A DNA stretch of 64,000 nucleotides from Holophagales bacterium. Its GTDB lineage: Bacteria; Acidobacteriota; Thermoanaerobaculia; Multivoradales; UBA5704. Shown here piece by piece: positions 1 through 64,000 of the stretch; position 1 is the first letter of the stretch, and each line of letters starts with the position of its first letter. Where the stretch lies: contig JANMTS010000109.1 in the NCBI GenBank assembly GCA_031390755.1, positions 5,773-69,772 on the forward strand, read 5' to 3'. The notes beneath the pieces were generated by a model. The model saw only the letters and a program-made list of their open reading frames with translations. It was not told where the DNA came from and did not search any database. The translations under genes and the position numbers were made by a program.

Positions 1-760
1 TGATGTGGTGACGCTGGCGCAGGACCCGCTGGATGCCGTCCTTGATCTCGTCCACCCGCTCCGGGGACCCGGCCTGGAGCTGAAGCTGGACCCGGTCGCC
101 GGCCGCCCGGCCGAACAGCGAGACGGCCGCGTCGAAGGGGACGAAGACGAGGTCGTCGCGGTCCGTGCCGAGCGACTGACCCCGCTTCTCCATCACCCCG
201 ATGACCATGGCCGGCGTGCTGCCGATGTAGATCTCCTTGCCGAGCGGGTTGTCGCCGAGCTTGAGCTCGTCCACCACCTTGCGGCCGACCACCGCGACCT
301 TGCGCCGGTGCTGCAGGTCGATGCGGGAGATGAACCGGCCCTGGTCCACGGTGTGGTTGTTGACCTCCGGGTAGTCCGCGTTGACCCCCATGATGAACCC
401 GGGACGGTAGCTGCGGTCCCGGTACTTGGCGATCTCCGAGCCGGCGACCACGGGCGTGATCATCTGGATGCCGGGGACCTGCGCGCGGATGGCCTGGCCG
501 TCGTCCCAGGTGAGCTTGACCTGGCGCGCGATCTGGACGCCGTGCCCGCCGCCCTGGTTGGTGTCGGGGAAGACCATCATGTAGGTGGCGCCGACCCCCT
601 CGAACTCCTTGTTCATCATGGCCTGGAGGCCCTGGACGACCGACACCACCGCGATCACCGCGGCCACGCCGATGATGATGCCCAGCGTGGTCAGCACGGA
701 TCTCATCTTGTTGGCCCGGATGGCCGAGAACGCGATGCGGAAGTTCTCCGAGACGATCAT
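1..760 (-). CDS. ABC transporter permease, MacB/FtsX type (first ~253 codons; 3' end lies beyond the window edge)
   Basis: Absent from the ORF track because it runs off the window. My reverse-strand translation from ATG 760..758 reads [55 protein letters not shown]..., a typical MacB/LolCE/DevC TM1 plus periplasmic-domain start. Its start overlaps the upstream ATPase stop (ATGA). Track ORF 5..910(+) is its antisense shadow. Confidence 0.8.
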
Positions 761-1476
761 GATCGGGTTCCTCCGGCCGCGCCGGTCCTGGCGCGGGCCG
801 TGGGTTGGTCGTCCATCACCTTGCCGTCGCGCAGCAGCACCTGGCGCCAGGCGTTCTGCGCGATGTCGGGCTCGTGGGTGACGAGCAGCACCGTGTTGCC
901 GGCCTGGTGAAGCTCGTCGAACAGATCCATGATCTCCTTCGAGGTCGCGGAGTCGAGGTTGCCCGTGGGCTCGTCGGCCAGGAGCAGCGAGGGCTCGTTG
1001 ACCAGGGCGCGGGCGATCGCCACGCGCTGGCGCTGGCCGCCGGACAGCTCGTTGGGGTTGTGGAGCATGCGCTCCCCGAGCTTGACCCGCTCCAGCGCCC
1101 GCTTCGCGCGGTCGCGCCGCGCGCGCCGCGCCACCCCGGCCTAGATCAGCGGCCGCTCGACGGTGTGCAGTGCGTTCGTGCGCGCCAGCAGGTTGAACGT
1201 CTGGAACACGAAGCCGATCTCCCGGTTCCGGATGCCGGCGAGCTGCGTGTCGTCGAGGCCCTGCACCTCCACGTCGTTGAGGCGGTAGGAGCCGGACGAC
1301 GGCGTGTCCAGGCAGCCGATCAGGTTCATCAGCGTCGACTTGCCGCTGCCGGACGAGCCCATGATGGCCACGTACTCGCCGCGCTGGATCTCCAGGTTGA
1401 CCCCGTTCAGGGCATGGACCTGCTCCATGCCCATGTCGTAGATCTTGAAGATGTCCCGGATCTCGATGAGGGCCAT
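757..1476 (-). pseudogene. MacB/LolD-family ABC ATPase interrupted by an in-frame TAG at 1141..1143
   Basis: The N-terminal half is [13 protein letters not shown]...[15 protein letters not shown] (Walker A)...HTVERPLI. The C-terminal half is AGVARRARR...[15 protein letters not shown] (signature)...[12 protein letters not shown] (Walker B). Both are in the same frame, separated only by TAG. Homologues read PLIYAGV at this position. Confidence 0.85.
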
Positions 1477-2750
1477 CAGTCGACCTCCACGCGGGTCTCG
1501 GTCTTGCCGCTGTCTTCCTCCTCGTCCTTCTCCTTGTCTTCCTTCTTCTTGTCCAGCTTCCGGTCCTCGGCGGGATCGGTGATGCGCACCGCCACGTCCG
1601 CCTCCAGGTCGCGCAGGGAGCGGTAGGGGCCGGTGATCACCTTCTCCCCCTCCTTGACTCCGGAGAGCAGCTCGACCCGGGTCTCGTCGGAGATGCCGGT
1701 CTTGACGCGGCGCTGGACCGCCTTGCCGTTCTCCACCACGTAGACCACGTCGGCCTCCTCGGTGGCGCCGGTCTCGGGGTTCTTGATGTCGCGCTCCACG
1801 ACCGCCTGGATCGGCACGACGAGCGTGTTCGGGTGGACGGCGGTGTTGATCTCCGAGCGCACCGACATGCCGGGGCGCAGATCCTCGTCCGGGTCGTCGA
1901 GCAGGATCTCGACCGAGAAGAAGGTCACGTCGGGCTGCGCCGGCCGGCTGAACCCCTTGCTGCCCACCTCGGAGACCTTGCCGTGGTAGAGCTTGTCGGG
2001 CAGGGCGTCGACCTTGATGACGGCGCTCTGCCCGGGCTTGACCAGCACCACCTCGGTCTCGTCGACGTCGACCTTGGCGAGGATCTCGGAGAGGTCGGCG
2101 ATCTCGCCGATCACGGACGCGGAGTTGTTCATCGTGCCGGAGACCACGACCTCGCCCTCCTCGGCGTTGAGCTTGATCACCCGGCCGGTCAGGGGCGAGA
2201 AGATGGTGGTCTTGGCCAGGTCGTCCTTGGCCTTCTCCAGGTTGGCCTTCGCCTGGAGGATCGACTCGTGGGCGTCTTCGAGGCGCAGCTTCGCGTTGGC
2301 CTCGGCCAGCTCCGCGGCTTCGAGCTGCTCGGAGGAGAGGATGCCTTCGCCCTTCAGGCGCTTGGCGCGGCCGAGCTTGTTGCGGGTGTCGGCGAGGCTG
2401 ACCTCCGCCTGGCGGACCTCGGTCTCGGCCTTGCGCAGCGTCGCCGCCCACTGGTCGCGCTGCGCGATGAACGCTTCCTTCTCCAGGTCTAGGAACGCCT
2501 GTCCCTTCTTGATGGCGTCGCCCTCTTCGACGTAGAGGTGCTCGATCTTGCCGATGACGTGCGCCGAGATGTTGACCTTGTCCCGGGGATCGATCTCGCC
2601 GCTCGCCTTGACGAGCCGGCCGATGTCCCTCCGGACGACCGGTTCCGCATAGACCTTGGTCCCCTTCTCCCGGTTGGCGCCGCGAAGGCTCGCGAACACG
2701 ACCAGGCCCAGCAGCGCCAGGACCACGGCTGCGATCAGAATGCGTTTCAC
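1476..2750 (-). CDS. HlyD/MacA-family periplasmic adaptor (membrane fusion protein)
   Basis: 424-aa ORF with a GTG start preceded by AAGGAG. It has an N-terminal TM ([19 protein letters not shown]), coiled-coil and barrel-sandwich segments ([16 protein letters not shown].., [12 protein letters not shown]) and a Lys/Glu/Asp-rich tail. Its stop overlaps the ATPase start. Confidence 0.85.
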
Positions 2751-2759
2751 ACTATCTCC

Positions 2760-3476
2760 TTAACGGGCGAAGAGAGCCGCGAGGCCCAACTTGCCTCCGA
2801 GGTAGATCAACCACAACAGAACGACGATGACGGTCGAGACGGTCGTGGATACCTTGCCCACGATCTTGAAGCCCAGGGAGAGCAGGATGACGGTCCAGAT
2901 CGAGAACAGGTCCACGCTGCCGAGCAGGGCCCTGAGCGTCGCCGAAGCGCCCTCGGGAGCGAAGGCCGCGAGGCTCGATACCAGCACGCCCCCCTGGGTG
3001 GCTTCCTCGTAGGTGATCGTCGATCTCCCCATCAGGATGGGGACGTTGATCAGGGCGGCCAACGCCCCCGGCATGTAGCCGTGCAACGTGACCGCAAGGC
3101 AGCGGACATAGTCGACTTCGGAGCCGAACATCCGGAGAGCGCCCAGGAAGATCAGGGCGAGAAGGGCATAGACGAGCCCCTGGACGGTCACTCCCAGCGC
3201 GGACAGACCGATCTTCGCGCCGGTCGACCGGCCCTCGGCGTCCCGGATCATCTCCTCGACCTTCTCCTGGGGTATCTCCATCTTGAAAGAGGAGAGCTGA
3301 CCCCGGACCATCTCTTCGGGGTCGCTCCGGATCTGGACCAGGAAGCCCACGGCTCCGCCCAGCAGAAGGAGCACCAGCAGAGGCGCGACCCAGGTGGGAC
3401 GCGCCTCGATGGACCGGAACGTCTCTCCAGGTGACAGCAGGACGCCCAGCAGGCGCCCGAAACTCGAATCTTTCAT
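2760..3476 (-). CDS. Yip1-domain integral membrane protein
   Basis: 238 aa with GAGGAGGG before the ATG. The N-terminus FGRLLGVLLSPGETFRSI, followed by 5 hydrophobic segments, resembles the Yip1/YIPF family. It sits between the TolC and MacA genes. Confidence 0.65.
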   Translation of the reverse strand: MKDSSFGRLLGVLLSPGETFRSIEARPTWVAPLLVLLLLGGAVGFLVQIRSDPEEMVRGQLSSFKMEIPQEKVEEMIRDAEGRSTGAKIGLSALGVTVQGLVYALLALIFLGALRMFGSEVDYVRCLAVTLHGYMPGALAALINVPILMGRSTITYEEATQGGVLVSSLAAFAPEGASATLRALLGSVDLFSIWTVILLSLGFKIVGKVSTTVSTVIVVLLWLIYLGGKLGLAALFAR

Positions 3477-3504
3477 CGATGCCCTCCTCGGGCGTCCCGC
3501 AGGT

Positions 3505-5151
3505 TCAGCGGCCCAGGGAGAAGTTCCAACGGTCGATCGTCGGTTCTTCGTCCGCCACCTCGATCCCCTCCTCGTCCAGCAGGCGCCCGAGGGTGCGCTG
3601 GAATTCGGCGAGGGCCGTCCGGTAGCTGATGACCGCGTTGACCTCGCGGCTCTGGGCCTGGCTCAGGTCGTCCTGGATCTGGGTGATCTGGAAGCTGGTG
3701 GACATGCCGTTCTCGTAGCGCTTCTTCTCGGCGTCCAGGTTGCGCTCCTGGAACACGCGCGAGGCCTTGGCGGCGTCGATCTGCTTGGCCGCGGTCTCCA
3801 CCCGCCGCGCGGCCTGCCGCACCTCGGTGACGACGCTGTTGCGGGCATCGGCCATGGCGGCCTCGGCGCGCTCGAGGTCGAGGTCGGCGATGGCGCGGGC
3901 GGCCCGGGCGGCCCGGTTCTGGAGCGGGAAGCCGAAGATCAGCTCGCCGAACCAGCCCGGGAAGTCGAAGCCCCGGATCTGGCCGAGGGAGTCGCCGTAG
4001 GTGCCTGGAATGGTGCCGATGATGCTGCCGTCGTCTTCATCGCGCAGGATCACGTTGCCGCCGACGCCGGAGTAGTCGTAGCCGACCCGGAGACGGAGGG
4101 ACGGCAGCTCCTGGTTGCGGGCATAGGCGGCCTGGATCTTCGCCTGTTCGATGTCGAGCTCCTCCACGAGCAGCTCGGGGCGGCGGTCGAGAGCCTCCGC
4201 GATCGCGGCGTCCACGTCGATCGGCACATGCTGACTGGTCGGATCGGTGATGGGCCGGATCTCGGTCCCCCAGAGCTCGCCCTGGGGCAGGTTGAGCAGC
4301 CGGCGAAGCTCGTCCTCGGCATCTCCCACCGCCGACTGGGCGGTGATGATCCCCTCGTCGCGCTCGGCGATGGTGGCTTCGCTCTGCACCAGCTCCAGCG
4401 GCGGCATGGTGCCGACGTCGACCTGAATGCGGTTGCGCTCGTGCAGATCCTGGGCGAGCTTCAGGCTCTGCTGGGCGACGCCGAGCTGCTGGCGGGCCCC
4501 CACCAGATTCCAGTAGGCGTTGATGACCTGCTGCACGGTGTCGGTCACCTGCCGCTCGAACTCCTGGCTGCTCGCCAGGCTGCGGTTCTGGGCGATCAGG
4601 ATGTCGTTCTCGTTGGTGGGCTGGCCGAAACCCTTCAGCAGCTGCTGCGTGAAGACGAAGCCGAAGCTCGAGTCGAAGGCGGGGTTGAGCCGCGAGAACG
4701 CGTTGTTGTTCTCCGAGCGTGAATTGGTCCAGTTGACGGTGAGGTCGCCGCCGGTCAACAGCCGCTGCGTGACACCGAAGTTGAGCCGCTGCAGATTGGA
4801 CTGCGAGGCCTGAAGCGACGAGGTCGTTGGAGTCTGGGTGTCCTCGGCATAGGCCGTGCCGCTCAGCAGCAGGTCGTAGATGCCGAGGGTCTGCTGGACG
4901 CCCAGCTGGGCGCGCGTGCGGGTGTAGCGCTGGACGGCGAGGCCGAGGTTCTGCCGCAGGGCGATCTCGACGGCCTCCTCCAGGCTCAGGAGCACGGCGC
5001 CGTCCTTGATGTCCACCCCCTGCGGCTCGACCATGCCTCCGGTGGCTTCGACCCGGCGCGGGCCCGGGGCCTCCTGGGCCGCCAGCGGCCCGGCCAGCAA
5101 CGAGAGGCCCACGCAGACCGCCATGGCGCTGCGGATCCCTCTCGACTTCAT
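3505..5151 (-). CDS. TolC-family outer membrane efflux protein
   Basis: I start it at MKSRGIRSAMAVCVGLSLLAGPLAAQEAPG (signal peptide, GGGAGA upstream) rather than at the track's 5268. It shows tandem TolC repeat architecture (LSLEEAVEIALRQNLGL.., YPGWFGELIFGFPLQNRAARA..). Confidence 0.85.
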   Translation of the reverse strand: MKSRGIRSAMAVCVGLSLLAGPLAAQEAPGPRRVEATGGMVEPQGVDIKDGAVLLSLEEAVEIALRQNLGLAVQRYTRTRAQLGVQQTLGIYDLLLSGTAYAEDTQTPTTSSLQASQSNLQRLNFGVTQRLLTGGDLTVNWTNSRSENNNAFSRLNPAFDSSFGFVFTQQLLKGFGQPTNENDILIAQNRSLASSQEFERQVTDTVQQVINAYWNLVGARQQLGVAQQSLKLAQDLHERNRIQVDVGTMPPLELVQSEATIAERDEGIITAQSAVGDAEDELRRLLNLPQGELWGTEIRPITDPTSQHVPIDVDAAIAEALDRRPELLVEELDIEQAKIQAAYARNQELPSLRLRVGYDYSGVGGNVILRDEDDGSIIGTIPGTYGDSLGQIRGFDFPGWFGELIFGFPLQNRAARAARAIADLDLERAEAAMADARNSVVTEVRQAARRVETAAKQIDAAKASRVFQERNLDAEKKRYENGMSTSFQITQIQDDLSQAQSREVNAVISYRTALAEFQRTLGRLLDEEGIEVADEEPTIDRWNFSLGR

Positions 5152-5277
5152 GCGGTTGTCTCCCAAGCGGTTTGTCATGTGCTCCTCACCAAATGCGGTG
5201 GATGATGATGGACAAGGTTCAGGCGGCGCCGGGCGCCGGCTCATTGTGACGTACGTACGGCGTTTCAAAAGGTTACC

Positions 5278-6279
5278 TCATCCCACGGGCCCGAGGGCCA
5301 GCTCGCCCGGATAAAAGCAGGCGGCCCAGTGCCCCGGCGCGGCCTCGGCCAGCGGCGGGCGCTCCTCGGCGCACCGCGGACGCGCGATCGGGCACCGGGG
5401 GTGGAACGCGCAACCCGGCGGCGGCGCGGTCGGGCTCGGCGGGTCTCCCCGCAGGACGATCCGGTCCCGACGCTGGTTCCTCGGCCTGGGCTCCGGCCGC
5501 GGCACGGCCGAGAGCAGGCATACGGTATACGGATGAAGCGCCCGCGAGAACAGGGACATTGCCGGGGCCAGCTCCACGACCCGCCCCAGATAGAGGACGG
5601 CCACCCGGTCCGCGAGCCTCTCCACCGCCGCCATGTCGTGCGAGATGAGCAGCAGAGACAGGCCGAGCCGCTCGCGAAGGCCGGCCAGGAGGTCGAGGAT
5701 CTGGCCGCGGATCGACACATCCAGCGCCGACACCGGCTCGTCCGCGACGAGCAGCTCCGGCCCGGCCGCCAGGGCCCGGGCGATGCCGACCCGCTGGCGC
5801 TGCCCGCCGGACAGCTCGTGCGGCCGGCGCTCCGCCAGCTCCGGCCCGAGCCCCACGGCCGCGAGCAGCTCGCGCACCCGCGCCTCGCGGGCGCCGCGGT
5901 CGAGCCGCTCGTGGATCTCCAGCGGCTCGCCCACGATCGCGGCCACCCGCTGGCGCGGGTTGAGTGAGCTCCAGGGGTCCTGGAACACGATCTGGAAGCG
6001 CCGGCGCCGGCGGCGCAGCTCGCCCGAGGACAAGGCCAGAAGATCCTCGCCGTCGAAGCGCACGCTGCCCGCGGTCGGCCGGTCCAGGCGCAGCGCGCAG
6101 CGCGCCAGGGTCGACTTGCCGCTCCCTGACTCCCCGACCAGGGCCATGCACTCGCCGCGCCGGACCTCCAGGTCGACGCCGTCGACGGCCCGCACCGTGC
6201 CCGAGATCCTCCCCAGCAGGCCCCGGCGGACCGGGAAGTCCTTGCGCAGGCCGGCGAGATCCAGGATCGGCTGGCTCAC
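5278..6279 (-). CDS. Oligopeptide/dipeptide-type ABC ATPase (DppF/OppF-like)
   Basis: GTG start overlapping the upstream stop (GTGA). Motifs: [55 protein letters not shown], and a C-terminal oligopeptide-ABC 'HPYT..CxFxxRC' motif ([16 protein letters not shown]). Confidence 0.85.
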
Positions 6280-7154
6280 GGAGCGGTCTCCATGGTCCCC
6301 GCAGTCCCCGCAGGTTCCACGGTGGTCCGGGAGCCGAGCCGCGGCACGAGGGAGAGCAGCTCGCGGGTGCAGGGATGGGCCGGCGCGCGGAACACGTCGA
6401 CGACCGTGCCCTCTTCGACGATCCGTCCCGCGTCCATCACGGCCACCCGGTCGCAAGTCCCGGCCACGACGCCGAAGTCGTGGGTGATCAGGAGGATGGA
6501 GAGACCGAGCTCGTCCCGGAGCTCCTCCAGCAGCTCCAGCACCTGGGCCTGGATGGTCACGTCGAGCGCGGTGGTGGGCTCGTCCGCCAGCAGCAGGCTC
6601 GGACCGGCGGCGAGCGCCACGGCGAGCATGACCCGCTGCTTCTGGCCGCCCGAGAGCTGGTGCGGATAGTCGTCCAGCCGGCGGCGGGCGTCCGCCAGGG
6701 CCACCCGCTCCAGCAGCCGCACGGCTTCGTTGCGGGCCTCGGCGCGGGTGACGGACCGGTGCGCGCGAATCGTCTCCGCGATCTGGAACCCGATCGGCCA
6801 CACCGGGTCGAGAGCGGTCGACGGCTCCTGGAAGACCATGCCGATGCGGCCGCCCCGGACCTTGCGCATCTCGCGCTCCGGCAGGCTCAGAAGGTCCACG
6901 GCGTTTCCGGCGGTGTCTCCAGTGCCGCCAGTGCCGCCAGTGCCGCCGGGCGTGTGCAGACGGATGCGGCCGGCGACGCGGGCCGTCGGCGGCATCAGGC
7001 GGAGGATGGACAGCGCGGTGAGGCTCTTGCCCGATCCCGATGCTCCCACGAGCCCGACGATCTCGCCCTGTCGGATCGAGAGCGACACGCCGCGCACCAC
7101 CGGAGGCCCGGGAGGGAACGACACCTCCAGCCCGTCGATCTCCAGCAGGGTCAC
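6276..7154 (-). CDS. Oligopeptide/dipeptide-type ABC ATPase (DppD/OppD-like)
   Basis: GTG start at 7154 with GGAGG 5-6 nt upstream. Motifs: [65 protein letters not shown]. No permease or binding-protein gene is nearby. Confidence 0.85.
6912..6947. repeat. In-frame 9-bp tandem repeat (agtgccgcc x3 plus one degenerate unit) inside the DppD-like gene
   Basis: ggtgtctcc agtgccgcc agtgccgcc agtgccgcc encodes ..[12 protein letters not shown].. on the coding strand. This is an insertion relative to the usual DppD sequence between the Walker A region and the FQEP motif. Confidence 0.8.
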
Positions 7155-7353
7155 TCCGCCTCCTGCAGCACATCCGCCATTCGACACCCTCCGAAAAGCC
7201 CCCAGGACGGCAGAGTTTAGCAGGTGCGGGCCGGCCCTCACCCGCTGTTTGCCTGCCTGCCGTGGACCCGGCGGGGTGAGGGGGGACGGGACCGTTCGGG
7301 CTGTGGTATACGTACCGCTCAAATCCGGTCTCCATCGCGAGTGGTGCATCACC

Positions 7354-9360
7354 ATGGAATCGACGCCTCTTGTGCAGCTCCTGCAGGGTCCGTTCAACTT
7401 TCTGCGTCCGGACATGGAAGAGGTCCGCCGCCTGGTGCCGGAGCTGCACCGCGCGCTCCCGACGCCCCGCCCCATCTATCTGGAGGACGAGAGCGCCACG
7501 CCGATCCACGGCTTTCCCATCCTCTGCTCGGCGAACATGGACGCTCTCGGCAAGAGCCTCGGGCAGTTCCTGCTCGCCGAGGAAGGCGCGCAGGTGGCCG
7601 CCGCCCGCCGCGACACCATCGACCGCAAGGCCTACGCCCAGTCCTGGGAGCGCTACTGCCTCCAGCTCTCGCGCGCCGTGGAGAACGCCACGATCTCCAG
7701 CTACGGCCGCCAGTACCCGGCCGTCTTCTGGCTCCATCACTCCCTGGAGATCGCGCGCATCCTCAAGGACACGCCGCGGCGCATCCTGCGCATCGACTCC
7801 GAGCTGGGGCGCCGGCACGGCGACACCATCAAGTTCCGGATCCTCGACCGCTACCTGGACCGCGTCCTGGCCACCACCTACGAGATCGTCCAGAAGGTGG
7901 CCGGCGCCACCGAGGAGGTCGAGGAGGAGCTCTTCCCGCGCCTCCTGACCCGCATGCGCGACAACGTCCTGGTCTTCACCGAGGACTACATCGGCCGCGA
8001 TCTGGGCGAGCTCACCAGCTATTTCAACGGCTCGCTCCACATCGATGGCCGGGACTTCCGGCAGCGCCTCGCCGCGGTGGAAGCCTGGCACGCGGCCCAG
8101 CTCCAAACGGACCCGGAGCTGCGCAGCCTCGCGGCCAACCTGCTGCGCCACGACCTCAAGGGCGACCCGCGCGACCTGCTGATCCGGCCGGGCTACATCT
8201 CCCATCTCGCGAGCCACAAGGCGTACAACGCCGCGAAGCTGCTGCCTCCCCCGCTGGTCCAGGTGTGGGAGAGCCTGCTGGTCAAGCTCAAGGAGTTCGA
8301 GCTCTTCCACAGCTTCCGCAAGAGCCTCGTGCCGGTCGACATCACCGAGACCACGGTGACGGCGCGCGAGACGCCAGGCAGCCGTTCGGGCGCGGCCCCG
8401 GTGCGCCTCTCCTACGCCACGCGGCCGCTCGACTTCCTGGAGCCCTGGGTGGTGGACCCGCGGGTCGAGCGCTTCGGCATGATCTACGACATCAGCGACT
8501 TCTCCCAGACCCTCTCCGTGCTCCACCGCGCCGGCACCGAGAGCCAGGACGACGCCTTCCGCAAGATGTTCCGCTTCCAGCGGCGCATCAACCGCCTCGC
8601 CCTGGCGCACCGGGTGAAGCTCGAGAAGTACCTGGGCGACGGCGCCTTCTACTCCTGCCGCGAGGCCGTCAAGCTCCTGATCTGCTCGCTCCAGATCCAG
8701 CGCCTCTACGACGAGGCGCTGCGCGAGGGTTTCCCCTTCGACCGCGGCATGCGCATCGCCCTGAACTACGGCGCCTACCGCCTGATCCCCATGGGCACCG
8801 GCCGGGCCGGCGAGGGCGAGCGCTACGAGTTCTTCGGCCCCGGTCTCGTCGAACTGTCGCGCCTGACCACGGGCAAGGGCACGCAGGAGATCGAGGAGGT
8901 CAAGACCATGCTGATCAACCAGGGCTTCTCCCCGGGCCACGTCCACGGCTTCTTCGCGCCGCTCGCCGAGAAGGACGTGGACGTCGTGGACAAGAAGGAG
9001 GAGTCCCGGCGCTTCTACGCCTATCTCAACCGCAACGGCACCCTGCACAACAACGGTCTCGTGGCGACCGCGCCCTTCATGCAGAGGTTGGAGAAGGAGC
9101 TGGGCCTCCGGACGCTGCACCGGGCCACCGACGGCGAGCGCGTCTACGTGCTCCTCGATGTCGAGGACGGCGGCGTCGCGGCGACCTTCGGCGTCCGCAA
9201 GCTCGGGCACGCCCAGCTCAAGGGATTGGAGAAGCTGCCCGTCTTCGAGCTGGTGGACGGAGGCGGCCTGGACCCGGCCTCGCACCAGGAGATCCGGAAT
9301 GAGACGCTGGGGCCGGCGATCGAGCGCGTGTTCACGAGCGGCAGTCTCAGCAGGAAGTAA
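7354..9360 (+). CDS. Hypothetical 668-aa soluble protein with a divergent class III nucleotidyl-cyclase-like (CHD) domain
   Basis: ATG at 7354 within track ORF 6730..9360. The N-terminal ~440 aa are helical and unrecognised. The C-terminal region has RFGMIYDISDFSQ (like vlFaDIvgFT), KLEKYLGDGAFYS (like KtiGDavma) and MRIALNYGAY...YEFFGPGLVELSRL (like iGihtG...GdtVNtAsRl, with the Asn replaced). Confidence 0.6.
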   Translation: MESTPLVQLLQGPFNFLRPDMEEVRRLVPELHRALPTPRPIYLEDESATPIHGFPILCSANMDALGKSLGQFLLAEEGAQVAAARRDTIDRKAYAQSWERYCLQLSRAVENATISSYGRQYPAVFWLHHSLEIARILKDTPRRILRIDSELGRRHGDTIKFRILDRYLDRVLATTYEIVQKVAGATEEVEEELFPRLLTRMRDNVLVFTEDYIGRDLGELTSYFNGSLHIDGRDFRQRLAAVEAWHAAQLQTDPELRSLAANLLRHDLKGDPRDLLIRPGYISHLASHKAYNAAKLLPPPLVQVWESLLVKLKEFELFHSFRKSLVPVDITETTVTARETPGSRSGAAPVRLSYATRPLDFLEPWVVDPRVERFGMIYDISDFSQTLSVLHRAGTESQDDAFRKMFRFQRRINRLALAHRVKLEKYLGDGAFYSCREAVKLLICSLQIQRLYDEALREGFPFDRGMRIALNYGAYRLIPMGTGRAGEGERYEFFGPGLVELSRLTTGKGTQEIEEVKTMLINQGFSPGHVHGFFAPLAEKDVDVVDKKEESRRFYAYLNRNGTLHNNGLVATAPFMQRLEKELGLRTLHRATDGERVYVLLDVEDGGVAATFGVRKLGHAQLKGLEKLPVFELVDGGGLDPASHQEIRNETLGPAIERVFTSGSLSRK

Positions 9361-9412
9361 GAGCGGAAGCAAGGAGCCGTTCCTAGGGTCGGCCTCTGAT
9401 ATCGTCCCCGCC

Positions 9413-10318
9413 ATGGAATCCGTGCTCTGGCAAAGCGACCTCCCCGGCTTCGGCCCGCCCCGGCGGGGCAAGGTCCGGGACGTGTACGACCTCGGAGAGA
9501 CCCTGCTCATCGTCGCCTCGGACCGGCTGTCCGCCTACGACTTCGTGCTCCAGCCGGGGATCCCGGACAAGGGAAAGATCCTCAACCAGCTCTCGAACTT
9601 CTGGTTCGAGAAGCTCGCGGACGTGGTGCCGAACCACCTGCTCGCCACGGACCCCGCGGACTTCCCCGCAGCTCTCGCGCCGTTCAAGGATGTGCTTCGG
9701 GGCCGCTCCGTCCTGGTGCGCCGCGCCAGGGTGGTGCCGTTCGAGTGCGTGGCCCGCGGCTACCTGGCCGGCAGCGGCTACCGCGAGTACCGGGCCTCGC
9801 ACACGGTCTGCGGCATTCCGCTGCCCGCCAATCTGGACCGGGCGAGCCCGCTTCCCCACCCCATCTTCACCCCGGCGACCAAGGCCGCCGAGGGGCACGA
9901 CGAGAATTGCACCTTCGAGATCGTCGAGCAGGCCCTGGGCCTGGAGCTGGCCACCCGGCTCCGCGACCTGACGCTCGATCTCTATACGAAGGGGGCCTCG
10001 GCGGTCGCCGAGCGCGACCTGATTCTGGCGGACACGAAGTTCGAGTTCGGGTTCGCTGACGACTCGGACGCCGGAACCCTCCTCCTGATCGACGAGGTGA
10101 TGACGCCGGATTCGTCGCGCTACTGGGACGTCAAGCGCTGGGTCCCCGGCGAAGAGCCGGCCTCGTTCGACAAGCAGTACGTGCGGAACTGGCTGGACGA
10201 TTCCGGCTGGGACCACCAGTCTCCCCCGCCCGTCCTGCCCGAGGAGGTGGTGAGGGGAACCCGCGAGCGCTACATCGAGGCGTTCCGGAAGATCACGGGG
10301 CGGGAGCCGGAGCTGTAA
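9413..10318 (+). CDS. purC: Phosphoribosylaminoimidazole-succinocarboxamide synthase (SAICAR synthetase)
   Basis: 301 aa starting MESVLWQSDLPGF..GKVRDVYDLGETLLIVASDRLSAYD..ADTKFEFG..LIDEVMTPDSSRYW, which are hallmark PurC motifs. Confidence 0.92.
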   Translation: MESVLWQSDLPGFGPPRRGKVRDVYDLGETLLIVASDRLSAYDFVLQPGIPDKGKILNQLSNFWFEKLADVVPNHLLATDPADFPAALAPFKDVLRGRSVLVRRARVVPFECVARGYLAGSGYREYRASHTVCGIPLPANLDRASPLPHPIFTPATKAAEGHDENCTFEIVEQALGLELATRLRDLTLDLYTKGASAVAERDLILADTKFEFGFADDSDAGTLLLIDEVMTPDSSRYWDVKRWVPGEEPASFDKQYVRNWLDDSGWDHQSPPPVLPEEVVRGTRERYIEAFRKITGREPEL

Positions 10319-10402
10319 GAGGGTGTTTGGAAAGGCTGGGGCCGGGGGTGAGGGCCGCAGGCCTCAGACGCCCGAGGAACGGGACTTTCCAAACACCCTC
10401 TT
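10317..10402. repeat. Perfect 18-bp inverted repeat (aagagggtgtttggaaag / ctttccaaacaccctctt) with a 50-nt spacer between convergent genes
   Basis: The left arm 10317..10334 starts inside the purC stop codon. The right arm 10385..10402 encodes the ..KRVFGK.. C-terminus of the small minus-strand ORF. The spacer contains ggggccgggggtgaggg, which resembles the terminus of the element at 51671..51867. Confidence 0.7.
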
Positions 10403-10558
10403 GATCTCGTCCTGGGAGACGACTCGCCCCTCGTTCGCCGCCTGAAGCCCGATCGCGATTTTTTGACGCACATAGAGCTCATAGAGAAGCTCATCCCAGG
10501 TGGCGTGATCAGGCAGACGCTCAATCACCTGCAGCGCTTCCTCCTTGACCGTACTCAA
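10364..10558 (-). CDS. Small (64 aa) antitoxin-like protein with no cognate toxin gene adjacent
   Basis: TTG start preceded by a strong AAGGAGGA. The sequence ..VIERLPDHATWDELLYELYVRQKIAIGLQAANEGRVVSQDEIKRVF resembles a small-protein family usually found as the antitoxin-side partner of type II TA pairs (recognised from memory, not searched). Confidence 0.5.
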   Translation of the reverse strand: MSTVKEEALQVIERLPDHATWDELLYELYVRQKIAIGLQAANEGRVVSQDEIKRVFGKSRSSGV

Positions 10559-10645
10559 CCGATCCTCCTTGTCACCGTCCCTCCATCAGCCTCAATCTTA
10601 CCAGCCCGAAGCGGCTCCATGCAGGAGGCCGAGTCCATGGATTCT

Positions 10646-10885
10646 GTTGCAACCAGCCCGCAACTCACAGCAGAAACCCTGTCATCTCGCGTCAAGCTCT
10701 TGTTTGTCGCATCCGCAAACCCGCGAGTCGCATCAGAAATCCTGCTTGTTGCATCAACTCACGGCATTGTCGCATCCACAACCTGAACTTCTGCTGCGAC
10801 AAACAGGGAATCGGATGCGACTCGCGGGGATTCTGATGTGACAAACGAGGTTTCTGCTGCGACAAACTCGTTTGTCGCAGCAGAA
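10646..10885. repeat. Phased short-motif array: 4 forward + 4 reverse GT(C/T)GCA cores at exactly 21-bp spacing, ending in a 34-bp perfect palindrome
   Basis: Forward GTCGCA/GTTGCA cores are at 10706, 10727, 10748 and 10769. Reverse TGCGAC/TGTGAC cores are at 10795, 10816, 10837 and 10858, with one more forward at 10874. The palindrome is ttctgctgcgacaaac-tc-gtttgtcgcagcagaa at 10852..10885. A 15-bp inverted pair cccgcgagtcgcatc (10720..10734) / gatgcgactcgcggg (10814..10828) is also present. G+C is about 53% in the one 60-nt line I counted. Confidence 0.8.
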
Positions 10886-10919
10886 TTCGGGAAGTTCGCG
10901 TCAAAAAACTCGGGTGGTT

Positions 10920-12368
10920 CTAGCGCACGGCGCCCAGCAGGTACTTGATGTTCTCGTCGTTCCAGCGGATGCCGCCGCCGAGGAAGTACGAGTCGTTCTC
11001 CAGGAAGTCGTCGTAGCCTCCCAGCAGGTACAGGTTGGGATGGAAGCGCCAGCGGCCGGTCAGGCGCAGATGCGGGGAGAGATCCTGCGGCCGGCTGAAG
11101 TCGAAGGCCTCGAACGAGACCAGGAAGCGGTCGCTGAGCAACGGCATCTCCACCTGGGCGCCGCCGGTGTTCTCGATCAGGCCGGCGAACAAGCGGATGT
11201 CGCGCGGCGCGCGGTAGCCGAAGAGCGCGGTGGCCGCGTAGGTCTTCTCGTTCGTGATGGTGCTGATGGTCGTCGTGTCGACCGAGCCGTTCGGGTTGGT
11301 CACGGTCACGGTCTGGGACTTCTCCCGCCGCTTGCCGCCCGGCGGGCTGCTCACGCCGGCCCGGTAGAGCCGCGTCTTGTCCTGCGGGTCGATGTCCAGG
11401 AGGAATGTGGTCTGGGACTCCTCGGGATCTCCCAGGTAGTAGCCCTGCAGATCGAGGTCGATCTTGAACTTGTTCACCGCACCGAGGGTGCCGCTCAGGG
11501 TCTCGACGCCGCCCTGGATGCTGTCCAGGGTCGAGAGCACCTGGTCGTAGGCCTTCTCGTCGTTGACGAGTTTGCCGATCGTCCCCTCGCCGCTGGCGAT
11601 CTTGCCGGAGATCTTGTTGACGTTGTCGACCGACACCTGAAGCCGGTCGGTGACCTCGCGGATGTTCGCGAGGCTGGTCGAGACGTTGCCGCGGTTGTCG
11701 GCGACGAGGGTCTCGATCTGGCGCAGGGTGCGGTCCATCTGATCGGCGAGCCGGGGCAGCTCGCTGGCCAGGATGGCGCTCGCCTGGTTCGCGTTGGCCA
11801 GGGTCGAGGAGAGGTTCGCGCGGTTCTCGGCCACCACCAGGCGGATCTCCCGGCTGGTCAGCTCGAACTCCGAGATCAGGCGGTTGATGCTGTCCCCCAG
11901 ACTGGCCCCGGAGAGCGAGCCGGTGATCTGCTGGATCGAGGTGCCGATGTCGTTGATCTTGGCGATGGCCTCGTCGATGCTGGGCGGCGTCTTGCCTGGG
12001 AGGACCGCGCCGGGCGCCAGCAGCGGCGCATCCAGGGGGCCGGGAATGAGCTCGATGTACTTCTCCCCGAGGAGGCCCAGGTTGGCCACCCGCGCGTAGC
12101 TGCCCTCGGTCAGGTTGACCGGCTGCTCCAGCACGAGCGTCACCCGCGCGCGGCGGCCGCTCAGGCCCACGGAGTCGACGCGGCCCACGCGCACACCCGC
12201 CACGCGCACGGTCGCCTTGTCGTCGAGGCCGGCGACGGAGTCGAACTCCGCCTGGATCTTCTTGTCGTCCTTGGCGAATGGATTGAGGTCTTCGATCTTC
12301 CAGACCAGAACCGCGAGGACAATGAGACAGATGGTGGCAAAGAGGCCCACCTTGACAACTTGGTTCAT
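10920..12368 (-). CDS. mlaD: MlaD/MCE-domain protein (long form, coiled-coil plus C-terminal domain)
   Basis: Start at MNQVVKVGLFATICLIVLAVLVW (GGAGGGG upstream). The MCE domain reads AEFDSVAGLDDKATVRVAGVRVGRVDSVGL, followed by long helical repeats. Stop is TAG. Confidence 0.8.
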   Translation of the reverse strand: MNQVVKVGLFATICLIVLAVLVWKIEDLNPFAKDDKKIQAEFDSVAGLDDKATVRVAGVRVGRVDSVGLSGRRARVTLVLEQPVNLTEGSYARVANLGLLGEKYIELIPGPLDAPLLAPGAVLPGKTPPSIDEAIAKINDIGTSIQQITGSLSGASLGDSINRLISEFELTSREIRLVVAENRANLSSTLANANQASAILASELPRLADQMDRTLRQIETLVADNRGNVSTSLANIREVTDRLQVSVDNVNKISGKIASGEGTIGKLVNDEKAYDQVLSTLDSIQGGVETLSGTLGAVNKFKIDLDLQGYYLGDPEESQTTFLLDIDPQDKTRLYRAGVSSPPGGKRREKSQTVTVTNPNGSVDTTTISTITNEKTYAATALFGYRAPRDIRLFAGLIENTGGAQVEMPLLSDRFLVSFEAFDFSRPQDLSPHLRLTGRWRFHPNLYLLGGYDDFLENDSYFLGGGIRWNDENIKYLLGAVR

Positions 12369-12438
12369 CGACACCCCTCCGGCCTTGAGTCTATCAGCAG
12401 GCACCCTGATCGGACGGATCGACTATGCTCAAAACCCG

Positions 12439-14472
12439 ATGATGCCGGCGTCCCGCCCGAACCCCACCCTCTTCCTCGCCTTGCCAGCCCTTCTGGCAAT
12501 CCCGGTGCTCCTCGCGGCGACCTCCGGCGAGACCGCGATCCAGCCGCGGGCGCTCGTGGGGGTGGCGGCGGTCCTGCTGGTCGCCGCTCTGGCCGGCCTG
12601 GGCCTGGGTGAGGGCCGGAGGTGGATCGATCTCTCCGCGTCCGCCACCCTGGGGATCGCCGCCAGCCATCTCCTCTTCGCTCCGGGCCTGCCCTGGGGGC
12701 ACGACACGTTCCACCATCTCTGGGGCGTCTGGGCCATGAGCCGGGAGATCGGCTGGGACAATCCTCTTCCTCTCTGGCTCCACGGAATCGGGTTCGGCCT
12801 GCCGCTCCTGGAGCTGTACGGTCCGGCGGGATTCTACGTCGCGCTCCCCTTCTCCCTGGCCGGGCTGGGTCCGGCCGCCGCGCTCAAGGGGGCTTTCCTC
12901 GCCTTCGGGGCGCTCGGAGCCGCGGGCATGAACGCCGCGGTCCTGAGCTGGACCGGGGACCGGCGCGCCGCCCTGGTTGCGGCGGCGGCCTACGCCTTCG
13001 CGCCTTACCGGCTCCTCGATCAGCACTACCGGGCGGCGTTCGGAGAGAGCGCCGGCATGGCGGTCTTTCCCTTCCTCTTCCTGCTGGGCACGGAGGCGAT
13101 GCGGGCAGGCGGGCGGCGGCGGATGGCGGCCGGCATGGTGATCACCGCCCTGCTCTTCGTCACCCACCCCATCAGCGCCCTGATCGGCGCGGCCGGACTG
13201 GGAATCTGGGCTCTGGCGATCCCCGGACGCCTCAGAGCGGTCTCCCGCCTGGCTGGAATCTGGCTGGGCGGTGCGGCGCTGGCGGGCTTCTTTCTCCTCC
13301 CCTTTGCCGCCGGCCTGCGCCACACGGGTCTCGGCGGGCTCGCGATGGGGGACGAGAAAAGCCTCTTCGAGACTCACGGTCTTGCGCCCGCCGACCTCCT
13401 GGAGCGCCGCCTCTGGACGCATCTCGACATCTCGCTCCCGTCGACCGACCCTCAGGAAGGCACGGATGCCGAGATGCCGTTCTACTTCGGCCTGGTCCTC
13501 CTGGCGCTGGTTCCGCTCGGCGCCTTCGCGAGACGGGACGCCTCCCGGCCTCTCGCCTGGCTGACCGCATCCGCCCTGGCCGTGACGCTGAAGCCGGTGG
13601 CCGGCGCGCTCCTGCTCGTCGTGCCGTCCCTGGCTGTCCTCCAGTTCCCCTGGCGCTTCCTCGGCCTCGCCGCGTTCGGAGCGTCCGCCCTGGCCGGGCT
13701 CGCCGCGGCCCGGCTCCTGGAGCTGGGACAGGGCCGGCTCTGGAAGGCTCTGGTTCCGGGAGCCCTCGCCGCGCTGCTCGTCTTCGACGCCTTTCCCTTC
13801 ACGGGCGCGCCGGGCTGGCTTCCCGTCCGGCAGGATCTCGCGTCCCCTCGCGAGCCCCACCCGCTTCGCGCCGCGGGCCTCGTTCTCCCCTCGGAGGACG
13901 ACACCTCCTACTTCTGCTGCGCCTACTCGGAGTTCTCGCCGCGGCCGGCCTGGAACCGCGTCACCTCGGCCCGGGACCGGGCGGTCCTCGTTCGGGCCGG
14001 CGTCGGCCTCGTCGTCGAGCCGGGCTCGCAGACATCCGTCCGGCTGCCCGCGGAGCCCTACGCCGTCCAGCGGTGGGATTCGGGCCGGGCTCGGGCCCTC
14101 ACCCGCTTCACCCGCTCCCAGGGCGAGATCACGGTGGAGCTGGAAAGGGACGCGGGGGCGGTCGCCGGCAGGGTGGAGATTCTCGAAGCGTTCTATCCGG
14201 GCTGGCAGGTCTGGAGAGAGGACGGCTGGCGCGACGTCGAGCCGACCGCCGACGGGTTCCTTCAGGCGCGGGTGGAGCCGGGAGCGCCGGGATCGAGAAC
14301 GACTGTCCGGTTCCGCTTCCACCGCTGGACCCGCGTCCGCACGGCCGGCCGGCTGCTCACCGGGGCGGCCGCGGCGGTGCTGATGGCTTGCGTTGGCTGG
14401 CCTCGTCGGAGAGCGGCCCCTCCGCCCGGCCCTGCAGGAACTGCTGAACCCGCGGCTCGTCCAGCACCTTGA
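12439..14472 (+). CDS. Polytopic membrane protein, PTPS-related/GT-C-like family
   Basis: Start at MMPASRPNP. It has many TM segments and the motif PWGHDTFHHLWGVWAMSREIGWDNPLPLWLHGIGFGLPLLELYGPAGFY, typical of the membrane '6-pyruvoyl-tetrahydropterin synthase-related' family. Its 3' end overlaps mlaF convergently by 116 nt. Confidence 0.7.
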   Translation: MMPASRPNPTLFLALPALLAIPVLLAATSGETAIQPRALVGVAAVLLVAALAGLGLGEGRRWIDLSASATLGIAASHLLFAPGLPWGHDTFHHLWGVWAMSREIGWDNPLPLWLHGIGFGLPLLELYGPAGFYVALPFSLAGLGPAAALKGAFLAFGALGAAGMNAAVLSWTGDRRAALVAAAAYAFAPYRLLDQHYRAAFGESAGMAVFPFLFLLGTEAMRAGGRRRMAAGMVITALLFVTHPISALIGAAGLGIWALAIPGRLRAVSRLAGIWLGGAALAGFFLLPFAAGLRHTGLGGLAMGDEKSLFETHGLAPADLLERRLWTHLDISLPSTDPQEGTDAEMPFYFGLVLLALVPLGAFARRDASRPLAWLTASALAVTLKPVAGALLLVVPSLAVLQFPWRFLGLAAFGASALAGLAAARLLELGQGRLWKALVPGALAALLVFDAFPFTGAPGWLPVRQDLASPREPHPLRAAGLVLPSEDDTSYFCCAYSEFSPRPAWNRVTSARDRAVLVRAGVGLVVEPGSQTSVRLPAEPYAVQRWDSGRARALTRFTRSQGEITVELERDAGAVAGRVEILEAFYPGWQVWREDGWRDVEPTADGFLQARVEPGAPGSRTTVRFRFHRWTRVRTAGRLLTGAAAAVLMACVGWPRRRAAPPPGPAGTAEPAARPAP

Positions 14473-15178
14473 ACTCGGCCGGCGGCGCCGAGGCGATGAT
14501 CGTCCCCTTGTGGATCATGGCGATGCGGTCGCCGATGCGGAAAGCGCTCGCCATGTCGTGGGTGATCGTCACCGTCGTGGTCTTCAGGCGGTCGTTCAAG
14601 TCCACGATCACCTCGTCGACCAGCGCCGTGGTCACGGGATCGAGACCGGTCGTCGGCTCGTCGAAGAGCAGGATCTCGGGGCTGTGGGCCACGGCGCGAG
14701 CGAAACCCACCCGGCGCCGCATGCCGCCGGAGAGCTGCGAGGGGAGCTTCTCCTCCACCCCCTCCAGGCGCACCATGGAGAGGCACTCCTTCACGCGGTC
14801 GTCGATCTCTTTGCGGCTCATCTTCGTCAGCCGCTGAAGCGGGAACGCCACGTTCTGCCAGATGCTCATGGAGTCGAACAGGGCGCCTTCCTGGAAGGCC
14901 ATGCCGAACTTGCGGCGGAACTCGGTGATCTCGCGGTTGCCGAGGCTCTCGACCGCGACGCCGTCCACCTCCACCGTGCCCGAGTCGGGCTTGAGCAGGC
15001 CGATGACGTGCTTGAGCAGCACGCTCTTGCCCGTGCCCGAGCCGCCGATGATGACCAGCGACTCGCCCGCGGCCACGTCGAGGTTCACGCCGTCGAGCAC
15101 CACCTTGGGGCCGAAGGCCTTGTAAAGCTCGCGGATGCGGATCTTGGGCCGGGTCTTGGACTGTAGGGAGTCGGCCAT
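14357..15178 (-). CDS. mlaF: Mla/Ttg2-type ABC ATPase
   Basis: 273 aa: IRIRELYKAFGPKVVLDGVNL..GGSGTGKSVLLKHV, LSGGMRRRVGFARAV, LLFDEPTTGLDP. Confidence 0.88.
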   Translation of the reverse strand: MADSLQSKTRPKIRIRELYKAFGPKVVLDGVNLDVAAGESLVIIGGSGTGKSVLLKHVIGLLKPDSGTVEVDGVAVESLGNREITEFRRKFGMAFQEGALFDSMSIWQNVAFPLQRLTKMSRKEIDDRVKECLSMVRLEGVEEKLPSQLSGGMRRRVGFARAVAHSPEILLFDEPTTGLDPVTTALVDEVIVDLNDRLKTTTVTITHDMASAFRIGDRIAMIHKGTIIASAPPAEFKVLDEPRVQQFLQGRAEGPLSDEASQRKPSAPPRPPR

Positions 15179-16030
15179 CTAGAAGAGCGCCCGGGTGAGG
15201 AAGAAGTCGGAGATGAGGATGGCGATGCTCGCCACGACCACGGCGGACGTGGTGGCGCGGCCGACGCCCTCGGCGCCCCCGCTGGTATAGAAGCCCTTCT
15301 GGCAGCCGACCGCGGCGAGCAGGAAGCCGAAGACCGCGGCCTTGATGAGCCCGGTGACGAGATCGGTCATTTCCATGAACTGGAAGGACCGGTCCGTGTA
15401 GGTCACCGGATTGGCGCCCATGAGCACCACGGCCACCAGGTAGCCGCCGAGGATGCCGACGGCGTTGCCCATCAGCACCAGGAGCGGCAGCATGATCGAG
15501 GCGGCCCAGACCCGCGGCACCACCAGGTAGTGGACCGGGTCGGTCGCCATGACCTCCAGCGCGTCGATCTGCTCGGTGACCCGCATGGTGCCGAGCTCGG
15601 CGCCCATGGCCGAGCCGGCGCGGCCGGCCACGATCAGGCCGGTGAGAACCGGCGACAGCTCGCGCACCATGGAGAGCGACACGCCCGAGCCCACGAAGCT
15701 CTCGGCGTTGATCCGGCGCAGCACCGCGAACATCTGGAGCGCCAGCACCATGCCGGTGAACAGCGTGGTCAGGAAGACCACGGGGATCGAGTTGAAGCCG
15801 ACCTTGACCATCTGGCGGAACAGCTCCTTCAGGTCGAACGGCCGCCGGGGCGTCCACGCGAAGATGCGCCCGACCATCTGGACGAAGCGGCCCATGTCCT
15901 CGAAGTAGCGCTCCAGGGCACCGGGCATGCGGACGCCCTTCCGCGGCTTGACCGCCGGTTCGACCGCCTTTTCGTCCCGCGATCGGACCTCTTTGCCCTC
16001 CCACCCTTCTGCCTTCCTGTCCTTCTCCAT
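15179..16030 (-). CDS. mlaE: Mla/Ttg2-type ABC permease
   Basis: I start it at MEKDRK.. (GGGAGGA upstream, 1 nt after the alr stop) rather than at the track's 16150. The MlaE core reads FRQMVKVGFNSIPVVFLTTLFTGMVLALQ..GAELGTMRVTEQIDALEVMA..; stop is TAG. The exact start is uncertain. Confidence 0.85.
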   Translation of the reverse strand: MEKDRKAEGWEGKEVRSRDEKAVEPAVKPRKGVRMPGALERYFEDMGRFVQMVGRIFAWTPRRPFDLKELFRQMVKVGFNSIPVVFLTTLFTGMVLALQMFAVLRRINAESFVGSGVSLSMVRELSPVLTGLIVAGRAGSAMGAELGTMRVTEQIDALEVMATDPVHYLVVPRVWAASIMLPLLVLMGNAVGILGGYLVAVVLMGANPVTYTDRSFQFMEMTDLVTGLIKAAVFGFLLAAVGCQKGFYTSGGAEGVGRATTSAVVVASIAILISDFFLTRALF

Positions 16031-16031
16031 C

Positions 16032-17312
16032 TCAGCCGTCCTCCCGGGAGAATCTCGACACGAGCTCCAGCACCCGCCCGCCGCGCACGTAGCGCCGCGG
16101 CAGGCGCAGCCCCAGGTGGCAGAGGATCTCCCAGGAGATCGTCCCGGCATGCGTGGCGATCTCCAGAGCCGGAATCTCCTCGTCTCCCTGCCGGCCGAGC
16201 AGCACGACCTCGTCCCCCAGCTCGGCGCCGGTCTCGGTCACGTCGAGCATCGTCATGTCCATGGTCACCGATCCCGCGATGGGCACCCTCCGGCCGCGGA
16301 CCAGGGCCTCGGCCTTGCCGGTGAGGCGCCACGCGTAGCCGTCAGCATAGCCCACCGGCACCACCGCGATGCGGCTGCGGCGCCGGGTCACGGTCCGGCC
16401 GCCGTAGGAAATCGGCGTTCCCGCCGGCACTTCGCGGATCTGGACGATCCTCGCCTTGACCGACATCACGGGCTGCAGATCCCGGGCCTCGGGATTGCGC
16501 GGCTCCCCCGGACGCTCGGCGGGATCGACACCGTAGACGGCGATCCCGAGCCGGACCAGGGTGAACCGGCTCTGCGGCCGGTACAGGCTGGCCGCGCTGT
16601 TCGCCATGTGGATCTCGATGCCGTTGCGCTCCGGCTCGGTGAGCAGGCCGAGAACCTCGTCGAAGCGCCGCGCCTGGAGGTCGTTGCGCAGGCTGAGCAG
16701 GTCGTCGGCGTCGCCGAAGTGCGAGAGCAGGCCGGCGAGGCGGAGGCCCGGCGTGCTGCGCAGGGTCTCCAGAGACTGCGGCACCTCGTCCATGGCCACG
16801 CCGAGGCGGCCCATGCCGGTGTTGACCTTGAGGTGGACGGGCTGGGGACGGCTCTGGCCCGCGGCCCAGTCCCGCCACAAGGCCAGCTCGGCGAGGCTCG
16901 AAACCGTCGGGATCAGGCGGTAGCGCCGGTAGAGCGAGATCTTGGCCGGCCGGGCGGTCCCCAGGACGAGGATCGGCACGTCGATGCCGGCGCGCCGCAG
17001 CTCCGCGCCTTCTTCAAGAAGGGCTACGCCGAGCCAGTCGACGCCGGCCTCGGCCAGGGCGCGGCTGACGCCGACGGCGCCATGGCCGTAGGCGTCGGCC
17101 TTGACCACGGCCATGGTGCGGGTGCCGGGCTCCAGGCGGGAGCGTACGGCGGCCAGGTTGTGGTCGAGAGCCTCCAGGTCGACGTCGACCCAGGCGGGCC
17201 GCAGAGCGGCTTCGAGATCGTCGACGCCGGTCCCGGCCGATTCGATCGCGGCCCCGGCCGCTGTCTCGCCCTGGGCGTCAGAACGGCGGGGGGGCACTGT
17301 TGTCCAGGCCAT
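16032..17312 (-). CDS. alr: Alanine racemase
   Basis: AWVDVDLEALDHNLAAVRS..MAVVKADAYGHGAV (PLP-Lys motif)..VSYGG-like ISYGGRT..; the start overlaps the dnaB 3' end by 35 nt. Confidence 0.9.
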   Translation of the reverse strand: MAWTTVPPRRSDAQGETAAGAAIESAGTGVDDLEAALRPAWVDVDLEALDHNLAAVRSRLEPGTRTMAVVKADAYGHGAVGVSRALAEAGVDWLGVALLEEGAELRRAGIDVPILVLGTARPAKISLYRRYRLIPTVSSLAELALWRDWAAGQSRPQPVHLKVNTGMGRLGVAMDEVPQSLETLRSTPGLRLAGLLSHFGDADDLLSLRNDLQARRFDEVLGLLTEPERNGIEIHMANSAASLYRPQSRFTLVRLGIAVYGVDPAERPGEPRNPEARDLQPVMSVKARIVQIREVPAGTPISYGGRTVTRRRSRIAVVPVGYADGYAWRLTGKAEALVRGRRVPIAGSVTMDMTMLDVTETGAELGDEVVLLGRQGDEEIPALEIATHAGTISWEILCHLGLRLPRRYVRGGRVLELVSRFSREDG

Positions 17313-18639
17313 GCCGGTCCAGGTTGCGGAAGGAGGTCGTCTCGCCGATGAACACCAGCTCGACGGTGCCGGTCTCGCCGTTGCGGTGCTTGGCGATGAT
17401 CAGCTCCGCCAACCCCTTGTTCTCGTCGGTCGGGCTGTACACCTCGTCACGGTACACGAAGGCCACCATGTCTGCGTCTTGCTCGATTGACCCAGATTCA
17501 CGAAGGTCCGAGAGCTGCGGCCGGTGGTCGGTGCCCCGCCGTTCGGGGTTGCGGGAGAGCTGGGAGAGGGCGATGACGGGCAGCTCCAGCTCCTTGGCGA
17601 GCTGCTTCATGCCGCGGCTGATGGCCGCGATCTCCAGGTTGCGGTTCTCGTACTTGCCGCCGGCCTGCATGAGCTGGAGGTAGTCGAGGATGACCAGCGA
17701 AAGCCCCTTCTCCGCCTTGAGCCGGCGGGCCTTGGAGGCGACCTCCAGGAGGGTGGGGTTCGGGGAGTCGTCGATGTAGAGCGGCGCGTCGCCGATCGTG
17801 CGCACGGTCTGGACGATGCGCGACCACTCCTTCTGGGACAGGTGTCCGGCGCGCAGCCGCGAGAAGGAGATGTCGGCCTCCGAGCAGAGAACGCGCAGCG
17901 CCAGCTCCTGCTGCGACATTTCCAGGGAGTAGACGCCCACGGCCTTGCGCTCGCGGATGGCCACGTGCTGGGCCATGTTGAGCGCGATGCTGGTCTTTCC
18001 CATGCCGGGGCGGCCGGCGATGATGATCAGGTTTCCCCGGTTCAGCCCGTGCGTGATCCGGTCGAGGTCGATGAAGCCGCTCGACACGCCGGTGAGCATG
18101 GAGCCGGGGCGCTCCTCCAGCTCCTCCAGGGTGGTGTGGAAGACCTCGCTGATGATCGTGAAGCCGCGGCGGATGGCCTCCTCGCCGAGCCCCAGCACCG
18201 CCTGCTCGGCGCGGCCGAGCGCCTCCTGGGCCGGCAGGCCGCCGTCCAGGCAGTCGCGGATGATCTGGCTCGACGCCGAGATGAGCCGCCGCCGGACGGA
18301 GCGCTCCTTGACGATCTCGGCGTAGGAGTCGATCCGGCCGATGTCCGGCAGGTCGAGGTCGAGCGTCGCCATGTAGGAGAGCCCGCCGGCCGACTCGAAC
18401 GTCCCCTGCTGCTCCAGGCGGGCCTGGACCGTCCGCATGTCGATCTGGGTCTGCTGCTCCTGCAGCTCCAGCATCACCTGGTAGAGCAGCCGGTGGCGCT
18501 CCACGTAGAAATCCTCGGCCTTGAGCCGGCCGGAGACCGTGGGCAGCACGGACGGATCCAGCAGGATGCCGCCGAGCACGGCGCGCTCGGACTCCTCGCT
18601 GTAGGGGAGGGCTTTCTGTTGGGGAAGGAGATCGATCAT
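17278..18639 (-). CDS. dnaB: Replicative DNA helicase DnaB
   Basis: 453 aa from MIDLLPQQKALPYSEESERAVLGGILLD..; Walker A is IIIAGRPGMGKTSIALN, followed by LVILDYLQLM, LSQLSRNPERR, DLRESGSIEQDADMV. The track ORF's upstream 439 aa are spurious. Confidence 0.95.
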   Translation of the reverse strand: MIDLLPQQKALPYSEESERAVLGGILLDPSVLPTVSGRLKAEDFYVERHRLLYQVMLELQEQQTQIDMRTVQARLEQQGTFESAGGLSYMATLDLDLPDIGRIDSYAEIVKERSVRRRLISASSQIIRDCLDGGLPAQEALGRAEQAVLGLGEEAIRRGFTIISEVFHTTLEELEERPGSMLTGVSSGFIDLDRITHGLNRGNLIIIAGRPGMGKTSIALNMAQHVAIRERKAVGVYSLEMSQQELALRVLCSEADISFSRLRAGHLSQKEWSRIVQTVRTIGDAPLYIDDSPNPTLLEVASKARRLKAEKGLSLVILDYLQLMQAGGKYENRNLEIAAISRGMKQLAKELELPVIALSQLSRNPERRGTDHRPQLSDLRESGSIEQDADMVAFVYRDEVYSPTDENKGLAELIIAKHRNGETGTVELVFIGETTSFRNLDRHGLDNSAPPPF

Positions 18640-18732
18640 CGGAGAGGCGGCCGGCGAAGCGCCATTCTCCCGTATGGAGGCAGGGCACGCAAGTACGGAT
18701 TTCTGGAATAAGATCCCGGCCGGAGGCCGCCC

Positions 18733-19115
18733 ATGGACGACAGGACCCAGATCGCAGAGATCGAACGACGGATCATGGCCGCCTTCGCGGCCGGCGACGC
18801 GGACGCCGTGGCCGCGCAGTACACCGAGGACGCCCTGCTGCTGCCGCCGGGCTCCCCTCCCCTCGGCGGGCGCGCGGTCATCGCCGAGACCTACCGCGCG
18901 ACGTTCGCGGACTTCACGGTGCAGCTGCGCAACGAGGTCGAGGAGACGGAGATCGCCGGAGACTGGGCCTGGGTACGCGGCCGGTTCGACCACACCACGA
19001 CCGCCAAGGCCGACGGGACTGCGACGAAGGGGTCCGGCAAGTACCTCGCGATCGCCCGGCGGGACTCCGACGGCGTCTGGCGCTTCCACCGGGACGCGTT
19101 CAATTCCGACGAGGC

Positions 19116-19119
<4 letters not shown>
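18733..19119 (+). CDS. SnoaL-like / DUF4440 (NTF2-fold) protein
   Basis: 128 aa: IAEIERRIMAAFAAGDADAVAAQYTEDALLLPPG...GKYLAIARRDSDGVWRFHRDAFN. Its TAG stop shares the CTAG tetranucleotide with the convergent NRPS stop. Confidence 0.7.
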
Positions 19120-25576
<6,457 letters not shown>

Positions 25577-25669
25577 GCCGCGCTGGGCATGGGAGAGCGG
25601 CAGATCCCGGCCGCGGGGCGCGGGGAGGATCGGCGGCAGCCTCTCTCTCCGGCTGGAGGCGATGCGCCG

Positions 25670-25870
25670 GGACAGCTCGGCGATCGTCGGCGCCTCGAAG
25701 ACATCGCGCGGGGTCAGGTCCGCCCCCAGCGACTCCCGCACCCGGGAGAGAACCCGAAGGATCAGCAACGAATGGGCGCCGAGCTCGAAGACGCTCTCGC
25801 GGACGCCGACGCGGTCGAACCCGAGAACCTCGGCCCAGATTCCGGCCAGCGCCTCCTCGGTGGCGTTGCC
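25670..25870 (-). other. NRPS carrier domain T1 (Ser codon 25769..25771)
   Basis: ALAGIWAEVLGFDRVGVRESVFELGAHSLLILRVLSRV. The motif is GAHS instead of the usual GGHS. Confidence 0.8.
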
Positions 25871-25934
25871 CGGCGCGTCCAGGGCCAGGCCGGTCCGCTC
25901 CCGATCGGGATCCATGGGCTCGATCGCGGCCAAC

Positions 25935-27430
25935 GCCTTGCGGTCCACCTTGCCGTGCGGATTGAGAGGCATCGCGTCCAGATGGACGAACACCGAAGGC
26001 GTCATGAAGGCCGGCAGCCGGCCGCTCAGGAAACCCCGCAGGTCGGCGTCCGGGCTCCCCGCCCAGAAGGCGACGAGCCGCTTGTCTCCTCCTTTCCCCT
26101 GAACCACAACGGCGGCCTCGGCCACATCCGGACGCGCTGTCAGGGCGGCCTCGATCTCGCCCAGCTCGACACGGAAGCCGCGGACCTTGACCTGGTGATC
26201 GACCCGGCCCAGAAACTCCAGCCGGCCGTCCGCCCGCCAGCGGACCCGATCCCCCGTGCGGTAGAGGCGCTCCCCCCGGCCTTCCTCTCCCCAGAAGGGG
26301 TCCGGCACGAAGCGCTCGGCCGTCAGCTCCGGACGGTCGAGATAGCCCCGGGCGAGACCGTCGCCACCGACCCACAGCTCCCCTTCCACCCCTGGCGGCA
26401 CGAGTTGGAGCTGCCGGTCCACCACCGCGACCCGGGTGTTGCCGGTGGGCCGGCCGATCGGCAGCGGCGATTCGACCTCCCGGGGCGACGCCATCGGATG
26501 GCACGACGTGAACACCGTGCTCTCGGTCGGGCCATAGCCGTTGACGATCCGGATTCCGGGCGCCGCCGCGAGCACCCGGGCCACGTGCGCAGGCGACAGC
26601 ACGTCGCCGCCGGACAGGATCAGCCTCAGGCCGGTCAGGCTCTGGAGCTGGTCGTCCACCATCTGGTGGAACAGGCCCGCCGTCAGCCACGCCGCGGTGA
26701 CTCCGGAGCGGACCAGGAACGCCCCCAGCTCCTCCAGGCTCGGAGCCTCCGGCGGCGGGATCGCGAGCGCCGATCCGTTGAGCAGCGAGCAGGCGATCTC
26801 CAGCGTCGTGGCGTCGAACGAGAGCGGCCCCAGGTGGAGAAAGACGTGGTCGGATCCAAGCTCCGCGAAGCGCGAGCTGCGGGCGAGCCGGGCCACGCTG
26901 CGGTGGGTCACGGCCACGCCTTTGGGCTGGCCCGTGGAGCCGGAGGTGTACATGACGTAAGCCAGGTTCTCCGGCGCAACCCTGGCAACGCTTTCGGGCG
27001 TGGCGGGCTCGAAGCCGGGCGACCCGACAGGAACATCTTCGAAGAAGATGACGCGCGCCGCCGTCTCCGGCAGCCGGTCCCGCAGACCGCGGCGGGTGAC
27101 CAGGACGGGAGCCGCCGTGTCCTCCAGCATGAAGGCGAGGCGGTCGGCCGGATAGGCGGGGTCCAGGGGCGCGAACGCGCCGCCGGCCTTGAGGATCGCC
27201 AGGATGGCGACGATCGCCTCGGGCGAGCGTTCCAGGCAGAGCCCCACGAGCCGGTCCGGCCCCACTCCCTCGGCCACGAGAATCGAGGCGAGCGCGTCGG
27301 CCCGCGCGTTCAGCTCGGCGTAACTCATCTCGCACCCGCCACCCCCGGCATGCCCGCCGATATGGCGGAGCGCCAGGGCGTGCGGCGCGCGCCGCACCTG
27401 CTCTTCGAACAGCTGGTGCATGCAGGCGTC
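25935..27430 (-). other. NRPS adenylation domain A1 (approximate bounds)
   Basis: The core runs from LFEEQVRRAP to HGKVDRKAL. Hand-extracted specificity residues are D-A-L-W-L-G-G-V-F-K, close to remembered Val codes (DALWLGGTFK). Confidence 0.75.
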
Positions 27431-27587
27431 CCGGGGATAGGGCACCTCTGTGTCGTTCCACTCCGTGAGGAGCTGCGAACGCTGTGCTGCCGAGAGGACG
27501 CACTGCTCTTCGCCGTCTGGACGCAGATACTCCATGTCTGGCACCCCTGCAAGATTTCCTGTCTTCTCTACCCTCGTAGTGCTCCGT

Positions 27588-27623
27588 CCCCCCAAAGCCG
27601 AGCCCGGCTTGAGCCTGGGGGGG
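27588..27623. promoter_or_regulatory. Imperfect GC-rich palindrome in the 127-bp divergent NRPS/PKS intergenic region (candidate operator)
   Basis: ccccccaaagccgagcccggcttgagcctggggggg: outer C6A/TG7 arms and an inner aagccg/cggctt stem. It is the only obvious dyad between the two start codons (27535 and 27663). Confidence 0.3.
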
Positions 27624-27662
27624 CGAGAGGCTACCATTTTCGTCCTTCAACGAGGCGCCGCC

Positions 27663-30600
27663 ATGAACCATGAGCCCGAGCCCGACCAACCCGACGACCC
27701 CTCCGCCGCCCCCGAAGCCGTCGCCATCGTCGGCATGGCCGGGCGCTTCCCACGTGCCCGCAACCTGGACGAGCTCTGGAGCAACCTGCGCGACGGCGTC
27801 GACTGCGTCCGCGATCTCACCGACGACGAGCTGCTGGCGTCGGGCATCCCGCCGGCCGTCTTCCAGCAGCCCGGCTACGTCCGGGTGGCCGCGCCGATCG
27901 CCGACCCCGATCTCTTCGACGCCGCCTTCTTCGGGTTCTCGCCCCGCGAGGCCGAGGTGCTCGATCCCCAGCAGCGGGTGTTCCTCGAAACCGCCTGGGA
28001 GGCGCTGGAGTCGGCCGGCTACGTGTCGGAGAGCTACCCGGGCTGGATCGGCGTCTTCGCCGGCATCGCCTTCCCCACCTACCTGCTGCACAACCTCCTG
28101 TCCAACCCGGAGCTGATGGAGTCCATCGGCGGGTTCCCCATGCTCCTCGCCAACGACCGCGACTACTTCGCGACCCGGGTCTCCTACAAGCTCAACCTGC
28201 GTGGCACCAGCGTCAACGTCCAGACCGCGTGCTCGACCTCGCTGGTCGCCGTACACATGGCCTGCCAGAGCCTGCTTGATTACCAGTGCACGCTTGCGCT
28301 GGCCGGCGGCGTGCGGGTCTACGTGCCGCAACTCACCGGTTATCCCTACGCAGAAGGCGGCATCTTCTCGCCAGACGGCCGCTGCCGCGCGTTCGACGCC
28401 GAGGGCCGTGGCGCGCTGTTCAGCGAGGGTTGCGGAGTGGTCGTGCTCAAGCGCCTCTCGGAAGCGCTCGCCGACGGCGACCCCATCCACGCCGTGATCC
28501 GCGGCTCGGCCACGAACAACGACGGCTCGAACAAGGTCGGCTATACGGCCCCGAGCATCGACGGCCAGTCCGAGGTCATCGCCATGGCCCAGGCCGCGGC
28601 GGGCGTCGGCCCGGATTCGATCTCGTACGTCGAAACCCACGGCAGCGGCACGCCGCTGGGCGACCCCATCGAGATCGCGGCGCTGACGCGGGCCTTCCGC
28701 TCCGGAACCGACCGGACCGGCTTCTGCTCCCTCGGCTCGCTCAAGGCGAGCGTCGGCCACATGGAGTCGGCGGCCGGCGTGGGCGGGCTCATCAAGACCG
28801 TGCTCGCCCTGAAGAACCGCCAGATCCCGCCGAGCCTCCACTTCCGGACGCCGAACCCGCGCATCGACTTCGACTCCAGCCCCTTCCGGGTGAGCACGAA
28901 GCTCTCGGACTGGCCGCGCCGCGGCGAGCCGCGGCGGGCCGGGGTCAGCTCCTTCGGCATGGGCGGGACGAACGCCCACGTCATCGTCGAGGAGGCGCCG
29001 GAGCGCGAGCCCTCGGGCGCCGCCAATCCCTGGCAGCTCCTGCTCCTCTCCGCCAGGACGCCCACGGCCCTGGAGTCCGCGACCGACCGGCTGGCCGACT
29101 GGATGGAGGCGCACCCCGAGGCCCCGCTCGCCGACGTGGCGTTCACGCTCCAGACCGGCCGCCGCACCATGCCCCACCGCCGGGCGCTCGTCTGCCGGAG
29201 CCGCGAGGACGCCCTCGCCGCGCTGCGCGGCCGCGACCCCAGGCGGCTGACGGGCAGCGTCCAGGAGATCGCGGAGCGTCCGGTCGTCCTGATGTTCCCG
29301 GGCCTCGGGGACCATTACGTGGACATGGGGCTCGACCTCTATCAGAGCGAGCCCGCGTTCCGGGATGCGCTCGACGAGTGCGCGGAGCTTCTGAAGCCGG
29401 TCCTGGAAGAGGACATCCGCGACGTGATCTACCCCCGCGGAACGGACGCCCCGGCGCAGCAGGAGGCCGGAGCTTCGGAGCGGGTCGATCTGAAAGCCAT
29501 GCTGGGACGCGCGCTGTCCGGCGAGGACGAAGCCTCCCGGCGGCTGAACCGGACCCGCTTCGCCCAGCCGGCCCTGTTCGCGGTCGAGTACGCGCTCGCC
29601 CGGCTGCTGGAAGAGTGGGGGCTTCGTCCGGCCGCCCTGGTCGGCTACAGCCTGGGCGAGTACGTGGCCGCCTGCCTGGCCGGAACGCTCTCCCTGGAGG
29701 ACGCCCTCTCCCTGGTGGCGGAGCGCGCGCGGCTGATCGACGGCGTGGAAGCCGGCGCCATGCTCGCGGTTCCTCTCCCCGAGGACGAAGCGCGCCGGAC
29801 GCTCGCGGAGTTGGATTCCGGTCTTTCCATCGCCGCGATCAATGGGCCGTCCCTGTCCGTGATCGCCGGCCCGGTGCCGGCCTTGGACGCTCTGGAGCGG
29901 CAGCTGACCGGCCAGGGGATCGCCTGCCGGCACCTCTCCACCACCCACGCGTTCCACTCCGGCATGATGGAGCCGATCCGGGAGCGGATGGTTCAGATGG
30001 CGCGGCAGGTGCGCCTGTCGCCGCCCGGCATCCCCTTCCTCTCCAACGTCACCGGAACCTGGATCACCGCGTCGGAGGCGACCGACCCGGCCTACTGGGG
30101 ACGCCACCTCTGCCAGGCGGTGCGCTTCGGTCCTTGCCTTGACGAGCTGCGAAAGAACCCGGCCCGCGTCCTTCTGGAGGTCGGCCCCGGGCTCAGTCTC
30201 ACGACCCTCGCCCTGCAGACCGTCGGCGAGGAGCCGGCGCCCCTGGCGCTCCCAACCCTGCGCCCCTCGTACGATCGGCAGCCCGATTCGGCCTTCCTGC
30301 TCGGAGCGCTCTCCCGGCTCTGGCTCGCCGGTCTCTCGCCCGACTGGGCGGAGCACGCGGGCCGGACCGGGGTGAGGCGGAATCGCCTCACCCTGCCCAC
30401 CTATCCGTTCGAGCGGCGGCGTTTCTGGATCGATGCCCCGGGGCAGAAAACCTCCGCTGCCGAGGCACGCTCCGAGGCGCCGGAGACCCTGACCCGCCAT
30501 GCCCGTCCGGATCACCTGCGAAACCCCTTCGCGCCGCCGTCCAACGATTTGGAGCGCGGCCTCGCCGAGATCTGGCAGGAGATCCTGGGGATCGGCGAGG

Positions 30601-31997
30601 TGGGGATCCACGACAGCTTCTTCGAGCTGGGCGGCCACTCGCTCGTGGCGCCGAAGATGATCCTCCAGGTGCGGGAGGCCTTCGGCGTGGACTTCCCCCT
30701 GAGCCACCTGTTCGAGGCGCCGACCGTGGCCGGAATGGCCGCCGCCGTGGAGATCCTCCGGCAGGAGGGCGAGCTGGCTGCGGCCCCGGAAGTGGATCTC
30801 GCCGCCGAGGCCGTGCTCGCCCAGGACATCCGCGCCGAGGGCGAAGCCCCAGACCCGGAGAGGATCGCCCGCCCGCGCGAGGTCGTCCTCACGGGCGTCA
30901 CCGGCTTCCTGGGGTCGTTCCTGCTGCGCGAGCTTCTCCGCCAGACCGACGCCCGCGTTCACTGCCTGGTTCGCGCCAAGAGCTCCGAAGCGGGGCTCGA
31001 ACGCATCCGCTGCAAGCTCTCTGAGGCGGGGATCTGGAGCCACGACATGGCGGCGCGGATCGTCGCCGTGCCCGGAGATCTGGAGCTTCCGCGCTGGGGG
31101 TTGTCCGAAGAAGGGTTCGACGGCCTCGCCGGCCGCGTCGACGCGGTCTACCACTGCGGGGCCTGGGTCAACTTCACCTACCCCTACAAGGCGCTCAAGG
31201 CGGCCAACGTCACGTCCACGGAAGACGCCCTCCGGCTCGCGGGCCGGCGCCGGACCAAGCCGGTCCACTTCATCTCCTCCATCGCCGCGGTGTCGCCCGC
31301 GGGTGTCACCGGGTCCGTGGTCCTGGAGGACGCCGACTACCCCACGACCGAGGGCCTCTTCGCCGGCTACGGCCCGACGAAGTGGGTCTCGGAGCGGCAC
31401 GTCGCCGAGGCGCGGGACCGGGGCATCCCCGGCAGCATCTACCGTCCGGGCGTCCTCGCGGGCGACAGCCGCAACGGCTACGGAAATACTCAGGATCTGG
31501 TCTGGAATCTGATCAAGGGCTCGATCCAGCTCGGAGCCGCTCCGGAGCAGGACAACCTCATGGATGTGGCGCCGGTCGACTCCGTGCCCGCGGCCATCGT
31601 CCGCCTGTCCCTGTCCCCCGGTCTCCTCGGAAAGACCTTCCACTTCCCGAACCCCAAGCCCATGACCTGGAACGAGGTCTACGATGTCGCCCGCGCCTGC
31701 GGCTACCCGCTCCGGCGCCTGTCGCCCGGCCAGTGGCTGGACGAGTTGCGGACCGCCATCCGCCAGGGCGCCGACAACGCCCTGGCCCCCTTCGCGCCAC
31801 TCCTGGACGCCGCCGCGGCCCAGGAAGAGACCGGCACGGCCGAGCAGCCGAAGGATCTGATCTTCGACGACCGCAACACCAGGGCGGGGCTGGAAGGATC
31901 GGACATCGCCTGCCCGCCCCTCGACGCCAAGCTGCTCGCCCTCTGGTTCGACTCTTTTGCGCTCAGCGGCTTCCTGCCTCCGCCGCCTAGATCCTGA
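27663..31997 (+). CDS. Type I polyketide synthase module with terminal thioester reductase (KS-AT-T-R)
   Basis: 1444 aa from MNHEPEPDQPDD. KS: DPQQRVFLE, VQTACSTSLV, ETHGSGTPLGDP, KASVGHMESAAG. AT: VGYSLGEY, THAFHS. Carrier: FFELGGHSLV. Reductase: VLTGVTGFLGSFLLREL, YGPTKWVSE. Confidence 0.92.
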   Translation: MNHEPEPDQPDDPSAAPEAVAIVGMAGRFPRARNLDELWSNLRDGVDCVRDLTDDELLASGIPPAVFQQPGYVRVAAPIADPDLFDAAFFGFSPREAEVLDPQQRVFLETAWEALESAGYVSESYPGWIGVFAGIAFPTYLLHNLLSNPELMESIGGFPMLLANDRDYFATRVSYKLNLRGTSVNVQTACSTSLVAVHMACQSLLDYQCTLALAGGVRVYVPQLTGYPYAEGGIFSPDGRCRAFDAEGRGALFSEGCGVVVLKRLSEALADGDPIHAVIRGSATNNDGSNKVGYTAPSIDGQSEVIAMAQAAAGVGPDSISYVETHGSGTPLGDPIEIAALTRAFRSGTDRTGFCSLGSLKASVGHMESAAGVGGLIKTVLALKNRQIPPSLHFRTPNPRIDFDSSPFRVSTKLSDWPRRGEPRRAGVSSFGMGGTNAHVIVEEAPEREPSGAANPWQLLLLSARTPTALESATDRLADWMEAHPEAPLADVAFTLQTGRRTMPHRRALVCRSREDALAALRGRDPRRLTGSVQEIAERPVVLMFPGLGDHYVDMGLDLYQSEPAFRDALDECAELLKPVLEEDIRDVIYPRGTDAPAQQEAGASERVDLKAMLGRALSGEDEASRRLNRTRFAQPALFAVEYALARLLEEWGLRPAALVGYSLGEYVAACLAGTLSLEDALSLVAERARLIDGVEAGAMLAVPLPEDEARRTLAELDSGLSIAAINGPSLSVIAGPVPALDALERQLTGQGIACRHLSTTHAFHSGMMEPIRERMVQMARQVRLSPPGIPFLSNVTGTWITASEATDPAYWGRHLCQAVRFGPCLDELRKNPARVLLEVGPGLSLTTLALQTVGEEPAPLALPTLRPSYDRQPDSAFLLGALSRLWLAGLSPDWAEHAGRTGVRRNRLTLPTYPFERRRFWIDAPGQKTSAAEARSEAPETLTRHARPDHLRNPFAPPSNDLERGLAEIWQEILGIGEVGIHDSFFELGGHSLVAPKMILQVREAFGVDFPLSHLFEAPTVAGMAAAVEILRQEGELAAAPEVDLAAEAVLAQDIRAEGEAPDPERIARPREVVLTGVTGFLGSFLLRELLRQTDARVHCLVRAKSSEAGLERIRCKLSEAGIWSHDMAARIVAVPGDLELPRWGLSEEGFDGLAGRVDAVYHCGAWVNFTYPYKALKAANVTSTEDALRLAGRRRTKPVHFISSIAAVSPAGVTGSVVLEDADYPTTEGLFAGYGPTKWVSERHVAEARDRGIPGSIYRPGVLAGDSRNGYGNTQDLVWNLIKGSIQLGAAPEQDNLMDVAPVDSVPAAIVRLSLSPGLLGKTFHFPNPKPMTWNEVYDVARACGYPLRRLSPGQWLDELRTAIRQGADNALAPFAPLLDAAAAQEETGTAEQPKDLIFDDRNTRAGLEGSDIACPPLDAKLLALWFDSFALSGFLPPPPRS
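27720..28995 (+). other. PKS ketosynthase domain (Cys codon 28230..28232)
   Basis: VAIVGMAGRFP...TACSTS...HGSGT...VGH...GTNAHVIVEE. Confidence 0.85.
29283..30190 (+). other. PKS acyltransferase domain (Ser codon 29649..29651; malonyl-type HAFHS at 29946..29960)
   Basis: VVLMFPGLGDHY..RTRFAQPALFAVEYALA..VGYSLGEYVAACLAG..THAFHSGMM. A Tyr replaces the usual His of GHSxG. Confidence 0.85.
30549..30755 (+). other. Carrier protein domain (PCP-like; Ser codon 30639..30641)
   Basis: LAEIWQEILGIGEVGIHDSFFELGGHSLVAPKMILQVREAFGVDFPLSHLFEAPTVAGMA. Confidence 0.85.
30885..31990 (+). other. Terminal thioester reductase (TD/R) domain
   Basis: VVLTGVTGFLGSFLLRELLRQTDARVHCLVRAKS (NAD(P)-binding), AVYHCGAWVNF, YGPTKWVSE (YxxxK). 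Confidence 0.85.
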
Positions 31998-32017
31998 GCC
32001 GGCCGCGAGGTTCTGCC

Positions 32018-32623
32018 TCAGAGCAGGGTCAGGCCAAGATCTCGACAGACCTGTTCCAGATCTGGGATGGAGTCCGTCAGCGGCTCTGGAGAGCCTGCCG
32101 GAAGGAGCCGAGCCCGCCGCTCAAAGATAGCCAGGCAGAGCCCGCGCAGCTTGGATCCATAGAGGATGCCGGCAAATCCGTCTTGATAGAGCAGTCTTCC
32201 GAGCTTCTGCGTGAACCTCCGGCTGGGGTTCAAGATCGCATCCCGGTCGAGATGGCGCCTGCGCGGCAAGTGCCGCGAGTGCCTGAATTGGATTTCCGTA
32301 CGGACCGGGACACTCTCCAGGTCGACCAGGCTCCGGCCTCCAAGGATTTGCAGTGTGGACGGCATGAGGACACTCTTCTGGCGCCAATCTGGCGAGACTC
32401 TTCCTGCATCGGACGCGGCCATCGCGCCGCCCGTCTTGATGGCTGCCAACTCTTTGACCGCAACAGGGTTGGGACGAAGGGGGGCGAGAACCTCGTAAAG
32501 GGCCGTGACGCGATCCACTGCGCAGTAGAGGGTTCGATAGCGACGATGCGGATCGTCGAACCTCCCTGCCCACTTACAAACACGCAGGGGCGGAAAGCCC
32601 AGAGGGCTACCCAAAAAACCCAC
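32018..32623 (-). CDS. RES-domain toxin (MbcT/ParT-like NAD-targeting family)
   Basis: ..AGRFDDPHRRYRTLYCAVDRVTALYEVL.. (R, E) and ..GFAGILYGSKLRGLCLAIFERR (S) match the RES-domain layout. The track start is GTG at 32623. The frame is open up to the antitoxin TAG (32657..32659), with a possible CTG start at 32653. Confidence 0.78.
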   Translation of the reverse strand: MGFLGSPLGFPPLRVCKWAGRFDDPHRRYRTLYCAVDRVTALYEVLAPLRPNPVAVKELAAIKTGGAMAASDAGRVSPDWRQKSVLMPSTLQILGGRSLVDLESVPVRTEIQFRHSRHLPRRRHLDRDAILNPSRRFTQKLGRLLYQDGFAGILYGSKLRGLCLAIFERRARLLPAGSPEPLTDSIPDLEQVCRDLGLTLL

Positions 32624-32656
32624 CCTCCACCAGACCCCCGCGCTGGTATCCAGTGG

Positions 32657-33076
32657 CTAGGTCTCCGCGAACTCCCTGGCAGCGAGAACGACATCCTGAA
32701 GAATTCGGGAGTCTCTACTGTTCCGTAGCAATCGGGCAGGAGATTCCTCACTAAGGCCCGGATTCATTCCGAGGAACCAGGATCGGGCCGTCGTATCGTC
32801 ATAGGCCTCCACCAGGCAACGAGTCGCTTCATAGGCGTGCTGCAACCGCCGCCAGCGGACATCGTCAGGGCTCTCGCCCTCGATCCAACGGTCGACAACC
32901 ACTGCGTCATCGGCGCCGCTCAAGTAGGCGGTCGTAGGGGCACCGAGATGACTCCGCAGGTATTTGACTGTCTTTTGAACCTGCGCGACTGCAACTGTGA
33001 GCGCCACACCACGGCTAGACGCAGCCAGGGCGATCTTGCTTGCATCATTCTCTCGTAATGCGCGCTTTGTCTTCAT
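32657..33076 (-). CDS. Xre/MbcA/ParS-type antitoxin (DUF2384-like C-terminal toxin-binding domain)
   Basis: 139 aa. The segment ..TTARSWFLGMNPGLSEESPARLLRNSRDSRILQDVVLAAREFAE matches the conserved C-terminal motif of RES-partner antitoxins. It lies immediately upstream of the RES gene. G+C is ~52-55% in the two lines I counted. Confidence 0.75.
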   Translation of the reverse strand: MKTKRALRENDASKIALAASSRGVALTVAVAQVQKTVKYLRSHLGAPTTAYLSGADDAVVVDRWIEGESPDDVRWRRLQHAYEATRCLVEAYDDTTARSWFLGMNPGLSEESPARLLRNSRDSRILQDVVLAAREFAET

Positions 33077-33218
33077 TGACGAGCTCCGTTCCTCACCAGA
33101 AGCCTAACATACCGACTCTTAAGCTCCAACAGCATAGCCGCGCGGAATCGCTGCGGAGTTCCTTGTCTTGAGCTTGTCTTGTTTTGTCTCCATTCAGTCT
33201 TCATCTTAAGATGGCTGG

Positions 33219-33878
33219 ATGCCCGCCAAGGTCCGCAGCCCCTCGTTTCCCTTCATCTCTCTCCCGGAGTCGATCCACCGGGCGCGCGTCCTCTACGAGG
33301 CGGAGCGCCGGAACCCGGTCTCGCCGGAGGTGGCGGTTTCCCATTGGGGTTACGGGCCGACGAGCAGCGGTGGGCGGCAGATGATCGCGGCGTTGAAGGC
33401 GTTCGATCTGATCGAGGACATCCAGGGGAGGCTGCGGCTCACGGACGTGGGCCAGCACCTCGTGGTCAGGGAGCCCGGGTCTCCCGAGCGCAACGTGCTG
33501 CTGCGGCAGGTGGCCCTCTCTCCCCCGCTCTTCCGGAAGCTCTGGGACCGCTACGGCGCCGACCTGCCTCCCGTCTCCAGCCTGCGGAGCTATCTGGTGC
33601 TGGAGCTGAAGCTCAATCCGAATTCTGTGGAGGATCTGCTGCGGAGCTATCGGGAGACCGTGGCCGTGATGGCGGCGCCCGCGGTATCCGCAACGCCCGC
33701 AACGCCCGCGACGCCGGAGCCGGCGCCCCCCGCAGGAGCCGCGAACCTGACCTTCTCCTTCCCGCTCGGCGAGTTCCGGGCGGCGCGGCGGATCACCTCC
33801 GAGGAGGAGGCGACGCTGCGGGTTCTGTTCGAGATCTGGCTGCAGCAGGTGCGGGAGACGCCGGACGGGGACCGGTAG
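33219..33878 (+). CDS. Hypothetical protein (219 aa)
   Basis: ATG at 33219. The N-terminus FPFISLPESIHRARVLYEAERRNPVSPEVAVSHWGYGPTSSGGRQMIAALKAFDLIED looks winged-helix-like, followed by a Pro/Ala/Thr linker (SATPATPATPEPAPPAGAA). It is divergent from the TA pair. No family recognised. Confidence 0.55.
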   Translation: MPAKVRSPSFPFISLPESIHRARVLYEAERRNPVSPEVAVSHWGYGPTSSGGRQMIAALKAFDLIEDIQGRLRLTDVGQHLVVREPGSPERNVLLRQVALSPPLFRKLWDRYGADLPPVSSLRSYLVLELKLNPNSVEDLLRSYRETVAVMAAPAVSATPATPATPEPAPPAGAANLTFSFPLGEFRAARRITSEEEATLRVLFEIWLQQVRETPDGDR

Positions 33879-33899
33879 GCTCCGTCCAGCGTTGATGCC

Positions 33900-35285
33900 T
33901 CAGCCTTCCGAGGCCTCCTTCGCCATCCGCGGCGAGGACCAGTCGACCTTGCGGGTCAGGTACATGACCGCGGCCAGGATCACGAACAGGCCGAACGAGC
34001 CCAGGAGCAGCGCGTAGTCCTCCGCCTGGAGGAGAACGTAGAGGTAGCCGTAGAGCAGCGCCAGCATGCCGCCCATGGTCAGCGCCCGACGCTTCCCCTT
34101 GAGGATGGCCATCGAGTAGCCCGAGATCAGCAGGACGATCGCGCTGCCGGAGACCGCGTAGGCCGCCCAGAACGGGATCTGCTCCGAAACCGAGAGCAGG
34201 AGCAGGTAGAAGAGGCAGAGCGCCGAGCCCACCAGCAGGTAGTGCATCGGGTGCAGGCCCACCGGGCTGAAGACCTCGAAGAGGAAGAAGGCCAGGAACG
34301 TGAGGGCCAGGAAGAGGAGCCCGTACTTCACCGAGCGCTCCGTCTTCTGGTACACGTCCACCGGCATGTAGAGCGACACGCCGAACGCCGAGTCCGTTAC
34401 GGCCGCGTCGCTCAGCAACTCCTCGCGTTGCGCTTCCAGCCACTGCTGGGGATAGCTCCGGCCGTAGTACGGCACGGCCCAGCTCGCCTGGAATCCTTTC
34501 GGCGACACCACCCGGTGGTCCGGCAGGAAGCCGCCCATGAAGCTCGGATCCTTCCAGGACGAGCTCAGGCTCGCCGTGGTCTGCTTGCCCAGCGGGAGGA
34601 ACTGGAGCGACCGGCTCCCCTGAAGGGAGAGGTCGAAGGCGAAGGGCAGGGTCTCCTTCTCCGGCAACTGGGCCAGGCCGGAGATGGGAACCCGCAGACC
34701 CGTCGCCCAGAGCCCGGCCAGGCTGCCGCCCGGCGAGAGCTGCAAGGCGCGGTTGGCCCAGACCAGCCGCACGCCGCTGCGGATGCCGCGCATGTCCGAG
34801 ACGCCGATCGAGAGATAGGCCTGGTCCCAGAGGATGTCCGTCGGGAGGATCCTCCACTCCGTGAAGCTCGGCTTGAGGAACGTGCCCGATCCGTGCAGGG
34901 CTTCGACCCGGTAGACCGGGACCTCGTAGATGCCTCGCCGCCGGAGATCCGGATTGAGGCGGCCGTCGAGCTTGAGCGCCTCGGGGAGGAAGTGCGCGAG
35001 CTGGGTCCAGGTCGTGACGTTCCCCTTCTCGTCCGTGCTGCGGCTCAGATACGGCACGGTCAGGACAGGGCCGGCCACCACCTGGGCTCCGCCCCAGGTG
35101 CGCCCGATCTCGGACACCACCGAGTCGCGGCGGGCCGCCCGCTCCCGGATCATGCCGTTCACCATCATCATCGGGATCATCAGGGCCAGGATCAGCAGGC
35201 CGATGACGATCATCTTGAACAGCACGGAATCCCGCAGGGTTCGCTTCTGGGGCAACGGCGCGTCGCCGGTCGCGTCAGGGGTCAT
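33900..35285 (-). CDS. creD: Cell envelope integrity inner membrane protein CreD
   Basis: Start at MTPDATG (GGAGGA upstream). Strong similarity to E. coli CreD blocks: SSSWKDPSFMGGFLPDHRVVSPKGFQASW and ERSVKYGLLFLALTFLAFFLFEVFSPVGLHPMHYLLVGSALCLFYLLLLSVSEQ. Confidence 0.88.
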   Translation of the reverse strand: MTPDATGDAPLPQKRTLRDSVLFKMIVIGLLILALMIPMMMVNGMIRERAARRDSVVSEIGRTWGGAQVVAGPVLTVPYLSRSTDEKGNVTTWTQLAHFLPEALKLDGRLNPDLRRRGIYEVPVYRVEALHGSGTFLKPSFTEWRILPTDILWDQAYLSIGVSDMRGIRSGVRLVWANRALQLSPGGSLAGLWATGLRVPISGLAQLPEKETLPFAFDLSLQGSRSLQFLPLGKQTTASLSSSWKDPSFMGGFLPDHRVVSPKGFQASWAVPYYGRSYPQQWLEAQREELLSDAAVTDSAFGVSLYMPVDVYQKTERSVKYGLLFLALTFLAFFLFEVFSPVGLHPMHYLLVGSALCLFYLLLLSVSEQIPFWAAYAVSGSAIVLLISGYSMAILKGKRRALTMGGMLALLYGYLYVLLQAEDYALLLGSFGLFVILAAVMYLTRKVDWSSPRMAKEASEG

Positions 35286-35451
35286 CTCATCTCCTCCGTT
35301 GAGCATCGTGAGTAAGGGCCTTTCGGGCCTGAAGAGGAGTAGACCACGGCGTCGGGTCGTGGCCGTGGCGGGATCGAGGAAAGACGGGACCGGATCGTGG
35401 CGGAATTGTGGCAACGGCTCCGGGAGCCCCGGCTTGGAGTACATTGCCGCC

Positions 35452-36186
35452 ATGACGTCTTCGGCCGGCGCTGCCGGCGTGCTGATCGGTCTCGTGGACG
35501 ACGAGGAGAGCCTTCGGGAGACGGTGGGCTTCGCCCTGCGCCGCGAGGGCTACCGGGTCGAGCCCTTTCCGGACGGGCTGGCGGCCTGGCGGAGCTTCGA
35601 GCAGGGGCTGCCGGACCTGGTCGTCCTCGACATCCTGATGCCCCAGATGGACGGGCTGGAGCTCTGCCGCCGGCTGAGAGCCCTGTCCGAACGCCTGCCC
35701 ATCCTCTTCCTGACCTCGAAGGACGACGAGTTCGACCGGGTGCTCGGGCTGGAGCTGGGGGCGGACGACTATCTCTGCAAGCCGTTCTCGATGCGCGAGC
35801 TGCTGGCCCGGGTCAAGGTGCTGCTGCGGCGGGCGGCCGTGCGCGACGAGCCGGCCGGCGGACCCACTGGGGGGACCGAGGAGCGGATCGTCGAGGTCGG
35901 CCGCCTCCGGCTCGATCTCCGCCGCTATCAGGCCCACTGGTCGAACGCTGCCCTGCCGCTGACCGTCACCGAGTTCACCCTTCTCCACGCCCTGGCCCGC
36001 CACCCGGGACATGTGAAGAGCCGCGCCCAGCTTCTGCAGGAGGGCTACCCTCACGACGCCTACGCGAGCGACCGCACCATCGACAGCCATATCAAGAGGC
36101 TGCGGCGGAAGCTGACCGAGGCCGACCCGGCCTTCGACGCGGTCGAGACGGTGTACGGGCTCGGCTACCGCTGGCGCCCCGACTGA
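35452..36186 (+). CDS. creB: OmpR-family response regulator (CreB-like by context)
   Basis: 244 aa. Receiver domain: LVDDEESL..DLVVLDILMPQMDGLELCRRLR..LTSKDDE. Winged-helix output domain: LTVTEFTLLHALARHPGHVKSRAQLL..TIDSHIKRLRRKL..VYGLGYRW. The symbol is inferred from adjacency to creD. Confidence 0.85.
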   Translation: MTSSAGAAGVLIGLVDDEESLRETVGFALRREGYRVEPFPDGLAAWRSFEQGLPDLVVLDILMPQMDGLELCRRLRALSERLPILFLTSKDDEFDRVLGLELGADDYLCKPFSMRELLARVKVLLRRAAVRDEPAGGPTGGTEERIVEVGRLRLDLRRYQAHWSNAALPLTVTEFTLLHALARHPGHVKSRAQLLQEGYPHDAYASDRTIDSHIKRLRRKLTEADPAFDAVETVYGLGYRWRPD

Positions 36187-36205
36187 GCTTGACCAGGTAG
36201 ATACC

Positions 36206-37891
36206 ATGCGCTTCCTCACCGGCATCCCCCTGAGGCTGCTCCTGTTCAACGTGCTGCTGGTGTTCCTGCCGGCGGCCGGGTTCCTCTATCTGGATGTCTA
36301 TGAGAGGGAGCTGCTGAAAGCCCAGGAGCGGGCGATGGTGCAGCAGGGCCGGCACCTGGCCGCGGCGCTGTCGAGCCTGGGAGACCTCGACCGCGGTCTC
36401 GACCAGGCCCGGGCCGACGGGCTGCTGCGCCGGCTCGACCGCCGGACGGACGCCCGGCTGCGCATCCTCGGCCCGGGCGGCGCGCTGCTCGCCGACTCGG
36501 CCTCCTACGGACCGCAACGGAGCGCGGGCGGCGGCGAGAGGGAGCTCCCGGAGCGCTACCGATCCGAAAGCCTCGAACCGTCCCCGTCCGGAGCGCGGCT
36601 CAAGCCGTCCTACCGGATCGGCGTCTGGATCTACAACGTCCCCCGGCGCGTGGCCCGGTTCCTGGGCGCTCCGCGGCCCGACCCGCCGGAGACCTTCTAC
36701 GATCATCCGGGCGAGCCGCTGCTCGGCTCGGAGGTCCAGGCCGCGCTCGCCGGCCGCTACGGTGCTGTCACCCGGCGGACTCCCGGGCAGCGGTCGCTCA
36801 CCCTCTATTCAGCCATCCCGGTGCGCGCTGGTTCGGATCGAGACGGCAACAGGGTCGTTGGCGCGGTCCTGGTCTCCCAGTCCACCTACCGCCTGCTTGC
36901 CGCTATCTACGAGGTGCGCCTGGGCATCTTCCGCGTCTTCCTCGGCTCGGTGGCGGCGGCCGTGGTCCTGACGCTGATCGTGTCCACGACCATCGCCCGT
37001 CCCCTGCGGCGGCTCCGCGACGAGGCCAACGCCCTGCTCGACCGCCGCGGCCGGCTGCGCGGGCGCTTCGGCGGCTCGAAGCGCCGCGACGAGATCGGCG
37101 ACCTCGCCCGAGCCCTGGAGGAATTGACCCGGCGCCTGGAGGCCCACCTTGCGTTCACCGAGTCGTTCGCTTCGGACGTCTCGCACGAGCTCAAGAATCC
37201 GCTGGCCGCGATCCGCACCGCCACCGAGCTTCTCGCCGAGGTCGAGGAGCCCGCGGACCGCCAGCGGTTCCTCGGCCTGGTCCAGAAGGAGGTGGCGCGC
37301 ATGGAGGGTCTGCTCTCCGGCGTGCGCGAGATCACCGAGATCGACGCCCGGCTCGAAGAGGAAGGGACCGGGCCGACCGCCCTCGACGCGCTGCTCCGGG
37401 AGGTGGTCGCAGCGCGATGTCTGCGCGCCGAGCATCGGGATTTCGTCGCCGCGCAATGTCTGCGCGCCGACAGGAGCGTCGAAACGCTGGTACGAGCGGG
37501 CTCGGAGCGCATCCTGGTGCGCGCCTCGCCCGAGCGGCTGACCCAGGTTCTCGAGAATCTGCTCGACAACGCGGCGAGCTTCTCGCCTCCCGGCGGGACG
37601 GTGGAGGTCCGCCTGGTGCGAATCGATGGCAGCGCCGTCCTGACCGTGGACGACCGCGGCCCGGGAATCCCCGAGGCGCACCTTGAGCGCATCTTCGACA
37701 GGTTCTTTTCCTGGCGCCCCGCCCACGGCCGGAGCGACCGGAATGATCGGAGCGAGCGAAGCGAAGTCCGGCACACCGGTCTGGGGCTCGCCATCGCGAA
37801 GGCGATCGTGGAGGGTTACGGGGGTTCCATCGCCGCCCGCAACCGTCCCGGCGGCGGGGCCTGCTTCGAGGTTCATTTCCCGGCGGCCTGA
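36206..37891 (+). CDS. creC: Sensor histidine kinase (CreC-like by context)
   Basis: 561 aa with two TM segments and a HAMP domain. HisKA: FASDVSHELKNPLAAIRTATELL. HATPase: LENLLDNAASFS, DRGPGIP, GLGLAIAKAIVEGYGGSI. Confidence 0.88.
   Translation: MRFLTGIPLRLLLFNVLLVFLPAAGFLYLDVYERELLKAQERAMVQQGRHLAAALSSLGDLDRGLDQARADGLLRRLDRRTDARLRILGPGGALLADSASYGPQRSAGGGERELPERYRSESLEPSPSGARLKPSYRIGVWIYNVPRRVARFLGAPRPDPPETFYDHPGEPLLGSEVQAALAGRYGAVTRRTPGQRSLTLYSAIPVRAGSDRDGNRVVGAVLVSQSTYRLLAAIYEVRLGIFRVFLGSVAAAVVLTLIVSTTIARPLRRLRDEANALLDRRGRLRGRFGGSKRRDEIGDLARALEELTRRLEAHLAFTESFASDVSHELKNPLAAIRTATELLAEVEEPADRQRFLGLVQKEVARMEGLLSGVREITEIDARLEEEGTGPTALDALLREVVAARCLRAEHRDFVAAQCLRADRSVETLVRAGSERILVRASPERLTQVLENLLDNAASFSPPGGTVEVRLVRIDGSAVLTVDDRGPGIPEAHLERIFDRFFSWRPAHGRSDRNDRSERSEVRHTGLGLAIAKAIVEGYGGSIAARNRPGGGACFEVHFPAA
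37406..37470. repeat. In-frame 39-bp-period direct duplication inside the histidine kinase gene
   Basis: gtcgcagcgcgatgtctgcgcgccga (37406..37431) and gtcgccgcgcaatgtctgcgcgccga (37445..37470) match at 24/26 positions and encode VAARCLRAE....VAAQCLRAD. Confidence 0.8.
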
Positions 37892-37973
37892 CGCCTCGTG
37901 TAGTCTTTGCGGGAGACGGAGAGGTTTTGCGTATCCTGGGACGGCGTTCAAGCCGCCCGATCAAGGAGGGCCG

Positions 37974-38366
37974 ATGGCAGGGGTTCCCGGAGCGAGCAAG
38001 AGGATCGAGGAGCGAGTTCTGGCGTGGCCGGGCGTGGAAGCCCACCCGCATCGCTTCGGCGGCATCGAATACTGGCTGGGCAACCGGGAGGTTGGGCACA
38101 TCCACGGCGATCACATGCTCGACATCGCCTTTCCGAAGCGGGTGCGCGAAGAGCTGGTCCAGGCCGGCCTCGCCCGGCCGCATCACCTGCTGCCGCAGAG
38201 CGGCTGGGTCAGCTTCTACATGCGCGTGGAAGAGGACGTGGAGCAGGCCGTGACCCTCCTCGCCCGGTCGTACGAGCTGGCGCGCGAGCAGCAGGCCCGC
38301 AAGAGCGGAGAGGCTCTCGCGGCTGCGACGGCCGCAACGGCCGCGCAGCCGGGCCCGGAGAGTTGA
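37974..38366 (+). CDS. Small 'luciferase-family' (PF17648-like) protein
   Basis: 130 aa with AAGGAGGG upstream. The sequence VLAWPGVEAHPHRFGGIEYWLGNREVGHIHGDHMLDIAFPKRVREELVQAGLARPHHLLPQSGWVSF matches my memory of this bacterial family. Confidence 0.65.
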   Translation: MAGVPGASKRIEERVLAWPGVEAHPHRFGGIEYWLGNREVGHIHGDHMLDIAFPKRVREELVQAGLARPHHLLPQSGWVSFYMRVEEDVEQAVTLLARSYELAREQQARKSGEALAAATAATAAQPGPES

Positions 38367-40006
38367 ACAACCCCGAGGCGGCCGCGCCGCCTCGACGCTC
38401 CACCTGGAGCCCGCTGCGCCACGCCACCTTCCGGGCCCTGTGGATCGCCACGCTGGCCTCGAACGTCGGCACCTGGTTCCAGAGCGTCGGCGCCGCCTGG
38501 CTGATGACCTCGCTCACGACCTCCGCGGTGATGGTGGCGCTGGTCCAGGCCGCCACCAGCCTCCCGATGTTCCTGCTCTCCCTCCCCGCCGGCGCCCTGG
38601 CCGACGTCGTGGACCGCCGCCGCATCCTCCTCGTCACCCAGAGCTGGATGACGCTCGCCGCCGCCGGCCTGAGCATCCTGACCTTCGCCGGCCGGACCGG
38701 CCCGTGGACCCTGCTCCTCTTCACCACCCTGCTGGGGCTCGGCGCGGCCCTCAACCAGCCGGCGTGGCAGTCGATCATCCCGGAGCTCGTGCCGCGCGAG
38801 GATCTCCCCGCGGCCATCTCGCTCGGGAGCGTCGGCTTCAACATCGCCCGCGCCGCCGGTCCCGCGCTCGGAGGCCTGATCGTGGCGGCGGCCGGCGCCG
38901 AGCTCAACTTCCTGCTCAACGCGCTCTCGTTCCTGGGGGTGCTGGTGGTGCTCTTCCGCTGGGAACGGCCGCCGGGTACTTCGGTCCTGCCGGCCGAGCG
39001 GTTCTTCGGCGCCATGCGCACCGGACTGCGCTACGTCCGCCACTCGCCGGAGCTGCTGGCGGTGATCACGCGCGGCGCGGTGTTCGTCACCGGCGCCAGC
39101 TCGCTCTGGGCCTTGCTGCCGGTGGTGGCGCGCGATCTCGGACGCGGCGCCGCCGGCTACGGACTGCTGCTCGGAGCCCTGGGCGTCGGTGCGGTGGCGG
39201 GTGCGTTCGTCCTTCCCCGCCTCAATCGCAAAAATTCGCGCAAGGACTCGACGGACGTGGTCGTCGCCATCACCACGCTGGTCTTCGCGGGCGGCGTGCT
39301 CGTGCTGGGTCTCAAGATCCACTTCTGGCTGATCTTCACCGCCCTGCTCGCGGCAGGCGGAGCCTGGCTGGCGCTCCTCTCCAGCCTGAACGTGGCGGTC
39401 CAGACGCTCGTGCCCTCCTGGGTCCGCGGCCGGGCGCTGTCGGTCTACATGCTCTGCATCTTCGGCGGCCTCGCCGGGGGAAGCGCTCTCTGGGGGGCAG
39501 TGGCCGAGCGCACCGGCGTGCCGCGCGCCCTGGCCCTCTCCGCGGCCAGCCTCGTCGCCGGCCTGCTCCTCACCTTCCGCATTCCTCTGCGCTCGGGCGA
39601 AGGTCTCAACCTGGCGCCTTCCCGCCAGTGGCCCGCCCCGCGGACCGACTACGACGAGATGGAGCCGCACGGCGGCCCCGTCCTGGTGATGCTCCGCTAC
39701 CGGATCGATCCGCAGCAGGCCGCGGACTTCTCCACCGCCATGCGCGATCTCCGGCGGGTCCGGCTGCGCGGCGGCGCCATGCAATGGGGGCTGTTCACGG
39801 ACGCTGCCGACTCCGGTCAATACACGGAGATGTTCCTGGTCGAGTCCTGGATGGAGCACCTGCGCCAGCACGAGCGGATCACCGTGGCCGACGAGGAGAT
39901 CCGTCTGCACGCCGGCTCGTTCCACCTGGGACCGGAGCCGCCGTCGGTCGAGCACCTGATGGCGGTGGACCGGTCCCGGGGGCCGTCTTCCAGACCGGCC
40001 GCCTGA
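38363..40006 (+). CDS. MFS transporter (ENTS/MFS_3-like) with a C-terminal ABM/Dabb-like domain
   Basis: TTG start overlapping the upstream TGA (TTGA). The N-terminus reads LRHATFRALWIATLASNVGTWFQSVGAAWLM.. and is followed by about 12 TM segments. The C-terminal soluble part reads VLVMLRYRIDPQQAADFSTAM..YTEMFLVESWMEHLRQHERIT. Confidence 0.8.
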   Translation: MNNPEAAAPPRRSTWSPLRHATFRALWIATLASNVGTWFQSVGAAWLMTSLTTSAVMVALVQAATSLPMFLLSLPAGALADVVDRRRILLVTQSWMTLAAAGLSILTFAGRTGPWTLLLFTTLLGLGAALNQPAWQSIIPELVPREDLPAAISLGSVGFNIARAAGPALGGLIVAAAGAELNFLLNALSFLGVLVVLFRWERPPGTSVLPAERFFGAMRTGLRYVRHSPELLAVITRGAVFVTGASSLWALLPVVARDLGRGAAGYGLLLGALGVGAVAGAFVLPRLNRKNSRKDSTDVVVAITTLVFAGGVLVLGLKIHFWLIFTALLAAGGAWLALLSSLNVAVQTLVPSWVRGRALSVYMLCIFGGLAGGSALWGAVAERTGVPRALALSAASLVAGLLLTFRIPLRSGEGLNLAPSRQWPAPRTDYDEMEPHGGPVLVMLRYRIDPQQAADFSTAMRDLRRVRLRGGAMQWGLFTDAADSGQYTEMFLVESWMEHLRQHERITVADEEIRLHAGSFHLGPEPPSVEHLMAVDRSRGPSSRPAA

Positions 40007-40046
40007 ACCGTCGATCCGGCCTTCTATCTGGACAGCCGGGCGGCGG

Positions 40047-40136
40047 TCAGTCCCGCCGCAGCGCCACGAGCGGGTCCATCTGGCTCGCGCGGTGCGCCGG
40101 GATGGCGCTCGCGATCAGCGCCACGGCCGCGAGCAT
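40047..40136 (-). pseudogene. 3'-terminal fragment (29 codons) of an FtsX/MacB-type ABC permease
   Basis: My reverse translation is MLAAVALIASAIPAHRASQMDPLVALRRD followed by a stop. This is the conserved extreme C-terminus (..AsyiPArRAsrvdPmvALR.e) of MacB/FtsX permeases. An in-frame TAA lies 3 codons upstream, so no body remains. Confidence 0.65.
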
Positions 40137-40199
40137 TGGCCATCCTTACGCCCTGGGGGCGGAACATGTTTCGTGGCGAGTGGTATAAAAGCGTCCGCG

Positions 40200-42173
40200 A
40201 TGAAGCGCCTTCCGCTGCGTGTCCTGGTACCGGCGCTGGTCCCGGCGCTGGTCCTGGCGTTCGGGGGCTGCCGCCCGTCTCCCCCGAAGCCGGAGCGCGC
40301 GCCCGTCCTGTTCCTCGGCCTCGACGGCGCCGACTGGCAGCTCCTCGATCCCTACCTGAAGAACGGGACGATGCCCAACCTCGCCGCGCTGGCCGCGGAG
40401 GGCCGCTCGGGCGTCCTGGCCACGCTTCAGCCGCCGCTCTCCCCGCTCGTCTGGACCACGATGATGACGGGGGTGAGCCCGCTGGAGCACGGCGTGCTCG
40501 ACTTCACCCGGCTGAACCCGCGGACCGGCGTCGAGGAGCCGATCACCCGTGAGGAGCGGCGGGTTCCCGCCATCTGGAACCTCGCCGACCTCGAAGGCCG
40601 CAGCTCGGCCGTGTTCGGGATGTGGGCGACCTGGCCCGCCGAGCCGGTGCGCGGGCTGATGGTCGCCGACCGCTTCTTCTCCTTCACCTCCCGGGACCGG
40701 AGGCCGCCGCCGGGGATCGTCCATCCCGCGGACCGGGAGCCCTGGGCCCGGGAGACCCTCGAGCGCGTCGAGCGGGAGACCGGGTACGAATCGCTCCGCG
40801 AGTACCTCCCCTGGCTGGAGCCGGCGGAGTATGAAGAGGCCGCGGTCGGCGACGGCTACGGCCAGCCGGTGAGCGCGCTGCGCCGCATCCTGGTCGAAAC
40901 CCGCGCCTACGATGCGCTGGCCAGCTCCTGGTTGACGACGGAGACGCCGGACCTGACCGTCCTCTATCTCCAGGGGACCGACACTCTGGGCCACGTGTTC
41001 GCGCCCTACGCGCCGCCACGCCAGGAGGGCGTTTCGGCCGAGAGCTTCGAGAGATACCGGCGCGTTCCGGAGATCTACTTCGCCGAGGTGGACCGCCTGA
41101 TCGGCCGGTACCGCGATTGGGCCGCGAAGCGCGGCGCGGTCGTCCTGATCGCCTCGGACCATGGCTTTCTCTGGGGAGACGGGCGGCCCCGGAATATCGG
41201 GAATGGGACTGGAACCGGGAACGCGGCCACGGCCGGCCTCTGGCACCGCGACGAGGGGATCTATCTCCTCTGGGGACCCGAAATCGCCCCGGGCGGGGAA
41301 CGCGGACGCGGCCGGGTGGACCAGGTCGCCTCCACGCTCCTGGCGCTCCTCGGCCTCCCGCCCGGGAAGGGGCTGGCCGGACCTCCCCTGCCCGGCTCGC
41401 CGGCCGGCTCCGGGGACCCGGTCGACTATCGGGCCCGCTGGAAGCCCGCCCCGATTCCGGAGACGGCCGAGACAGCCGAGCCGGCCGGCGGCTCGCAATC
41501 GGAAGAGATCGCCAAGCTGCGCGCGCTCGGCTACCTCGGATCCTCCGAACCGAACCGCGCGGTTTCTCCAGGAGACAAGCGTCCCGGCGGCACGCGCACC
41601 GCAGCCTCCTACAACAACGAAGGTCTCCTGCTCCGCCAGGCGGGCCGCGAGACCGAGGCCGGCCGCGCCTTCGAGCGCGCCCTGACCCTGGCTCCGGAAT
41701 CGGCGTCCGCGCTCTGGAACTTGAGCGAGCTGCTGGAGAGCCGGAACCGTGACCGGTCCGACGACCTCCTGATCCGGGCCGTGGAAGCAGGTCTGCCCGG
41801 CGGTGCCGAGCGTGTCCTGGGCCGGGTCCGTCAGGCCGAGCCGGAACGCCGGCTCTCACAGGCTGATCCCGATCGTCGGCTTCGCCTCCTTGACCGGGCG
41901 CTCGCCGTCCTGACCAGTGATCCCAGGCTCTGGCTCGCCCGCGGCCAGCTCCGCTTCGAGCGCCAGGAATGCCGCGAAGCGCGCGCCGACTTCGAGACCG
42001 CCGCGCGCCTCGCGCCGACGGAGCCCCTGGCCCACAACGGGATCGGCCTCTCCAGCCTCTGCCTCGAAGACCCGGCCGGAGCCGCCCGCGCCTTCCGGCA
42101 ATCGCTGGAGATCGATCCCGCCCAGCCGGAGATCCGCGGCGTGCTCGCGCAACTCGCACCACTCGGAGGCTGA
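40200..42173 (+). CDS. Lipoprotein: type I phosphodiesterase/nucleotide pyrophosphatase (alkaline-phosphatase superfamily) fused to TPR repeats
   Basis: The signal peptide and lipobox read MKRLPLRVLVPALVPALVLAFGGC. Catalytic-domain blocks: LFLGLDGADWQLLDP, PLSPLVWTTMMTG, LQGTDTLGHVF, IASDHGF. The C-terminal TPR-like helices read AGRAFERALTLAPESASALWNLS.., ARADFETAARLAPTEPLAHNGIG.. Confidence 0.8.
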   Translation: MKRLPLRVLVPALVPALVLAFGGCRPSPPKPERAPVLFLGLDGADWQLLDPYLKNGTMPNLAALAAEGRSGVLATLQPPLSPLVWTTMMTGVSPLEHGVLDFTRLNPRTGVEEPITREERRVPAIWNLADLEGRSSAVFGMWATWPAEPVRGLMVADRFFSFTSRDRRPPPGIVHPADREPWARETLERVERETGYESLREYLPWLEPAEYEEAAVGDGYGQPVSALRRILVETRAYDALASSWLTTETPDLTVLYLQGTDTLGHVFAPYAPPRQEGVSAESFERYRRVPEIYFAEVDRLIGRYRDWAAKRGAVVLIASDHGFLWGDGRPRNIGNGTGTGNAATAGLWHRDEGIYLLWGPEIAPGGERGRGRVDQVASTLLALLGLPPGKGLAGPPLPGSPAGSGDPVDYRARWKPAPIPETAETAEPAGGSQSEEIAKLRALGYLGSSEPNRAVSPGDKRPGGTRTAASYNNEGLLLRQAGRETEAGRAFERALTLAPESASALWNLSELLESRNRDRSDDLLIRAVEAGLPGGAERVLGRVRQAEPERRLSQADPDRRLRLLDRALAVLTSDPRLWLARGQLRFERQECREARADFETAARLAPTEPLAHNGIGLSSLCLEDPAGAARAFRQSLEIDPAQPEIRGVLAQLAPLGG

Positions 42174-42267
42174 GAGGCTCTCCCCCGCCTCCTCCCGGCG
42201 TGATAGGTTTCGCCCTGCCGCACATTTGCAACATGACTCGGCGGAGACCCGCCGACAGGAGCCTCTG

Positions 42268-45075
42268 ATGAGCTCAATCCGTCGAAACGTCTTGCTGTTG
42301 TGCGTCCTCCTCCTCTCCGCCCTCCTCTCCACCAGCGTGGCCTCGGCCCAGACCACCGGAAGCATCTTCGGACGGGTCACGGACTCGGACGGCGGCGTGC
42401 TGCCCGGCGTCACCGTCGAAGCCCGCAGCCCCAGCCTCCAGGGGACGCGGACCGACATCACCAACGAGTCGGGCCAGTACCGGTTCACGCTGCTGCCGCC
42501 CGGCACCTACACGATCAACTTCGACCTCCAGGGCTTCGGCGTGGAGTCGCGCGACATCGCGGTGAGTCTCGACCAGGACACCACGCTCAACGTCCAGCTC
42601 ACCCCCGCGCTCTCCGAGGAGATCACCGTCACCAGCGAGGTGCCGGTCGTCGACACCACCTCCACCACGCTCGGCACGACCCTGGACGCGCGGGTGATCG
42701 AGAGCCTCCCCACCGGCCGCAACTACTCGTCGGTCGTCCAGATCACGCCGGGCGTCTCCTCGGACGCCAACCCGGAGAACACCTCCCAGTCCTCGATCAC
42801 CGTCTACGGCTCGACCGGCGCCGAGAACGTCTTCTACATCGACGGCGTGAATACGACCGGCACCGAGTACGGCTTCCAGGGCAAGGAGCTGAACTTCGAG
42901 TTCATCCAGGCGATCGACGTCAAGACCGGCGGCTACGAGGCCGAGTTCGGGAAGTCCACCGGCGGCATCATCAACGTCATCACCAAGTCCGGCGGCAACG
43001 AGCTCCACGGCGACCTCTTCGGCTACTGGGACGACGACTCGTTCCAGAACGATCCCGACCCCGTCGTCACCACCGGCGGCACCGTCGACGGCTACGACCG
43101 GAAGGACTACGGCCTCGGTCTCGGCGGCTTCCTCAAGAAGGACAAGCTCTGGTTCTTCGCCGCCTACGACCGCGTCGACAACCTCACGCAGAACCGGCTT
43201 CCCGAGGGCAGCTCCGTTCAGGTCGTCGACTCCGACAGCGACCGCGACCTCGCCTCCGCCAAGCTCACCTGGCGGCTCTCGGACAGCCAGTCGCTGATCG
43301 GCACCTTCTTCCAGGATCCGCGAGACGATGCCGGCGCCATCAGCGACGCCCAGCACGCGCTCAACGGCGACCCTCTGACCTACGACGGCGTCCGCAGCTT
43401 CGGCGGCGAGGACTACTCGCTCCGCTACGAGGCGCTGGCCGGCGAAAGCTGGGTCGTCTCCGCCCAGGCCTCCCGCCACAACGAGGAGAACTCGGTGGGG
43501 CCGGCCTCCGCCAGCGGCGACGTCGTCCAGTTCCGCTCCGTGGACGACGACTTCTTCCAGACCGGCGGCTTCGGCCTCCTGCAGGAGAAGAGCTTCCAGC
43601 GCGACTTCTACGGCGGCACCCTCACCCATTTCGTCGGCGACCACGAGATCAAGGGCGGCCTCGAATTCGAGACCCAGACCGCGGAGGTGACCAAGCGCTT
43701 CTCCGGCGGCCAGCAGGTCGACGTCTACGCCAACGACGGCCGGCCCGTCTACAGCCACTTCTACTGGACCACGCCCACCGCGACCGTGGGCAACGCGCCC
43801 GTGTCCGCCCTCGTCGCGTCGCCCGAGCACGAGGTCACGACCGTCTACGCCCAGGACCGCTGGTCGGTGTCCGACGGTCTCACCGTGAACCTCGGCGTCC
43901 GCTGGGACCGACAGGAGATCATCGACGCCTCGGGCGAGAAGCAGATCGACCTCAAGGACGACTTCGCGCCGCGCCTCGGCTTCGCGTGGGATCCGAAGGG
44001 CGACGGCTCCTCCAAGGTCTTCGGCTCGTGGGGCCGCTACTACGAGCAGATCCCGATGGATCTGGTCATCCGCTCCTTCTCCTTCGAGCGCCAGGCCCGC
44101 ATTTTCAACTACAGCCCGACCAGCACCACGCCGGACGCGGGCGCCGAGGCCGACGTCGACCAGGAGTCCGCGATCTTCGGCGGCTTCACCGAGCCGGTGG
44201 ACCCGGACCTCCGCAACCAGTACATCGAGGAGGCTCTGCTCGGCTACGAGAAGCTGGTCCGGCCGGCCATCTCGGTGGGCGTCAAGGGCATCTGGCGCGA
44301 GTATGGCGAGGTGATCGAGGACTTCCTCTGCGCGGACGACGGCACCTACTGCATCGGCAACCCGGGCAAGGGGATCATGAAGGACGTCTTCACCCTGGAC
44401 TACTCCCGAACCCTGCCCGCGCCTAGACCTGAGCGCGTCTTCAAGGGCGTGCAGCTCGACGTGCAGAAGCGCCTCTCCCACAGTTGGCAGGGCATGGCGT
44501 CGTACCTCTATTCGAAGCTGGAGGGGAACTTCGACGGCCTCTATGCGCCGTTCACGAACGTGGGCGCCGACCCGAACATCTCCGCGGCCTACGACTACTT
44601 CGACTTCTTCACCAACGGCAGCGACCTGACCCGGATCACCAACGAAGGAGCGCTCTCGAACGACCGGCGCCACCAGTTCAAGGCCTCGGGCGTCTTCTTC
44701 ACCCCCTGGAAGCTCTCGCTCGGCGCCTCGGCCTACTACCGCACCGGAACCCCGCTCACCCGCTATGGCTACTCGGACATCTACGGCCGCTATGAGTTCT
44801 TCCTCTCGAAGCGAGGAGCCGAGGGCCGGACGCCCGACAGCTACGAGGCCGACCTCCACTTCGGCTATCCGGTCGAGGCCGGCCCTGCGACCGTGAACAT
44901 CCTGGTGGACGTCTTCAACGTCCTGGACGCCCAGAGACCCGTCCTCCTCGATCAACGCTGGGGCTTCCAGGAGGCCGACAACGCCTCCCCCACCCCGGTC
45001 AATCCGGGCTACAGGAAACCCGTCCTGCGAACACCGCCGACCTCGTTCCGATTGGGTTTGAGGATAAGTTTCTAG
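42268..45075 (+). CDS. TonB-dependent receptor with N-terminal carboxypeptidase-regulatory-like domain
   Basis: 935 aa with GGAG upstream and a signal peptide ending ..SVASAQ. The CarboxypepD_reg domain reads GSIFGRVTDSDGGVLPGVTVEARSP..SGQYRFTLLPPGTYTINF. The plug reads YIDGVNTTG..GGIINVITKSGGNELHG. The C-terminal barrel ends ..FRLGLRISF. Confidence 0.85.
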   Translation: MSSIRRNVLLLCVLLLSALLSTSVASAQTTGSIFGRVTDSDGGVLPGVTVEARSPSLQGTRTDITNESGQYRFTLLPPGTYTINFDLQGFGVESRDIAVSLDQDTTLNVQLTPALSEEITVTSEVPVVDTTSTTLGTTLDARVIESLPTGRNYSSVVQITPGVSSDANPENTSQSSITVYGSTGAENVFYIDGVNTTGTEYGFQGKELNFEFIQAIDVKTGGYEAEFGKSTGGIINVITKSGGNELHGDLFGYWDDDSFQNDPDPVVTTGGTVDGYDRKDYGLGLGGFLKKDKLWFFAAYDRVDNLTQNRLPEGSSVQVVDSDSDRDLASAKLTWRLSDSQSLIGTFFQDPRDDAGAISDAQHALNGDPLTYDGVRSFGGEDYSLRYEALAGESWVVSAQASRHNEENSVGPASASGDVVQFRSVDDDFFQTGGFGLLQEKSFQRDFYGGTLTHFVGDHEIKGGLEFETQTAEVTKRFSGGQQVDVYANDGRPVYSHFYWTTPTATVGNAPVSALVASPEHEVTTVYAQDRWSVSDGLTVNLGVRWDRQEIIDASGEKQIDLKDDFAPRLGFAWDPKGDGSSKVFGSWGRYYEQIPMDLVIRSFSFERQARIFNYSPTSTTPDAGAEADVDQESAIFGGFTEPVDPDLRNQYIEEALLGYEKLVRPAISVGVKGIWREYGEVIEDFLCADDGTYCIGNPGKGIMKDVFTLDYSRTLPAPRPERVFKGVQLDVQKRLSHSWQGMASYLYSKLEGNFDGLYAPFTNVGADPNISAAYDYFDFFTNGSDLTRITNEGALSNDRRHQFKASGVFFTPWKLSLGASAYYRTGTPLTRYGYSDIYGRYEFFLSKRGAEGRTPDSYEADLHFGYPVEAGPATVNILVDVFNVLDAQRPVLLDQRWGFQEADNASPTPVNPGYRKPVLRTPPTSFRLGLRISF

Positions 45076-45084
45076 GCTGGGAGC

Positions 45085-45136
45085 GCCGGCTTCCAGCCGG
45101 CACCTAACCAAAGAGAGCCGGCACCCGCCGGCTCTC
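45085..45136 (+). terminator. Two consecutive GC-rich hairpins after the receptor gene (no U-tract)
   Basis: gccggct-tcc-agccggc (45085..45101) and gagagccggc-accc-gccggctctc (45113..45136, a perfect 10-bp stem). No T-run follows, so intrinsic-terminator function is uncertain. Confidence 0.4.
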
Positions 45137-45214
45137 CCCCTCCTCATCCCGGCAGAAACCCGCCTTCCCGTCCGTCTCTCCCGTTATACCTGCATCTCCA
45201 AAAGGGAGACACCG

Positions 45215-46297
45215 ATGCGTTCGTTCCGGTTGCTGATCCTGACTCTTTTGGTCACCGCTTGTGCCTCGTCCCAGAGAGCGACCCCGCCGTCGCAGATATG
45301 CCCGCCTTCGCCAGGGAACCCCGTCCCGAACGACATCTGTCCCGTTCTTCTGGAGCCGGTCCCGGGGGTCATCCCCTCCGTTCCGGACGATCAGGACGGT
45401 GATAGCGTCATCCGGATCCTCGCTTTCGGAGACTTCGGCTCCGGCAGCGCGAAGCAGGCGGAGACGGCCCGAGCCATGAAGGAGTACAGCACGGGGCACC
45501 CGTTCGACTTCGGGCTCATCCTCGGCGACAACTTCTATCCCGACGGCCTCGCCGCCAGGGACGACTGCCGATGGGAGGAGGATTGGGAGAAGCTCTATAC
45601 CCGTCTCGGCATCCGCTTCTATGCGGTGCTCGGCAACCACGACTATCACCAACCCGACGGTCCGGTCGCCGAGATGGCGCGTTCCAACGACAGCACCTCC
45701 TGGTGCCTTCCGGCCAGCCACTACACATTCCAGGCGGGCCCCCTGCAGTTCTTCGCGATCGACACCACTGCGATCGATAAGCCCGGGCGGGATTCGGATG
45801 GCGCCATGGACAAACAGAAAGTCTGGCTGGAGCAGGCCCTCGCCGACAGCACGGCCACCTGGAAGATCGTCTACGGCCATCATCCCGTGTATTCGAACGG
45901 CGTCCACGGCTGGCTGGAGGGAGGCACCCTGAAGAACGTCCGGAGATACCTCGACGCTCCGCTGACCCGGCCAGGGCTGGGATTCGACGTCTACCTCACC
46001 GGCCACGACCACGACCTTCAGATCCTGCAGCCGCAGAACGGAATGCACTTCCTCATCTCCGGTGCTGCCGGCGATGGGGCGACCGGCTTCCGGCGGATCC
46101 TGAGGGGGCGAAAGTGCCGGGTGTGGGACACGGCGAAACAGAGAGGATTCCTGGTGCTGGAGGCGGACACGAAAAGCGGCACGCTCTCCGCGACGTTCGT
46201 CGGCACCAGGACCGCAGCCCCCTACTATGAGGTTCTGTACGGCCCCATGCCGATCACGAAGGGCGCGACATCGACCGCCGCCTGTGCGAGGCGTTGA
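45215..46297 (+). CDS. Lipoprotein metallophosphoesterase (purple/tartrate-resistant acid phosphatase-like)
   Basis: The signal peptide and lipobox read LLILTLLVTAC. Calcineurin-like motifs: FGDFG, GDNFY, GNHDY, GHHPV, GHDHD. Confidence 0.85.
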   Translation: MRSFRLLILTLLVTACASSQRATPPSQICPPSPGNPVPNDICPVLLEPVPGVIPSVPDDQDGDSVIRILAFGDFGSGSAKQAETARAMKEYSTGHPFDFGLILGDNFYPDGLAARDDCRWEEDWEKLYTRLGIRFYAVLGNHDYHQPDGPVAEMARSNDSTSWCLPASHYTFQAGPLQFFAIDTTAIDKPGRDSDGAMDKQKVWLEQALADSTATWKIVYGHHPVYSNGVHGWLEGGTLKNVRRYLDAPLTRPGLGFDVYLTGHDHDLQILQPQNGMHFLISGAAGDGATGFRRILRGRKCRVWDTAKQRGFLVLEADTKSGTLSATFVGTRTAAPYYEVLYGPMPITKGATSTAACARR

Positions 46298-46323
46298 CGA
46301 GACTCCCCCGGCTCAGGGCCGGG

Positions 46324-47175
46324 TTAGCGCTTCAACCGATACACGTCGTCCGTGTTGTAGCAGCGGACATAAACCAAATCGTCCTTGACGAGGATCATCT
46401 CCGGGCCGGTCTTCACAGGCTGCCGCGCCGCCACGGTTCCGGACTTGCGGTCGAGCAGGTAGAGGAAGTCGGGCTCGGCCGTGAAGCCGTACCCGGTCAC
46501 GATCAGATCCCCGAGGACGAGGAACGTGCGGGCGTTGGCGACCAGCGGCGCGCTCCGCCACAGAATCGCGTCGGTCTTCGGATTGATCGCCGTGACATAG
46601 GCGTTGAGCCCGCGCGAGTCCTTCGCATAGGTGTTGTGACCGTGCGAGACGTAGAGGGTGCCGTCCTTCTCCACCGCCCAGATTACGTTCTGGTTCGTAA
46701 ACTCCCCATCCTCGCCTGGAGGATGCTGCCAGCGCTTGAAGTCATAGCCGTACCGGAACGCGTGCGTCGTCGGATCGACGGCCATGAGATACCAGAGGGT
46801 ACCGAAGTCCTTCCCATAGAGAAGGAAGAGAGCGTCGCCGCCCACGAAGCCGCGCACCAGCACCGCGTCGCGGAACTCGCGGGGGATGCTCTCCGGCAGC
46901 GATCCCAGGTCTATCTCCGGCCGCGGCAATCCGTTCTTCGCGAACCAGGCGTCTTCCTCGGTGATTTGATTCGCCTGGGTGCTCACCCGCTCCAGTCGCG
47001 GACCCTGGCCGCCGGTCGGAGCGGACGCCGTAGTCACCGGGAACGGCGGCGCGGGCAGCGGCGCCGCGCTGAAGTTTTCCCCCGCAACTGCGGGAACGGC
47101 TCCGCACAGGAGAGTCAGAGCCAGGAGACTGGCTGTGGCGTGGCTGCGAATCCGGAGATAGGCTGACTGGATCAT
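46324..47175 (-). CDS. Secreted hypothetical protein (possible beta-propeller)
   Basis: 283 aa with signal peptide ..LLALTLLCGAVPAVAGE. It has repeated strand-like segments (TLYVSHGHNTYAKD.., DLIVTGYGFTAEPDFLYLLD..). No family recognised. Confidence 0.55.
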   Translation of the reverse strand: MIQSAYLRIRSHATASLLALTLLCGAVPAVAGENFSAAPLPAPPFPVTTASAPTGGQGPRLERVSTQANQITEEDAWFAKNGLPRPEIDLGSLPESIPREFRDAVLVRGFVGGDALFLLYGKDFGTLWYLMAVDPTTHAFRYGYDFKRWQHPPGEDGEFTNQNVIWAVEKDGTLYVSHGHNTYAKDSRGLNAYVTAINPKTDAILWRSAPLVANARTFLVLGDLIVTGYGFTAEPDFLYLLDRKSGTVAARQPVKTGPEMILVKDDLVYVRCYNTDDVYRLKR

Positions 47176-47633
47176 GCGGGGATCCTACACCGCCGCTGCG
47201 CTCTCAAAATCCGATAGCATTCCCTGGAAATGCCCGAGCTTCTCGTCGACGACCTACGGAGAGAGATCCAGGCCGGCCGCCTCCTCGTGGTGGTTAGCCT
47301 GGGAGAGCATTAGGATGCCGGTTCTGGTGGGCGAGTTGGTAGAGGACTTTGCCGAGGAGTCGTGAAGGTGCCCTTCCCGCCTGCGTGCCTTCTCGCCAGA
47401 GCTTGGCCGACCTCGTCGCGAATCTCGTCCTTGCCAGGAAAGGGACGGGGTGAGGAGAGAGAACCATAGAGGTCAGCAAGCCGCTGCCGGTTGAGCGCTT
47501 TCATTTGCTCGGAGGTCACCTCGAACATCACATCGTCCCCTTGATCGATATTGGACACTGCCGTACCTCCCTTCAACTCCTACTCTATCGCCTCTAGATG
47601 CCAGGTTCCCACCGCTGACGGTATGCTCCGCTC

Positions 47634-47861
47634 ATGAAACGCACAACTCTTGTGCTGGACGAGCAGCTCCTCGAAGAAGTCACGCGCGTCAGCGGAGAGA
47701 GGACGTACTCCCGTGCAGTGACCCGGGCCCTTGAGGACTATTTACGGCGTCACCAAGCGGGGCGCATCTTCGAGCTCGCCGGAGCGGGGCTCTGGGAAGG
47801 AAACCTCTCCGAGATGAGGAGAGATGCACCAGCAGCCCAAGGTCGTCGTGATTCTCGTTGA
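47634..47861 (+). CDS. vapB: VapB-type antitoxin (PSK/Rv0623-like family)
   Basis: MKRTTLVLDEQLLEEVTRVSGERTYSRAVTRALEDYLRR...LWEGNLSEMRRD matches the MRTTLdlDdeLl..a..ltg.. antitoxin family. Confidence 0.75.
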   Translation: MKRTTLVLDEQLLEEVTRVSGERTYSRAVTRALEDYLRRHQAGRIFELAGAGLWEGNLSEMRRDAPAAQGRRDSR

Positions 47862-47901
47862 CACAGTCCTGGAGGAGCGCCGGGGTTCGCTGGAGAACTG
47901 A
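47824..47901 (+). pseudogene. vapC: Truncated vapC (PIN toxin) remnant
   Basis: The frame overlapping the vapB 3' end reads ..KVVVILVDTVLEERRGSLEN followed by a stop. Only the PIN N-terminal ILVDT signature survives (possible GTG start at 47848). The next gene starts at 47932. Confidence 0.5.
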
Positions 47902-47931
47902 CGTCCGGATCGGTGTACTCTCGGACGCTGG

Positions 47932-48363
47932 ATGGATCTCCACGACCTCCTCCACGGCCTCGCCGACGCCGTTGCTCCCCTGCTCGCGCTGCTTGCCCTG
48001 CTGAACCCGCTGATCCGGCCCCCACTGGGCGACCGGCGGGCCGTCGTCCGGTACTTCATTGCAGCGGCTCTCGGAGTCGCCTTCATCTACCTCGTCGCGG
48101 GGATCGACTCCGCCTTCGGCCTCTGGCCTCGCGCGGGTCTCGACTACAGCACGCACACGGCGTTCACCACGACGTTGCTGGTGTCATTGTGGGCATCCCG
48201 GCCGGGATGGGTCTGGGGATTGGGGACGGTGCTGGTGGGATATGGGGCGCTGATGGTCGGGCTTGGCTTTCACAGCGTCGCCGATGTCTGCACGGCGGCG
48301 ATCGTTGCAGCGGCAGTCACCCTGCCTCTTCACGGCGCTCGCTCCTTCCGGAGCCCTCAATAA
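47932..48363 (+). CDS. Small integral membrane protein with degenerate PAP2-like motifs
   Basis: 143 aa with 4 TM segments. WPRAGLDYSTHTAF (compare PSGHT) and GFHSVADVCTAAIV (compare HxxxD) resemble acid-phosphatase motifs 2 and 3; motif 1 is not evident. Confidence 0.45.
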   Translation: MDLHDLLHGLADAVAPLLALLALLNPLIRPPLGDRRAVVRYFIAAALGVAFIYLVAGIDSAFGLWPRAGLDYSTHTAFTTTLLVSLWASRPGWVWGLGTVLVGYGALMVGLGFHSVADVCTAAIVAAAVTLPLHGARSFRSPQ

Positions 48364-48750
48364 TGCCGCAACCTCGACTTCTTCACCGCAACACAATCTT
48401 ATGTTGCGGCATGGCATCCTTCTTTTGCCGCAACCTTGACTTGTTCGCCGCAACCTGACTTCTTTTTGCGGTGAACACCTTGGCCTTGCCGCAACCTAAG
48501 TTTTTTCACCGCAATCTAGATTAATTTTGCCGCAACATAAGCTTCTTGACCGCAAGTCAAACTTATTCACCGCAAGTTGCCGCAACCATGCCGCGACTTG
48601 TCCCTATTCGCCGCAGACTTGACTTTTTCACCGCAACCCAGGATTGTTCACCGCAACGTGGCGCCAGCCAGGGGTCGCTTCGCGGGTTTGCCGCAACCTT
48701 GGAGCCCCTGACAGCGCGGTCGGCTGAGTCGCTGAATTTTGCCGCAACCT
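48364..48750. repeat. Iteron-like array: 18 CCGCAA-core units at 20-21-bp phasing in a ~50% G+C intergenic region
   Basis: Forward cores are at 48366, 48386, 48428, 48448, 48489, 48509, 48530, 48550, 48570, 48580, 48591, 48611, 48631, 48651, 48691 and 48742. Reverse TTGCGG cores are at 48404 and 48466. Units alternate between TTGCCGCAAC (near-palindrome) and TTCACCGCAAC, often followed by CTTGACTT. I counted 30/60 and 29/60 G+C in the first two lines. Confidence 0.85.
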
Positions 48751-48773
48751 CTCTTGAGGAAGGAAGACGGGGC

Positions 48774-49271
48774 ATGGGATCGAAGCTGTCGGTCGAAGAG
48801 ATTCTGGCGGGGCTGGAAAAGCGGGCGGCTGCGCTTCGGGAGAAGGAGGCCTTCCATGCGCAGCAGGAAGATCACCATCGGGAGCAGCGGGCGCTTCATG
48901 CGGCCGAGCTTCAGAAGGTGGAGGCGAGCCTCGAGGCGTTCCGGACGGCGGCGTCCCCCGCGGTCGAGCTTGCGGCTCCGGTACGGGACCGGGCAGGCTC
49001 CGAGGAGGAGAGTCTTCCGGGGCCGGGGCGCCTCCTGGTCAGCCGGCTGGTGCGGATGACGGCGCTGAGCCCCACGCTGGACCAGCCGTTCGGTCCCAGC
49101 GCCGTGGCGACGGAGGTGAACCGCCGCTACCCGAAACAGCTCTCCAGGCCGGTCGACATCCGCGCGGCGTCCGACGTGCTGCGGCGGATGGCGGCCGAGG
49201 GCTGGATCCGGCTCGACCGGCCGGGGAAGGCGTTCCACGAGGCCCTGTACACCCGCATCCATCAAGGGTGA
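48774..49271 (+). CDS. Hypothetical 165-aa protein (coiled-coil N-half, possible winged-helix C-half)
   Basis: ATG at 48774 preceded by GAGGAAGGAAG. It reads MGSKLSVEEILAGLEKRAAALREKEAFHAQQEDHHREQ... and ...IRAASDVLRRMAAEGWIRLDRPGKAFHEALYTR. The part of the track ORF upstream of 48774 merely reads through the repeats. Confidence 0.55.
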   Translation: MGSKLSVEEILAGLEKRAAALREKEAFHAQQEDHHREQRALHAAELQKVEASLEAFRTAASPAVELAAPVRDRAGSEEESLPGPGRLLVSRLVRMTALSPTLDQPFGPSAVATEVNRRYPKQLSRPVDIRAASDVLRRMAAEGWIRLDRPGKAFHEALYTRIHQG

Positions 49272-49345
49272 CGCGGAAACGGACGCCTCCTTGACAGCCG
49301 GACCCGGGAGGCCAGACGATGACTGGCATTGCGAGGAGCCTCTCC

Positions 49346-50689
49346 ATGAGATCCCTTTTCCTCTTTGTCCTTGCGGTTTCGGCCATCCTCGCCGCACCCG
49401 ATCCATCCCGGGCGCTGACGCTGCCCGAGGCGGTCGAGCGGGCGCTCGTGCGCCATCCGGCGGTCGAGGCGGCGCGGTGGCGCCAGTCGGAGGCCGCGGA
49501 GGCGATGAACGAAGCGCTCTTCGCAAGCCGGCCGCGGGGACGCGTGACCGGCTCGGCCACTCAATATGAAGAGCCGATGGTGGTGACGCCGATCCACGGC
49601 TTCGGCCCGGGCCTGTTCCCGGAGTTCGACGAGACGCTCGGCATCGCGACGCTCACGGTGAGCTACACGCTGATCGACAACGGCGGCGTCGAGGCGCAGC
49701 GGCGTTCGGCCGGCGCCCTGAAGACAACTGCGGGCGCCGCGGTCGGCGACGCGGAGCAGAGGCTCGCCCGCCGGGTGGCCGCGGCGTATCTGACGGTGCT
49801 CGGCCAGAGCCAGGTGCTCGCCGCCCACGATCTCCGCCTGTCGGCCCTGCGGGCAGAGCTGTCGCGCGTGCAGCAGCGCTTCGAGGTGGGCCGGGCCGCG
49901 AAGGTGGAGATCCTCCGCTCCGAGGCCGCGCACGCGAACGCCGAGGCCGACCGCGTGCGCCTCACGTCCGCGGTGGACAATTCGGAGCGCGAGCTGGCCC
50001 GGCTGCTGGATGCGCAGGTCGACGAGGTGCGCGCCGTCCATCTGGAGCCGGTCGTCCTTGTGGGTGATGCAAACAGAGAAGAGATCGCCGCCGCGGGGAT
50101 CGAGGCCAGCCCGGCCGTGGCCCAGGCTCGCGCCCAGGTCACGGCGGCGGAGGCGGCGGTCGATCTCGCCCGAAGCCTCCTGCGGCCGGATCTGCGCGCG
50201 GTCGGCAACTACAACGAGTGGACGTCCTCCCAGGGGAATTTCACCGGGGAGTGGAACGTGGGCCTCCAATTCACGGTGCCGCTCTTCGACGGCGGCGTCG
50301 CCCGCAGCCGGATCGCCCGCGCCGAGGCCGGCGTGCTCGCCGCGAAGGAGCAGGTGCGCGCCGCGGAGCTCCAGGTGCGCGAGGACGTGGACCGCGCCGC
50401 CGCCGCGCTGGCCGAGGCCGAGGCGCGCGCGGCGAGCCTGGCAAAAGCCGAGGCCCGCTTCGTCGAGGTCGTGCGCGTGCAGCAGCTCCTGCTCGACGAG
50501 GGGGCCGGCACCCAGACCGACTATCTCAATGCCGAGGCCGACCTGCTCGCGTCGCGGGCCAGCCTGGCCGAGGCGCGGCACGCCGCCGCGCTCGCCCGCG
50601 TCGACCTGGCCCGCGCCGCGGGCCGACTCACTCCGGAGTGGCTGCGCCAGGCCACGGCCCCAGCCCCAGACCAGGAGGCTTTCCGATGA
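49346..50689 (+). CDS. TolC-family outer membrane efflux protein
   Basis: Start at MRSLFLFVLAVSAILAAPDPSRA (GAGGAG upstream; an alternative ATG lies at 49319). It reads LTLPEAVERALVRHPAVEAAR.. and has a two-repeat TolC architecture. Confidence 0.85.
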   Translation: MRSLFLFVLAVSAILAAPDPSRALTLPEAVERALVRHPAVEAARWRQSEAAEAMNEALFASRPRGRVTGSATQYEEPMVVTPIHGFGPGLFPEFDETLGIATLTVSYTLIDNGGVEAQRRSAGALKTTAGAAVGDAEQRLARRVAAAYLTVLGQSQVLAAHDLRLSALRAELSRVQQRFEVGRAAKVEILRSEAAHANAEADRVRLTSAVDNSERELARLLDAQVDEVRAVHLEPVVLVGDANREEIAAAGIEASPAVAQARAQVTAAEAAVDLARSLLRPDLRAVGNYNEWTSSQGNFTGEWNVGLQFTVPLFDGGVARSRIARAEAGVLAAKEQVRAAELQVREDVDRAAAALAEAEARAASLAKAEARFVEVVRVQQLLLDEGAGTQTDYLNAEADLLASRASLAEARHAAALARVDLARAAGRLTPEWLRQATAPAPDQEAFR

Positions 50690-51864
50690 GTCCGAAGAAG
50701 ATCGTCATCCCGATCGTGCTGCTGGCCGCCGCCGGCGCGGCGGTCTGGTACTTCACGCAGTACGGCAAGCCGGAGCCGGACGGCGCGCTCGTGGCCTCGG
50801 GCACGGTGGAGGCGACGGACGCGCAGCTCGGCTTCCAGGCGCCGGGCCGGCTGGTGTCGATCGCCGCGCGCGAAGGTGACCGGGTGACGGCCGGTCAGGA
50901 GCTGGCGCGGCTCGACAAGGCGGAGCTCGAAGCGCGGCGCGACCAGCTCGAAGCCCAGGTGGACGCAGCCCTCGCCGCCTTCGAGGAGCTGGAAAAGGGC
51001 TCGCGCAGCGAGGAGATCGCGCAGGCCCGGGCCGGTCTCGCCGCGCTCCAGGAGCGCCGCACCGACGCCGAGCGCGACCTCGGGCGGACCCGCCGGCTGT
51101 TCGAGGGCGGCGCCGTCAGCCGCGAGGCGGTCGACAAGGCGCAGACCGCGCTCGACGTGATCCGCAACCAGCAGACGCAGGCCGAGGAGCAGCTCCGGCT
51201 CGTCCAGGCCGGACCGCGCAAGGAGCGCAAGGATGGCGCGCGCGCCCAGGTGGCCCAGGCCGAAGCCGCGGTGCGCGCCGCGGACGTGGGCCTCGGCAAC
51301 ACCGTGCTCGCGGCGCCGTTCGACGGCGTGGTGACCGTCCGCCACCGCGAGCCCGGCGAGATCGTGCCCGCGGGCTCGCCCGTGCTCACGGTGATGGACC
51401 AGAAGAGCCGCTTCGTGCGCATCTACATCCCGGAGAACCGCGTCGGCGCCGTGCGCCTCGGCGCCCGCGCCACGATCACGGCCGACACCTATCCCGGCAA
51501 GACCTATCCCGGCGAGGTCTCGTTCATCGCCTCCGAGGCCGAGTTCACGCCGAAGAGCGTGCAGACCACGGAGGAGCGCGTGCGGCTGGTCTATGAGGTG
51601 AAGGTCCGGCTGACCGGCGACGCGGAGCTGGATCTGAAGCCGGGGCTGCCGGCGGATGTGAAGCTGGAGCCCTCACCCCCGTCCCCTCTCCCGGTCCGCC
51701 CGAGTCCACCCGCCCCGGGCGAGGGGCGCCCCCTCACGCCCCAGAAGCAAGAATCAGAGATCCCGCGGGAAGAGGAGAATTCCCAGCTCGGTAGGCGCTT
51801 GCCGTCTCCCCCTCTCCCGGGGCGGGCGGACTCGGGCGGACCGGGAGAGGGGGCCGGGGGGTGA
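50686..51864 (+). CDS. HlyD-family (YbhG-like) membrane fusion protein; C-terminal ~65 aa are read through a repeat element
   Basis: AGGAGG precedes the ATG, and ATGA overlaps the TolC stop. It reads MSPKKIVIPIVLLAAAGAAVWYF..ASGTVEATDAQLGFQAPGRL..LAAPFDGVVT..PGLPADVKLE, then a Pro/Gly-rich tail PSPPSPLPVRPSPPAPGEG... encoded by the inverted-repeat element. Confidence 0.85.
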   Translation: MSPKKIVIPIVLLAAAGAAVWYFTQYGKPEPDGALVASGTVEATDAQLGFQAPGRLVSIAAREGDRVTAGQELARLDKAELEARRDQLEAQVDAALAAFEELEKGSRSEEIAQARAGLAALQERRTDAERDLGRTRRLFEGGAVSREAVDKAQTALDVIRNQQTQAEEQLRLVQAGPRKERKDGARAQVAQAEAAVRAADVGLGNTVLAAPFDGVVTVRHREPGEIVPAGSPVLTVMDQKSRFVRIYIPENRVGAVRLGARATITADTYPGKTYPGEVSFIASEAEFTPKSVQTTEERVRLVYEVKVRLTGDAELDLKPGLPADVKLEPSPPSPLPVRPSPPAPGEGRPLTPQKQESEIPREEENSQLGRRLPSPPLPGRADSGGPGEGAGG

Positions 51865-51867
51865 GGG
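51671..51867. mobile_element. MITE/REP-like nested inverted-repeat element (~197 bp) at the hlyD / ABC-ATPase junction
   Basis: The left arm is cctcacccccgtcccctctcccggtccgcccgagtccacccgccccgggcgagggg. The reverse complement of the right arm is cctcaccccccggccccctctcccggtccgcccgagtccgcccgccccgggagaggggg. The arms are about 56 bp and near-identical. Each arm is itself palindromic (ctctcccgg...ccgggcgag). The centre is ~75 bp. No ORF for a transposase is present. Confidence 0.65.
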
Positions 51868-51871
51868 TCCG

Positions 51872-52846
51872 ATGATCCAGGCCTCCTCCCTCACCCGCCG
51901 CTTCGGCGACCTGACGGCCGTCGACGCGCTCAGCTTCGAGGTGCGTCCGGGCGAGCTGTTCGGGCTGGTGGGGCCGGACGGCGCGGGCAAGACCACGACG
52001 CTGCGCATGCTCGCGGGCGTGCTCCGGCCCACGTCCGGGGACGCGACGCTCGCCGGGATCTCCGTGACGCGCGACCCCGAGGCGGTCAAGCACCGGCTGG
52101 CCTACATGTCCCAGCGCTTCGGGCTGTATGCGGACCTGACCGTGCTCGAAAACCTCTCCTTCTACGCCGATCTCTACCAGGTGCCGCGCTCGGAACGGCC
52201 GGCCCGGCTGGAGCGGCTGTTCCGCTTCTCGAACCTCGAACCGTTCAAGGACCGCCTGGCGGGCCAGCTCTCCGGCGGCATGAAGCAGAAGCTCGGACTG
52301 TCGTGCGCGCTCATCCATCAGCCGGAGATCCTGCTGCTCGACGAGCCCACGTTCGGCGTGGATCCGGTGTCGCGCCGCGAGCTGTGGCTGATCGTCCACG
52401 AGATGGTGGCGGAGGGGGTGACGGCGGTGGTGAGCACGGCGTACATGGACGAGGCCGAGCGCTTCGACCGGCTCGCGCTTCTCCACCGCGGCCGGCTGCT
52501 GGCGCTCGACGCTCCCGGCGTGCTCCAGCGCGGCCTATCGAAAGACGGCTCGAAGGACGGCGAGGAGATCCTGGAGGTCCAGGTGCCGCGGGCGCGCGAG
52601 GCCCGGGCGGCTCTGACCGGGATGCCGGGCGTGATCCGGGTCGCGGTGTTCGGCGACCGGCTCCATCTGAGCGTGGCGTCCGATCCCGGAGCGGAACGGC
52701 TGGCGCCGGAGGTCTCCCGCGCGTTGCGCGACGCCGGGTTCGAGGCGAAGGCCGTCCGATCCATCTCCCCCTCGCTCGAAGACGTGTTCATCGCCCGGAT
52801 CGCCCAGGCGGAACAGGCCGAGGCCACCGAGGAGACGCCGGCTTGA
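51872..52846 (+). CDS. ABC-2-type exporter ATPase (YbhF N-half-like)
   Basis: MIQASSLTRRFGDLTAVDALSFEV..GPDGAGKTTTLRML, LSGGMKQKLGLSCAL, LLLDEPTFGVDP. Confidence 0.9.
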   Translation: MIQASSLTRRFGDLTAVDALSFEVRPGELFGLVGPDGAGKTTTLRMLAGVLRPTSGDATLAGISVTRDPEAVKHRLAYMSQRFGLYADLTVLENLSFYADLYQVPRSERPARLERLFRFSNLEPFKDRLAGQLSGGMKQKLGLSCALIHQPEILLLDEPTFGVDPVSRRELWLIVHEMVAEGVTAVVSTAYMDEAERFDRLALLHRGRLLALDAPGVLQRGLSKDGSKDGEEILEVQVPRAREARAALTGMPGVIRVAVFGDRLHLSVASDPGAERLAPEVSRALRDAGFEAKAVRSISPSLEDVFIARIAQAEQAEATEETPA

Positions 52847-53790
52847 GTGAATCGGCGGTCGAGGTCAAGGATCTCACCCGCACCTACGGCGACTTCGTGG
52901 CCGTGGACCGCGTGAGCTTCCAGGTGAAGAAAGAGGAGGTCTTCGGCTTCCTCGGCCCGAACGGCGCTGGCAAGACCACGACGATCAAGATGCTGACCGG
53001 GCTCGTCCCGCCGTCGTCCGGGTCCGGTCACGTGGCCGGCTACGACATCCGCACCGGGCGGCGGGAGATCAAGCGGCACATCGGCTACATGTCCCAGCTC
53101 TTCTCGCTCTACGCGGACCTGACCGTCGAGGAGAACATCGCGTTCTTCTCCGGCCTCTACGGCGTGCCGCGCGCAAAGCGGGCCGAGCGGCGGGACTGGG
53201 TGCTGCGCATGGCCGGGCTCACGGACCAGCTGCGCCGTCTCACGGGCGAGCTGTCGCTCGGCTGGAAGCAGCGGCTGGCGCTCGGCTGCGCCGTGCTGCA
53301 CGAGCCGCCGATCCTGTTTCTCGACGAGCCCACGTCCGGCGTCGATCCGATCTCGCGGCGCGAGTTCTGGGATCTGATCTACGCGCTCTCGGGCAGCGGC
53401 ACGACCGTGTTCGTGACCACCCACTACATGGAAGAGGCCGAGTACTGCGACCGGCTCGCGCTCATGAACCGCGGCAAGCTGATCGCGCTCGACACGCCGG
53501 CCCACCTGCGCGAAGGGTTTTCTCAGCCGCTCCTGGAGGTCCGCACCGAGGACGGCCCGAAGGCGGCCGAAGCGCTCGCAGGAGCCCCGGGCGTCCAGGG
53601 CGCCGGGCTGTTCGGCCGCGCGGTCCACGTGACGCTCGCGCCCGGAGCGGACGCCGCCGCCGGAGCCGAGGCGCTGCGCCGGCGGCTCGGCGAGGCGGGC
53701 GTGAAGGTGGACGGGATCGAGGCCATTGCGCCGTCTCTCGAAGACGTGTTCATCGCGCGGGTGCAGGATGCCGGAGGCGCCCCCGCATGA
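52843..53790 (+). CDS. ABC-2-type exporter ATPase (YbhF C-half-like)
   Basis: TTG start overlapping the upstream TGA (TTGA). Motifs: VEVKDLTRTYGDFVAVDRVSF..GPNGAGKTTTIKML, LSLGWKQRLALGCAV, LFLDEPTSGVDP. Confidence 0.88.
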   Translation: MSESAVEVKDLTRTYGDFVAVDRVSFQVKKEEVFGFLGPNGAGKTTTIKMLTGLVPPSSGSGHVAGYDIRTGRREIKRHIGYMSQLFSLYADLTVEENIAFFSGLYGVPRAKRAERRDWVLRMAGLTDQLRRLTGELSLGWKQRLALGCAVLHEPPILFLDEPTSGVDPISRREFWDLIYALSGSGTTVFVTTHYMEEAEYCDRLALMNRGKLIALDTPAHLREGFSQPLLEVRTEDGPKAAEALAGAPGVQGAGLFGRAVHVTLAPGADAAAGAEALRRRLGEAGVKVDGIEAIAPSLEDVFIARVQDAGGAPA

Positions 53791-54902
53791 GCCTGACGCG
53801 ATTGCTCGCCATGGCCCGCAAGGAGACCCTCCAGCTCCGGCGGGACACCCGCAGCCTGATCCTCGCGTTCCTGCTGCCGGTGATGCTCCTGGTCCTGTTC
53901 GGCTACGCGATCTCGTGGGACGTGCGCAACATCCGCCTCGCCGTGCTGGACGGCGACCGCTCGGCGGCGAGCCGGGAGCTGATCGACGCGTTCCGGGCCT
54001 CCGGCTACTTCACGTTCGTGGCCAACCTGGAGCGGCCGGCGGAGATCCACGCGCTGTTCGACCGCAGCGCGGCCCAGGCCGTGATCGTGATTCCGGCTGG
54101 CTTCGCCGCGAAGCTGGCGACCGGGAAGCCGACGGCCGTGCAGGCGGTGGTCGACGGCAGCGACGCCAACACGGCCACGATCATCCTGGCCTATTCGGAG
54201 GCGATCACCCAGTCGTACTCCGGCAAGGTTCAACTGCGCGGGCTGCGGGCGGTTCCTCCGATCTCGGCCGAGACCCGCATCTGGTACAACGAGGAGCTGG
54301 CGAGCCGGAACATGATCGTGCCCGGGCTCGTGCCCGTGATCATGATGATCATCGCGGCCATGCTCACCTCGCTGACCCTGGCCCGCGAGTGGGAGCGCGG
54401 CACCATGGAGCAGCTCGCGGCTACGCCGGTCACCCGGGTCGAGGTCGTGGTGGGCAAGCTCCTCCCCTACCTCGCCATCGGGCTCGTGGACGTGGTGGTC
54501 TGCAGCGTGCTCGGCGTGGCGCTCTTCGACGTCCCCTTCCGCGGCAGCCCGGTCCTTCTCATGGTGCTCTCGTTCTTCTTCCTGACCGGCGCGCTCGGCC
54601 TGGGCATCTTCATCTCGGCGGTGACGAAGTCGCAGGTGCTCGCCACCCAGATCGCGATGATGGTCACCTATCTGCCGGCCTTCCTGCTGTCGGGCTTCAT
54701 GTTCGCGATCGAGGTCATGCCGGCGCCGTTGCGGGCGATCACCTACCTGGTGCCGGCCCGCTACTTCCTGGTCGTGACGCGGGGGATCTTCCTCAAGGGC
54801 GTGGGCCTCAACGTGCTCTGGTTCCAGGGGCTCCTGATGATCGCCTTCGCGGCGGCCGGGCTGCTGCTCGCGGTGGCGCGCTTCCGCAAGGAGCTGGAAT
54901 GA
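53787..54902 (+). CDS. ABC-2 family permease (YbhS/YbhR-like)
   Basis: 371 aa: MSLTRLLAMARKETLQLRRDTRSLILAFLLPVMLLVLFGYA.. with 6 TM segments and REWERGTMEQLAATPV. ATGA-type overlaps link it to both neighbours. Confidence 0.88.
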   Translation: MSLTRLLAMARKETLQLRRDTRSLILAFLLPVMLLVLFGYAISWDVRNIRLAVLDGDRSAASRELIDAFRASGYFTFVANLERPAEIHALFDRSAAQAVIVIPAGFAAKLATGKPTAVQAVVDGSDANTATIILAYSEAITQSYSGKVQLRGLRAVPPISAETRIWYNEELASRNMIVPGLVPVIMMIIAAMLTSLTLAREWERGTMEQLAATPVTRVEVVVGKLLPYLAIGLVDVVVCSVLGVALFDVPFRGSPVLLMVLSFFFLTGALGLGIFISAVTKSQVLATQIAMMVTYLPAFLLSGFMFAIEVMPAPLRAITYLVPARYFLVVTRGIFLKGVGLNVLWFQGLLMIAFAAAGLLLAVARFRKELE

Positions 54903-56011
54903 ACCCGGAGCGCGTCTTCGAGATGGTCCGCAAGGAGCTGCGGCAGATCTTCCGCGATCCCCGCCTGCGCCGGATGATCTTCGTGGCGCCGGTCGTCCAG
55001 CTCCTGGCCTTCGGCTATGCGGTGTCGACGGACGTGCGCAACGTGGCCACCCTGATCGTGGACCACGACCATTCCGCGGCCTCGCGCAGCCTCGTCGAAG
55101 CGTTCACGGCGTCCGGCTACTTCCGCGTCGACGGCTACGCCGACCGCCCGGCGGACATCGTGAGCGCGCTCGACCACGGCACGGTCCTGCTCGGCGTGGT
55201 GATCCCGGCCGGCTTCGAGCGGGCGTCGCAGAACACCGAGGCCGGACAGCCCAAGGTGCAGCTCCTGTTCGACGGCACCAACTCGAACCTGGCCACGGTG
55301 GCGCGCGGCTACGCGGAGCGGATCGTCCTGAGCTGGGCTCAGCAGCAGGCTCCAGACCGCCCCAGGCCCGCCGTGGAGCTGCGCTCGCGCGCCTGGTTCA
55401 ATCCGTCGCTCGAAAGCCGCGCCTACAACGTGCCGGCCGTGATCGGCGCGCTGCTCATGCTGATCTGCCTCCTCCTGACCTCGCTCGCCGTGGTGCGGGA
55501 GCGGGAGATCGGCACGCTGGAGCAGCTCCTGGTGAGCCCGCTGCGGCCGGGCGAGCTGATCCTCGGCAAGACGATCCCCTTCGCGCTGATCGGCATGGTC
55601 GACCTCGTGCTGGTCACCGCGATCGCGCTCTTCTGGTTCCACATCCCGTTCCGCGGCAACCCGCTTCTGCTCCTGCTCGGAAGCGTTCTCTTCCTCATCA
55701 CCGCGCTCGGCATGGGCCTGCTCATCTCGACGATCTCGAACACCCAGCAGGAGGCCTTCATGACCGGCTTCCTGGTCTTCCTGCCGACGCTGCTCCTGTC
55801 GGGGTTCATGTTTCCGGTGACGAGCATGCCGCGGGGGTTCCAGGCGATCACCTTACTTAACCCCTTGCGTCATTACCTGGAGATCGTGCGCGGCGTCTTC
55901 CTCAAGGGGGCGGGCTTCGAAGCGCTCTGGACGCAGCTCCTGGCCCTGCTGGTGATGGGCGTCGGGCTGCTCTGGATCGCGGCCCGCCGATTCCGCGGCG
56001 AATCGGGTTGA
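54899..56011 (+). CDS. ABC-2 family permease (YbhR/YbhS-like)
   Basis: 370 aa: MNPERVFEMVRKELRQIFRDPRLRRMIFVAPVVQLLAFGYA.. with REREIGTLEQLLVSPL. Confidence 0.88.
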   Translation: MNPERVFEMVRKELRQIFRDPRLRRMIFVAPVVQLLAFGYAVSTDVRNVATLIVDHDHSAASRSLVEAFTASGYFRVDGYADRPADIVSALDHGTVLLGVVIPAGFERASQNTEAGQPKVQLLFDGTNSNLATVARGYAERIVLSWAQQQAPDRPRPAVELRSRAWFNPSLESRAYNVPAVIGALLMLICLLLTSLAVVREREIGTLEQLLVSPLRPGELILGKTIPFALIGMVDLVLVTAIALFWFHIPFRGNPLLLLLGSVLFLITALGMGLLISTISNTQQEAFMTGFLVFLPTLLLSGFMFPVTSMPRGFQAITLLNPLRHYLEIVRGVFLKGAGFEALWTQLLALLVMGVGLLWIAARRFRGESG

Positions 56012-56068
56012 CTGGGCGGCCGCTGTGCTACTATTTCGTGGCACACTTTTGCCATAAGGAGCATCTCG

Positions 56069-56422
56069 ATGAAGAAAGCCGCCCTGTGCCTGGCTGTTGC
56101 GATGGTCTGCTCGTTCGCCTTTACGTCCGGAGCTGCGGCCCGCAACGCCAACGTCACGGTCCACAACGACTCCAAGTGGGAGATCCACAACTTCTTCCTC
56201 GCTCCCTCGGAGAGCGACAACTGGGGTCCGGACCAGCTGGGTGACGAAGTTGTTGAGAACGGTGGGAAGTTCACGCTCAACCAGATTCCGTGCGACACCT
56301 ACGACGTCAAGCTCGTTGACGAAGACGGTGACGAGTGCGTGGTGACCGAGGTCGACATCTGCGGTGGCAGCGGCGACTGGGTTGTCTCGGACGAGGATCT
56401 TCTGGAGTGCGAAGGCTACTGA
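56069..56422 (+). CDS. Small secreted Cys-containing hypothetical protein
   Basis: 117 aa with signal peptide MKKAALCLAVAMVCSFAFTSGAAA. The mature part has 4 Cys (..IPCDTYDVKLVDEDGDECVVTEVDICGG..LLECEGY). It is followed by a canonical terminator. Confidence 0.6.
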   Translation: MKKAALCLAVAMVCSFAFTSGAAARNANVTVHNDSKWEIHNFFLAPSESDNWGPDQLGDEVVENGGKFTLNQIPCDTYDVKLVDEDGDECVVTEVDICGGSGDWVVSDEDLLECEGY

Positions 56423-56490
56423 GCTGCAAGCAGTCTCGAAGCCGGCGGGCTTGACCCGCTGCTTCGGGGTGTCTCATAATCGTTGGACGG

Positions 56491-56527
56491 CGAGGGCCGG
56501 GGATCTTTCCCCGGCCCTCGTTTTTTT
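56491..56527 (+). terminator. Rho-independent terminator
   Basis: cgagggccgggga-tctt-tccccggccctcg forms a perfect 13-bp stem with a 4-nt loop and is followed by TTTTTTT (56521..56527). Confidence 0.85.
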
Positions 56528-56561
56528 ATGCCCGCTGGTTTCAAAAATGAGGAGAAAACCG

Positions 56562-56987
56562 ATGAGCGACGACCTGATCCGCCGCTTCGAGGACGGCAGC
56601 CTGCCGGCCGCGGAGCTCCATCACCGCGACCACGTTCATCTCGCCTGGCTGTATCTGAAGGACGCTTCCGTGCTCGACGCCCTGGCGCGCTTCACCACGG
56701 GGCTGAAGGCGTTCGCCGAGCGCAACGGCGCCGCCGGGCTCTACCACGAGACCATCACGTGGGCGTATCTGTTCCTGATTCACGAGCGCATGGCGCGGGA
56801 CGGAAAGACGGAGACCTGGGAGGCGTTCGCCGAGCGCAACGCCGACCTGCTCACCTGGAAGCCGTCGGTATTGGCGGGCCTGTACCGGGAGGAGACCCTG
56901 GCGTCGCCGCTGGCGAAGCAGGTCTTCCTGATGCCGGACCGGGTCACCTCGTCGATCTCCTCGATCGGCTCACCGATCAGCGATTGA
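56562..56987 (+). CDS. Hypothetical protein (141 aa)
   Basis: GAGGAG precedes the ATG at 56562. It reads MSDDLIRRFEDGSLPAAELHHRDHVHLAWLYLKD..LYHETITWAYLFLIHERM.. No family recognised. Confidence 0.55.
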   Translation: MSDDLIRRFEDGSLPAAELHHRDHVHLAWLYLKDASVLDALARFTTGLKAFAERNGAAGLYHETITWAYLFLIHERMARDGKTETWEAFAERNADLLTWKPSVLAGLYREETLASPLAKQVFLMPDRVTSSISSIGSPISD

Positions 56988-58368
56988 ACAGCCGTCCCAG
57001 AGCCCGGCTGACTCCCTTCTCCACCTGCTGGCGGGCCGCCTCCTTCATGGCGCGCTGGCCCTGCGCGCGCAAGGCCGCGGTGTCCGCGGTGACATGGGGG
57101 GCTTCGAGCGTGCCCACGACCCGGATGGGCACGGTGACCCAGCCGCCGTCGTCGATCAGGGAGAGAACCTCCGGCGGAACCCTGGCCAGGGCCACGGCGT
57201 CGCGGGGCGCACGCACGGCGATCCGCAGGTCGACCGGGCCGGCGAGGTCGGCCCAGCCGGAGACGCCGAGCGAGAGCAGCGAGGTCCGCAGCTCGAAGGG
57301 ATCGAAATGCATGCGGTCCCCGGAGATGCGGAACGGGATCGCCGTAGCCTGGTAGGCCGAGCCCTGCAGCGCCGTCCGGCCGAGGATGGCCTCGATGGAG
57401 ACGAAGAGCGGCGATCCCGGAAGCTTTCCGGCGGCCAGCGCCAGGGTGCCCTTGCCGTCGAGGTCGCGGGTCTCCGTCCCGGTGCCCGTGGCCGCGAAGT
57501 CCAGCAGACCGGGGCCGAAGCCGCCGCCCGACCCCACCGCAAGCACGGCGTTGGCGTCGAGCGGATCGACCTTGAGCGTGAGCTGGTAGGCGAAGGGGTC
57601 GCGGGTGAGGTCCGCGTCGAGCTGGCCGAGCAGGAACCGCCCCTGCGGCAGCTTGAGGCCGAAGTCCTCCAGGAAGAAATGGCCGGCCGCGAGGCGCAGC
57701 TTGCCGAGCCCTTCGGTCGCGGTGAGCCCGCCCATCACGATCTCGCCGGTCTTGAGATCGCCCTCCGCACGGAGACCTTCGAGCGCCGTGGGCGCGTCGT
57801 CGAGCGCCAGATCGCGCAGCTCCACGTCGAGCGCCCGGATCTCGATGTCGGCCGCGGGCGCGCCCTCGGTCCGGGTGGCGAGCGTGCCGCGATGCAGGAG
57901 GATCCGGTCGATGGAGAGGATGGGGCCGTCAGCCGCGCCTCCTTCCGCCGCGGAGACCGCCGTTGCAGACGCCGGAGCCGCCGAACCGGCCAGGGGCTCG
58001 ACCGAAGCCGGAGCCTCCTCCGCCGGTGTGATCAGCTCGATCTTCGGGTCGTAGAGCGCGATCCGGTCGATCTCCACCCGTCCGCGCAGCAGGGAGGGCA
58101 GCCGGTGCTCGGCCACGAGGCCGGCGGCGTTGATCGTCAGGAGCCCGCTCGGTCCGTCCGAGGCGACCCGCACGCCGTCCATCCGCAGACCGCGCCAGAG
58201 GTTGAGCCGGAAGCCGTCCGCCTCGATCTTCATCCCCGTGCGGGCGCTGGCCTCGGCCAGCAGCGCCTTGCCCAGCCGGGAGGAATCGAAATCCACCAGC
58301 ACGACGACCAGCACGAGCGCACCGAGCAGCACGGCCAGACCGGCGCCGATCCACAGCAGCTTTCGCAT
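56977..58368 (-). CDS. AsmA-family protein
   Basis: 463 aa: MRKLLWIGAGLAVLLGALVLVVVLVDFDSSRLGKALLAEASARTGMKIEADGFRLNLWRGLRMDGV.., with the N-terminal anchor and beta-rich repeats typical of AsmA-like proteins. Confidence 0.72.
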   Translation of the reverse strand: MRKLLWIGAGLAVLLGALVLVVVLVDFDSSRLGKALLAEASARTGMKIEADGFRLNLWRGLRMDGVRVASDGPSGLLTINAAGLVAEHRLPSLLRGRVEIDRIALYDPKIELITPAEEAPASVEPLAGSAAPASATAVSAAEGGAADGPILSIDRILLHRGTLATRTEGAPAADIEIRALDVELRDLALDDAPTALEGLRAEGDLKTGEIVMGGLTATEGLGKLRLAAGHFFLEDFGLKLPQGRFLLGQLDADLTRDPFAYQLTLKVDPLDANAVLAVGSGGGFGPGLLDFAATGTGTETRDLDGKGTLALAAGKLPGSPLFVSIEAILGRTALQGSAYQATAIPFRISGDRMHFDPFELRTSLLSLGVSGWADLAGPVDLRIAVRAPRDAVALARVPPEVLSLIDDGGWVTVPIRVVGTLEAPHVTADTAALRAQGQRAMKEAARQQVEKGVSRALGRLFNR

Positions 58369-58398
58369 GAGACCCCTCCACCCCTTCGAGGTTTGGTC

Positions 58399-59799
58399 TC
58401 AGTCTATCAGCAGCCGGCGGGACTGGTCGCTCTCGATCAGCCCGTCGGGATCGAGCCGGCGCTTGAGCGCAAGGAACGTTTCGAGCGCCGGCTGGGCCTT
58501 CAGGAAGTCCGCCGGTCCCAGCACGGCGTCCTTTGCCAGGTAGAACCGGCCTCCGGCGTCGAGCACCTTGCCGGTGATCTCCCGGCCCAGCTCCCAGAGC
58601 GGATCGCGGCGGGACGGCGTCACCCGGAAGTCGAGCGCCAGCGACCAGCCGTCGAGGGCGTGCGAGAGTAGGAACGGGTCCGGCCGGTGGCGCTTGAGCA
58701 CGCCCAGCGAGGAGACGATGCCGCGCTGGCGGCAGAGCCGGAGCACCTCGGGCAGCACGGTGCGGGCCGCGGAGTCCGGCACGAAGAGCTGGACCTGGAT
58801 GAGACCGCCGTCGCCGTAGGCCAGCTTCCAGTTCGGCACGTAGTCGAGCAGAAACGAGAAGGCGACCAGCGACTGGAGGTAGGGCTTGCCCGGGTCCTGG
58901 AACGAGGACGATGCGTACTTGAGCGCGTTGATCGAGCGCGAGCCGAGGTCGCCCATGAACGGGCGCATGAACCGCCAGAGCTGCGCGCGCGGCATCCCAA
59001 GAATGCGCGGCGGCAGGCCCTGGCGCTCGACGTGGAGCGACGCTGGCCCCTCCGGGTCGTCCGCGGCGGTCACGTAATTCGCCTGGTGGATCAGGCCGCG
59101 GCCGTTCTCCCAGCAGTCCAGCCAGCCCACCAGGTAGTCGGACTCCCCGACGCGCGCGGCCATCCGGTCCATCATCTCCACGATCGACCGGGCGGTGATC
59201 GGAATCACTCTCAGGAAGCCGCTCTCGATCCGTTTCATCTTGAGCCGAACGCGGCCGATCGCGCCGAGCAGGCCGGCGCCGCCGAGGACGGCATGGAAGA
59301 GGTCCGGGTTCTCCTCCCGGCTGCAACGGATCGTCTCGCCGCCCACCGTCAGGAGGTCGAAGTCGAGCACGTGCTCGCCGAACACGCCGGCCCGGAAGTT
59401 GTTCTTCCCGTGGATGTTCATGGAGAGGCAGCCGCCGAGCGTCGGGAACATGGTGCCCGGCACCACGGCCGGCCAGAAGCCGTCCTCGATCGTCCGCCGC
59501 CAGAGCCCCTCGATGGTCAGGCCGGGCTCGGCCTCGGCGATGCCGGCGACCGGATCCCAGGCGATCATCCGGTTCATGCCGGTGAGGTCGATCACCAGGC
59601 CGCGGTCGTTGAGGGACGGATCGCCGTAGCTGCGGCCCGAGCCGCGGAAGGTGATGGGCAAACGCTCCGCGGCGGCGGCGTGCATCAGCGCCGCCAGCTC
59701 GGCGGCGTCGCGCGGCGCGGCGTAGCGGCCGGCAGAGCGCACGGCGCGGCCGAAGCCTTCGAGGACGCGGACCGGCAGCGAGTTGCGTAGCGGAGACAC
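58399..59799 (-). CDS. FAD-binding oxidoreductase, DprE1-like
   Basis: GTG start. It reads ..PITFRGSGRSYGDPSLNDRGLVIDLTGMNRMI..VVPGTMFPTLGGCLSMNIHGKNNFRAGVFGEHV..LFHAVLGGAGLLGAI, a PCMH-type FAD domain with the GRSYGD and HGKN blocks seen in DprE1-type oxidases. Confidence 0.78.
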   Translation of the reverse strand: MSPLRNSLPVRVLEGFGRAVRSAGRYAAPRDAAELAALMHAAAAERLPITFRGSGRSYGDPSLNDRGLVIDLTGMNRMIAWDPVAGIAEAEPGLTIEGLWRRTIEDGFWPAVVPGTMFPTLGGCLSMNIHGKNNFRAGVFGEHVLDFDLLTVGGETIRCSREENPDLFHAVLGGAGLLGAIGRVRLKMKRIESGFLRVIPITARSIVEMMDRMAARVGESDYLVGWLDCWENGRGLIHQANYVTAADDPEGPASLHVERQGLPPRILGMPRAQLWRFMRPFMGDLGSRSINALKYASSSFQDPGKPYLQSLVAFSFLLDYVPNWKLAYGDGGLIQVQLFVPDSAARTVLPEVLRLCRQRGIVSSLGVLKRHRPDPFLLSHALDGWSLALDFRVTPSRRDPLWELGREITGKVLDAGGRFYLAKDAVLGPADFLKAQPALETFLALKRRLDPDGLIESDQSRRLLID

Positions 59800-59821
59800 G
59801 CTCGACGGCCTCAGACCGACC

Positions 59822-60568
59822 TCAGAAGTTGAGCCGGCGGAACACGAACGACGGGATGTTCCTCACCACCATCGCCACGAGCGACCACCGCCAGGGGACG
59901 AAGCCGGAGGCGGAGCTGCCGCGCCGGGCGAGCGCCAGGATGCTGTCGGCGGCGGCGGCCGGCGAGACCAGCCAGAACAGACCCGGCTTGCCGCGCGTCA
60001 TGGCCGTGTCGACGAACCCGGGCTTGATCGTCACCACGTTCACGCCGTAGCGGGTCAGCCGGTTGCGCAGCGATTCGAGGAAGGCCGTGAGAGCCGCCTT
60101 GGAGGTGCCGTAGCCCGGGAAGCCGCGCCGGCCGCGCTCGCCCGCGATGCTGGAGATGCCGATCAGGGTGCCGGTGCGCCGGGATTCGAAGTACGGCGCC
60201 GCGAGGTCGAACCAGGCCATGCAGCCCAGAAGATTGACCTCGATCATCGACCGGTCCTTCGCGAAGCTGTACTCGCCCTCCACGATCTCGGGCATCACGC
60301 CCGCGGCGTAGACGACCGTGTCCAGGCCGCCGAGATCCTTCACGATCCGGTCGAACAGGTCCGGCGTGCCGTCATAGTCGGCGACATCGTGGATGTAGGC
60401 GAACGCGGCCGGCGCCCCGGCCTGCCGCGCGGCGGCTTCGACCCGGTCCAGCTCGTCGCCGCGCCGGGCGACCAGGGCCACGGACGCGCCCGAGCGGGCG
60501 AGGGCCAGGGTGAGGGCTTCGCCGATGCCGGAGGACGCTCCGAGGATCAATGCTTTCTTGAGTTGCAC
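59822..60568 (-). CDS. Short-chain dehydrogenase/reductase, DprE2-like by context
   Basis: 248 aa: ALILGASSGIGEALTLALARSGASVALVARR (TGxxxGxG-type), NLLG, and the catalytic YGTSKAAL (YxxxK). It lies directly upstream of the DprE1-like gene. Confidence 0.8.
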   Translation of the reverse strand: MQLKKALILGASSGIGEALTLALARSGASVALVARRGDELDRVEAAARQAGAPAAFAYIHDVADYDGTPDLFDRIVKDLGGLDTVVYAAGVMPEIVEGEYSFAKDRSMIEVNLLGCMAWFDLAAPYFESRRTGTLIGISSIAGERGRRGFPGYGTSKAALTAFLESLRNRLTRYGVNVVTIKPGFVDTAMTRGKPGLFWLVSPAAAADSILALARRGSSASGFVPWRWSLVAMVVRNIPSFVFRRLNF

Positions 60569-60636
60569 GGCCGGGACGCTACCATAGTGCGCGCTTGGAA
60601 GACCATCCGCACGCCATCCAAGGAGACGCCGACCCG

Positions 60637-61821
60637 ATGAAGCCGACGACCGCTGTCCTTGCCCTGTTCCTGATCTCTTCCGGAGCCGCTGTGGCTCAAG
60701 ATGTCGACTTCCCCGCTCTCGGCCGCGAGGTCGTCGGCCTCGTCCGGGACCGCTTCCTGGACGAGGCGAAGGGAAAGCAGTGGGCCGAGGCGCACGCGGG
60801 CTACGCCGACGCGATCCGCGACCCGGCCGCGTTCCGGAACGCCACCCGGAGCGCGCTCGCCGAGCTGGCGACTTCCCACACTCTGTACTACACGCCGGAC
60901 GACCCCGGCTACTTCGACCTGCTCGCCATCTTCGAGAGCTTCATGCACCGCGATCCGAAGACCGAAAGTCTCGGGCTGGCCACCGTGGAGAGCATGGAAC
61001 GGGACGGCTCCTGGTTCGTGGCCCGGGTGTTCGCGGGCGGCGCCGCCGAAGGCTCGGGCATCCGGCGCGGCGACCGCCTCGTCTCTCTGGACGGTCTCGA
61101 CGGTCAACCCTTCCACCCGGTTCTCTCCCTCAAGGGCAAGGCCGGGAGGGCGGTCGATCTTCAGGTTCAGAGCCAGTCGGGCGGGGATCTACGGACGGTC
61201 CGCCTCACGCCGCGGCTCGTCAATCCCAAGCAGGAGTGGCTGGAGGACGAGCGCAAGGCCGCCCGGATGATCGAGAAAAACGGCAAGCGCATCGCCTACG
61301 TGCCGCTGTGGTCGTGCGCCGGGGCCGAGCACCAGGAGCTGCTCGAGGACCTGTTGCAAGGGGATCTCGCCGGAGCCGACGCCCTGGCGATCGACTTCCG
61401 CGGCGGCTGGGGCGGCTGCAATCCGGGCTTCGTCTCGCTCTTCGATCCGGCCGTGCCGGACCTGAAGCAGACCGGCCGCAAGGGCGAGGTCACGACCTTC
61501 GCTCCGGCGTGGCGCAAGCCCGTGGCCGTGATCGTGGACCGCGGCACGCGCAGCGGCAAGGAGGTCGTGGCGCGCAGTCTCCAGAAGCACAGGCGCGCGG
61601 TCGTGGTCGGCGAGCGCACGGCCGGCGCCGTGGTGGCGGGCCAGCCCCTCCTCCTGAAGGACTGCTCGCTGCTCTTCCTCGCGGTCCTGGATGTACGGGT
61701 GGATGGCGAGCGGCTCGAAGTGACCGGCGTCACGCCCGACATCGAAGCGCCCTCTTCCCTACACTTCGCCGAGGGAAGGGATGCCCAGTTAGAAAGCGCG
61801 GTCTCGGCTATGCTGTTTTGA
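60637..61821 (+). CDS. S41-like peptidase with PDZ domain (secreted)
   Basis: The signal peptide reads MKPTTAVLALFLISSGAAVAQD. The PDZ-like segment reads WFVARVFAGGAAEGSGIRRGDRLVSLDG. The S41-like core reads IAYVPLWS..AIDFRGGWGG..VIVDRGTRSGKEVVARSLQ..VVVGERTAG. The usual catalytic Lys of TxGKG is not evident. Confidence 0.65.
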   Translation: MKPTTAVLALFLISSGAAVAQDVDFPALGREVVGLVRDRFLDEAKGKQWAEAHAGYADAIRDPAAFRNATRSALAELATSHTLYYTPDDPGYFDLLAIFESFMHRDPKTESLGLATVESMERDGSWFVARVFAGGAAEGSGIRRGDRLVSLDGLDGQPFHPVLSLKGKAGRAVDLQVQSQSGGDLRTVRLTPRLVNPKQEWLEDERKAARMIEKNGKRIAYVPLWSCAGAEHQELLEDLLQGDLAGADALAIDFRGGWGGCNPGFVSLFDPAVPDLKQTGRKGEVTTFAPAWRKPVAVIVDRGTRSGKEVVARSLQKHRRAVVVGERTAGAVVAGQPLLLKDCSLLFLAVLDVRVDGERLEVTGVTPDIEAPSSLHFAEGRDAQLESAVSAMLF

Positions 61822-61853
61822 TAGTCTTATCGGATTCGATTCGGAGGTGCTCC

Positions 61854-64000
61854 ATGCAGAGACTGCGCTCTTCCGGCAGAGGTTTTCTTCTTTTCTTCTC
61901 TGCGGTTCTGCTCTTCGTCGTTGGTCAGGTCTGGGCGACGCTTCGGTTTCAGGACCGCATCGCTATCGTGTTCGAGGATCTCCGTCGGCTGGACCGGGGC
62001 CGCATCGCTGACGAGAAGGCCCGCCAGGAAGCCTTGAAGCTCCGCATTGAGAACGAACAGAAGAACGTCTTCTTGCAGACGCTGATCGTGACGTTAAGCG
62101 GCAGCATTGGTCTTGCTGCGGCCCTATCGGGAGCCTGGATCGGCTTCAGCAACTATCTGTCCACAAGAGAGCGTGAGCGGCTGGACCGGGCGGCTAGCGA
62201 CATGGAGCACATCTGGGAAGGAATCGCGCAATCCTCAGATCCGCAGAAGCAGGCAGCAAGTATCGCGGGCCTCCTACATTTTCTCCACCCCGATAATCAC
62301 GAGTTTCATACGCGCGTCGCCGCAGCCCTTGCGCTCGCCGGGCGGATGGAGCGTAAGTTGCCGGTGGTGATGCAGACCCTTGCTCCTGTCCTCGAACGGG
62401 CGATGCGAGAGGCCCCCGAAGCCATGCGGCAAGTTTCATGGCAAGGTCTGTCGCTGGTCGGACTTAACGTCTCTGGCACCGACCTCGCCGGATTCGATTT
62501 TCGCGACAGCCACCTGCCCGGTGCCAACTTCCAGCGCTGCATCCTGCGTAACGCCCGCTTCGACAACGCCCGGCTAGTGCGATCGGCCTTCGACCATGCA
62601 GACCTTTCCGGGGCCTCTCTTGAGTATGCGGACCTCGCCGACGCTAGCCTTGCTCATGCGCAGTTGGCTGGTGCCAGCTTACGGCATGTAAAGCTCTTGA
62701 ATCTCGACCTTCGGCAAGCCGACTTGAGAGGCGCTCAGTTTTCGATGCTCGATACCGACTTCAGGTTGGTGCGGAACTGGCGGACCGCGCATTTCCCAAC
62801 GGAGAGCGCGAAGGCCCGACTCTTAGAGAGGATCGGTCCGCCGACAGAGGGCCCACGAATCCTCATGCTGATGTGGGAATTCCTGCCCAAGGCTTCCGGA
62901 GGAGCTTGGACCGCAGCGCATCACCTCTTGCGCAATCTACGCAAGGTCGGCACGGATCTGACGGTGATGGTGCCATGGCCTGCGTCTGCCGTCTCTTTTT
63001 TGGAGTTTGGCAACGAAATCCGTCTCCTACCGCTCGGCGACGGCAACACCCGGACAGGCGAGACCTATACGACCTATGCCGACGATGGCTCTTTCAGTCG
63101 GCCGCTACAGTACAGTTCTTATCGATCGGGCCATGGGCTGTTCGACGCCGTGTCTGAATTCGCCGCCGCTGCTGGCAGTATGGCCGAGCAGGCCCGCCTC
63201 GAGTTCGACGTCATTCATGCCCACGACTGGCTTGCGTTTCCCGCAGCAATGGCCGTCGCGGAGCAGTGCGACGCTCCGTTCGTGGCGCACATTCACTCGA
63301 TTGAAGAGGACCGGCAGCCCGAGCGCCCGAGTTTCTTCATCCAGCAAGTCGAACGACAAGGATGCCAGCGGGCGGTCCGTATTGTGGTGCCGAGTCGCTT
63401 CACCCGCGATCGGTTGATTCGGGCCTACGGCATTTCGGAAGCGAAAATCCTCGTCGTGCCGAACAGCCTGTCGGAGGGGGCGTTAGTGGATGGCCCTCCG
63501 CTTTCCAACTTCGGGCAGAAGAAGGTCGTCTTCTCAGGTCGCATGACGGCTCAGAAAGGGCCTGACCGATTCGTGGAGATTGCTCACCATCTCAAGGAAA
63601 GGGGGCATAGCGACGTCCAGTTCGTTGCTTATGGCAGCGGGCCCTTGGAGTCAGCATTTCGACAATCCGCAGAAGGTCGAGTACGGGTCAGCATCCCTAA
63701 GCCTCAACAGGTACCGCCAAGTGCTAAGGGCTCCGAGGAGCGGATCGCCGCCAGAATCGAAATCGCCCAAGTGGTTCCCATCGATTACGACGAATCCCGG
63801 CAGGAGATCCTGCGCTGCTATGCCGCGCCAGATTCAAATCGCAGGAAGCAACTAGAGGAGTTGATCCTGACGAAGGGCTTCACCGCCTATGCCGTATGGG
63901 AGACCAACGCCTCCCACGTGATCCGTGTCGACGGCCTAGGAGACGGCGTCCGTTACTTCGCCGTCCAAGCGCGGGGTCTCTTGGATGCAAGTCGCGAAGA
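61854..64000 (+). CDS. Membrane-anchored pentapeptide-repeat / GT4-type glycosyltransferase fusion protein (5' 715 codons; continues past the window end)
   Basis: Not in the ORF track because it is open to the window edge, but frame 0 from ATG 61854 (GGAGG 6 nt upstream) has no stop. My translation is MQRLRSSGRGFLLFFSAVLLFVVGQVW... The pentapeptide repeats (~62445..62766) read GTDLAGFDFRDSHLPGANFQRCILRNARFDNARLVRSAFDHADLSGASLEYADLADASLAHAQLAGASL.. The GT-B/GT4-like part (from ~62856) reads RILMLMWEFLPKASGGAWTAAHHLL..DVIHAHDWLAFPAA..VVFSGRMTAQKGPDRFVEIA. G+C is visibly lower (32/60 and 36/60 in the two lines I counted). Confidence 0.75.
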   Translation, partial: MQRLRSSGRGFLLFFSAVLLFVVGQVWATLRFQDRIAIVFEDLRRLDRGRIADEKARQEALKLRIENEQKNVFLQTLIVTLSGSIGLAAALSGAWIGFSNYLSTRERERLDRAASDMEHIWEGIAQSSDPQKQAASIAGLLHFLHPDNHEFHTRVAAALALAGRMERKLPVVMQTLAPVLERAMREAPEAMRQVSWQGLSLVGLNVSGTDLAGFDFRDSHLPGANFQRCILRNARFDNARLVRSAFDHADLSGASLEYADLADASLAHAQLAGASLRHVKLLNLDLRQADLRGAQFSMLDTDFRLVRNWRTAHFPTESAKARLLERIGPPTEGPRILMLMWEFLPKASGGAWTAAHHLLRNLRKVGTDLTVMVPWPASAVSFLEFGNEIRLLPLGDGNTRTGETYTTYADDGSFSRPLQYSSYRSGHGLFDAVSEFAAAAGSMAEQARLEFDVIHAHDWLAFPAAMAVAEQCDAPFVAHIHSIEEDRQPERPSFFIQQVERQGCQRAVRIVVPSRFTRDRLIRAYGISEAKILVVPNSLSEGALVDGPPLSNFGQKKVVFSGRMTAQKGPDRFVEIAHHLKERGHSDVQFVAYGSGPLESAFRQSAEGRVRVSIPKPQQVPPSAKGSEERIAARIEIAQVVPIDYDESRQEILRCYAAPDSNRRKQLEELILTKGFTAYAVWETNASHVIRVDGLGDGVRYFAVQARGLLDASRE

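What the first reader, a model, noticed from the sequence alone, without database searches (positions are those of the whole stretch)
10646..10885. Second phased array: 4 forward + 4 reverse GTCGCA cores at exactly 21-bp spacing, forming a large dyad upstream of a 64-aa antitoxin-like ORF
GT(C/T)GCA occurs at 10706, 10727, 10748 and 10769. Its complement TG(C/T)GAC occurs at 10795, 10816, 10837 and 10858. All intervals are exactly 21 bp, giving a roughly 170-bp dyad centred near 10785.

Superimposed on this are a 15-bp perfect inverted pair (10720..10734 and 10814..10828) and a 34-bp perfect palindrome (10852..10885).

CCGCAAC and TGTTGCAAC motifs at 10646-10664 resemble the core of the 48.4-kb array. 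Both arrays share reduced G+C, a position 5' of a small ORF with a strong SD, and two-helical-turn phasing.

This points to a shared mechanism, namely cooperative wrapping or oligomerisation of a small DNA-binding protein. The 64-aa product of 10364..10558 is the obvious candidate ligand.
Basis: partly seen in the sequence, partly recalled or inferred. Interest (0 to 1): 0.6.

Follow-up and report, generated by a model that had tools for sequence, protein, structure and literature searches.

The report
Orphan copy of dispersed 21-bp array
The phased repeat array is real, but it is one of about 26 scattered copies of a 290-bp repeat element in this soil-type acidobacterial genome. It most likely serves as a docking lattice for an uncharacterised winged-helix protein encoded elsewhere, not for the small antitoxin gene next to it.

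Summary
In detail: GTYGCA/TGYGAC cores at exact 21-bp phase, the 15-bp inverted pair and the 34-bp palindrome are all present and far above chance. The array is not a local operator. It is the inner part of one copy (window 10636-10913) of a stereotyped element of about 291 bp (14 x 21-bp units, unit nnTTCTGMTGCGACAAACnnG). The element occurs at about 26 intergenic sites in this Thermoanaerobaculia genome and was not found in its relatives.

The neighbouring 64-aa ORF is a solo antitoxin of the ParE type. Its homologues and paralogues never carry such arrays.

The link to the 48.4-kb array is real. The 165-aa ORF beside that array (long helix plus winged helix, no Pfam family) belongs to a family in which 44 of 45 gene copies examined have a 20-21-bp phased array directly upstream, and array motifs track protein relatedness. 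One paralogue, on contig C28, has a full copy of this very element as its upstream region, at a syntenic and therefore ancestral position.

My best reading is that the units are binding sites for that paralogue, and the window copy is an orphan landing pad derived from the gene-proximal array. How the element spreads is unknown: I found no target-site duplication, no transposase partner and no RAYT link. No arm-specific compensatory change supports an RNA hairpin role.

The parts
10636..10913 (.). Whole copy of the family-A dispersed element: 278 bp, 13 units, with one 21-bp unit missing relative to the 291-bp consensus. G+C is 52.5% against 68% for the genome.
   Evidence: BLAST of this stretch against its own genome finds about 26 loci. 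MAFFT of 24 copies is nearly gap-free over 292 columns. Composition.
10640..10653 (+). Left terminal unit GATTCTGTTGCAAC, which is terminal-inverted-repeat-like. Family consensus is (CCYG)GAATTYTGTTGYAAC.
   Evidence: Conserved at the same end of the aligned copies.
10654..10700 (+). Degenerate units 2-3, including CCGCAAC at 10658-10664 and CTCACAGCAGAA.
   Evidence: Conserved block cCCGCAAcTCGCAgCaGaAACC in the family alignment.
10701..10788 (+). Four forward units (GTYGCA-KC-AGAA type) with cores at 10706, 10727, 10748 and 10769.
10789..10871 (-). Four reverse units TTCTGMTGYGAC(AAAC) starting at 10789, 10810, 10831 and 10852, with cores at 10795, 10816, 10837 and 10858.
   Evidence: (family D1). 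Unit matrix from 200 units.
10852..10885 (.). 34-bp perfect palindrome formed by the last reverse unit and the next forward unit. This feature is conserved across the family (16-bp core-to-core spacing).
   Evidence: I9. The same 16-bp spacing is seen in most copies.
10872..10908 (+). Two terminal forward units: TTGTCGCAGCAGAA and the degenerate right end GTTCGCGTCAAAAA (family consensus GTCRCATCAAAA).
10364..10558 (-). 64-aa solo antitoxin-like gene with a strong Shine-Dalgarno sequence and a TTG start. Its ParE toxin partner is absent here. It is not part of the element.
   Evidence: 53 homologues. In 6 of 6 places examined a 103-aa PF05016 ParE_toxin gene follows, and the upstream gap is too short for an array.
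10920..12404 (-). MlaD-domain protein gene. Its stop codon lies about 7 bp from the right end of the element.
   Evidence: Pfam PF02470, E = 5.6e-20.
48340..48750 (+). Family-C array: about 17 units of ~20 bp with core CCGCAAC, directly upstream of the 165-aa gene.
   Evidence: Autocorrelation at lags 20/41 (L039).
48774..49271 (+). 165-aa protein (here called pC) with a long N-terminal helix and a C-terminal winged helix. It is a member of the protein family that always carries a phased array upstream. It is a paralogue of the candidate ligand of the family-A element (pA, own genome contig C28:44850-45350, minus strand, outside the window).

Best explanation
The array is the core of one orphan copy of a roughly 291-bp modular repeat element, here called family A. 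The element has 14 units of 21 bp, arranged as one outward terminal unit, about seven units in one orientation, four to five in the other, and then two reversed terminal units.

Shown:
- The element occurs at about 26 intergenic sites of this genome with the same unit-by-unit architecture.
- 119 of 291 columns are at least 90% conserved, while mean pairwise identity is only 69%.
- One copy forms the entire upstream region of a paralogue (pA, contig C28) of the 165-aa coiled-coil plus winged-helix protein encoded next to the 48.4-kb array.
- Members of that protein family almost always have a 20-21-bp phased array upstream.

Inferred:
- Each 21-bp unit (nnTTCTGMTGCGACAAACnnG) is a binding site for pA.
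- Because units are spaced two helical turns apart, the proteins line up on one face of the DNA. They may be joined through their long N-terminal helices, and so coat the element.
- The gene-proximal copy is the ancestral autoregulatory or docking array. The other copies, including the one in the window, are derived orphans that act as extra landing pads or are simply tolerated.
- At this locus the element fills the spacer between the mlaD stop codon and the solo antitoxin gene. Any effect on either gene would therefore be a by-product.
- The mechanism that copies the element to new sites is not identified.
For: Dispersal and architecture:
- The 271-bp query hits about 26 loci on both strands at 67-88% identity.
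- 24 copies align almost without gaps, and unit-specific differences are shared across copies, so whole elements were copied.
- The dyad centre lies 168 nt from the left end in most copies.
- 132 of 146 family-A 12-mers in the genome lie in these loci.
- Conservation is position-specific: 119 columns at >=90%, 34 columns below 50%.

Link to the protein family:
- tblastn finds 6 paralogues of the window's 165-aa ORF. Six of the seven gene copies have a phased array directly upstream, each with its own core.
- The C28 paralogue carries a complete family-A element whose left end lies about 45-55 bp from its start codon.

Generality:
- In 45 gene copies from many genomes, the top autocorrelation lag of the upstream 500 bp is 19-22 or 38-43 in 44 cases. 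The figures are 10 of 41 downstream and 15 of 43 further upstream.
- All 13 intact paralogues in a near-complete congener show the same pattern, and several have orphan arrays.
- Protein identity correlates with upstream 7-mer profile (Spearman 0.48; Mantel 0 of 2000).
- pC-like orthologues at 53-63% identity mostly keep CCGCAAC-type cores.

Protein fold:
- AlphaFold2 gives pLDDT 87, with helix 7-67 plus a winged helix at 87-161.
- Foldseek returns only generic winged-helix DNA binders: Fur, PerR, MarR, linker histone, TubR.

Ancestral position:
- The pA orthologue in a congener is syntenic (same upstream gene). It has sparse TGCCGCGAA sites instead of the element.
Against: - No binding has been shown, so the protein-site link rests on adjacency and co-variation. 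Both could partly reflect shared descent of a gene and its upstream DNA.
- One adjacency among 26 copies could arise by chance, with odds of roughly 0.03 by a crude count. That is offset by the absence of any other array upstream of pA.
- Orphans show no consistent orientation or position relative to gene starts, so no common regulatory role is evident.
- A different dispersed 21-bp array family in a congener (about 22 loci) has no copy next to a gene of this protein family. Dispersed arrays therefore do not all depend on this protein family.
- The protein has no catalytic domain, so it does not explain how copies spread.
Confidence: 0.58

Rival explanations
1. The element is a MITE-like non-autonomous mobile element. 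The terminal and sub-terminal 21-bp units would be binding sites for an unidentified transposase, as in the multi-site ends of Tn7, Mu or Tn402. On this reading the copy upstream of the C28 paralogue is just one more insertion.
For: - Defined ends with imperfect inverted terminal units, (CCYG)GAATTYTGWTGYRAC.
- Near-constant length, intergenic location, and about 26 copies.
- Absent from 40 relatives, including 10 congeners, and from 185,579 species genomes and JGI metagenomes.
- One orthologous site in two congeners is empty.
- A subgroup of four copies is 89-97% identical, which suggests recent copying.
Against: - No target-site duplication is visible at the one empty-site comparison, where the insert also carries about 45 extra bp.
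- No longer element with the same ends was found, and no isolated end pairs.
- Mean identity of 69% with strongly position-specific conservation is unlike a recent burst.
- 44 of 45 genes of the winged-helix family have their own array upstream, so the C28 copy is expected there rather than incidental.
- The two readings are not exclusive.
Confidence: 0.22
2. The element acts as RNA or single-stranded DNA. A long imperfect hairpin in the 3' untranslated region would terminate or stabilise transcripts, in the manner of REP/BIME or BOX elements.
For: - The predicted fold is far more stable than shuffles: RNA -127 kcal/mol, z = -6.9; DNA z = -7.1.
- Most copies lie 10-100 bp after a stop codon, often between convergent genes.
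Against: - Left and right arms of the same copy pair no better than arms taken from different copies (-65.9 against -67.4 kcal/mol). The hairpin potential therefore follows from the shared unit consensus, with no copy-specific compensation.
- Copies occur in both orientations relative to the upstream gene.
- There is no T-run terminator.
- No Rfam family reaches its gathering score.
- The 20-21-bp period matches two turns of B-DNA across unrelated array families.
Confidence: 0.1
3. One reading: the array is the operator of the adjacent 64-aa protein, which binds it cooperatively.
For: - The array lies 5' of the ORF, about 80 bp from its start. The ORF has a strong Shine-Dalgarno sequence and is a real conserved gene.
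- Antitoxins commonly autoregulate.
Against: - Homologues in 6 of 6 places examined have only 58-140 bp upstream and no array, and are followed by ParE.
- The three paralogues in this genome show no 21-bp periodicity upstream.
- About 25 other copies of the element have no such gene beside them.
- Both the element and the ORF are absent from the orthologous spacer in congeners.
Confidence: 0.03

Closest known systems
Centromere-like or iteron arrays next to the gene of their binding protein (R1 parC/ParR, R388 stbS/StbA, pBtoxis tubC/TubR, plasmid iterons/Rep)
   Same: - Tandem short repeats phased on one DNA face.
- The array lies directly upstream of a small gene for a DNA-binding protein (winged helix in TubR and Rep).
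- The motif co-varies with the protein.
   Different: - The modules are chromosomal, with 1-20 per genome.
- No conserved partner NTPase or replication genes appear in the neighbourhoods seen.
- The protein is unrelated in sequence to any of these families.
- Here the array has also spread to about 25 gene-less sites.
REP/BIME/REPIN elements with RAYT transposases
   Same: - A single-copy gene flanked by its cognate repeat, plus many dispersed intergenic copies.
- Inverted arrangement with hairpin potential.
- Lineage-specific.
   Different: - The units are 21-bp non-palindromic sites without the GTAG/CGTC tag.
- None of the 12 Y1-transposase hits in the genome has family-A units nearby.
- The associated protein is a winged-helix protein without a catalytic domain.
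[quoted passage not shown]
   Same: - About 290 bp, non-coding, with inverted terminal units.
- Multi-copy, intergenic, and patchy in distribution.
   Different: - No target-site duplication was seen.
- No parent insertion sequence was found.
- The interior consists entirely of phased repeats.
- The copies are old (69% identity) but have conserved cores.
BOX elements of Streptococcus pneumoniae (boxA-boxB(n)-boxC)
   Same: - Modular build with distinct end modules and a variable number of internal repeats.
- Intergenic, with strong predicted secondary structure.
   Different: - Unrelated in sequence and host.
- The unit is 21 bp rather than 45 bp.
- There is an apparent cognate protein gene.
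Multi-site transposon ends (Tn7 TnsB sites, Mu L1-L3/R1-R3, Tn402 19-bp repeats)
   Same: Several sites of about 20-22 bp in direct orientation within each arm, with the two arms inverted.
   Different: - No transposase genes lie between or near the arms.
- The outermost units are inverted relative to the inner arm.

Membership tests
REP/BIME-RAYT | The unit is a 20-40-bp imperfect palindrome with a conserved GTAG or CGTC head. | tested here: not met
   The unit consensus nnTTCTGMTGCGACAAACnnG is not self-complementary and has no such head.
REP/BIME-RAYT | A Y1 (IS200/IS605-type) transposase gene is flanked by the repeats. | tested here: not met
   There are 12 PF01797 hits in the genome, and none has a family-A unit within 1.5 kb.
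MITE | Terminal inverted repeats. | tested here: met
   The ends (CCYG)GAATTYTGTTGYAAC and GTCRCATCARAAT.CRGG are imperfect inverted copies of about 15-18 bp.
MITE | Target-site duplication flanking the insert. | tested here: inconclusive
   One empty-site comparison was possible (the C125 copy against two congeners). It shows a ~300-bp insert next to a stop codon with no evident direct repeat. Other sites lack conserved synteny.
MITE | A related autonomous element with the same ends encoding a transposase. | tested here: not met
   No separated end pairs were found, and no units outside the 26 loci other than singletons. The assembly has 185 contigs, so a copy could be missing.
Centromere/iteron array with cognate binding protein | A phased tandem array lies adjacent to the gene of a DNA-binding protein. 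| tested here: met
   This is met for the family as a whole: 44 of 45 genes, and the C28 copy of family A. It is not met at the window locus itself, which is an orphan.
Centromere/iteron array with cognate binding protein | A partner partition NTPase (ParA/ParM/TubZ) or replication functions lie in the same operon. | tested here: not met
   Neighbouring genes differ between places and include no such gene.
Centromere/iteron array with cognate binding protein | The protein binds the repeats. | not testable with these tools
   This needs a gel-shift, footprint or ChIP experiment.
Intrinsic terminator | A G+C-rich hairpin followed by a T-run. | tested here: not met
   The 34-bp palindrome has no T-run after it. 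The scan gave one weak site, at background rate.
Any Rfam RNA family | A match at or above the family's gathering score. | tested here: not met
   There were 0 matches in the whole window.
Known Pfam/NCBIfam protein families (for the 165-aa protein) | A match above the curated cut-off. | tested here: not met
   There were no hits. Across 50 members only sub-threshold winged-helix-like hits appeared: DUF3253, PaaX, TrmB.
ParE-type toxin-antitoxin operator (for the 64-aa ORF) | The array co-occurs with the antitoxin gene in other genomes. | tested here: not met
   0 of 6 homologous places and 0 of 3 paralogues have an array.

The most novel reading that the evidence does not exclude
Thermoanaerobaculia may carry an undescribed chromosomal protein-DNA system. 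A fast-evolving family of coiled-coil winged-helix proteins would each polymerise on a private lattice of YGCRAC-type sites spaced two helical turns apart. In some lineages the lattice itself would become a copyable 291-bp element that seeds dozens of extra protein-coated sites at gene ends. That would make it a protein-defined dispersed repeat, analogous in logic to REP/RAYT but built on a non-catalytic DNA binder. It might act in transcription roadblocking or chromosome organisation.
Probability: 0.3. Interest if true: 0.8.

Novelty: new variant of a known kind. Interest (0 to 1): 0.6.

Why it matters
If the units are indeed bound by the C28 paralogue, this genome offers a natural experiment: one gene-proximal array and about 25 orphan arrays for a single small DNA-binding protein. 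Sister paralogues in the same genome have one to about 14 arrays each, with different cores. That makes several questions directly testable:
- how recognition specificity of a winged helix co-evolves with its sites;
- what a protein-coated 290-bp lattice does at gene 3' ends;
- how a binding array turns into a dispersed repeat without an obvious transposase.

The result also serves as a warning for annotation. In these genomes a phased array next to a small gene is not evidence that the two belong together.

Tried and rejected
- **Local operator of the 64-aa ORF:** rejected, because there is no co-occurrence.
- **Conservation in orthologous spacers:** the mlaD-purC spacer in congeners has neither the element nor the ORF. 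Two congeners carry a different 21-bp array (CAACCCGCCGGTTT) at the same place. That family has about 22 loci in one of them, and none lies next to a gene of the 165-aa family.
- **Hairpin selection:** own-arm against other-arm duplex energies show no excess.
- **Target-site duplication:** six joined flank pairs were searched in 10 congeners. Only the C125 site was contiguous, and it showed no clear duplication.
- **RAYT link:** none.
- **Autonomous parent element:** none found.
- **Wider distribution:**
  - The exact two-unit pattern has 0 hits in species genomes and in metagenome contigs.
  - The core-architecture pattern finds only a related element in Acidobacteriota MAG_Dt_02, with no 165-aa family gene within 8 kb, plus unrelated simple palindromes.
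- **Coding 7-aa repeat:** GC3 is 0.55 against 0.94 for mlaD, and open frames fall in different frames in different copies. They are a by-product of the 21-bp period.
- **Known fold or family for the 165-aa protein:** only a generic winged helix.
- **Literature:** no paper in the held library combines Thermoanaerobaculia with such repeats.

Full report
**Observation**

- Forward cores GTCGCA/GTTGCA lie at 10706, 10727, 10748 and 10769.
- Reverse cores TGCGAC/TGTGAC lie at 10795, 10816, 10837 and 10858.
- Spacing is 21 bp within each arm and 26 bp across the centre.
- The 15-bp pair 10720-10734 / 10814-10828 and the 34-bp palindrome 10852-10885 are both perfect.
- All five TTGTCGCA octamers of the 64-kb window are here, against 1.2 expected.
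- Four phased core pairs occur where 0.04 are expected.
- Tandem Repeats Finder reports a 21-bp period.
- G+C falls to about 52-56% against about 68% in the flanks.
- No Rfam family matches anywhere in the window.

The region lies between the stop codon of an MlaD-domain gene (10920-12404, minus strand; Pfam) and the start of a 64-aa ORF (10364-10558, minus strand).

**It is a dispersed element, not a one-off**

Searching the 271-bp stretch against the window's own genome (7.65 Mb, 185 contigs, 68% G+C) gave 143 local matches on both strands. These collapse to about 26 loci. Printing them showed one stereotyped architecture.

MAFFT aligned 24 copies almost without gaps over 292 columns. In order, the element contains:
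- a left terminal unit, (CCYG)GAATTYTGTTGYAAC;
- a conserved CCCGCAAYTCGCAGCAGAA block;
- several units of the form GTCGCA-KC-AGAA;
- a centre with 26-bp core spacing;
- four or five units TTCTGMTGCGACAAAC;
- a unit pair forming the palindrome;
- a right end, GTCRCATCAAAA.

That is 14 units of 21 bp, about 291 bp in all. Unit-specific peculiarities are shared by the copies, for example the TCGCATCAACTCACATC unit. Whole elements were therefore copied, and arrays did not grow independently.

The window copy spans 10636-10913 and lacks one unit. Family statistics:
- Mean pairwise identity is 0.69 (range 0.55-0.97).
- 119 of 291 columns are at least 90% conserved and 34 are below 50%.
- The unit matrix from 200 units reads nnTTCTGMTGCGACAAACnnG.
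- 132 of the 146 family-type 12-mers in the genome lie in these loci.
- All copies are intergenic. Most lie within 10-100 bp of a gene's 3' end, in either orientation.

**Distribution**

- The family was not found in 40 relatives, including 10 genomes of the same genus. There was one weak hit.
- An exact two-unit pattern has no match in one genome for each of 185,579 species or in JGI metagenome contigs.
- A pattern that uses only the cores and their spacing found a related but distinct element in an Acidobacteriota MAG. Otherwise it found only unrelated palindromes.
- The orthologous mlaD-purC spacer in congeners holds neither the element nor the 64-aa ORF.
- Two congeners carry a different 21-bp array (CAACCCGCCGGTTT) at that same place.

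**The 64-aa ORF**

It is a genuine conserved small gene, with 53 homologues, typically 59 aa. In all six places examined it is followed, with a 4-nt overlap, by a 103-aa ParE_toxin gene. It is preceded by only 58-140 bp.

It is therefore an antitoxin, and in the window it has lost its toxin partner. Its three paralogues in this genome show no 21-bp periodicity upstream. None lies beside a family-A copy (coordinates). The proposed ligand is not supported.

**The link to the 48.4-kb array**

This genome also holds other phased array families:
- family B, core GTTGCAAC, about 14 loci;
- family C, core CCGCAAC, at the 48.4-kb array plus two other loci.

tblastn with the 165-aa ORF next to the 48.4-kb array (48774-49271) found six paralogues. 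Six of the seven gene copies have a 20-21-bp phased array immediately upstream, each with its own core:
- CCGCAAC (window);
- GTTGCAAC (family B, contig C128);
- CTGTGACGA;
- TGTACATTGA;
- a GCGCGCAA type;
- on contig C28, a complete family-A element whose left end is about 45-55 bp from the start codon and which fills the whole spacer.

The cores of A, B and C are transition variants of YGCRAC.

**The protein family**

- It has at least 176 homologues, all unnamed, from Thermoanaerobaculia.
- It has no Pfam, NCBIfam or informative PHROG match.
- It has no sequence relative in the PDB.
- AlphaFold2 (pLDDT 87) gives a long helix (residues 7-67), a disordered linker and a winged helix (87-161).
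- Foldseek returns only generic winged-helix DNA binders at weak E-values.
- It occurs in 41 of 61 genomes of the same taxonomic family, at 1-20 copies each.
- In an even sample of 151 genomes of the class, it was found only in the window's own genome and one other genome of the same family.

Evidence that arrays go with these genes:
- For 45 gene copies, the upstream 500 bp has its strongest autocorrelation at lag 19-22 or 38-43 in 44 cases. The figures are 10 of 41 downstream and 15 of 43 further upstream.
- The same holds in three environmental contigs and for all 13 intact paralogues of a near-complete congener.
- Protein identity correlates with similarity of the upstream 7-mer profile (Spearman 0.48; 0 of 2000 permutations reach it).
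- pC-like orthologues at 53-63% identity mostly keep CCGCAAC-type cores.
- Orphan copies of such arrays also exist in the congener, but only one to three per family. Family A is the extreme case.
- The pA orthologue in a congener is syntenic, with the same upstream gene, and is 55% identical. It has sparse TGCCGCGAA sites where this genome has the family-A element.

The gene-proximal position is therefore ancestral, and the dispersed copies are derived.

**Mechanism and rivals**

The 21-bp period (two turns of B-DNA), the position-specific conservation and the gene-array association favour a protein-binding lattice for pA.

An RNA or DNA hairpin role is less likely.
- The fold is very stable (z about -7).
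- However, arms of the same copy pair no better than arms from different copies (-65.9 against -67.4 kcal/mol).
- Copies occur in both orientations.
- There is no T-run terminator.

A MITE-like origin remains possible and is compatible with protein binding. The ends are inverted and the length is fixed. Against it:
- the single usable empty-site comparison shows no target duplication;
- no parent element exists in the assembly;
- no Y1 transposase is associated with the units.

Coding is excluded. GC3 is 0.55, against 0.94 for mlaD, and the open frames are not in a conserved frame.

**Earlier scan notes and literature**

After reaching this reading I consulted earlier notes of this scan. Several independently describe array-plus-small-gene modules and dispersed 21-bp arrays in Thermoanaerobaculia. 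They agree with this reading but are unchecked AI notes, and I do not count them as evidence.

Two full-text searches found no paper describing such elements.

**Verdict**

It is wrong about the ligand and about locality.

The finding is one orphan copy of a lineage-specific dispersed element that belongs to an undescribed protein-array system.
- That it is a dispersed element is near certain.
- That the C28 paralogue binds it: about 0.55-0.6.
- How it spreads is unknown.

Noticed in passing
window 48340-49271: A CCGCAAC array of about 17 units (~20-bp period) lies directly upstream of a 165-aa coiled-coil plus winged-helix gene. The gene family has invariant His28 and His35 in the long helix, which hints at metal or redox sensing.
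   Followed up: partly
window 10338-10356: GGGGCCGGGGGTGAGGGCC lies between the purC stop and the antitoxin stop. It is a further dispersed motif, with 17 copies in the genome. The same motif flanks the left end of the four most similar family-A copies (C66, C179, C170, C114), so those may be parts of a larger duplicated block.
   Followed up: partly
window 10320-10334 and 10385-10399: A perfect 15-bp inverted repeat, AGGGTGTTTGGAAAG / CTTTCCAAACACCCT, spans the purC-antitoxin convergent junction. Its right arm lies inside the 3' end of the antitoxin ORF. It may be a bidirectional terminator or a remnant of the lost toxin region.
   Followed up: no
window 10364-10558: The 64-aa antitoxin has no ParE toxin gene after it, and only 45 bp separate it from the purC stop. 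Its C-terminus is 5 aa longer than that of its homologues. This looks like a solo antitoxin left after toxin loss.
   Followed up: partly
L033 195-520 (congener G005) and L034 560-830 (congener G008): A different phased array (unit about 21 bp, core CAACCCGCCGGTTT) sits at the orthologous site downstream of mlaD. It has about 22 loci in G005, and none lies next to a gene of the 165-aa family. Another protein family may be its partner, or the mlaD 3' spacer may be a preferred landing site.
   Followed up: partly
own genome, e.g. C111:19719-20029, C125:94972-95283, C128:39064-39380: Family-B arrays (TTGTTGCAAC, spacing 20/21/41, interspersed with short tcccg...cggga palindromes) occur at about 14 loci. 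One lies upstream of the C128 paralogue of the 165-aa gene.
   Followed up: partly
L037 335-2318: In one environmental contig, the array-plus-gene module lies next to Tn7/Mu-like transposition genes (rve, Mu-transpos_C, AAA_22). This is probably coincidental but worth a look, given the unknown dispersal mechanism.
   Followed up: no
own genome, contig ends (C41:155, C100:215, C154:101242, C170:5249): Several arrays lie within a few hundred bp of contig ends. This suggests that these repeats break short-read assemblies, so copy numbers are lower bounds.
   Followed up: no

Follow-up and report, generated by a model that had tools for sequence, protein, structure and literature searches.

Within the 64,000-nucleotide stretch of Holophagales DNA analysed here, called the window, we identified an array of CCGCAAC-core units that adjoins a gene for a 165-aa protein with a predicted winged-helix domain. 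By sequence comparison, chromosomes from one class of soil Acidobacteriota each carry several copies of this array-plus-gene unit. Our preferred reading, built on analogy with characterised systems and given a probability of about 0.6, is that the array and the open reading frame (ORF) form a self-contained cis/trans module, in which the protein would coat the array cooperatively, repress its own gene and assemble a stand-alone, centromere-like nucleoprotein landmark. We infer binding, stoichiometry, autoregulation and a cellular role in chromosome positioning or organisation rather than replication.

The phased array and its surroundings

An earlier note, made from the sequence alone, had counted 16 forward and 2 reverse CCGCAA-type cores, and the recount bears this out. 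Fourteen forward copies are exact (48366 to 48742), two are variants (CCGCGA at 48591, CCGCAG at 48611), and the reverse TTGCGG cores lie at 48404 and 48466. Across the remaining 63.6 kb of the window there are just 30 forward CCGCAA copies; at that rate, 387 bp should contain 0.18 (Poisson P(>=14) = 4e-22). With at most one mismatch allowed, TTSMCCGCAAC matches 16 times in the window, nine of them inside the array, against 3.0 +/- 1.7 in shuffles. The extended unit approximates TTnTT-(G/CA)-CCGCAAC-C-(T)TGACTT/AAGCTT. The two unit types proposed previously, TTGCCGCAAC and TTCACCGCAAC, alternate only partially. G+C content falls to 54% across 48364-48750 and to 48.5% across 48400-48599, compared with 69% for the window.

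The phasing is far beyond chance. Successive forward cores are 20, 42, 20, 41, 20, 21, 20, 20, 10, 11, 20, 20, 20, 40 and 51 bp apart, exactly as first listed; nine of these 15 spacings are 20 or 21 bp, a number that none of 20,000 random placements reached (maximum six). Autocorrelation peaks at lags 20 (0.41), 41 (0.43) and 61 (0.44) over a background of 0.245, giving a mean period of ~20.4 bp, and a position weight matrix scan of the array returned 16 forward and 3 reverse sites with 80% of spacings in phase. Tandem Repeats Finder, a check that had been proposed, reported only a 3.3-copy fragment (48489-48555), so ordinary repeat finders largely miss the array.

Coordinates of the array, its internal features and associated elements are collected in Table 1. 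Reversed units near the distal array end occur also at homologue loci L004 and L044 and in the L040/L051 pair, and tight core clusters resembling that at 48570-48597 occur in L004, L006 and L014. At the proximal end, 25 nt separate the end of the last CCGCAAC from the ATG, and a sigma-70 scan of the window locus found no consensus promoter.

Table 1. Positions of the array, its internal features and associated elements in the window.
Feature	Position	Strand	Description or basis
Phased repeat array	48362..48751	+	CCGCAAC core, 16 forward and 2 reverse units; counts, spacing, shuffles, simulation
First head-to-head pair, palindromic site near gene-distal array end	48386..48409	.	CCGCAAC 48386-48392, 10-bp spacer, GTTGCGG 48403-48409
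Second head-to-head pair	48448..48471	.	CCGCAAC 48448-48454 and TTGCGG 48466-48471
Compressed three-core cluster, one-turn spacing (10 and 11 bp), CCGCAAGTTGCCGCAACCATGCCGCGAC	48570..48597	+	Sequence
Two promoter-proximal units, 51 bp apart, flanking the presumed gene promoter region	48691..48748	+	Cores 48691-48697 and 48742-48748
Shine-Dalgarno-like GAGGAAGGAAG, 7 nt 5' of ATG	48756..48766	+	Direct sequence reading
Gene for 165-aa protein	48774..49271	+	ORF of 165 codons; AlphaFold2, Foldseek, family comparison
Gene-less second array	10706..10881	.	Four forward GTCGCATC-type units, four reverse, one more forward; all exactly 21 bp apart

The genes around the module differ at almost every locus. 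In the window, the 165-aa gene is neighboured by a membrane ORF without a family match and by TolC, whose TolC-HlyD-ABC efflux operon starts 47 bp downstream. The upstream ORF (47932-48363), which had been called PAP2-like, has no Pfam or NCBIfam match, which leaves that label unsupported; the VapB-type antitoxin nearby is genuine (47634-47861; PF09957, E = 1e-9). All-against-all BLAST of 51 loci revealed no recurrent neighbour, and among 149 neighbouring proteins no family was enriched, mobile-element genes included. No Rep, ParA/ParM/TubZ, relaxase, integrase or recombinase is conserved beside the gene, and the 25 commonest families of these 149 proteins include no actin- or tubulin-like NTPase, DnaA or DnaN.

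In its motif, the second, gene-less array in the window is similar to arrays found with another clade of the protein family (L020, L025), and the 64-kb window contains no paralogue gene of the 165-aa protein. Probably, either a paralogue whose gene lies beyond the window recognises this array, or the array is a module remnant. Another gene-less array lies at L024 (7800-8090), so the relation of one gene to one array is not strict. Three further candidates were rejected as coding: a threefold CCGCAACGC repeat at window position 33688, and 21-bp-periodic segments at L031 (16.5-17.0 kb) and L009 (6.4-6.8 kb), which encode heptad repeats.

The protein family and its associated arrays

The AlphaFold2 monomer model of the 165-aa protein (mean pLDDT 86.5) predicts with high confidence one long helix (residues 7-67), a disordered segment (68-85) and a winged helix-turn-helix (wHTH; 86-161) whose recognition helix spans residues 129-142 (RAASDVLRRM). 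Foldseek matched this model solely to winged-helix DNA binders, among them Fur, PadR, MarR, BlaI and TubR, in agreement with the winged-helix-like C-terminus suspected earlier; TubR (3m8e) ranked 46th (E = 0.049) and did not outscore Fur, PadR or MarR. The N-terminal helix carries a heptad seam with a polar centre (E25, H28, E32, H35, R39, H42), and this invariant His/Glu/Arg core could confer metal- or pH-dependent assembly or form a partner interface.

On the evidence of sequence searches, the protein defines a new family, comprising 449 clusters at 50% identity with no fused domain in any of them. The ORF has no Pfam or NCBIfam model, and a Pfam scan of 50 members assigned no family. Weak SeqA_N matches in 16 of the 50 (E at least 0.058) were judged not meaningful; in our reading, they reflect only the short ASD[VI]LRRML helix. 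Searched by profile, PDB sequences gave nothing beyond designed helical repeats and coiled-coil noise, and a BFVD fold search yielded only generic HTH proteins.

In a species-genome scan, family members were found only in Thermoanaerobaculia/Acidobacteriota metagenome-assembled genomes (MAGs), with 2-5 paralogues per genome, and all host organisms are uncultured MAGs. The genes are carried on chromosome-size contigs, including the 5.9-Mb contig CAWAUI010000004.1 with four copies, and no homologue was found in 72,556 plasmids, 50,697 phages or IMG/VR. Paralogues within a genome have distinct DNA motifs, yet share a more conserved N-terminal helix.

The earlier note had linked array and gene by proximity, and the link turns out to be much stronger, conserved and with co-varying specificity. 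Among the 45 homologue loci with enough upstream sequence, 33 have a phased 20/21-bp array upstream of the gene, compared with 0 of 44 control regions, an array being called where 12 or more sites were present and no fewer than 64% of their spacings fell in the 20/21-bp phase. Arrays are weak or absent at about a quarter of loci (L009, L016, L035, L039, L043, L045; also L003), and the parE-parC-linked clade has its array immediately 3' of the gene. With L024 as the sole exception, no more than one periodic non-coding array was detected in each of the 20-kb homologue loci.

Sequence comparison further indicates that the core motif co-varies with the protein's recognition helix, a relationship partly expected from co-inheritance of neighbouring DNA. 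CCGCAAC arrays pair with R[TA]ASDVLRRM, TGTCGCA arrays with ..SVTLRRL, GACGCGTAG arrays with ..ST.LRRL, GTCGCAA arrays with RLAS[AT][AV]LRRL, and CAACC..TGTAC arrays with KKLVSIALRRM.

Position-specific purifying selection on the unit cores is apparent from alignment: 18 orthologous units align one-to-one across three species, with 89-100% invariant columns in the cores and 33-56% in the spacers. Comparison between loci likewise shows that what is conserved is the array-plus-gene module. L031 and L033 have nothing in common but array and gene, 83% identical and set between unrelated flanks, and L040/L051 is an intragenomic duplicate of array and gene only. No terminal inverted repeats or target duplications were found in either pair, a comparison of low power given how far the flanks have diverged.

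Several clades of the module look vertically inherited. The relic or domesticated piece of a plasmid or integrative element that had been suggested is not supported, and a phage or integrative and conjugative element relic is likewise rejected: the plasmid, phage and IMG/VR searches were empty, the host contigs are of chromosome size, and mobile-element genes are neither conserved nor enriched at the loci.

A proposed centromere-like landmark and competing explanations

In the mechanism we propose, each C-terminal winged helix would read one ~20-bp unit, its recognition helix reading CCGCAAC in the major groove and its wing touching the adjacent A/T-rich AAGCTT/GACTT block. The N-terminal 60-residue helix would link subunits into dimers or higher oligomers, and the 18-residue flexible linker would let paired domains occupy successive direct repeats. 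Because units recur every two helical turns, all would present on one DNA face, where cooperative polymerisation of the proteins could build a filament some 18 subunits long. Occupancy of the promoter-adjacent units would make the gene repress itself, in line with the unit that overlaps or abuts a TGnTATCnT -10-like box among most relatives of the window's clade. The product would be a large, sequence-addressed nucleoprotein landmark on the chromosome.

Our best reading, by analogy, is that the logic of this module comes closest to single-protein centromere systems that lack an NTPase, namely pSK1 Par, R388 StbA/stbS, Bacillus subtilis RacA/ram and pneumococcal RocS. The earlier note had drawn the right kind of parallel, with iterons and with centromeres to which small DNA-binding proteins bind. 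The R388 stbS array lies upstream of the protein's own autoregulated gene, and no plasmid-encoded NTPase is involved (10.1101/2022.04.29.490116); in StbA- and pSK1 Par-type systems, dimers bind consecutive repeat pairs cooperatively on one DNA face (10.1101/2022.04.29.490116), and Par combines a wHTH with a coiled coil (PMC11500499). As here, a small HTH or wHTH protein is encoded beside a phased direct-repeat array. StbA and Par are plasmid-borne, however, whereas the present module is chromosomal, multi-paralogous and without plasmid homologues; stbS consists of 2 x 5 repeats of nine bp with an 11-bp period, compared with about 18 units at a 20.4-bp period in the present array; StbA and Par carry their wHTH at the N-terminus, the 165-aa protein at the C-terminus; and there is no sequence relationship.

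RacA and RocS (Streptococcus pneumoniae) are chromosomal, combine a wHTH with a long coiled coil and have no dedicated NTPase in cis, and RacA binds repetitive centromere-like sites (PMC11500499). Both have a MerR-type N-terminal wHTH and a C-terminal DivIVA- or membrane-binding tail, whereas the 165-aa protein has a Fur/PadR/MarR-like C-terminal wHTH, with no membrane element, DUF536 or MerR match detected. One RacA or RocS protein serves many dispersed sites, while each present paralogue has its own adjacent tandem array. Given the reversed domain order and the non-MerR wHTH, the likeness to Par, RacA and RocS is one of analogy, not homology.

Type II and III centromeres (ParR/parC of R1, pB171 and pSK41; TubR/tubC of pBtoxis) offer a broader parallel, with phased direct repeats upstream of an autoregulated operon that are coated into a continuous superstructure; TubR is a winged helix binding seven 12-bp repeats. 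These partition loci possess ParM or TubZ, neither of which lies beside any of the 51 module loci. ParR is a ribbon-helix-helix protein rather than a wHTH, and the ParR and TubR systems are plasmid- or phage-borne instead of chromosomal.

Small HTH or wHTH proteins that polymerise head-to-tail on variable numbers of direct repeats include lambda Xis. Streptomyces BldC is likewise reported to form such head-to-tail polymers on direct repeats that vary in number (PMC5859096). BldC and Xis have no coiled coil, bind 2-6 repeats at many promoters or at attR and, unlike the present module, have no dedicated array beside their own gene.

A purely transcriptional device is unlikely, though several observations suit it. 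The protein would then be an autoregulator or a regulator of downstream genes (here the TolC-HlyD-ABC operon), and the array an oversized operator or a decoy/titration buffer that sharpens or delays the response, with no part in architecture or segregation. A unit overlaps or abuts the extended -10-like box in most relatives of the window's clade, the gene always adjoins the array, the invariant His/Glu helix core would fit a regulator that senses metal or pH, the fold matches include Fur-type wHTH proteins, and in the window an efflux operon follows closely. However, 16 to 25 sites over 400-550 bp upstream of the promoter far exceed the needs of repression, the array lies downstream of the gene in one clade, and unit-by-unit conservation argues for a function of the whole array. 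The earlier proposal of an operator array, taken as acting on downstream genes, is not supported as stated, since these genes are unrelated between loci, and the 49272-49318 spacer before the efflux operon contains no array unit.

An iteron-type replicator is very unlikely. It would make the array a set of iterons and the protein a minimal initiator, either at a captured plasmid origin or at an extra chromosomal origin comparable to Sulfolobus origin/initiator pairs. Two-turn-phased direct repeats of ~20 bp with a few inverted copies beside a winged-helix gene are the classic iteron layout (Rep_3/RepA plasmids, 17-22-bp iterons), and paralogues with distinct specificities resemble incompatibility groups. 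The present array nevertheless exceeds typical iteron sets two- to fivefold in repeat number, and the single winged helix of the AlphaFold2 model, without a Rep family match, differs from the WH1-WH2 architecture of Rep_3/RepA initiators. No homologue was found on any plasmid or phage searched. Iteron origins contain DnaA boxes and an A/T-rich unwinding element, whereas this chromosomal module has no DnaA-box cluster (one two-mismatch match in the array) and no separate A/T-rich block (window, L021, L023, L044). The units of L001/L002 contain TTATCCAC, but this resemblance is limited to one subclade.

Strand skew is a further point on which the replicator reading could draw. Flank skew shifts weakly from minus to plus across 34 loci (mean difference 0.018, P = 0.026), but the shift is small, confounded by divergent gene orientation and accompanied by the same sign on both sides in 16 of the 34. 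The cumulative GC skew minimum of the window, at ~46-49 kb, is driven by one C-rich TonB-receptor gene. Flank skew thus gives no clear origin signature. An oriC or extra origin was rejected on the lack of a DnaA-box cluster, on skew signals that are weak, confounded or traceable to one gene, on the 2-5 copies per genome and on the lack of DnaA or DnaN among the 25 commonest neighbour families; to our knowledge, several active origins per chromosome would be unprecedented in bacteria.

A polar barrier, in which the array, once coated, would block replication forks or transcription in the manner of RTP/Ter or Tus/Ter, appears highly improbable. RTP and Tus have binding sites upstream of their own autoregulated genes, and RTP, which pairs a winged helix with a coiled-coil helix for dimerisation, has its Ter sites just upstream of rtp. 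The arrays are strongly directional, as the excess of forward units in the window illustrates, and polymerases would be expected to stall or slow at so dense a protein array. Against this, the arrays have no consistent orientation relative to local strand skew (eight loci positive on both sides, eight negative on both), known terminators engage one or two dimers per site rather than 18 units, several paralogues each with their own array are unlike a fork-trap design, and neither sequence nor top-ranked fold matches include RTP or Tus.

We give least credence of all to a reading without protein binding, whether a selfish or REP-like repeat family or a structured non-coding RNA template that lies beside the ORF by accident. 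Pairing of the two reversed units with forward ones gives the plus strand a somewhat more stable fold than shuffles (z = -2.45), but the minus strand gives z = -1.70, no Rfam match was obtained at E <= 5, and conservation follows fixed core positions of every unit rather than compensatory pairs. The motif is not dispersed as a REP/BIME family would be: the 64 kb contain a single CCGCAAC array, copies outside it are isolated, and arrays are tied to the gene (33 of 45 loci versus 0 of 44 controls). The array is best described as phased repeats of protein-binding type, and the view that it is neither coding, CRISPR nor a terminator holds; its 20-bp units are contiguous and degenerate outside a 7-bp core, unlike a CRISPR array, in which identical repeats of 23-50 bp alternate with unique spacers of similar length.

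Implications for chromosome biology in Thermoanaerobaculia

Plasmid centromeres and iteron origins are organised around phased arrays that a cognate small protein coats. As stand-alone features of bacterial chromosomes, present in several copies and inherited vertically, such arrays are essentially unknown. Here, a new family of 449 clusters, for which databases hold no model, comes with a clear and testable DNA target. Its natural orthogonal protein/array pairs, with a readable recognition code, could serve as synthetic DNA-tagging or partition parts.

With a chromosome already equipped for its own segregation, it is not obvious why 2-5 further loci would be needed in a centromere-like role. 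A quite unlikely extension of the landmark reading is that the paralogous modules together constitute a new chromosome-organisation system, in which each array would be coated by its own paralogue and the shared N-terminal helix, with its invariant His/Glu/Arg core, would either bridge arrays, folding 6-9-Mb chromosomes, or recruit a common machine to several loci; assembly might be metal- or pH-dependent. The parE-parC-gene-array synteny of one clade is the only hint to such a machine, and would point to topoisomerase IV.

In Thermoanaerobaculia, a soil lineage that is abundant but almost uncultured, the module draws attention to a layer of chromosome biology not yet explored. If segregation, bridging or topoisomerase IV recruitment proves true, single-protein, NTPase-less centromere systems would extend from plasmids to chromosomes.

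Architecture of the array in the window

The array described in the earlier note was confirmed. At 48362-48751, the plus strand holds 14 exact CCGCAA cores and two forward one-base variants (CCGCGA at 48591 and CCGCAG at 48611), together with two reverse-oriented cores (48404 and 48466). This density corresponds to a Poisson P of 4e-22, since only 30 forward copies occur in the remaining 63.6 kb. Forward cores follow one another at 20, 42, 20, 41, 20, 21, 20, 20, 10, 11, 20, 20, 20, 40 and 51 bp, counts and spacings as first reported; spacings of 20 or 21 bp make up nine of the 15, against a maximum of six in random placements (0/20,000 above six). The autocorrelation has its maxima (0.41-0.44; background 0.245) at lags 20, 41 and 61, which corresponds to a mean period of ~20.4 bp. 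The array has 54% G+C versus 69% for the window, and the repeat unit is wider than its core: T-rich sequence recurs on the 5′ side of CCGCAAC, and a GACTT/AAGCTT block on the 3′ side. Tandem Repeats Finder, run on the window, reported only a 3.3-copy fragment; standard annotation would therefore miss the array.

Several familiar identities were rejected. The contiguous units, without spacers, rule out CRISPR, as previously argued; a dispersed REP family is ruled out by the presence of one such array in the window and otherwise isolated cores; and oriC is ruled out because the array contains just one DnaA-box match, with two mismatches. One C-rich TonB-receptor gene accounts for most of the cumulative GC-skew minimum at ~46-49 kb. 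Nor was a structured ncRNA indicated: no Rfam family matched the array at E <= 5, and its folding gave modest z-scores (-2.45 and -1.70), reflecting the two reversed units.

The stop codon of ORF 47932-48363 abuts the first unit; this hydrophobic ORF of 143 aa, earlier labelled PAP2-like, matched nothing in Pfam or NCBIfam. Also nearby are a VapB-type antitoxin gene (PF09957; 47634-47861), downstream of which no intact VapC/PIN partner is evident, and an unassigned 88-aa ORF on the strand opposite it (47310-47576).

Features of the two arrays in the window and their neighbours
Feature	Position	Description
165-codon ORF	48774-49271	Adjoins main array
Head-to-head pairs		Two reversed units with forward neighbours, near gene-distal end of main array
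Compressed cluster	48570-48597	Three cores at one-turn spacing
Gene-proximal units		Two, 51 bp apart, just upstream of the 165-codon ORF
Shine-Dalgarno-like sequence	7 nt upstream of ATG of the 165-codon ORF	GAGGAAGGAAG
Second array, no family gene beside it	10706-10881	GTCGCATC-type units: forward 10706, 10727, 10748, 10769; reverse 10793, 10814, 10835, 10856; forward 10874
Left neighbour of second array	10364-10558, minus	64-aa ORF, no family match
Right neighbour of second array	10920-12404, minus	MlaD/MCE gene

The second array has all units exactly 21 bp apart, its GTCGCATC motif resembles arrays of another clade (L020/L025, loci with family homologues in other genomes), and no paralogue of the family gene was found for it within the window. 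A further gene-less 21-bp array, of GTGATGCAAC alternating with ATGACGCAAC, occurs at locus L024 (7800-8090), where the locus's own module of array and gene lies 1.3 kb further downstream; the island around it, judged by eye, carries ORFs resembling a tyrosine recombinase and AbiEi, along with a HigB/HigA-like pair. In the window, a 4175-codon minus-strand ORF at 19116-31643 includes short 9-bp tandem repeats that stay in frame (e.g. 22390-22429).

An undescribed protein family and its matched arrays

The 165-aa protein had no match in Pfam or NCBIfam. Its homologues number 176 in a protein database clustered at 90% identity, with organism names, where meaningful, of Thermoanaerobaculia or Acidobacteriota; an exhaustive search yielded 449 representative clusters (E <= 1e-3), all ~165 aa, with frameshifts in the longer members and no fused domains found. 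This family is previously undescribed. The AlphaFold2 model (mean pLDDT 86.5; alignment of 50 sequences) predicts one helix (7-67), a disordered linker (68-85) and a winged helix-turn-helix (wHTH; 86-161), consistent with the winged-helix-like C-terminus suspected earlier in a possible DNA-binding ORF. Foldseek against the PDB retrieved winged-helix proteins only (eS25, Fur/Zur/PerR, PadR, MarR, BlaI, TubR; best E = 2.7e-3), and a viral fold library returned generic HTH proteins. The N-terminal helix is the best-kept part (mean pairwise identity 55%, versus 43% for the wHTH). Its heptad reading revealed a hydrophobic seam (V7, L11, L14, A18, L21 ... L46, V49, L53, F56) broken by a polar centre (E25, H28, E32, H35, R39, H42), in which H28, H35 and R39 never vary and E25 and E32 rarely do. 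This invariant His/Glu/Arg core may act as a switch responding to metal or pH, form an interface with a partner, or set the register.

Scanning one genome per GTDB species yielded 50 loci, all in Thermoanaerobaculia/Acidobacteriota MAGs and many on contigs of 0.15-8.8 Mb. The family is multi-copy, with four copies on one 5.9-Mb contig (L016, L040, L050, L051), five in MFD06742 (one truncated) and three in each of two other MAGs. At most loci, a 20/21-bp (and 40/42-bp) periodic array adjoins the family gene. A PWM-refinement scan detected arrays (12 or more sites, 64% or more of the spacings phased) in 33 of 45 upstream regions and in 0 of 44 equally sized control regions, the largest comprising 20-25 units. 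Arrays were weak or undetected at about a quarter of loci (L009, L016, L035, L039, L043, L045, L003); in the clade of L037, L046 and L049, the array directly follows the gene and does not lie upstream of it.

The array core differs by clade and tracks the recognition helix of the adjoining protein: CCGCAAC/CCGCGAC accompanies R[TA]ASDVLRRM, TGTCGCA accompanies ..SVTLRRL, GACGCGTAG/GGCGCATAG accompanies ..ST.LRRL, GTCGCAA.. accompanies RLAS[AT][AV]LRRL, and CAACC..TGTAC accompanies KKLVSIALRRM. Across three species with orthologous arrays, all 18 units align one-to-one, with core columns 89-100% invariant, compared with only 33-56% for spacer columns, a signature left by selection acting on every predicted binding site individually.

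Inheritance and relocation of the module

All-against-all BLAST of ORFs from 51 loci revealed no recurrent neighbour gene outside one clade, and 149 flanking proteins scanned against Pfam (180 families) showed no enrichment and no signal for ParA, ParM, TubZ, Rep, relaxase or integrase. The exception is a closely related clade (L037, at 4466-11000; L046, L049, L053) ordered parE, parC (TIGR01062, 1072 bits), wHTH gene and downstream array, with a Fic-domain gene between parC and the wHTH gene in L037 and L046. This sole recurrent neighbourhood may only be inherited among closely related genomes.

L031 and L033 share 83% identity over 1.0 kb of array plus gene and nothing else within +/-9 kb, and the L040/L051 duplicate inside one genome is likewise confined to array plus gene; the unit of conservation is exactly these two elements. 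No terminal repeats or target duplications were found at module ends. Other locus pairs keep synteny on both sides, and the deep clades of the protein tree overlap in the genomes they represent, which suggests old paralogy with vertical descent, with occasional relocation, duplication and decay. Fragments or truncated gene copies (L001 7141-7571, L018 13718-13894, L052 10001-10216) and frameshifted database members (P0249, P0252, P0258, P0229) indicate that the family undergoes pseudogenisation.

Two loci have distinctive surroundings. At L002/L007 (the same place; ~2.3-5.3 kb in L002), the array is preceded, immediately upstream, by genes for a Mu-type transposase (rve, Mu-transpos_C), an AAA_22 ATPase and a DUF6431 protein, an arrangement resembling a Tn7/Tn5053-like insertion that abuts the array. 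The L033 module is followed directly (~10500-10620) by a long perfect palindrome (GTAGGGGCGGCCCTGTGTGGCCGCCC ... GGGCGGCCACACAGGGCCGCCCCTAC) with the appearance of a REP-like hairpin element.

Proposed mechanism and role

In the best-supported reading of these sequences, the protein would bind its own array with one wHTH per unit, the N-terminal helix would couple subunits, and the flexible linker would let paired domains sit on successive direct repeats. Given the two-turn phasing, all subunits would lie on one DNA face, making cooperative polymerisation possible; slight under-winding of the repeat (20.4 vs 21 bp) would give the filament a shallow superhelical path. The promoter of the 165-aa ORF was not located in the window. 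Most relatives of this ORF's clade carry a TGnTATCnT extended -10-like box, 15-125 bp ahead of the start codon, that a repeat unit overlaps or abuts, implying that the gene may repress itself.

The main rival is a purely regulatory role, the array being an oversized operator or decoy. We rank first a putative centromere-like or landmark nucleoprotein complex, since the combination of a small, presumably autoregulated wHTH protein, a direct-repeat array next to the gene and the lack of an NTPase resembles how single-protein plasmid segregation systems are built. In plasmid R388, StbA acts on stbS, which comprises 2 x 5 repeats with an 11-bp cycle, and its dimers bind repeat pairs on one DNA face; pSK1 Par is another single-protein plasmid example (10.1101/2022.04.29.490116). 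The module shares with both the small HTH/wHTH protein, repeats beside the gene and lack of an NTPase. Par, RacA and RocS combine a wHTH with a coiled coil (PMC11500499), and the 165-aa protein similarly pairs a wHTH with a long helix, but its domain order is reversed, its wHTH is not MerR-type and the sequences are unrelated. The likeness to single-protein segregation systems would be functional only.

An iteron origin and a polar fork barrier are both weakly supported; flank GC skew runs minus-to-plus at 12 loci, plus-to-minus at six and same-sign at 16, the last split 8 to 8 for orientation. A repeat that binds no protein is effectively excluded. The earlier analogy to iteron- or centromere-type phased arrays with a small binder was right, but the accompanying plasmid-relic reading fell, with no homologue in 72,556 plasmids, 50,697 phages or IMG/VR.

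Centromere-like or otherwise, the module represents a new, conserved, chromosomal form of the phased-array and cognate-binder principle, in which the binder belongs to a protein family not described before.
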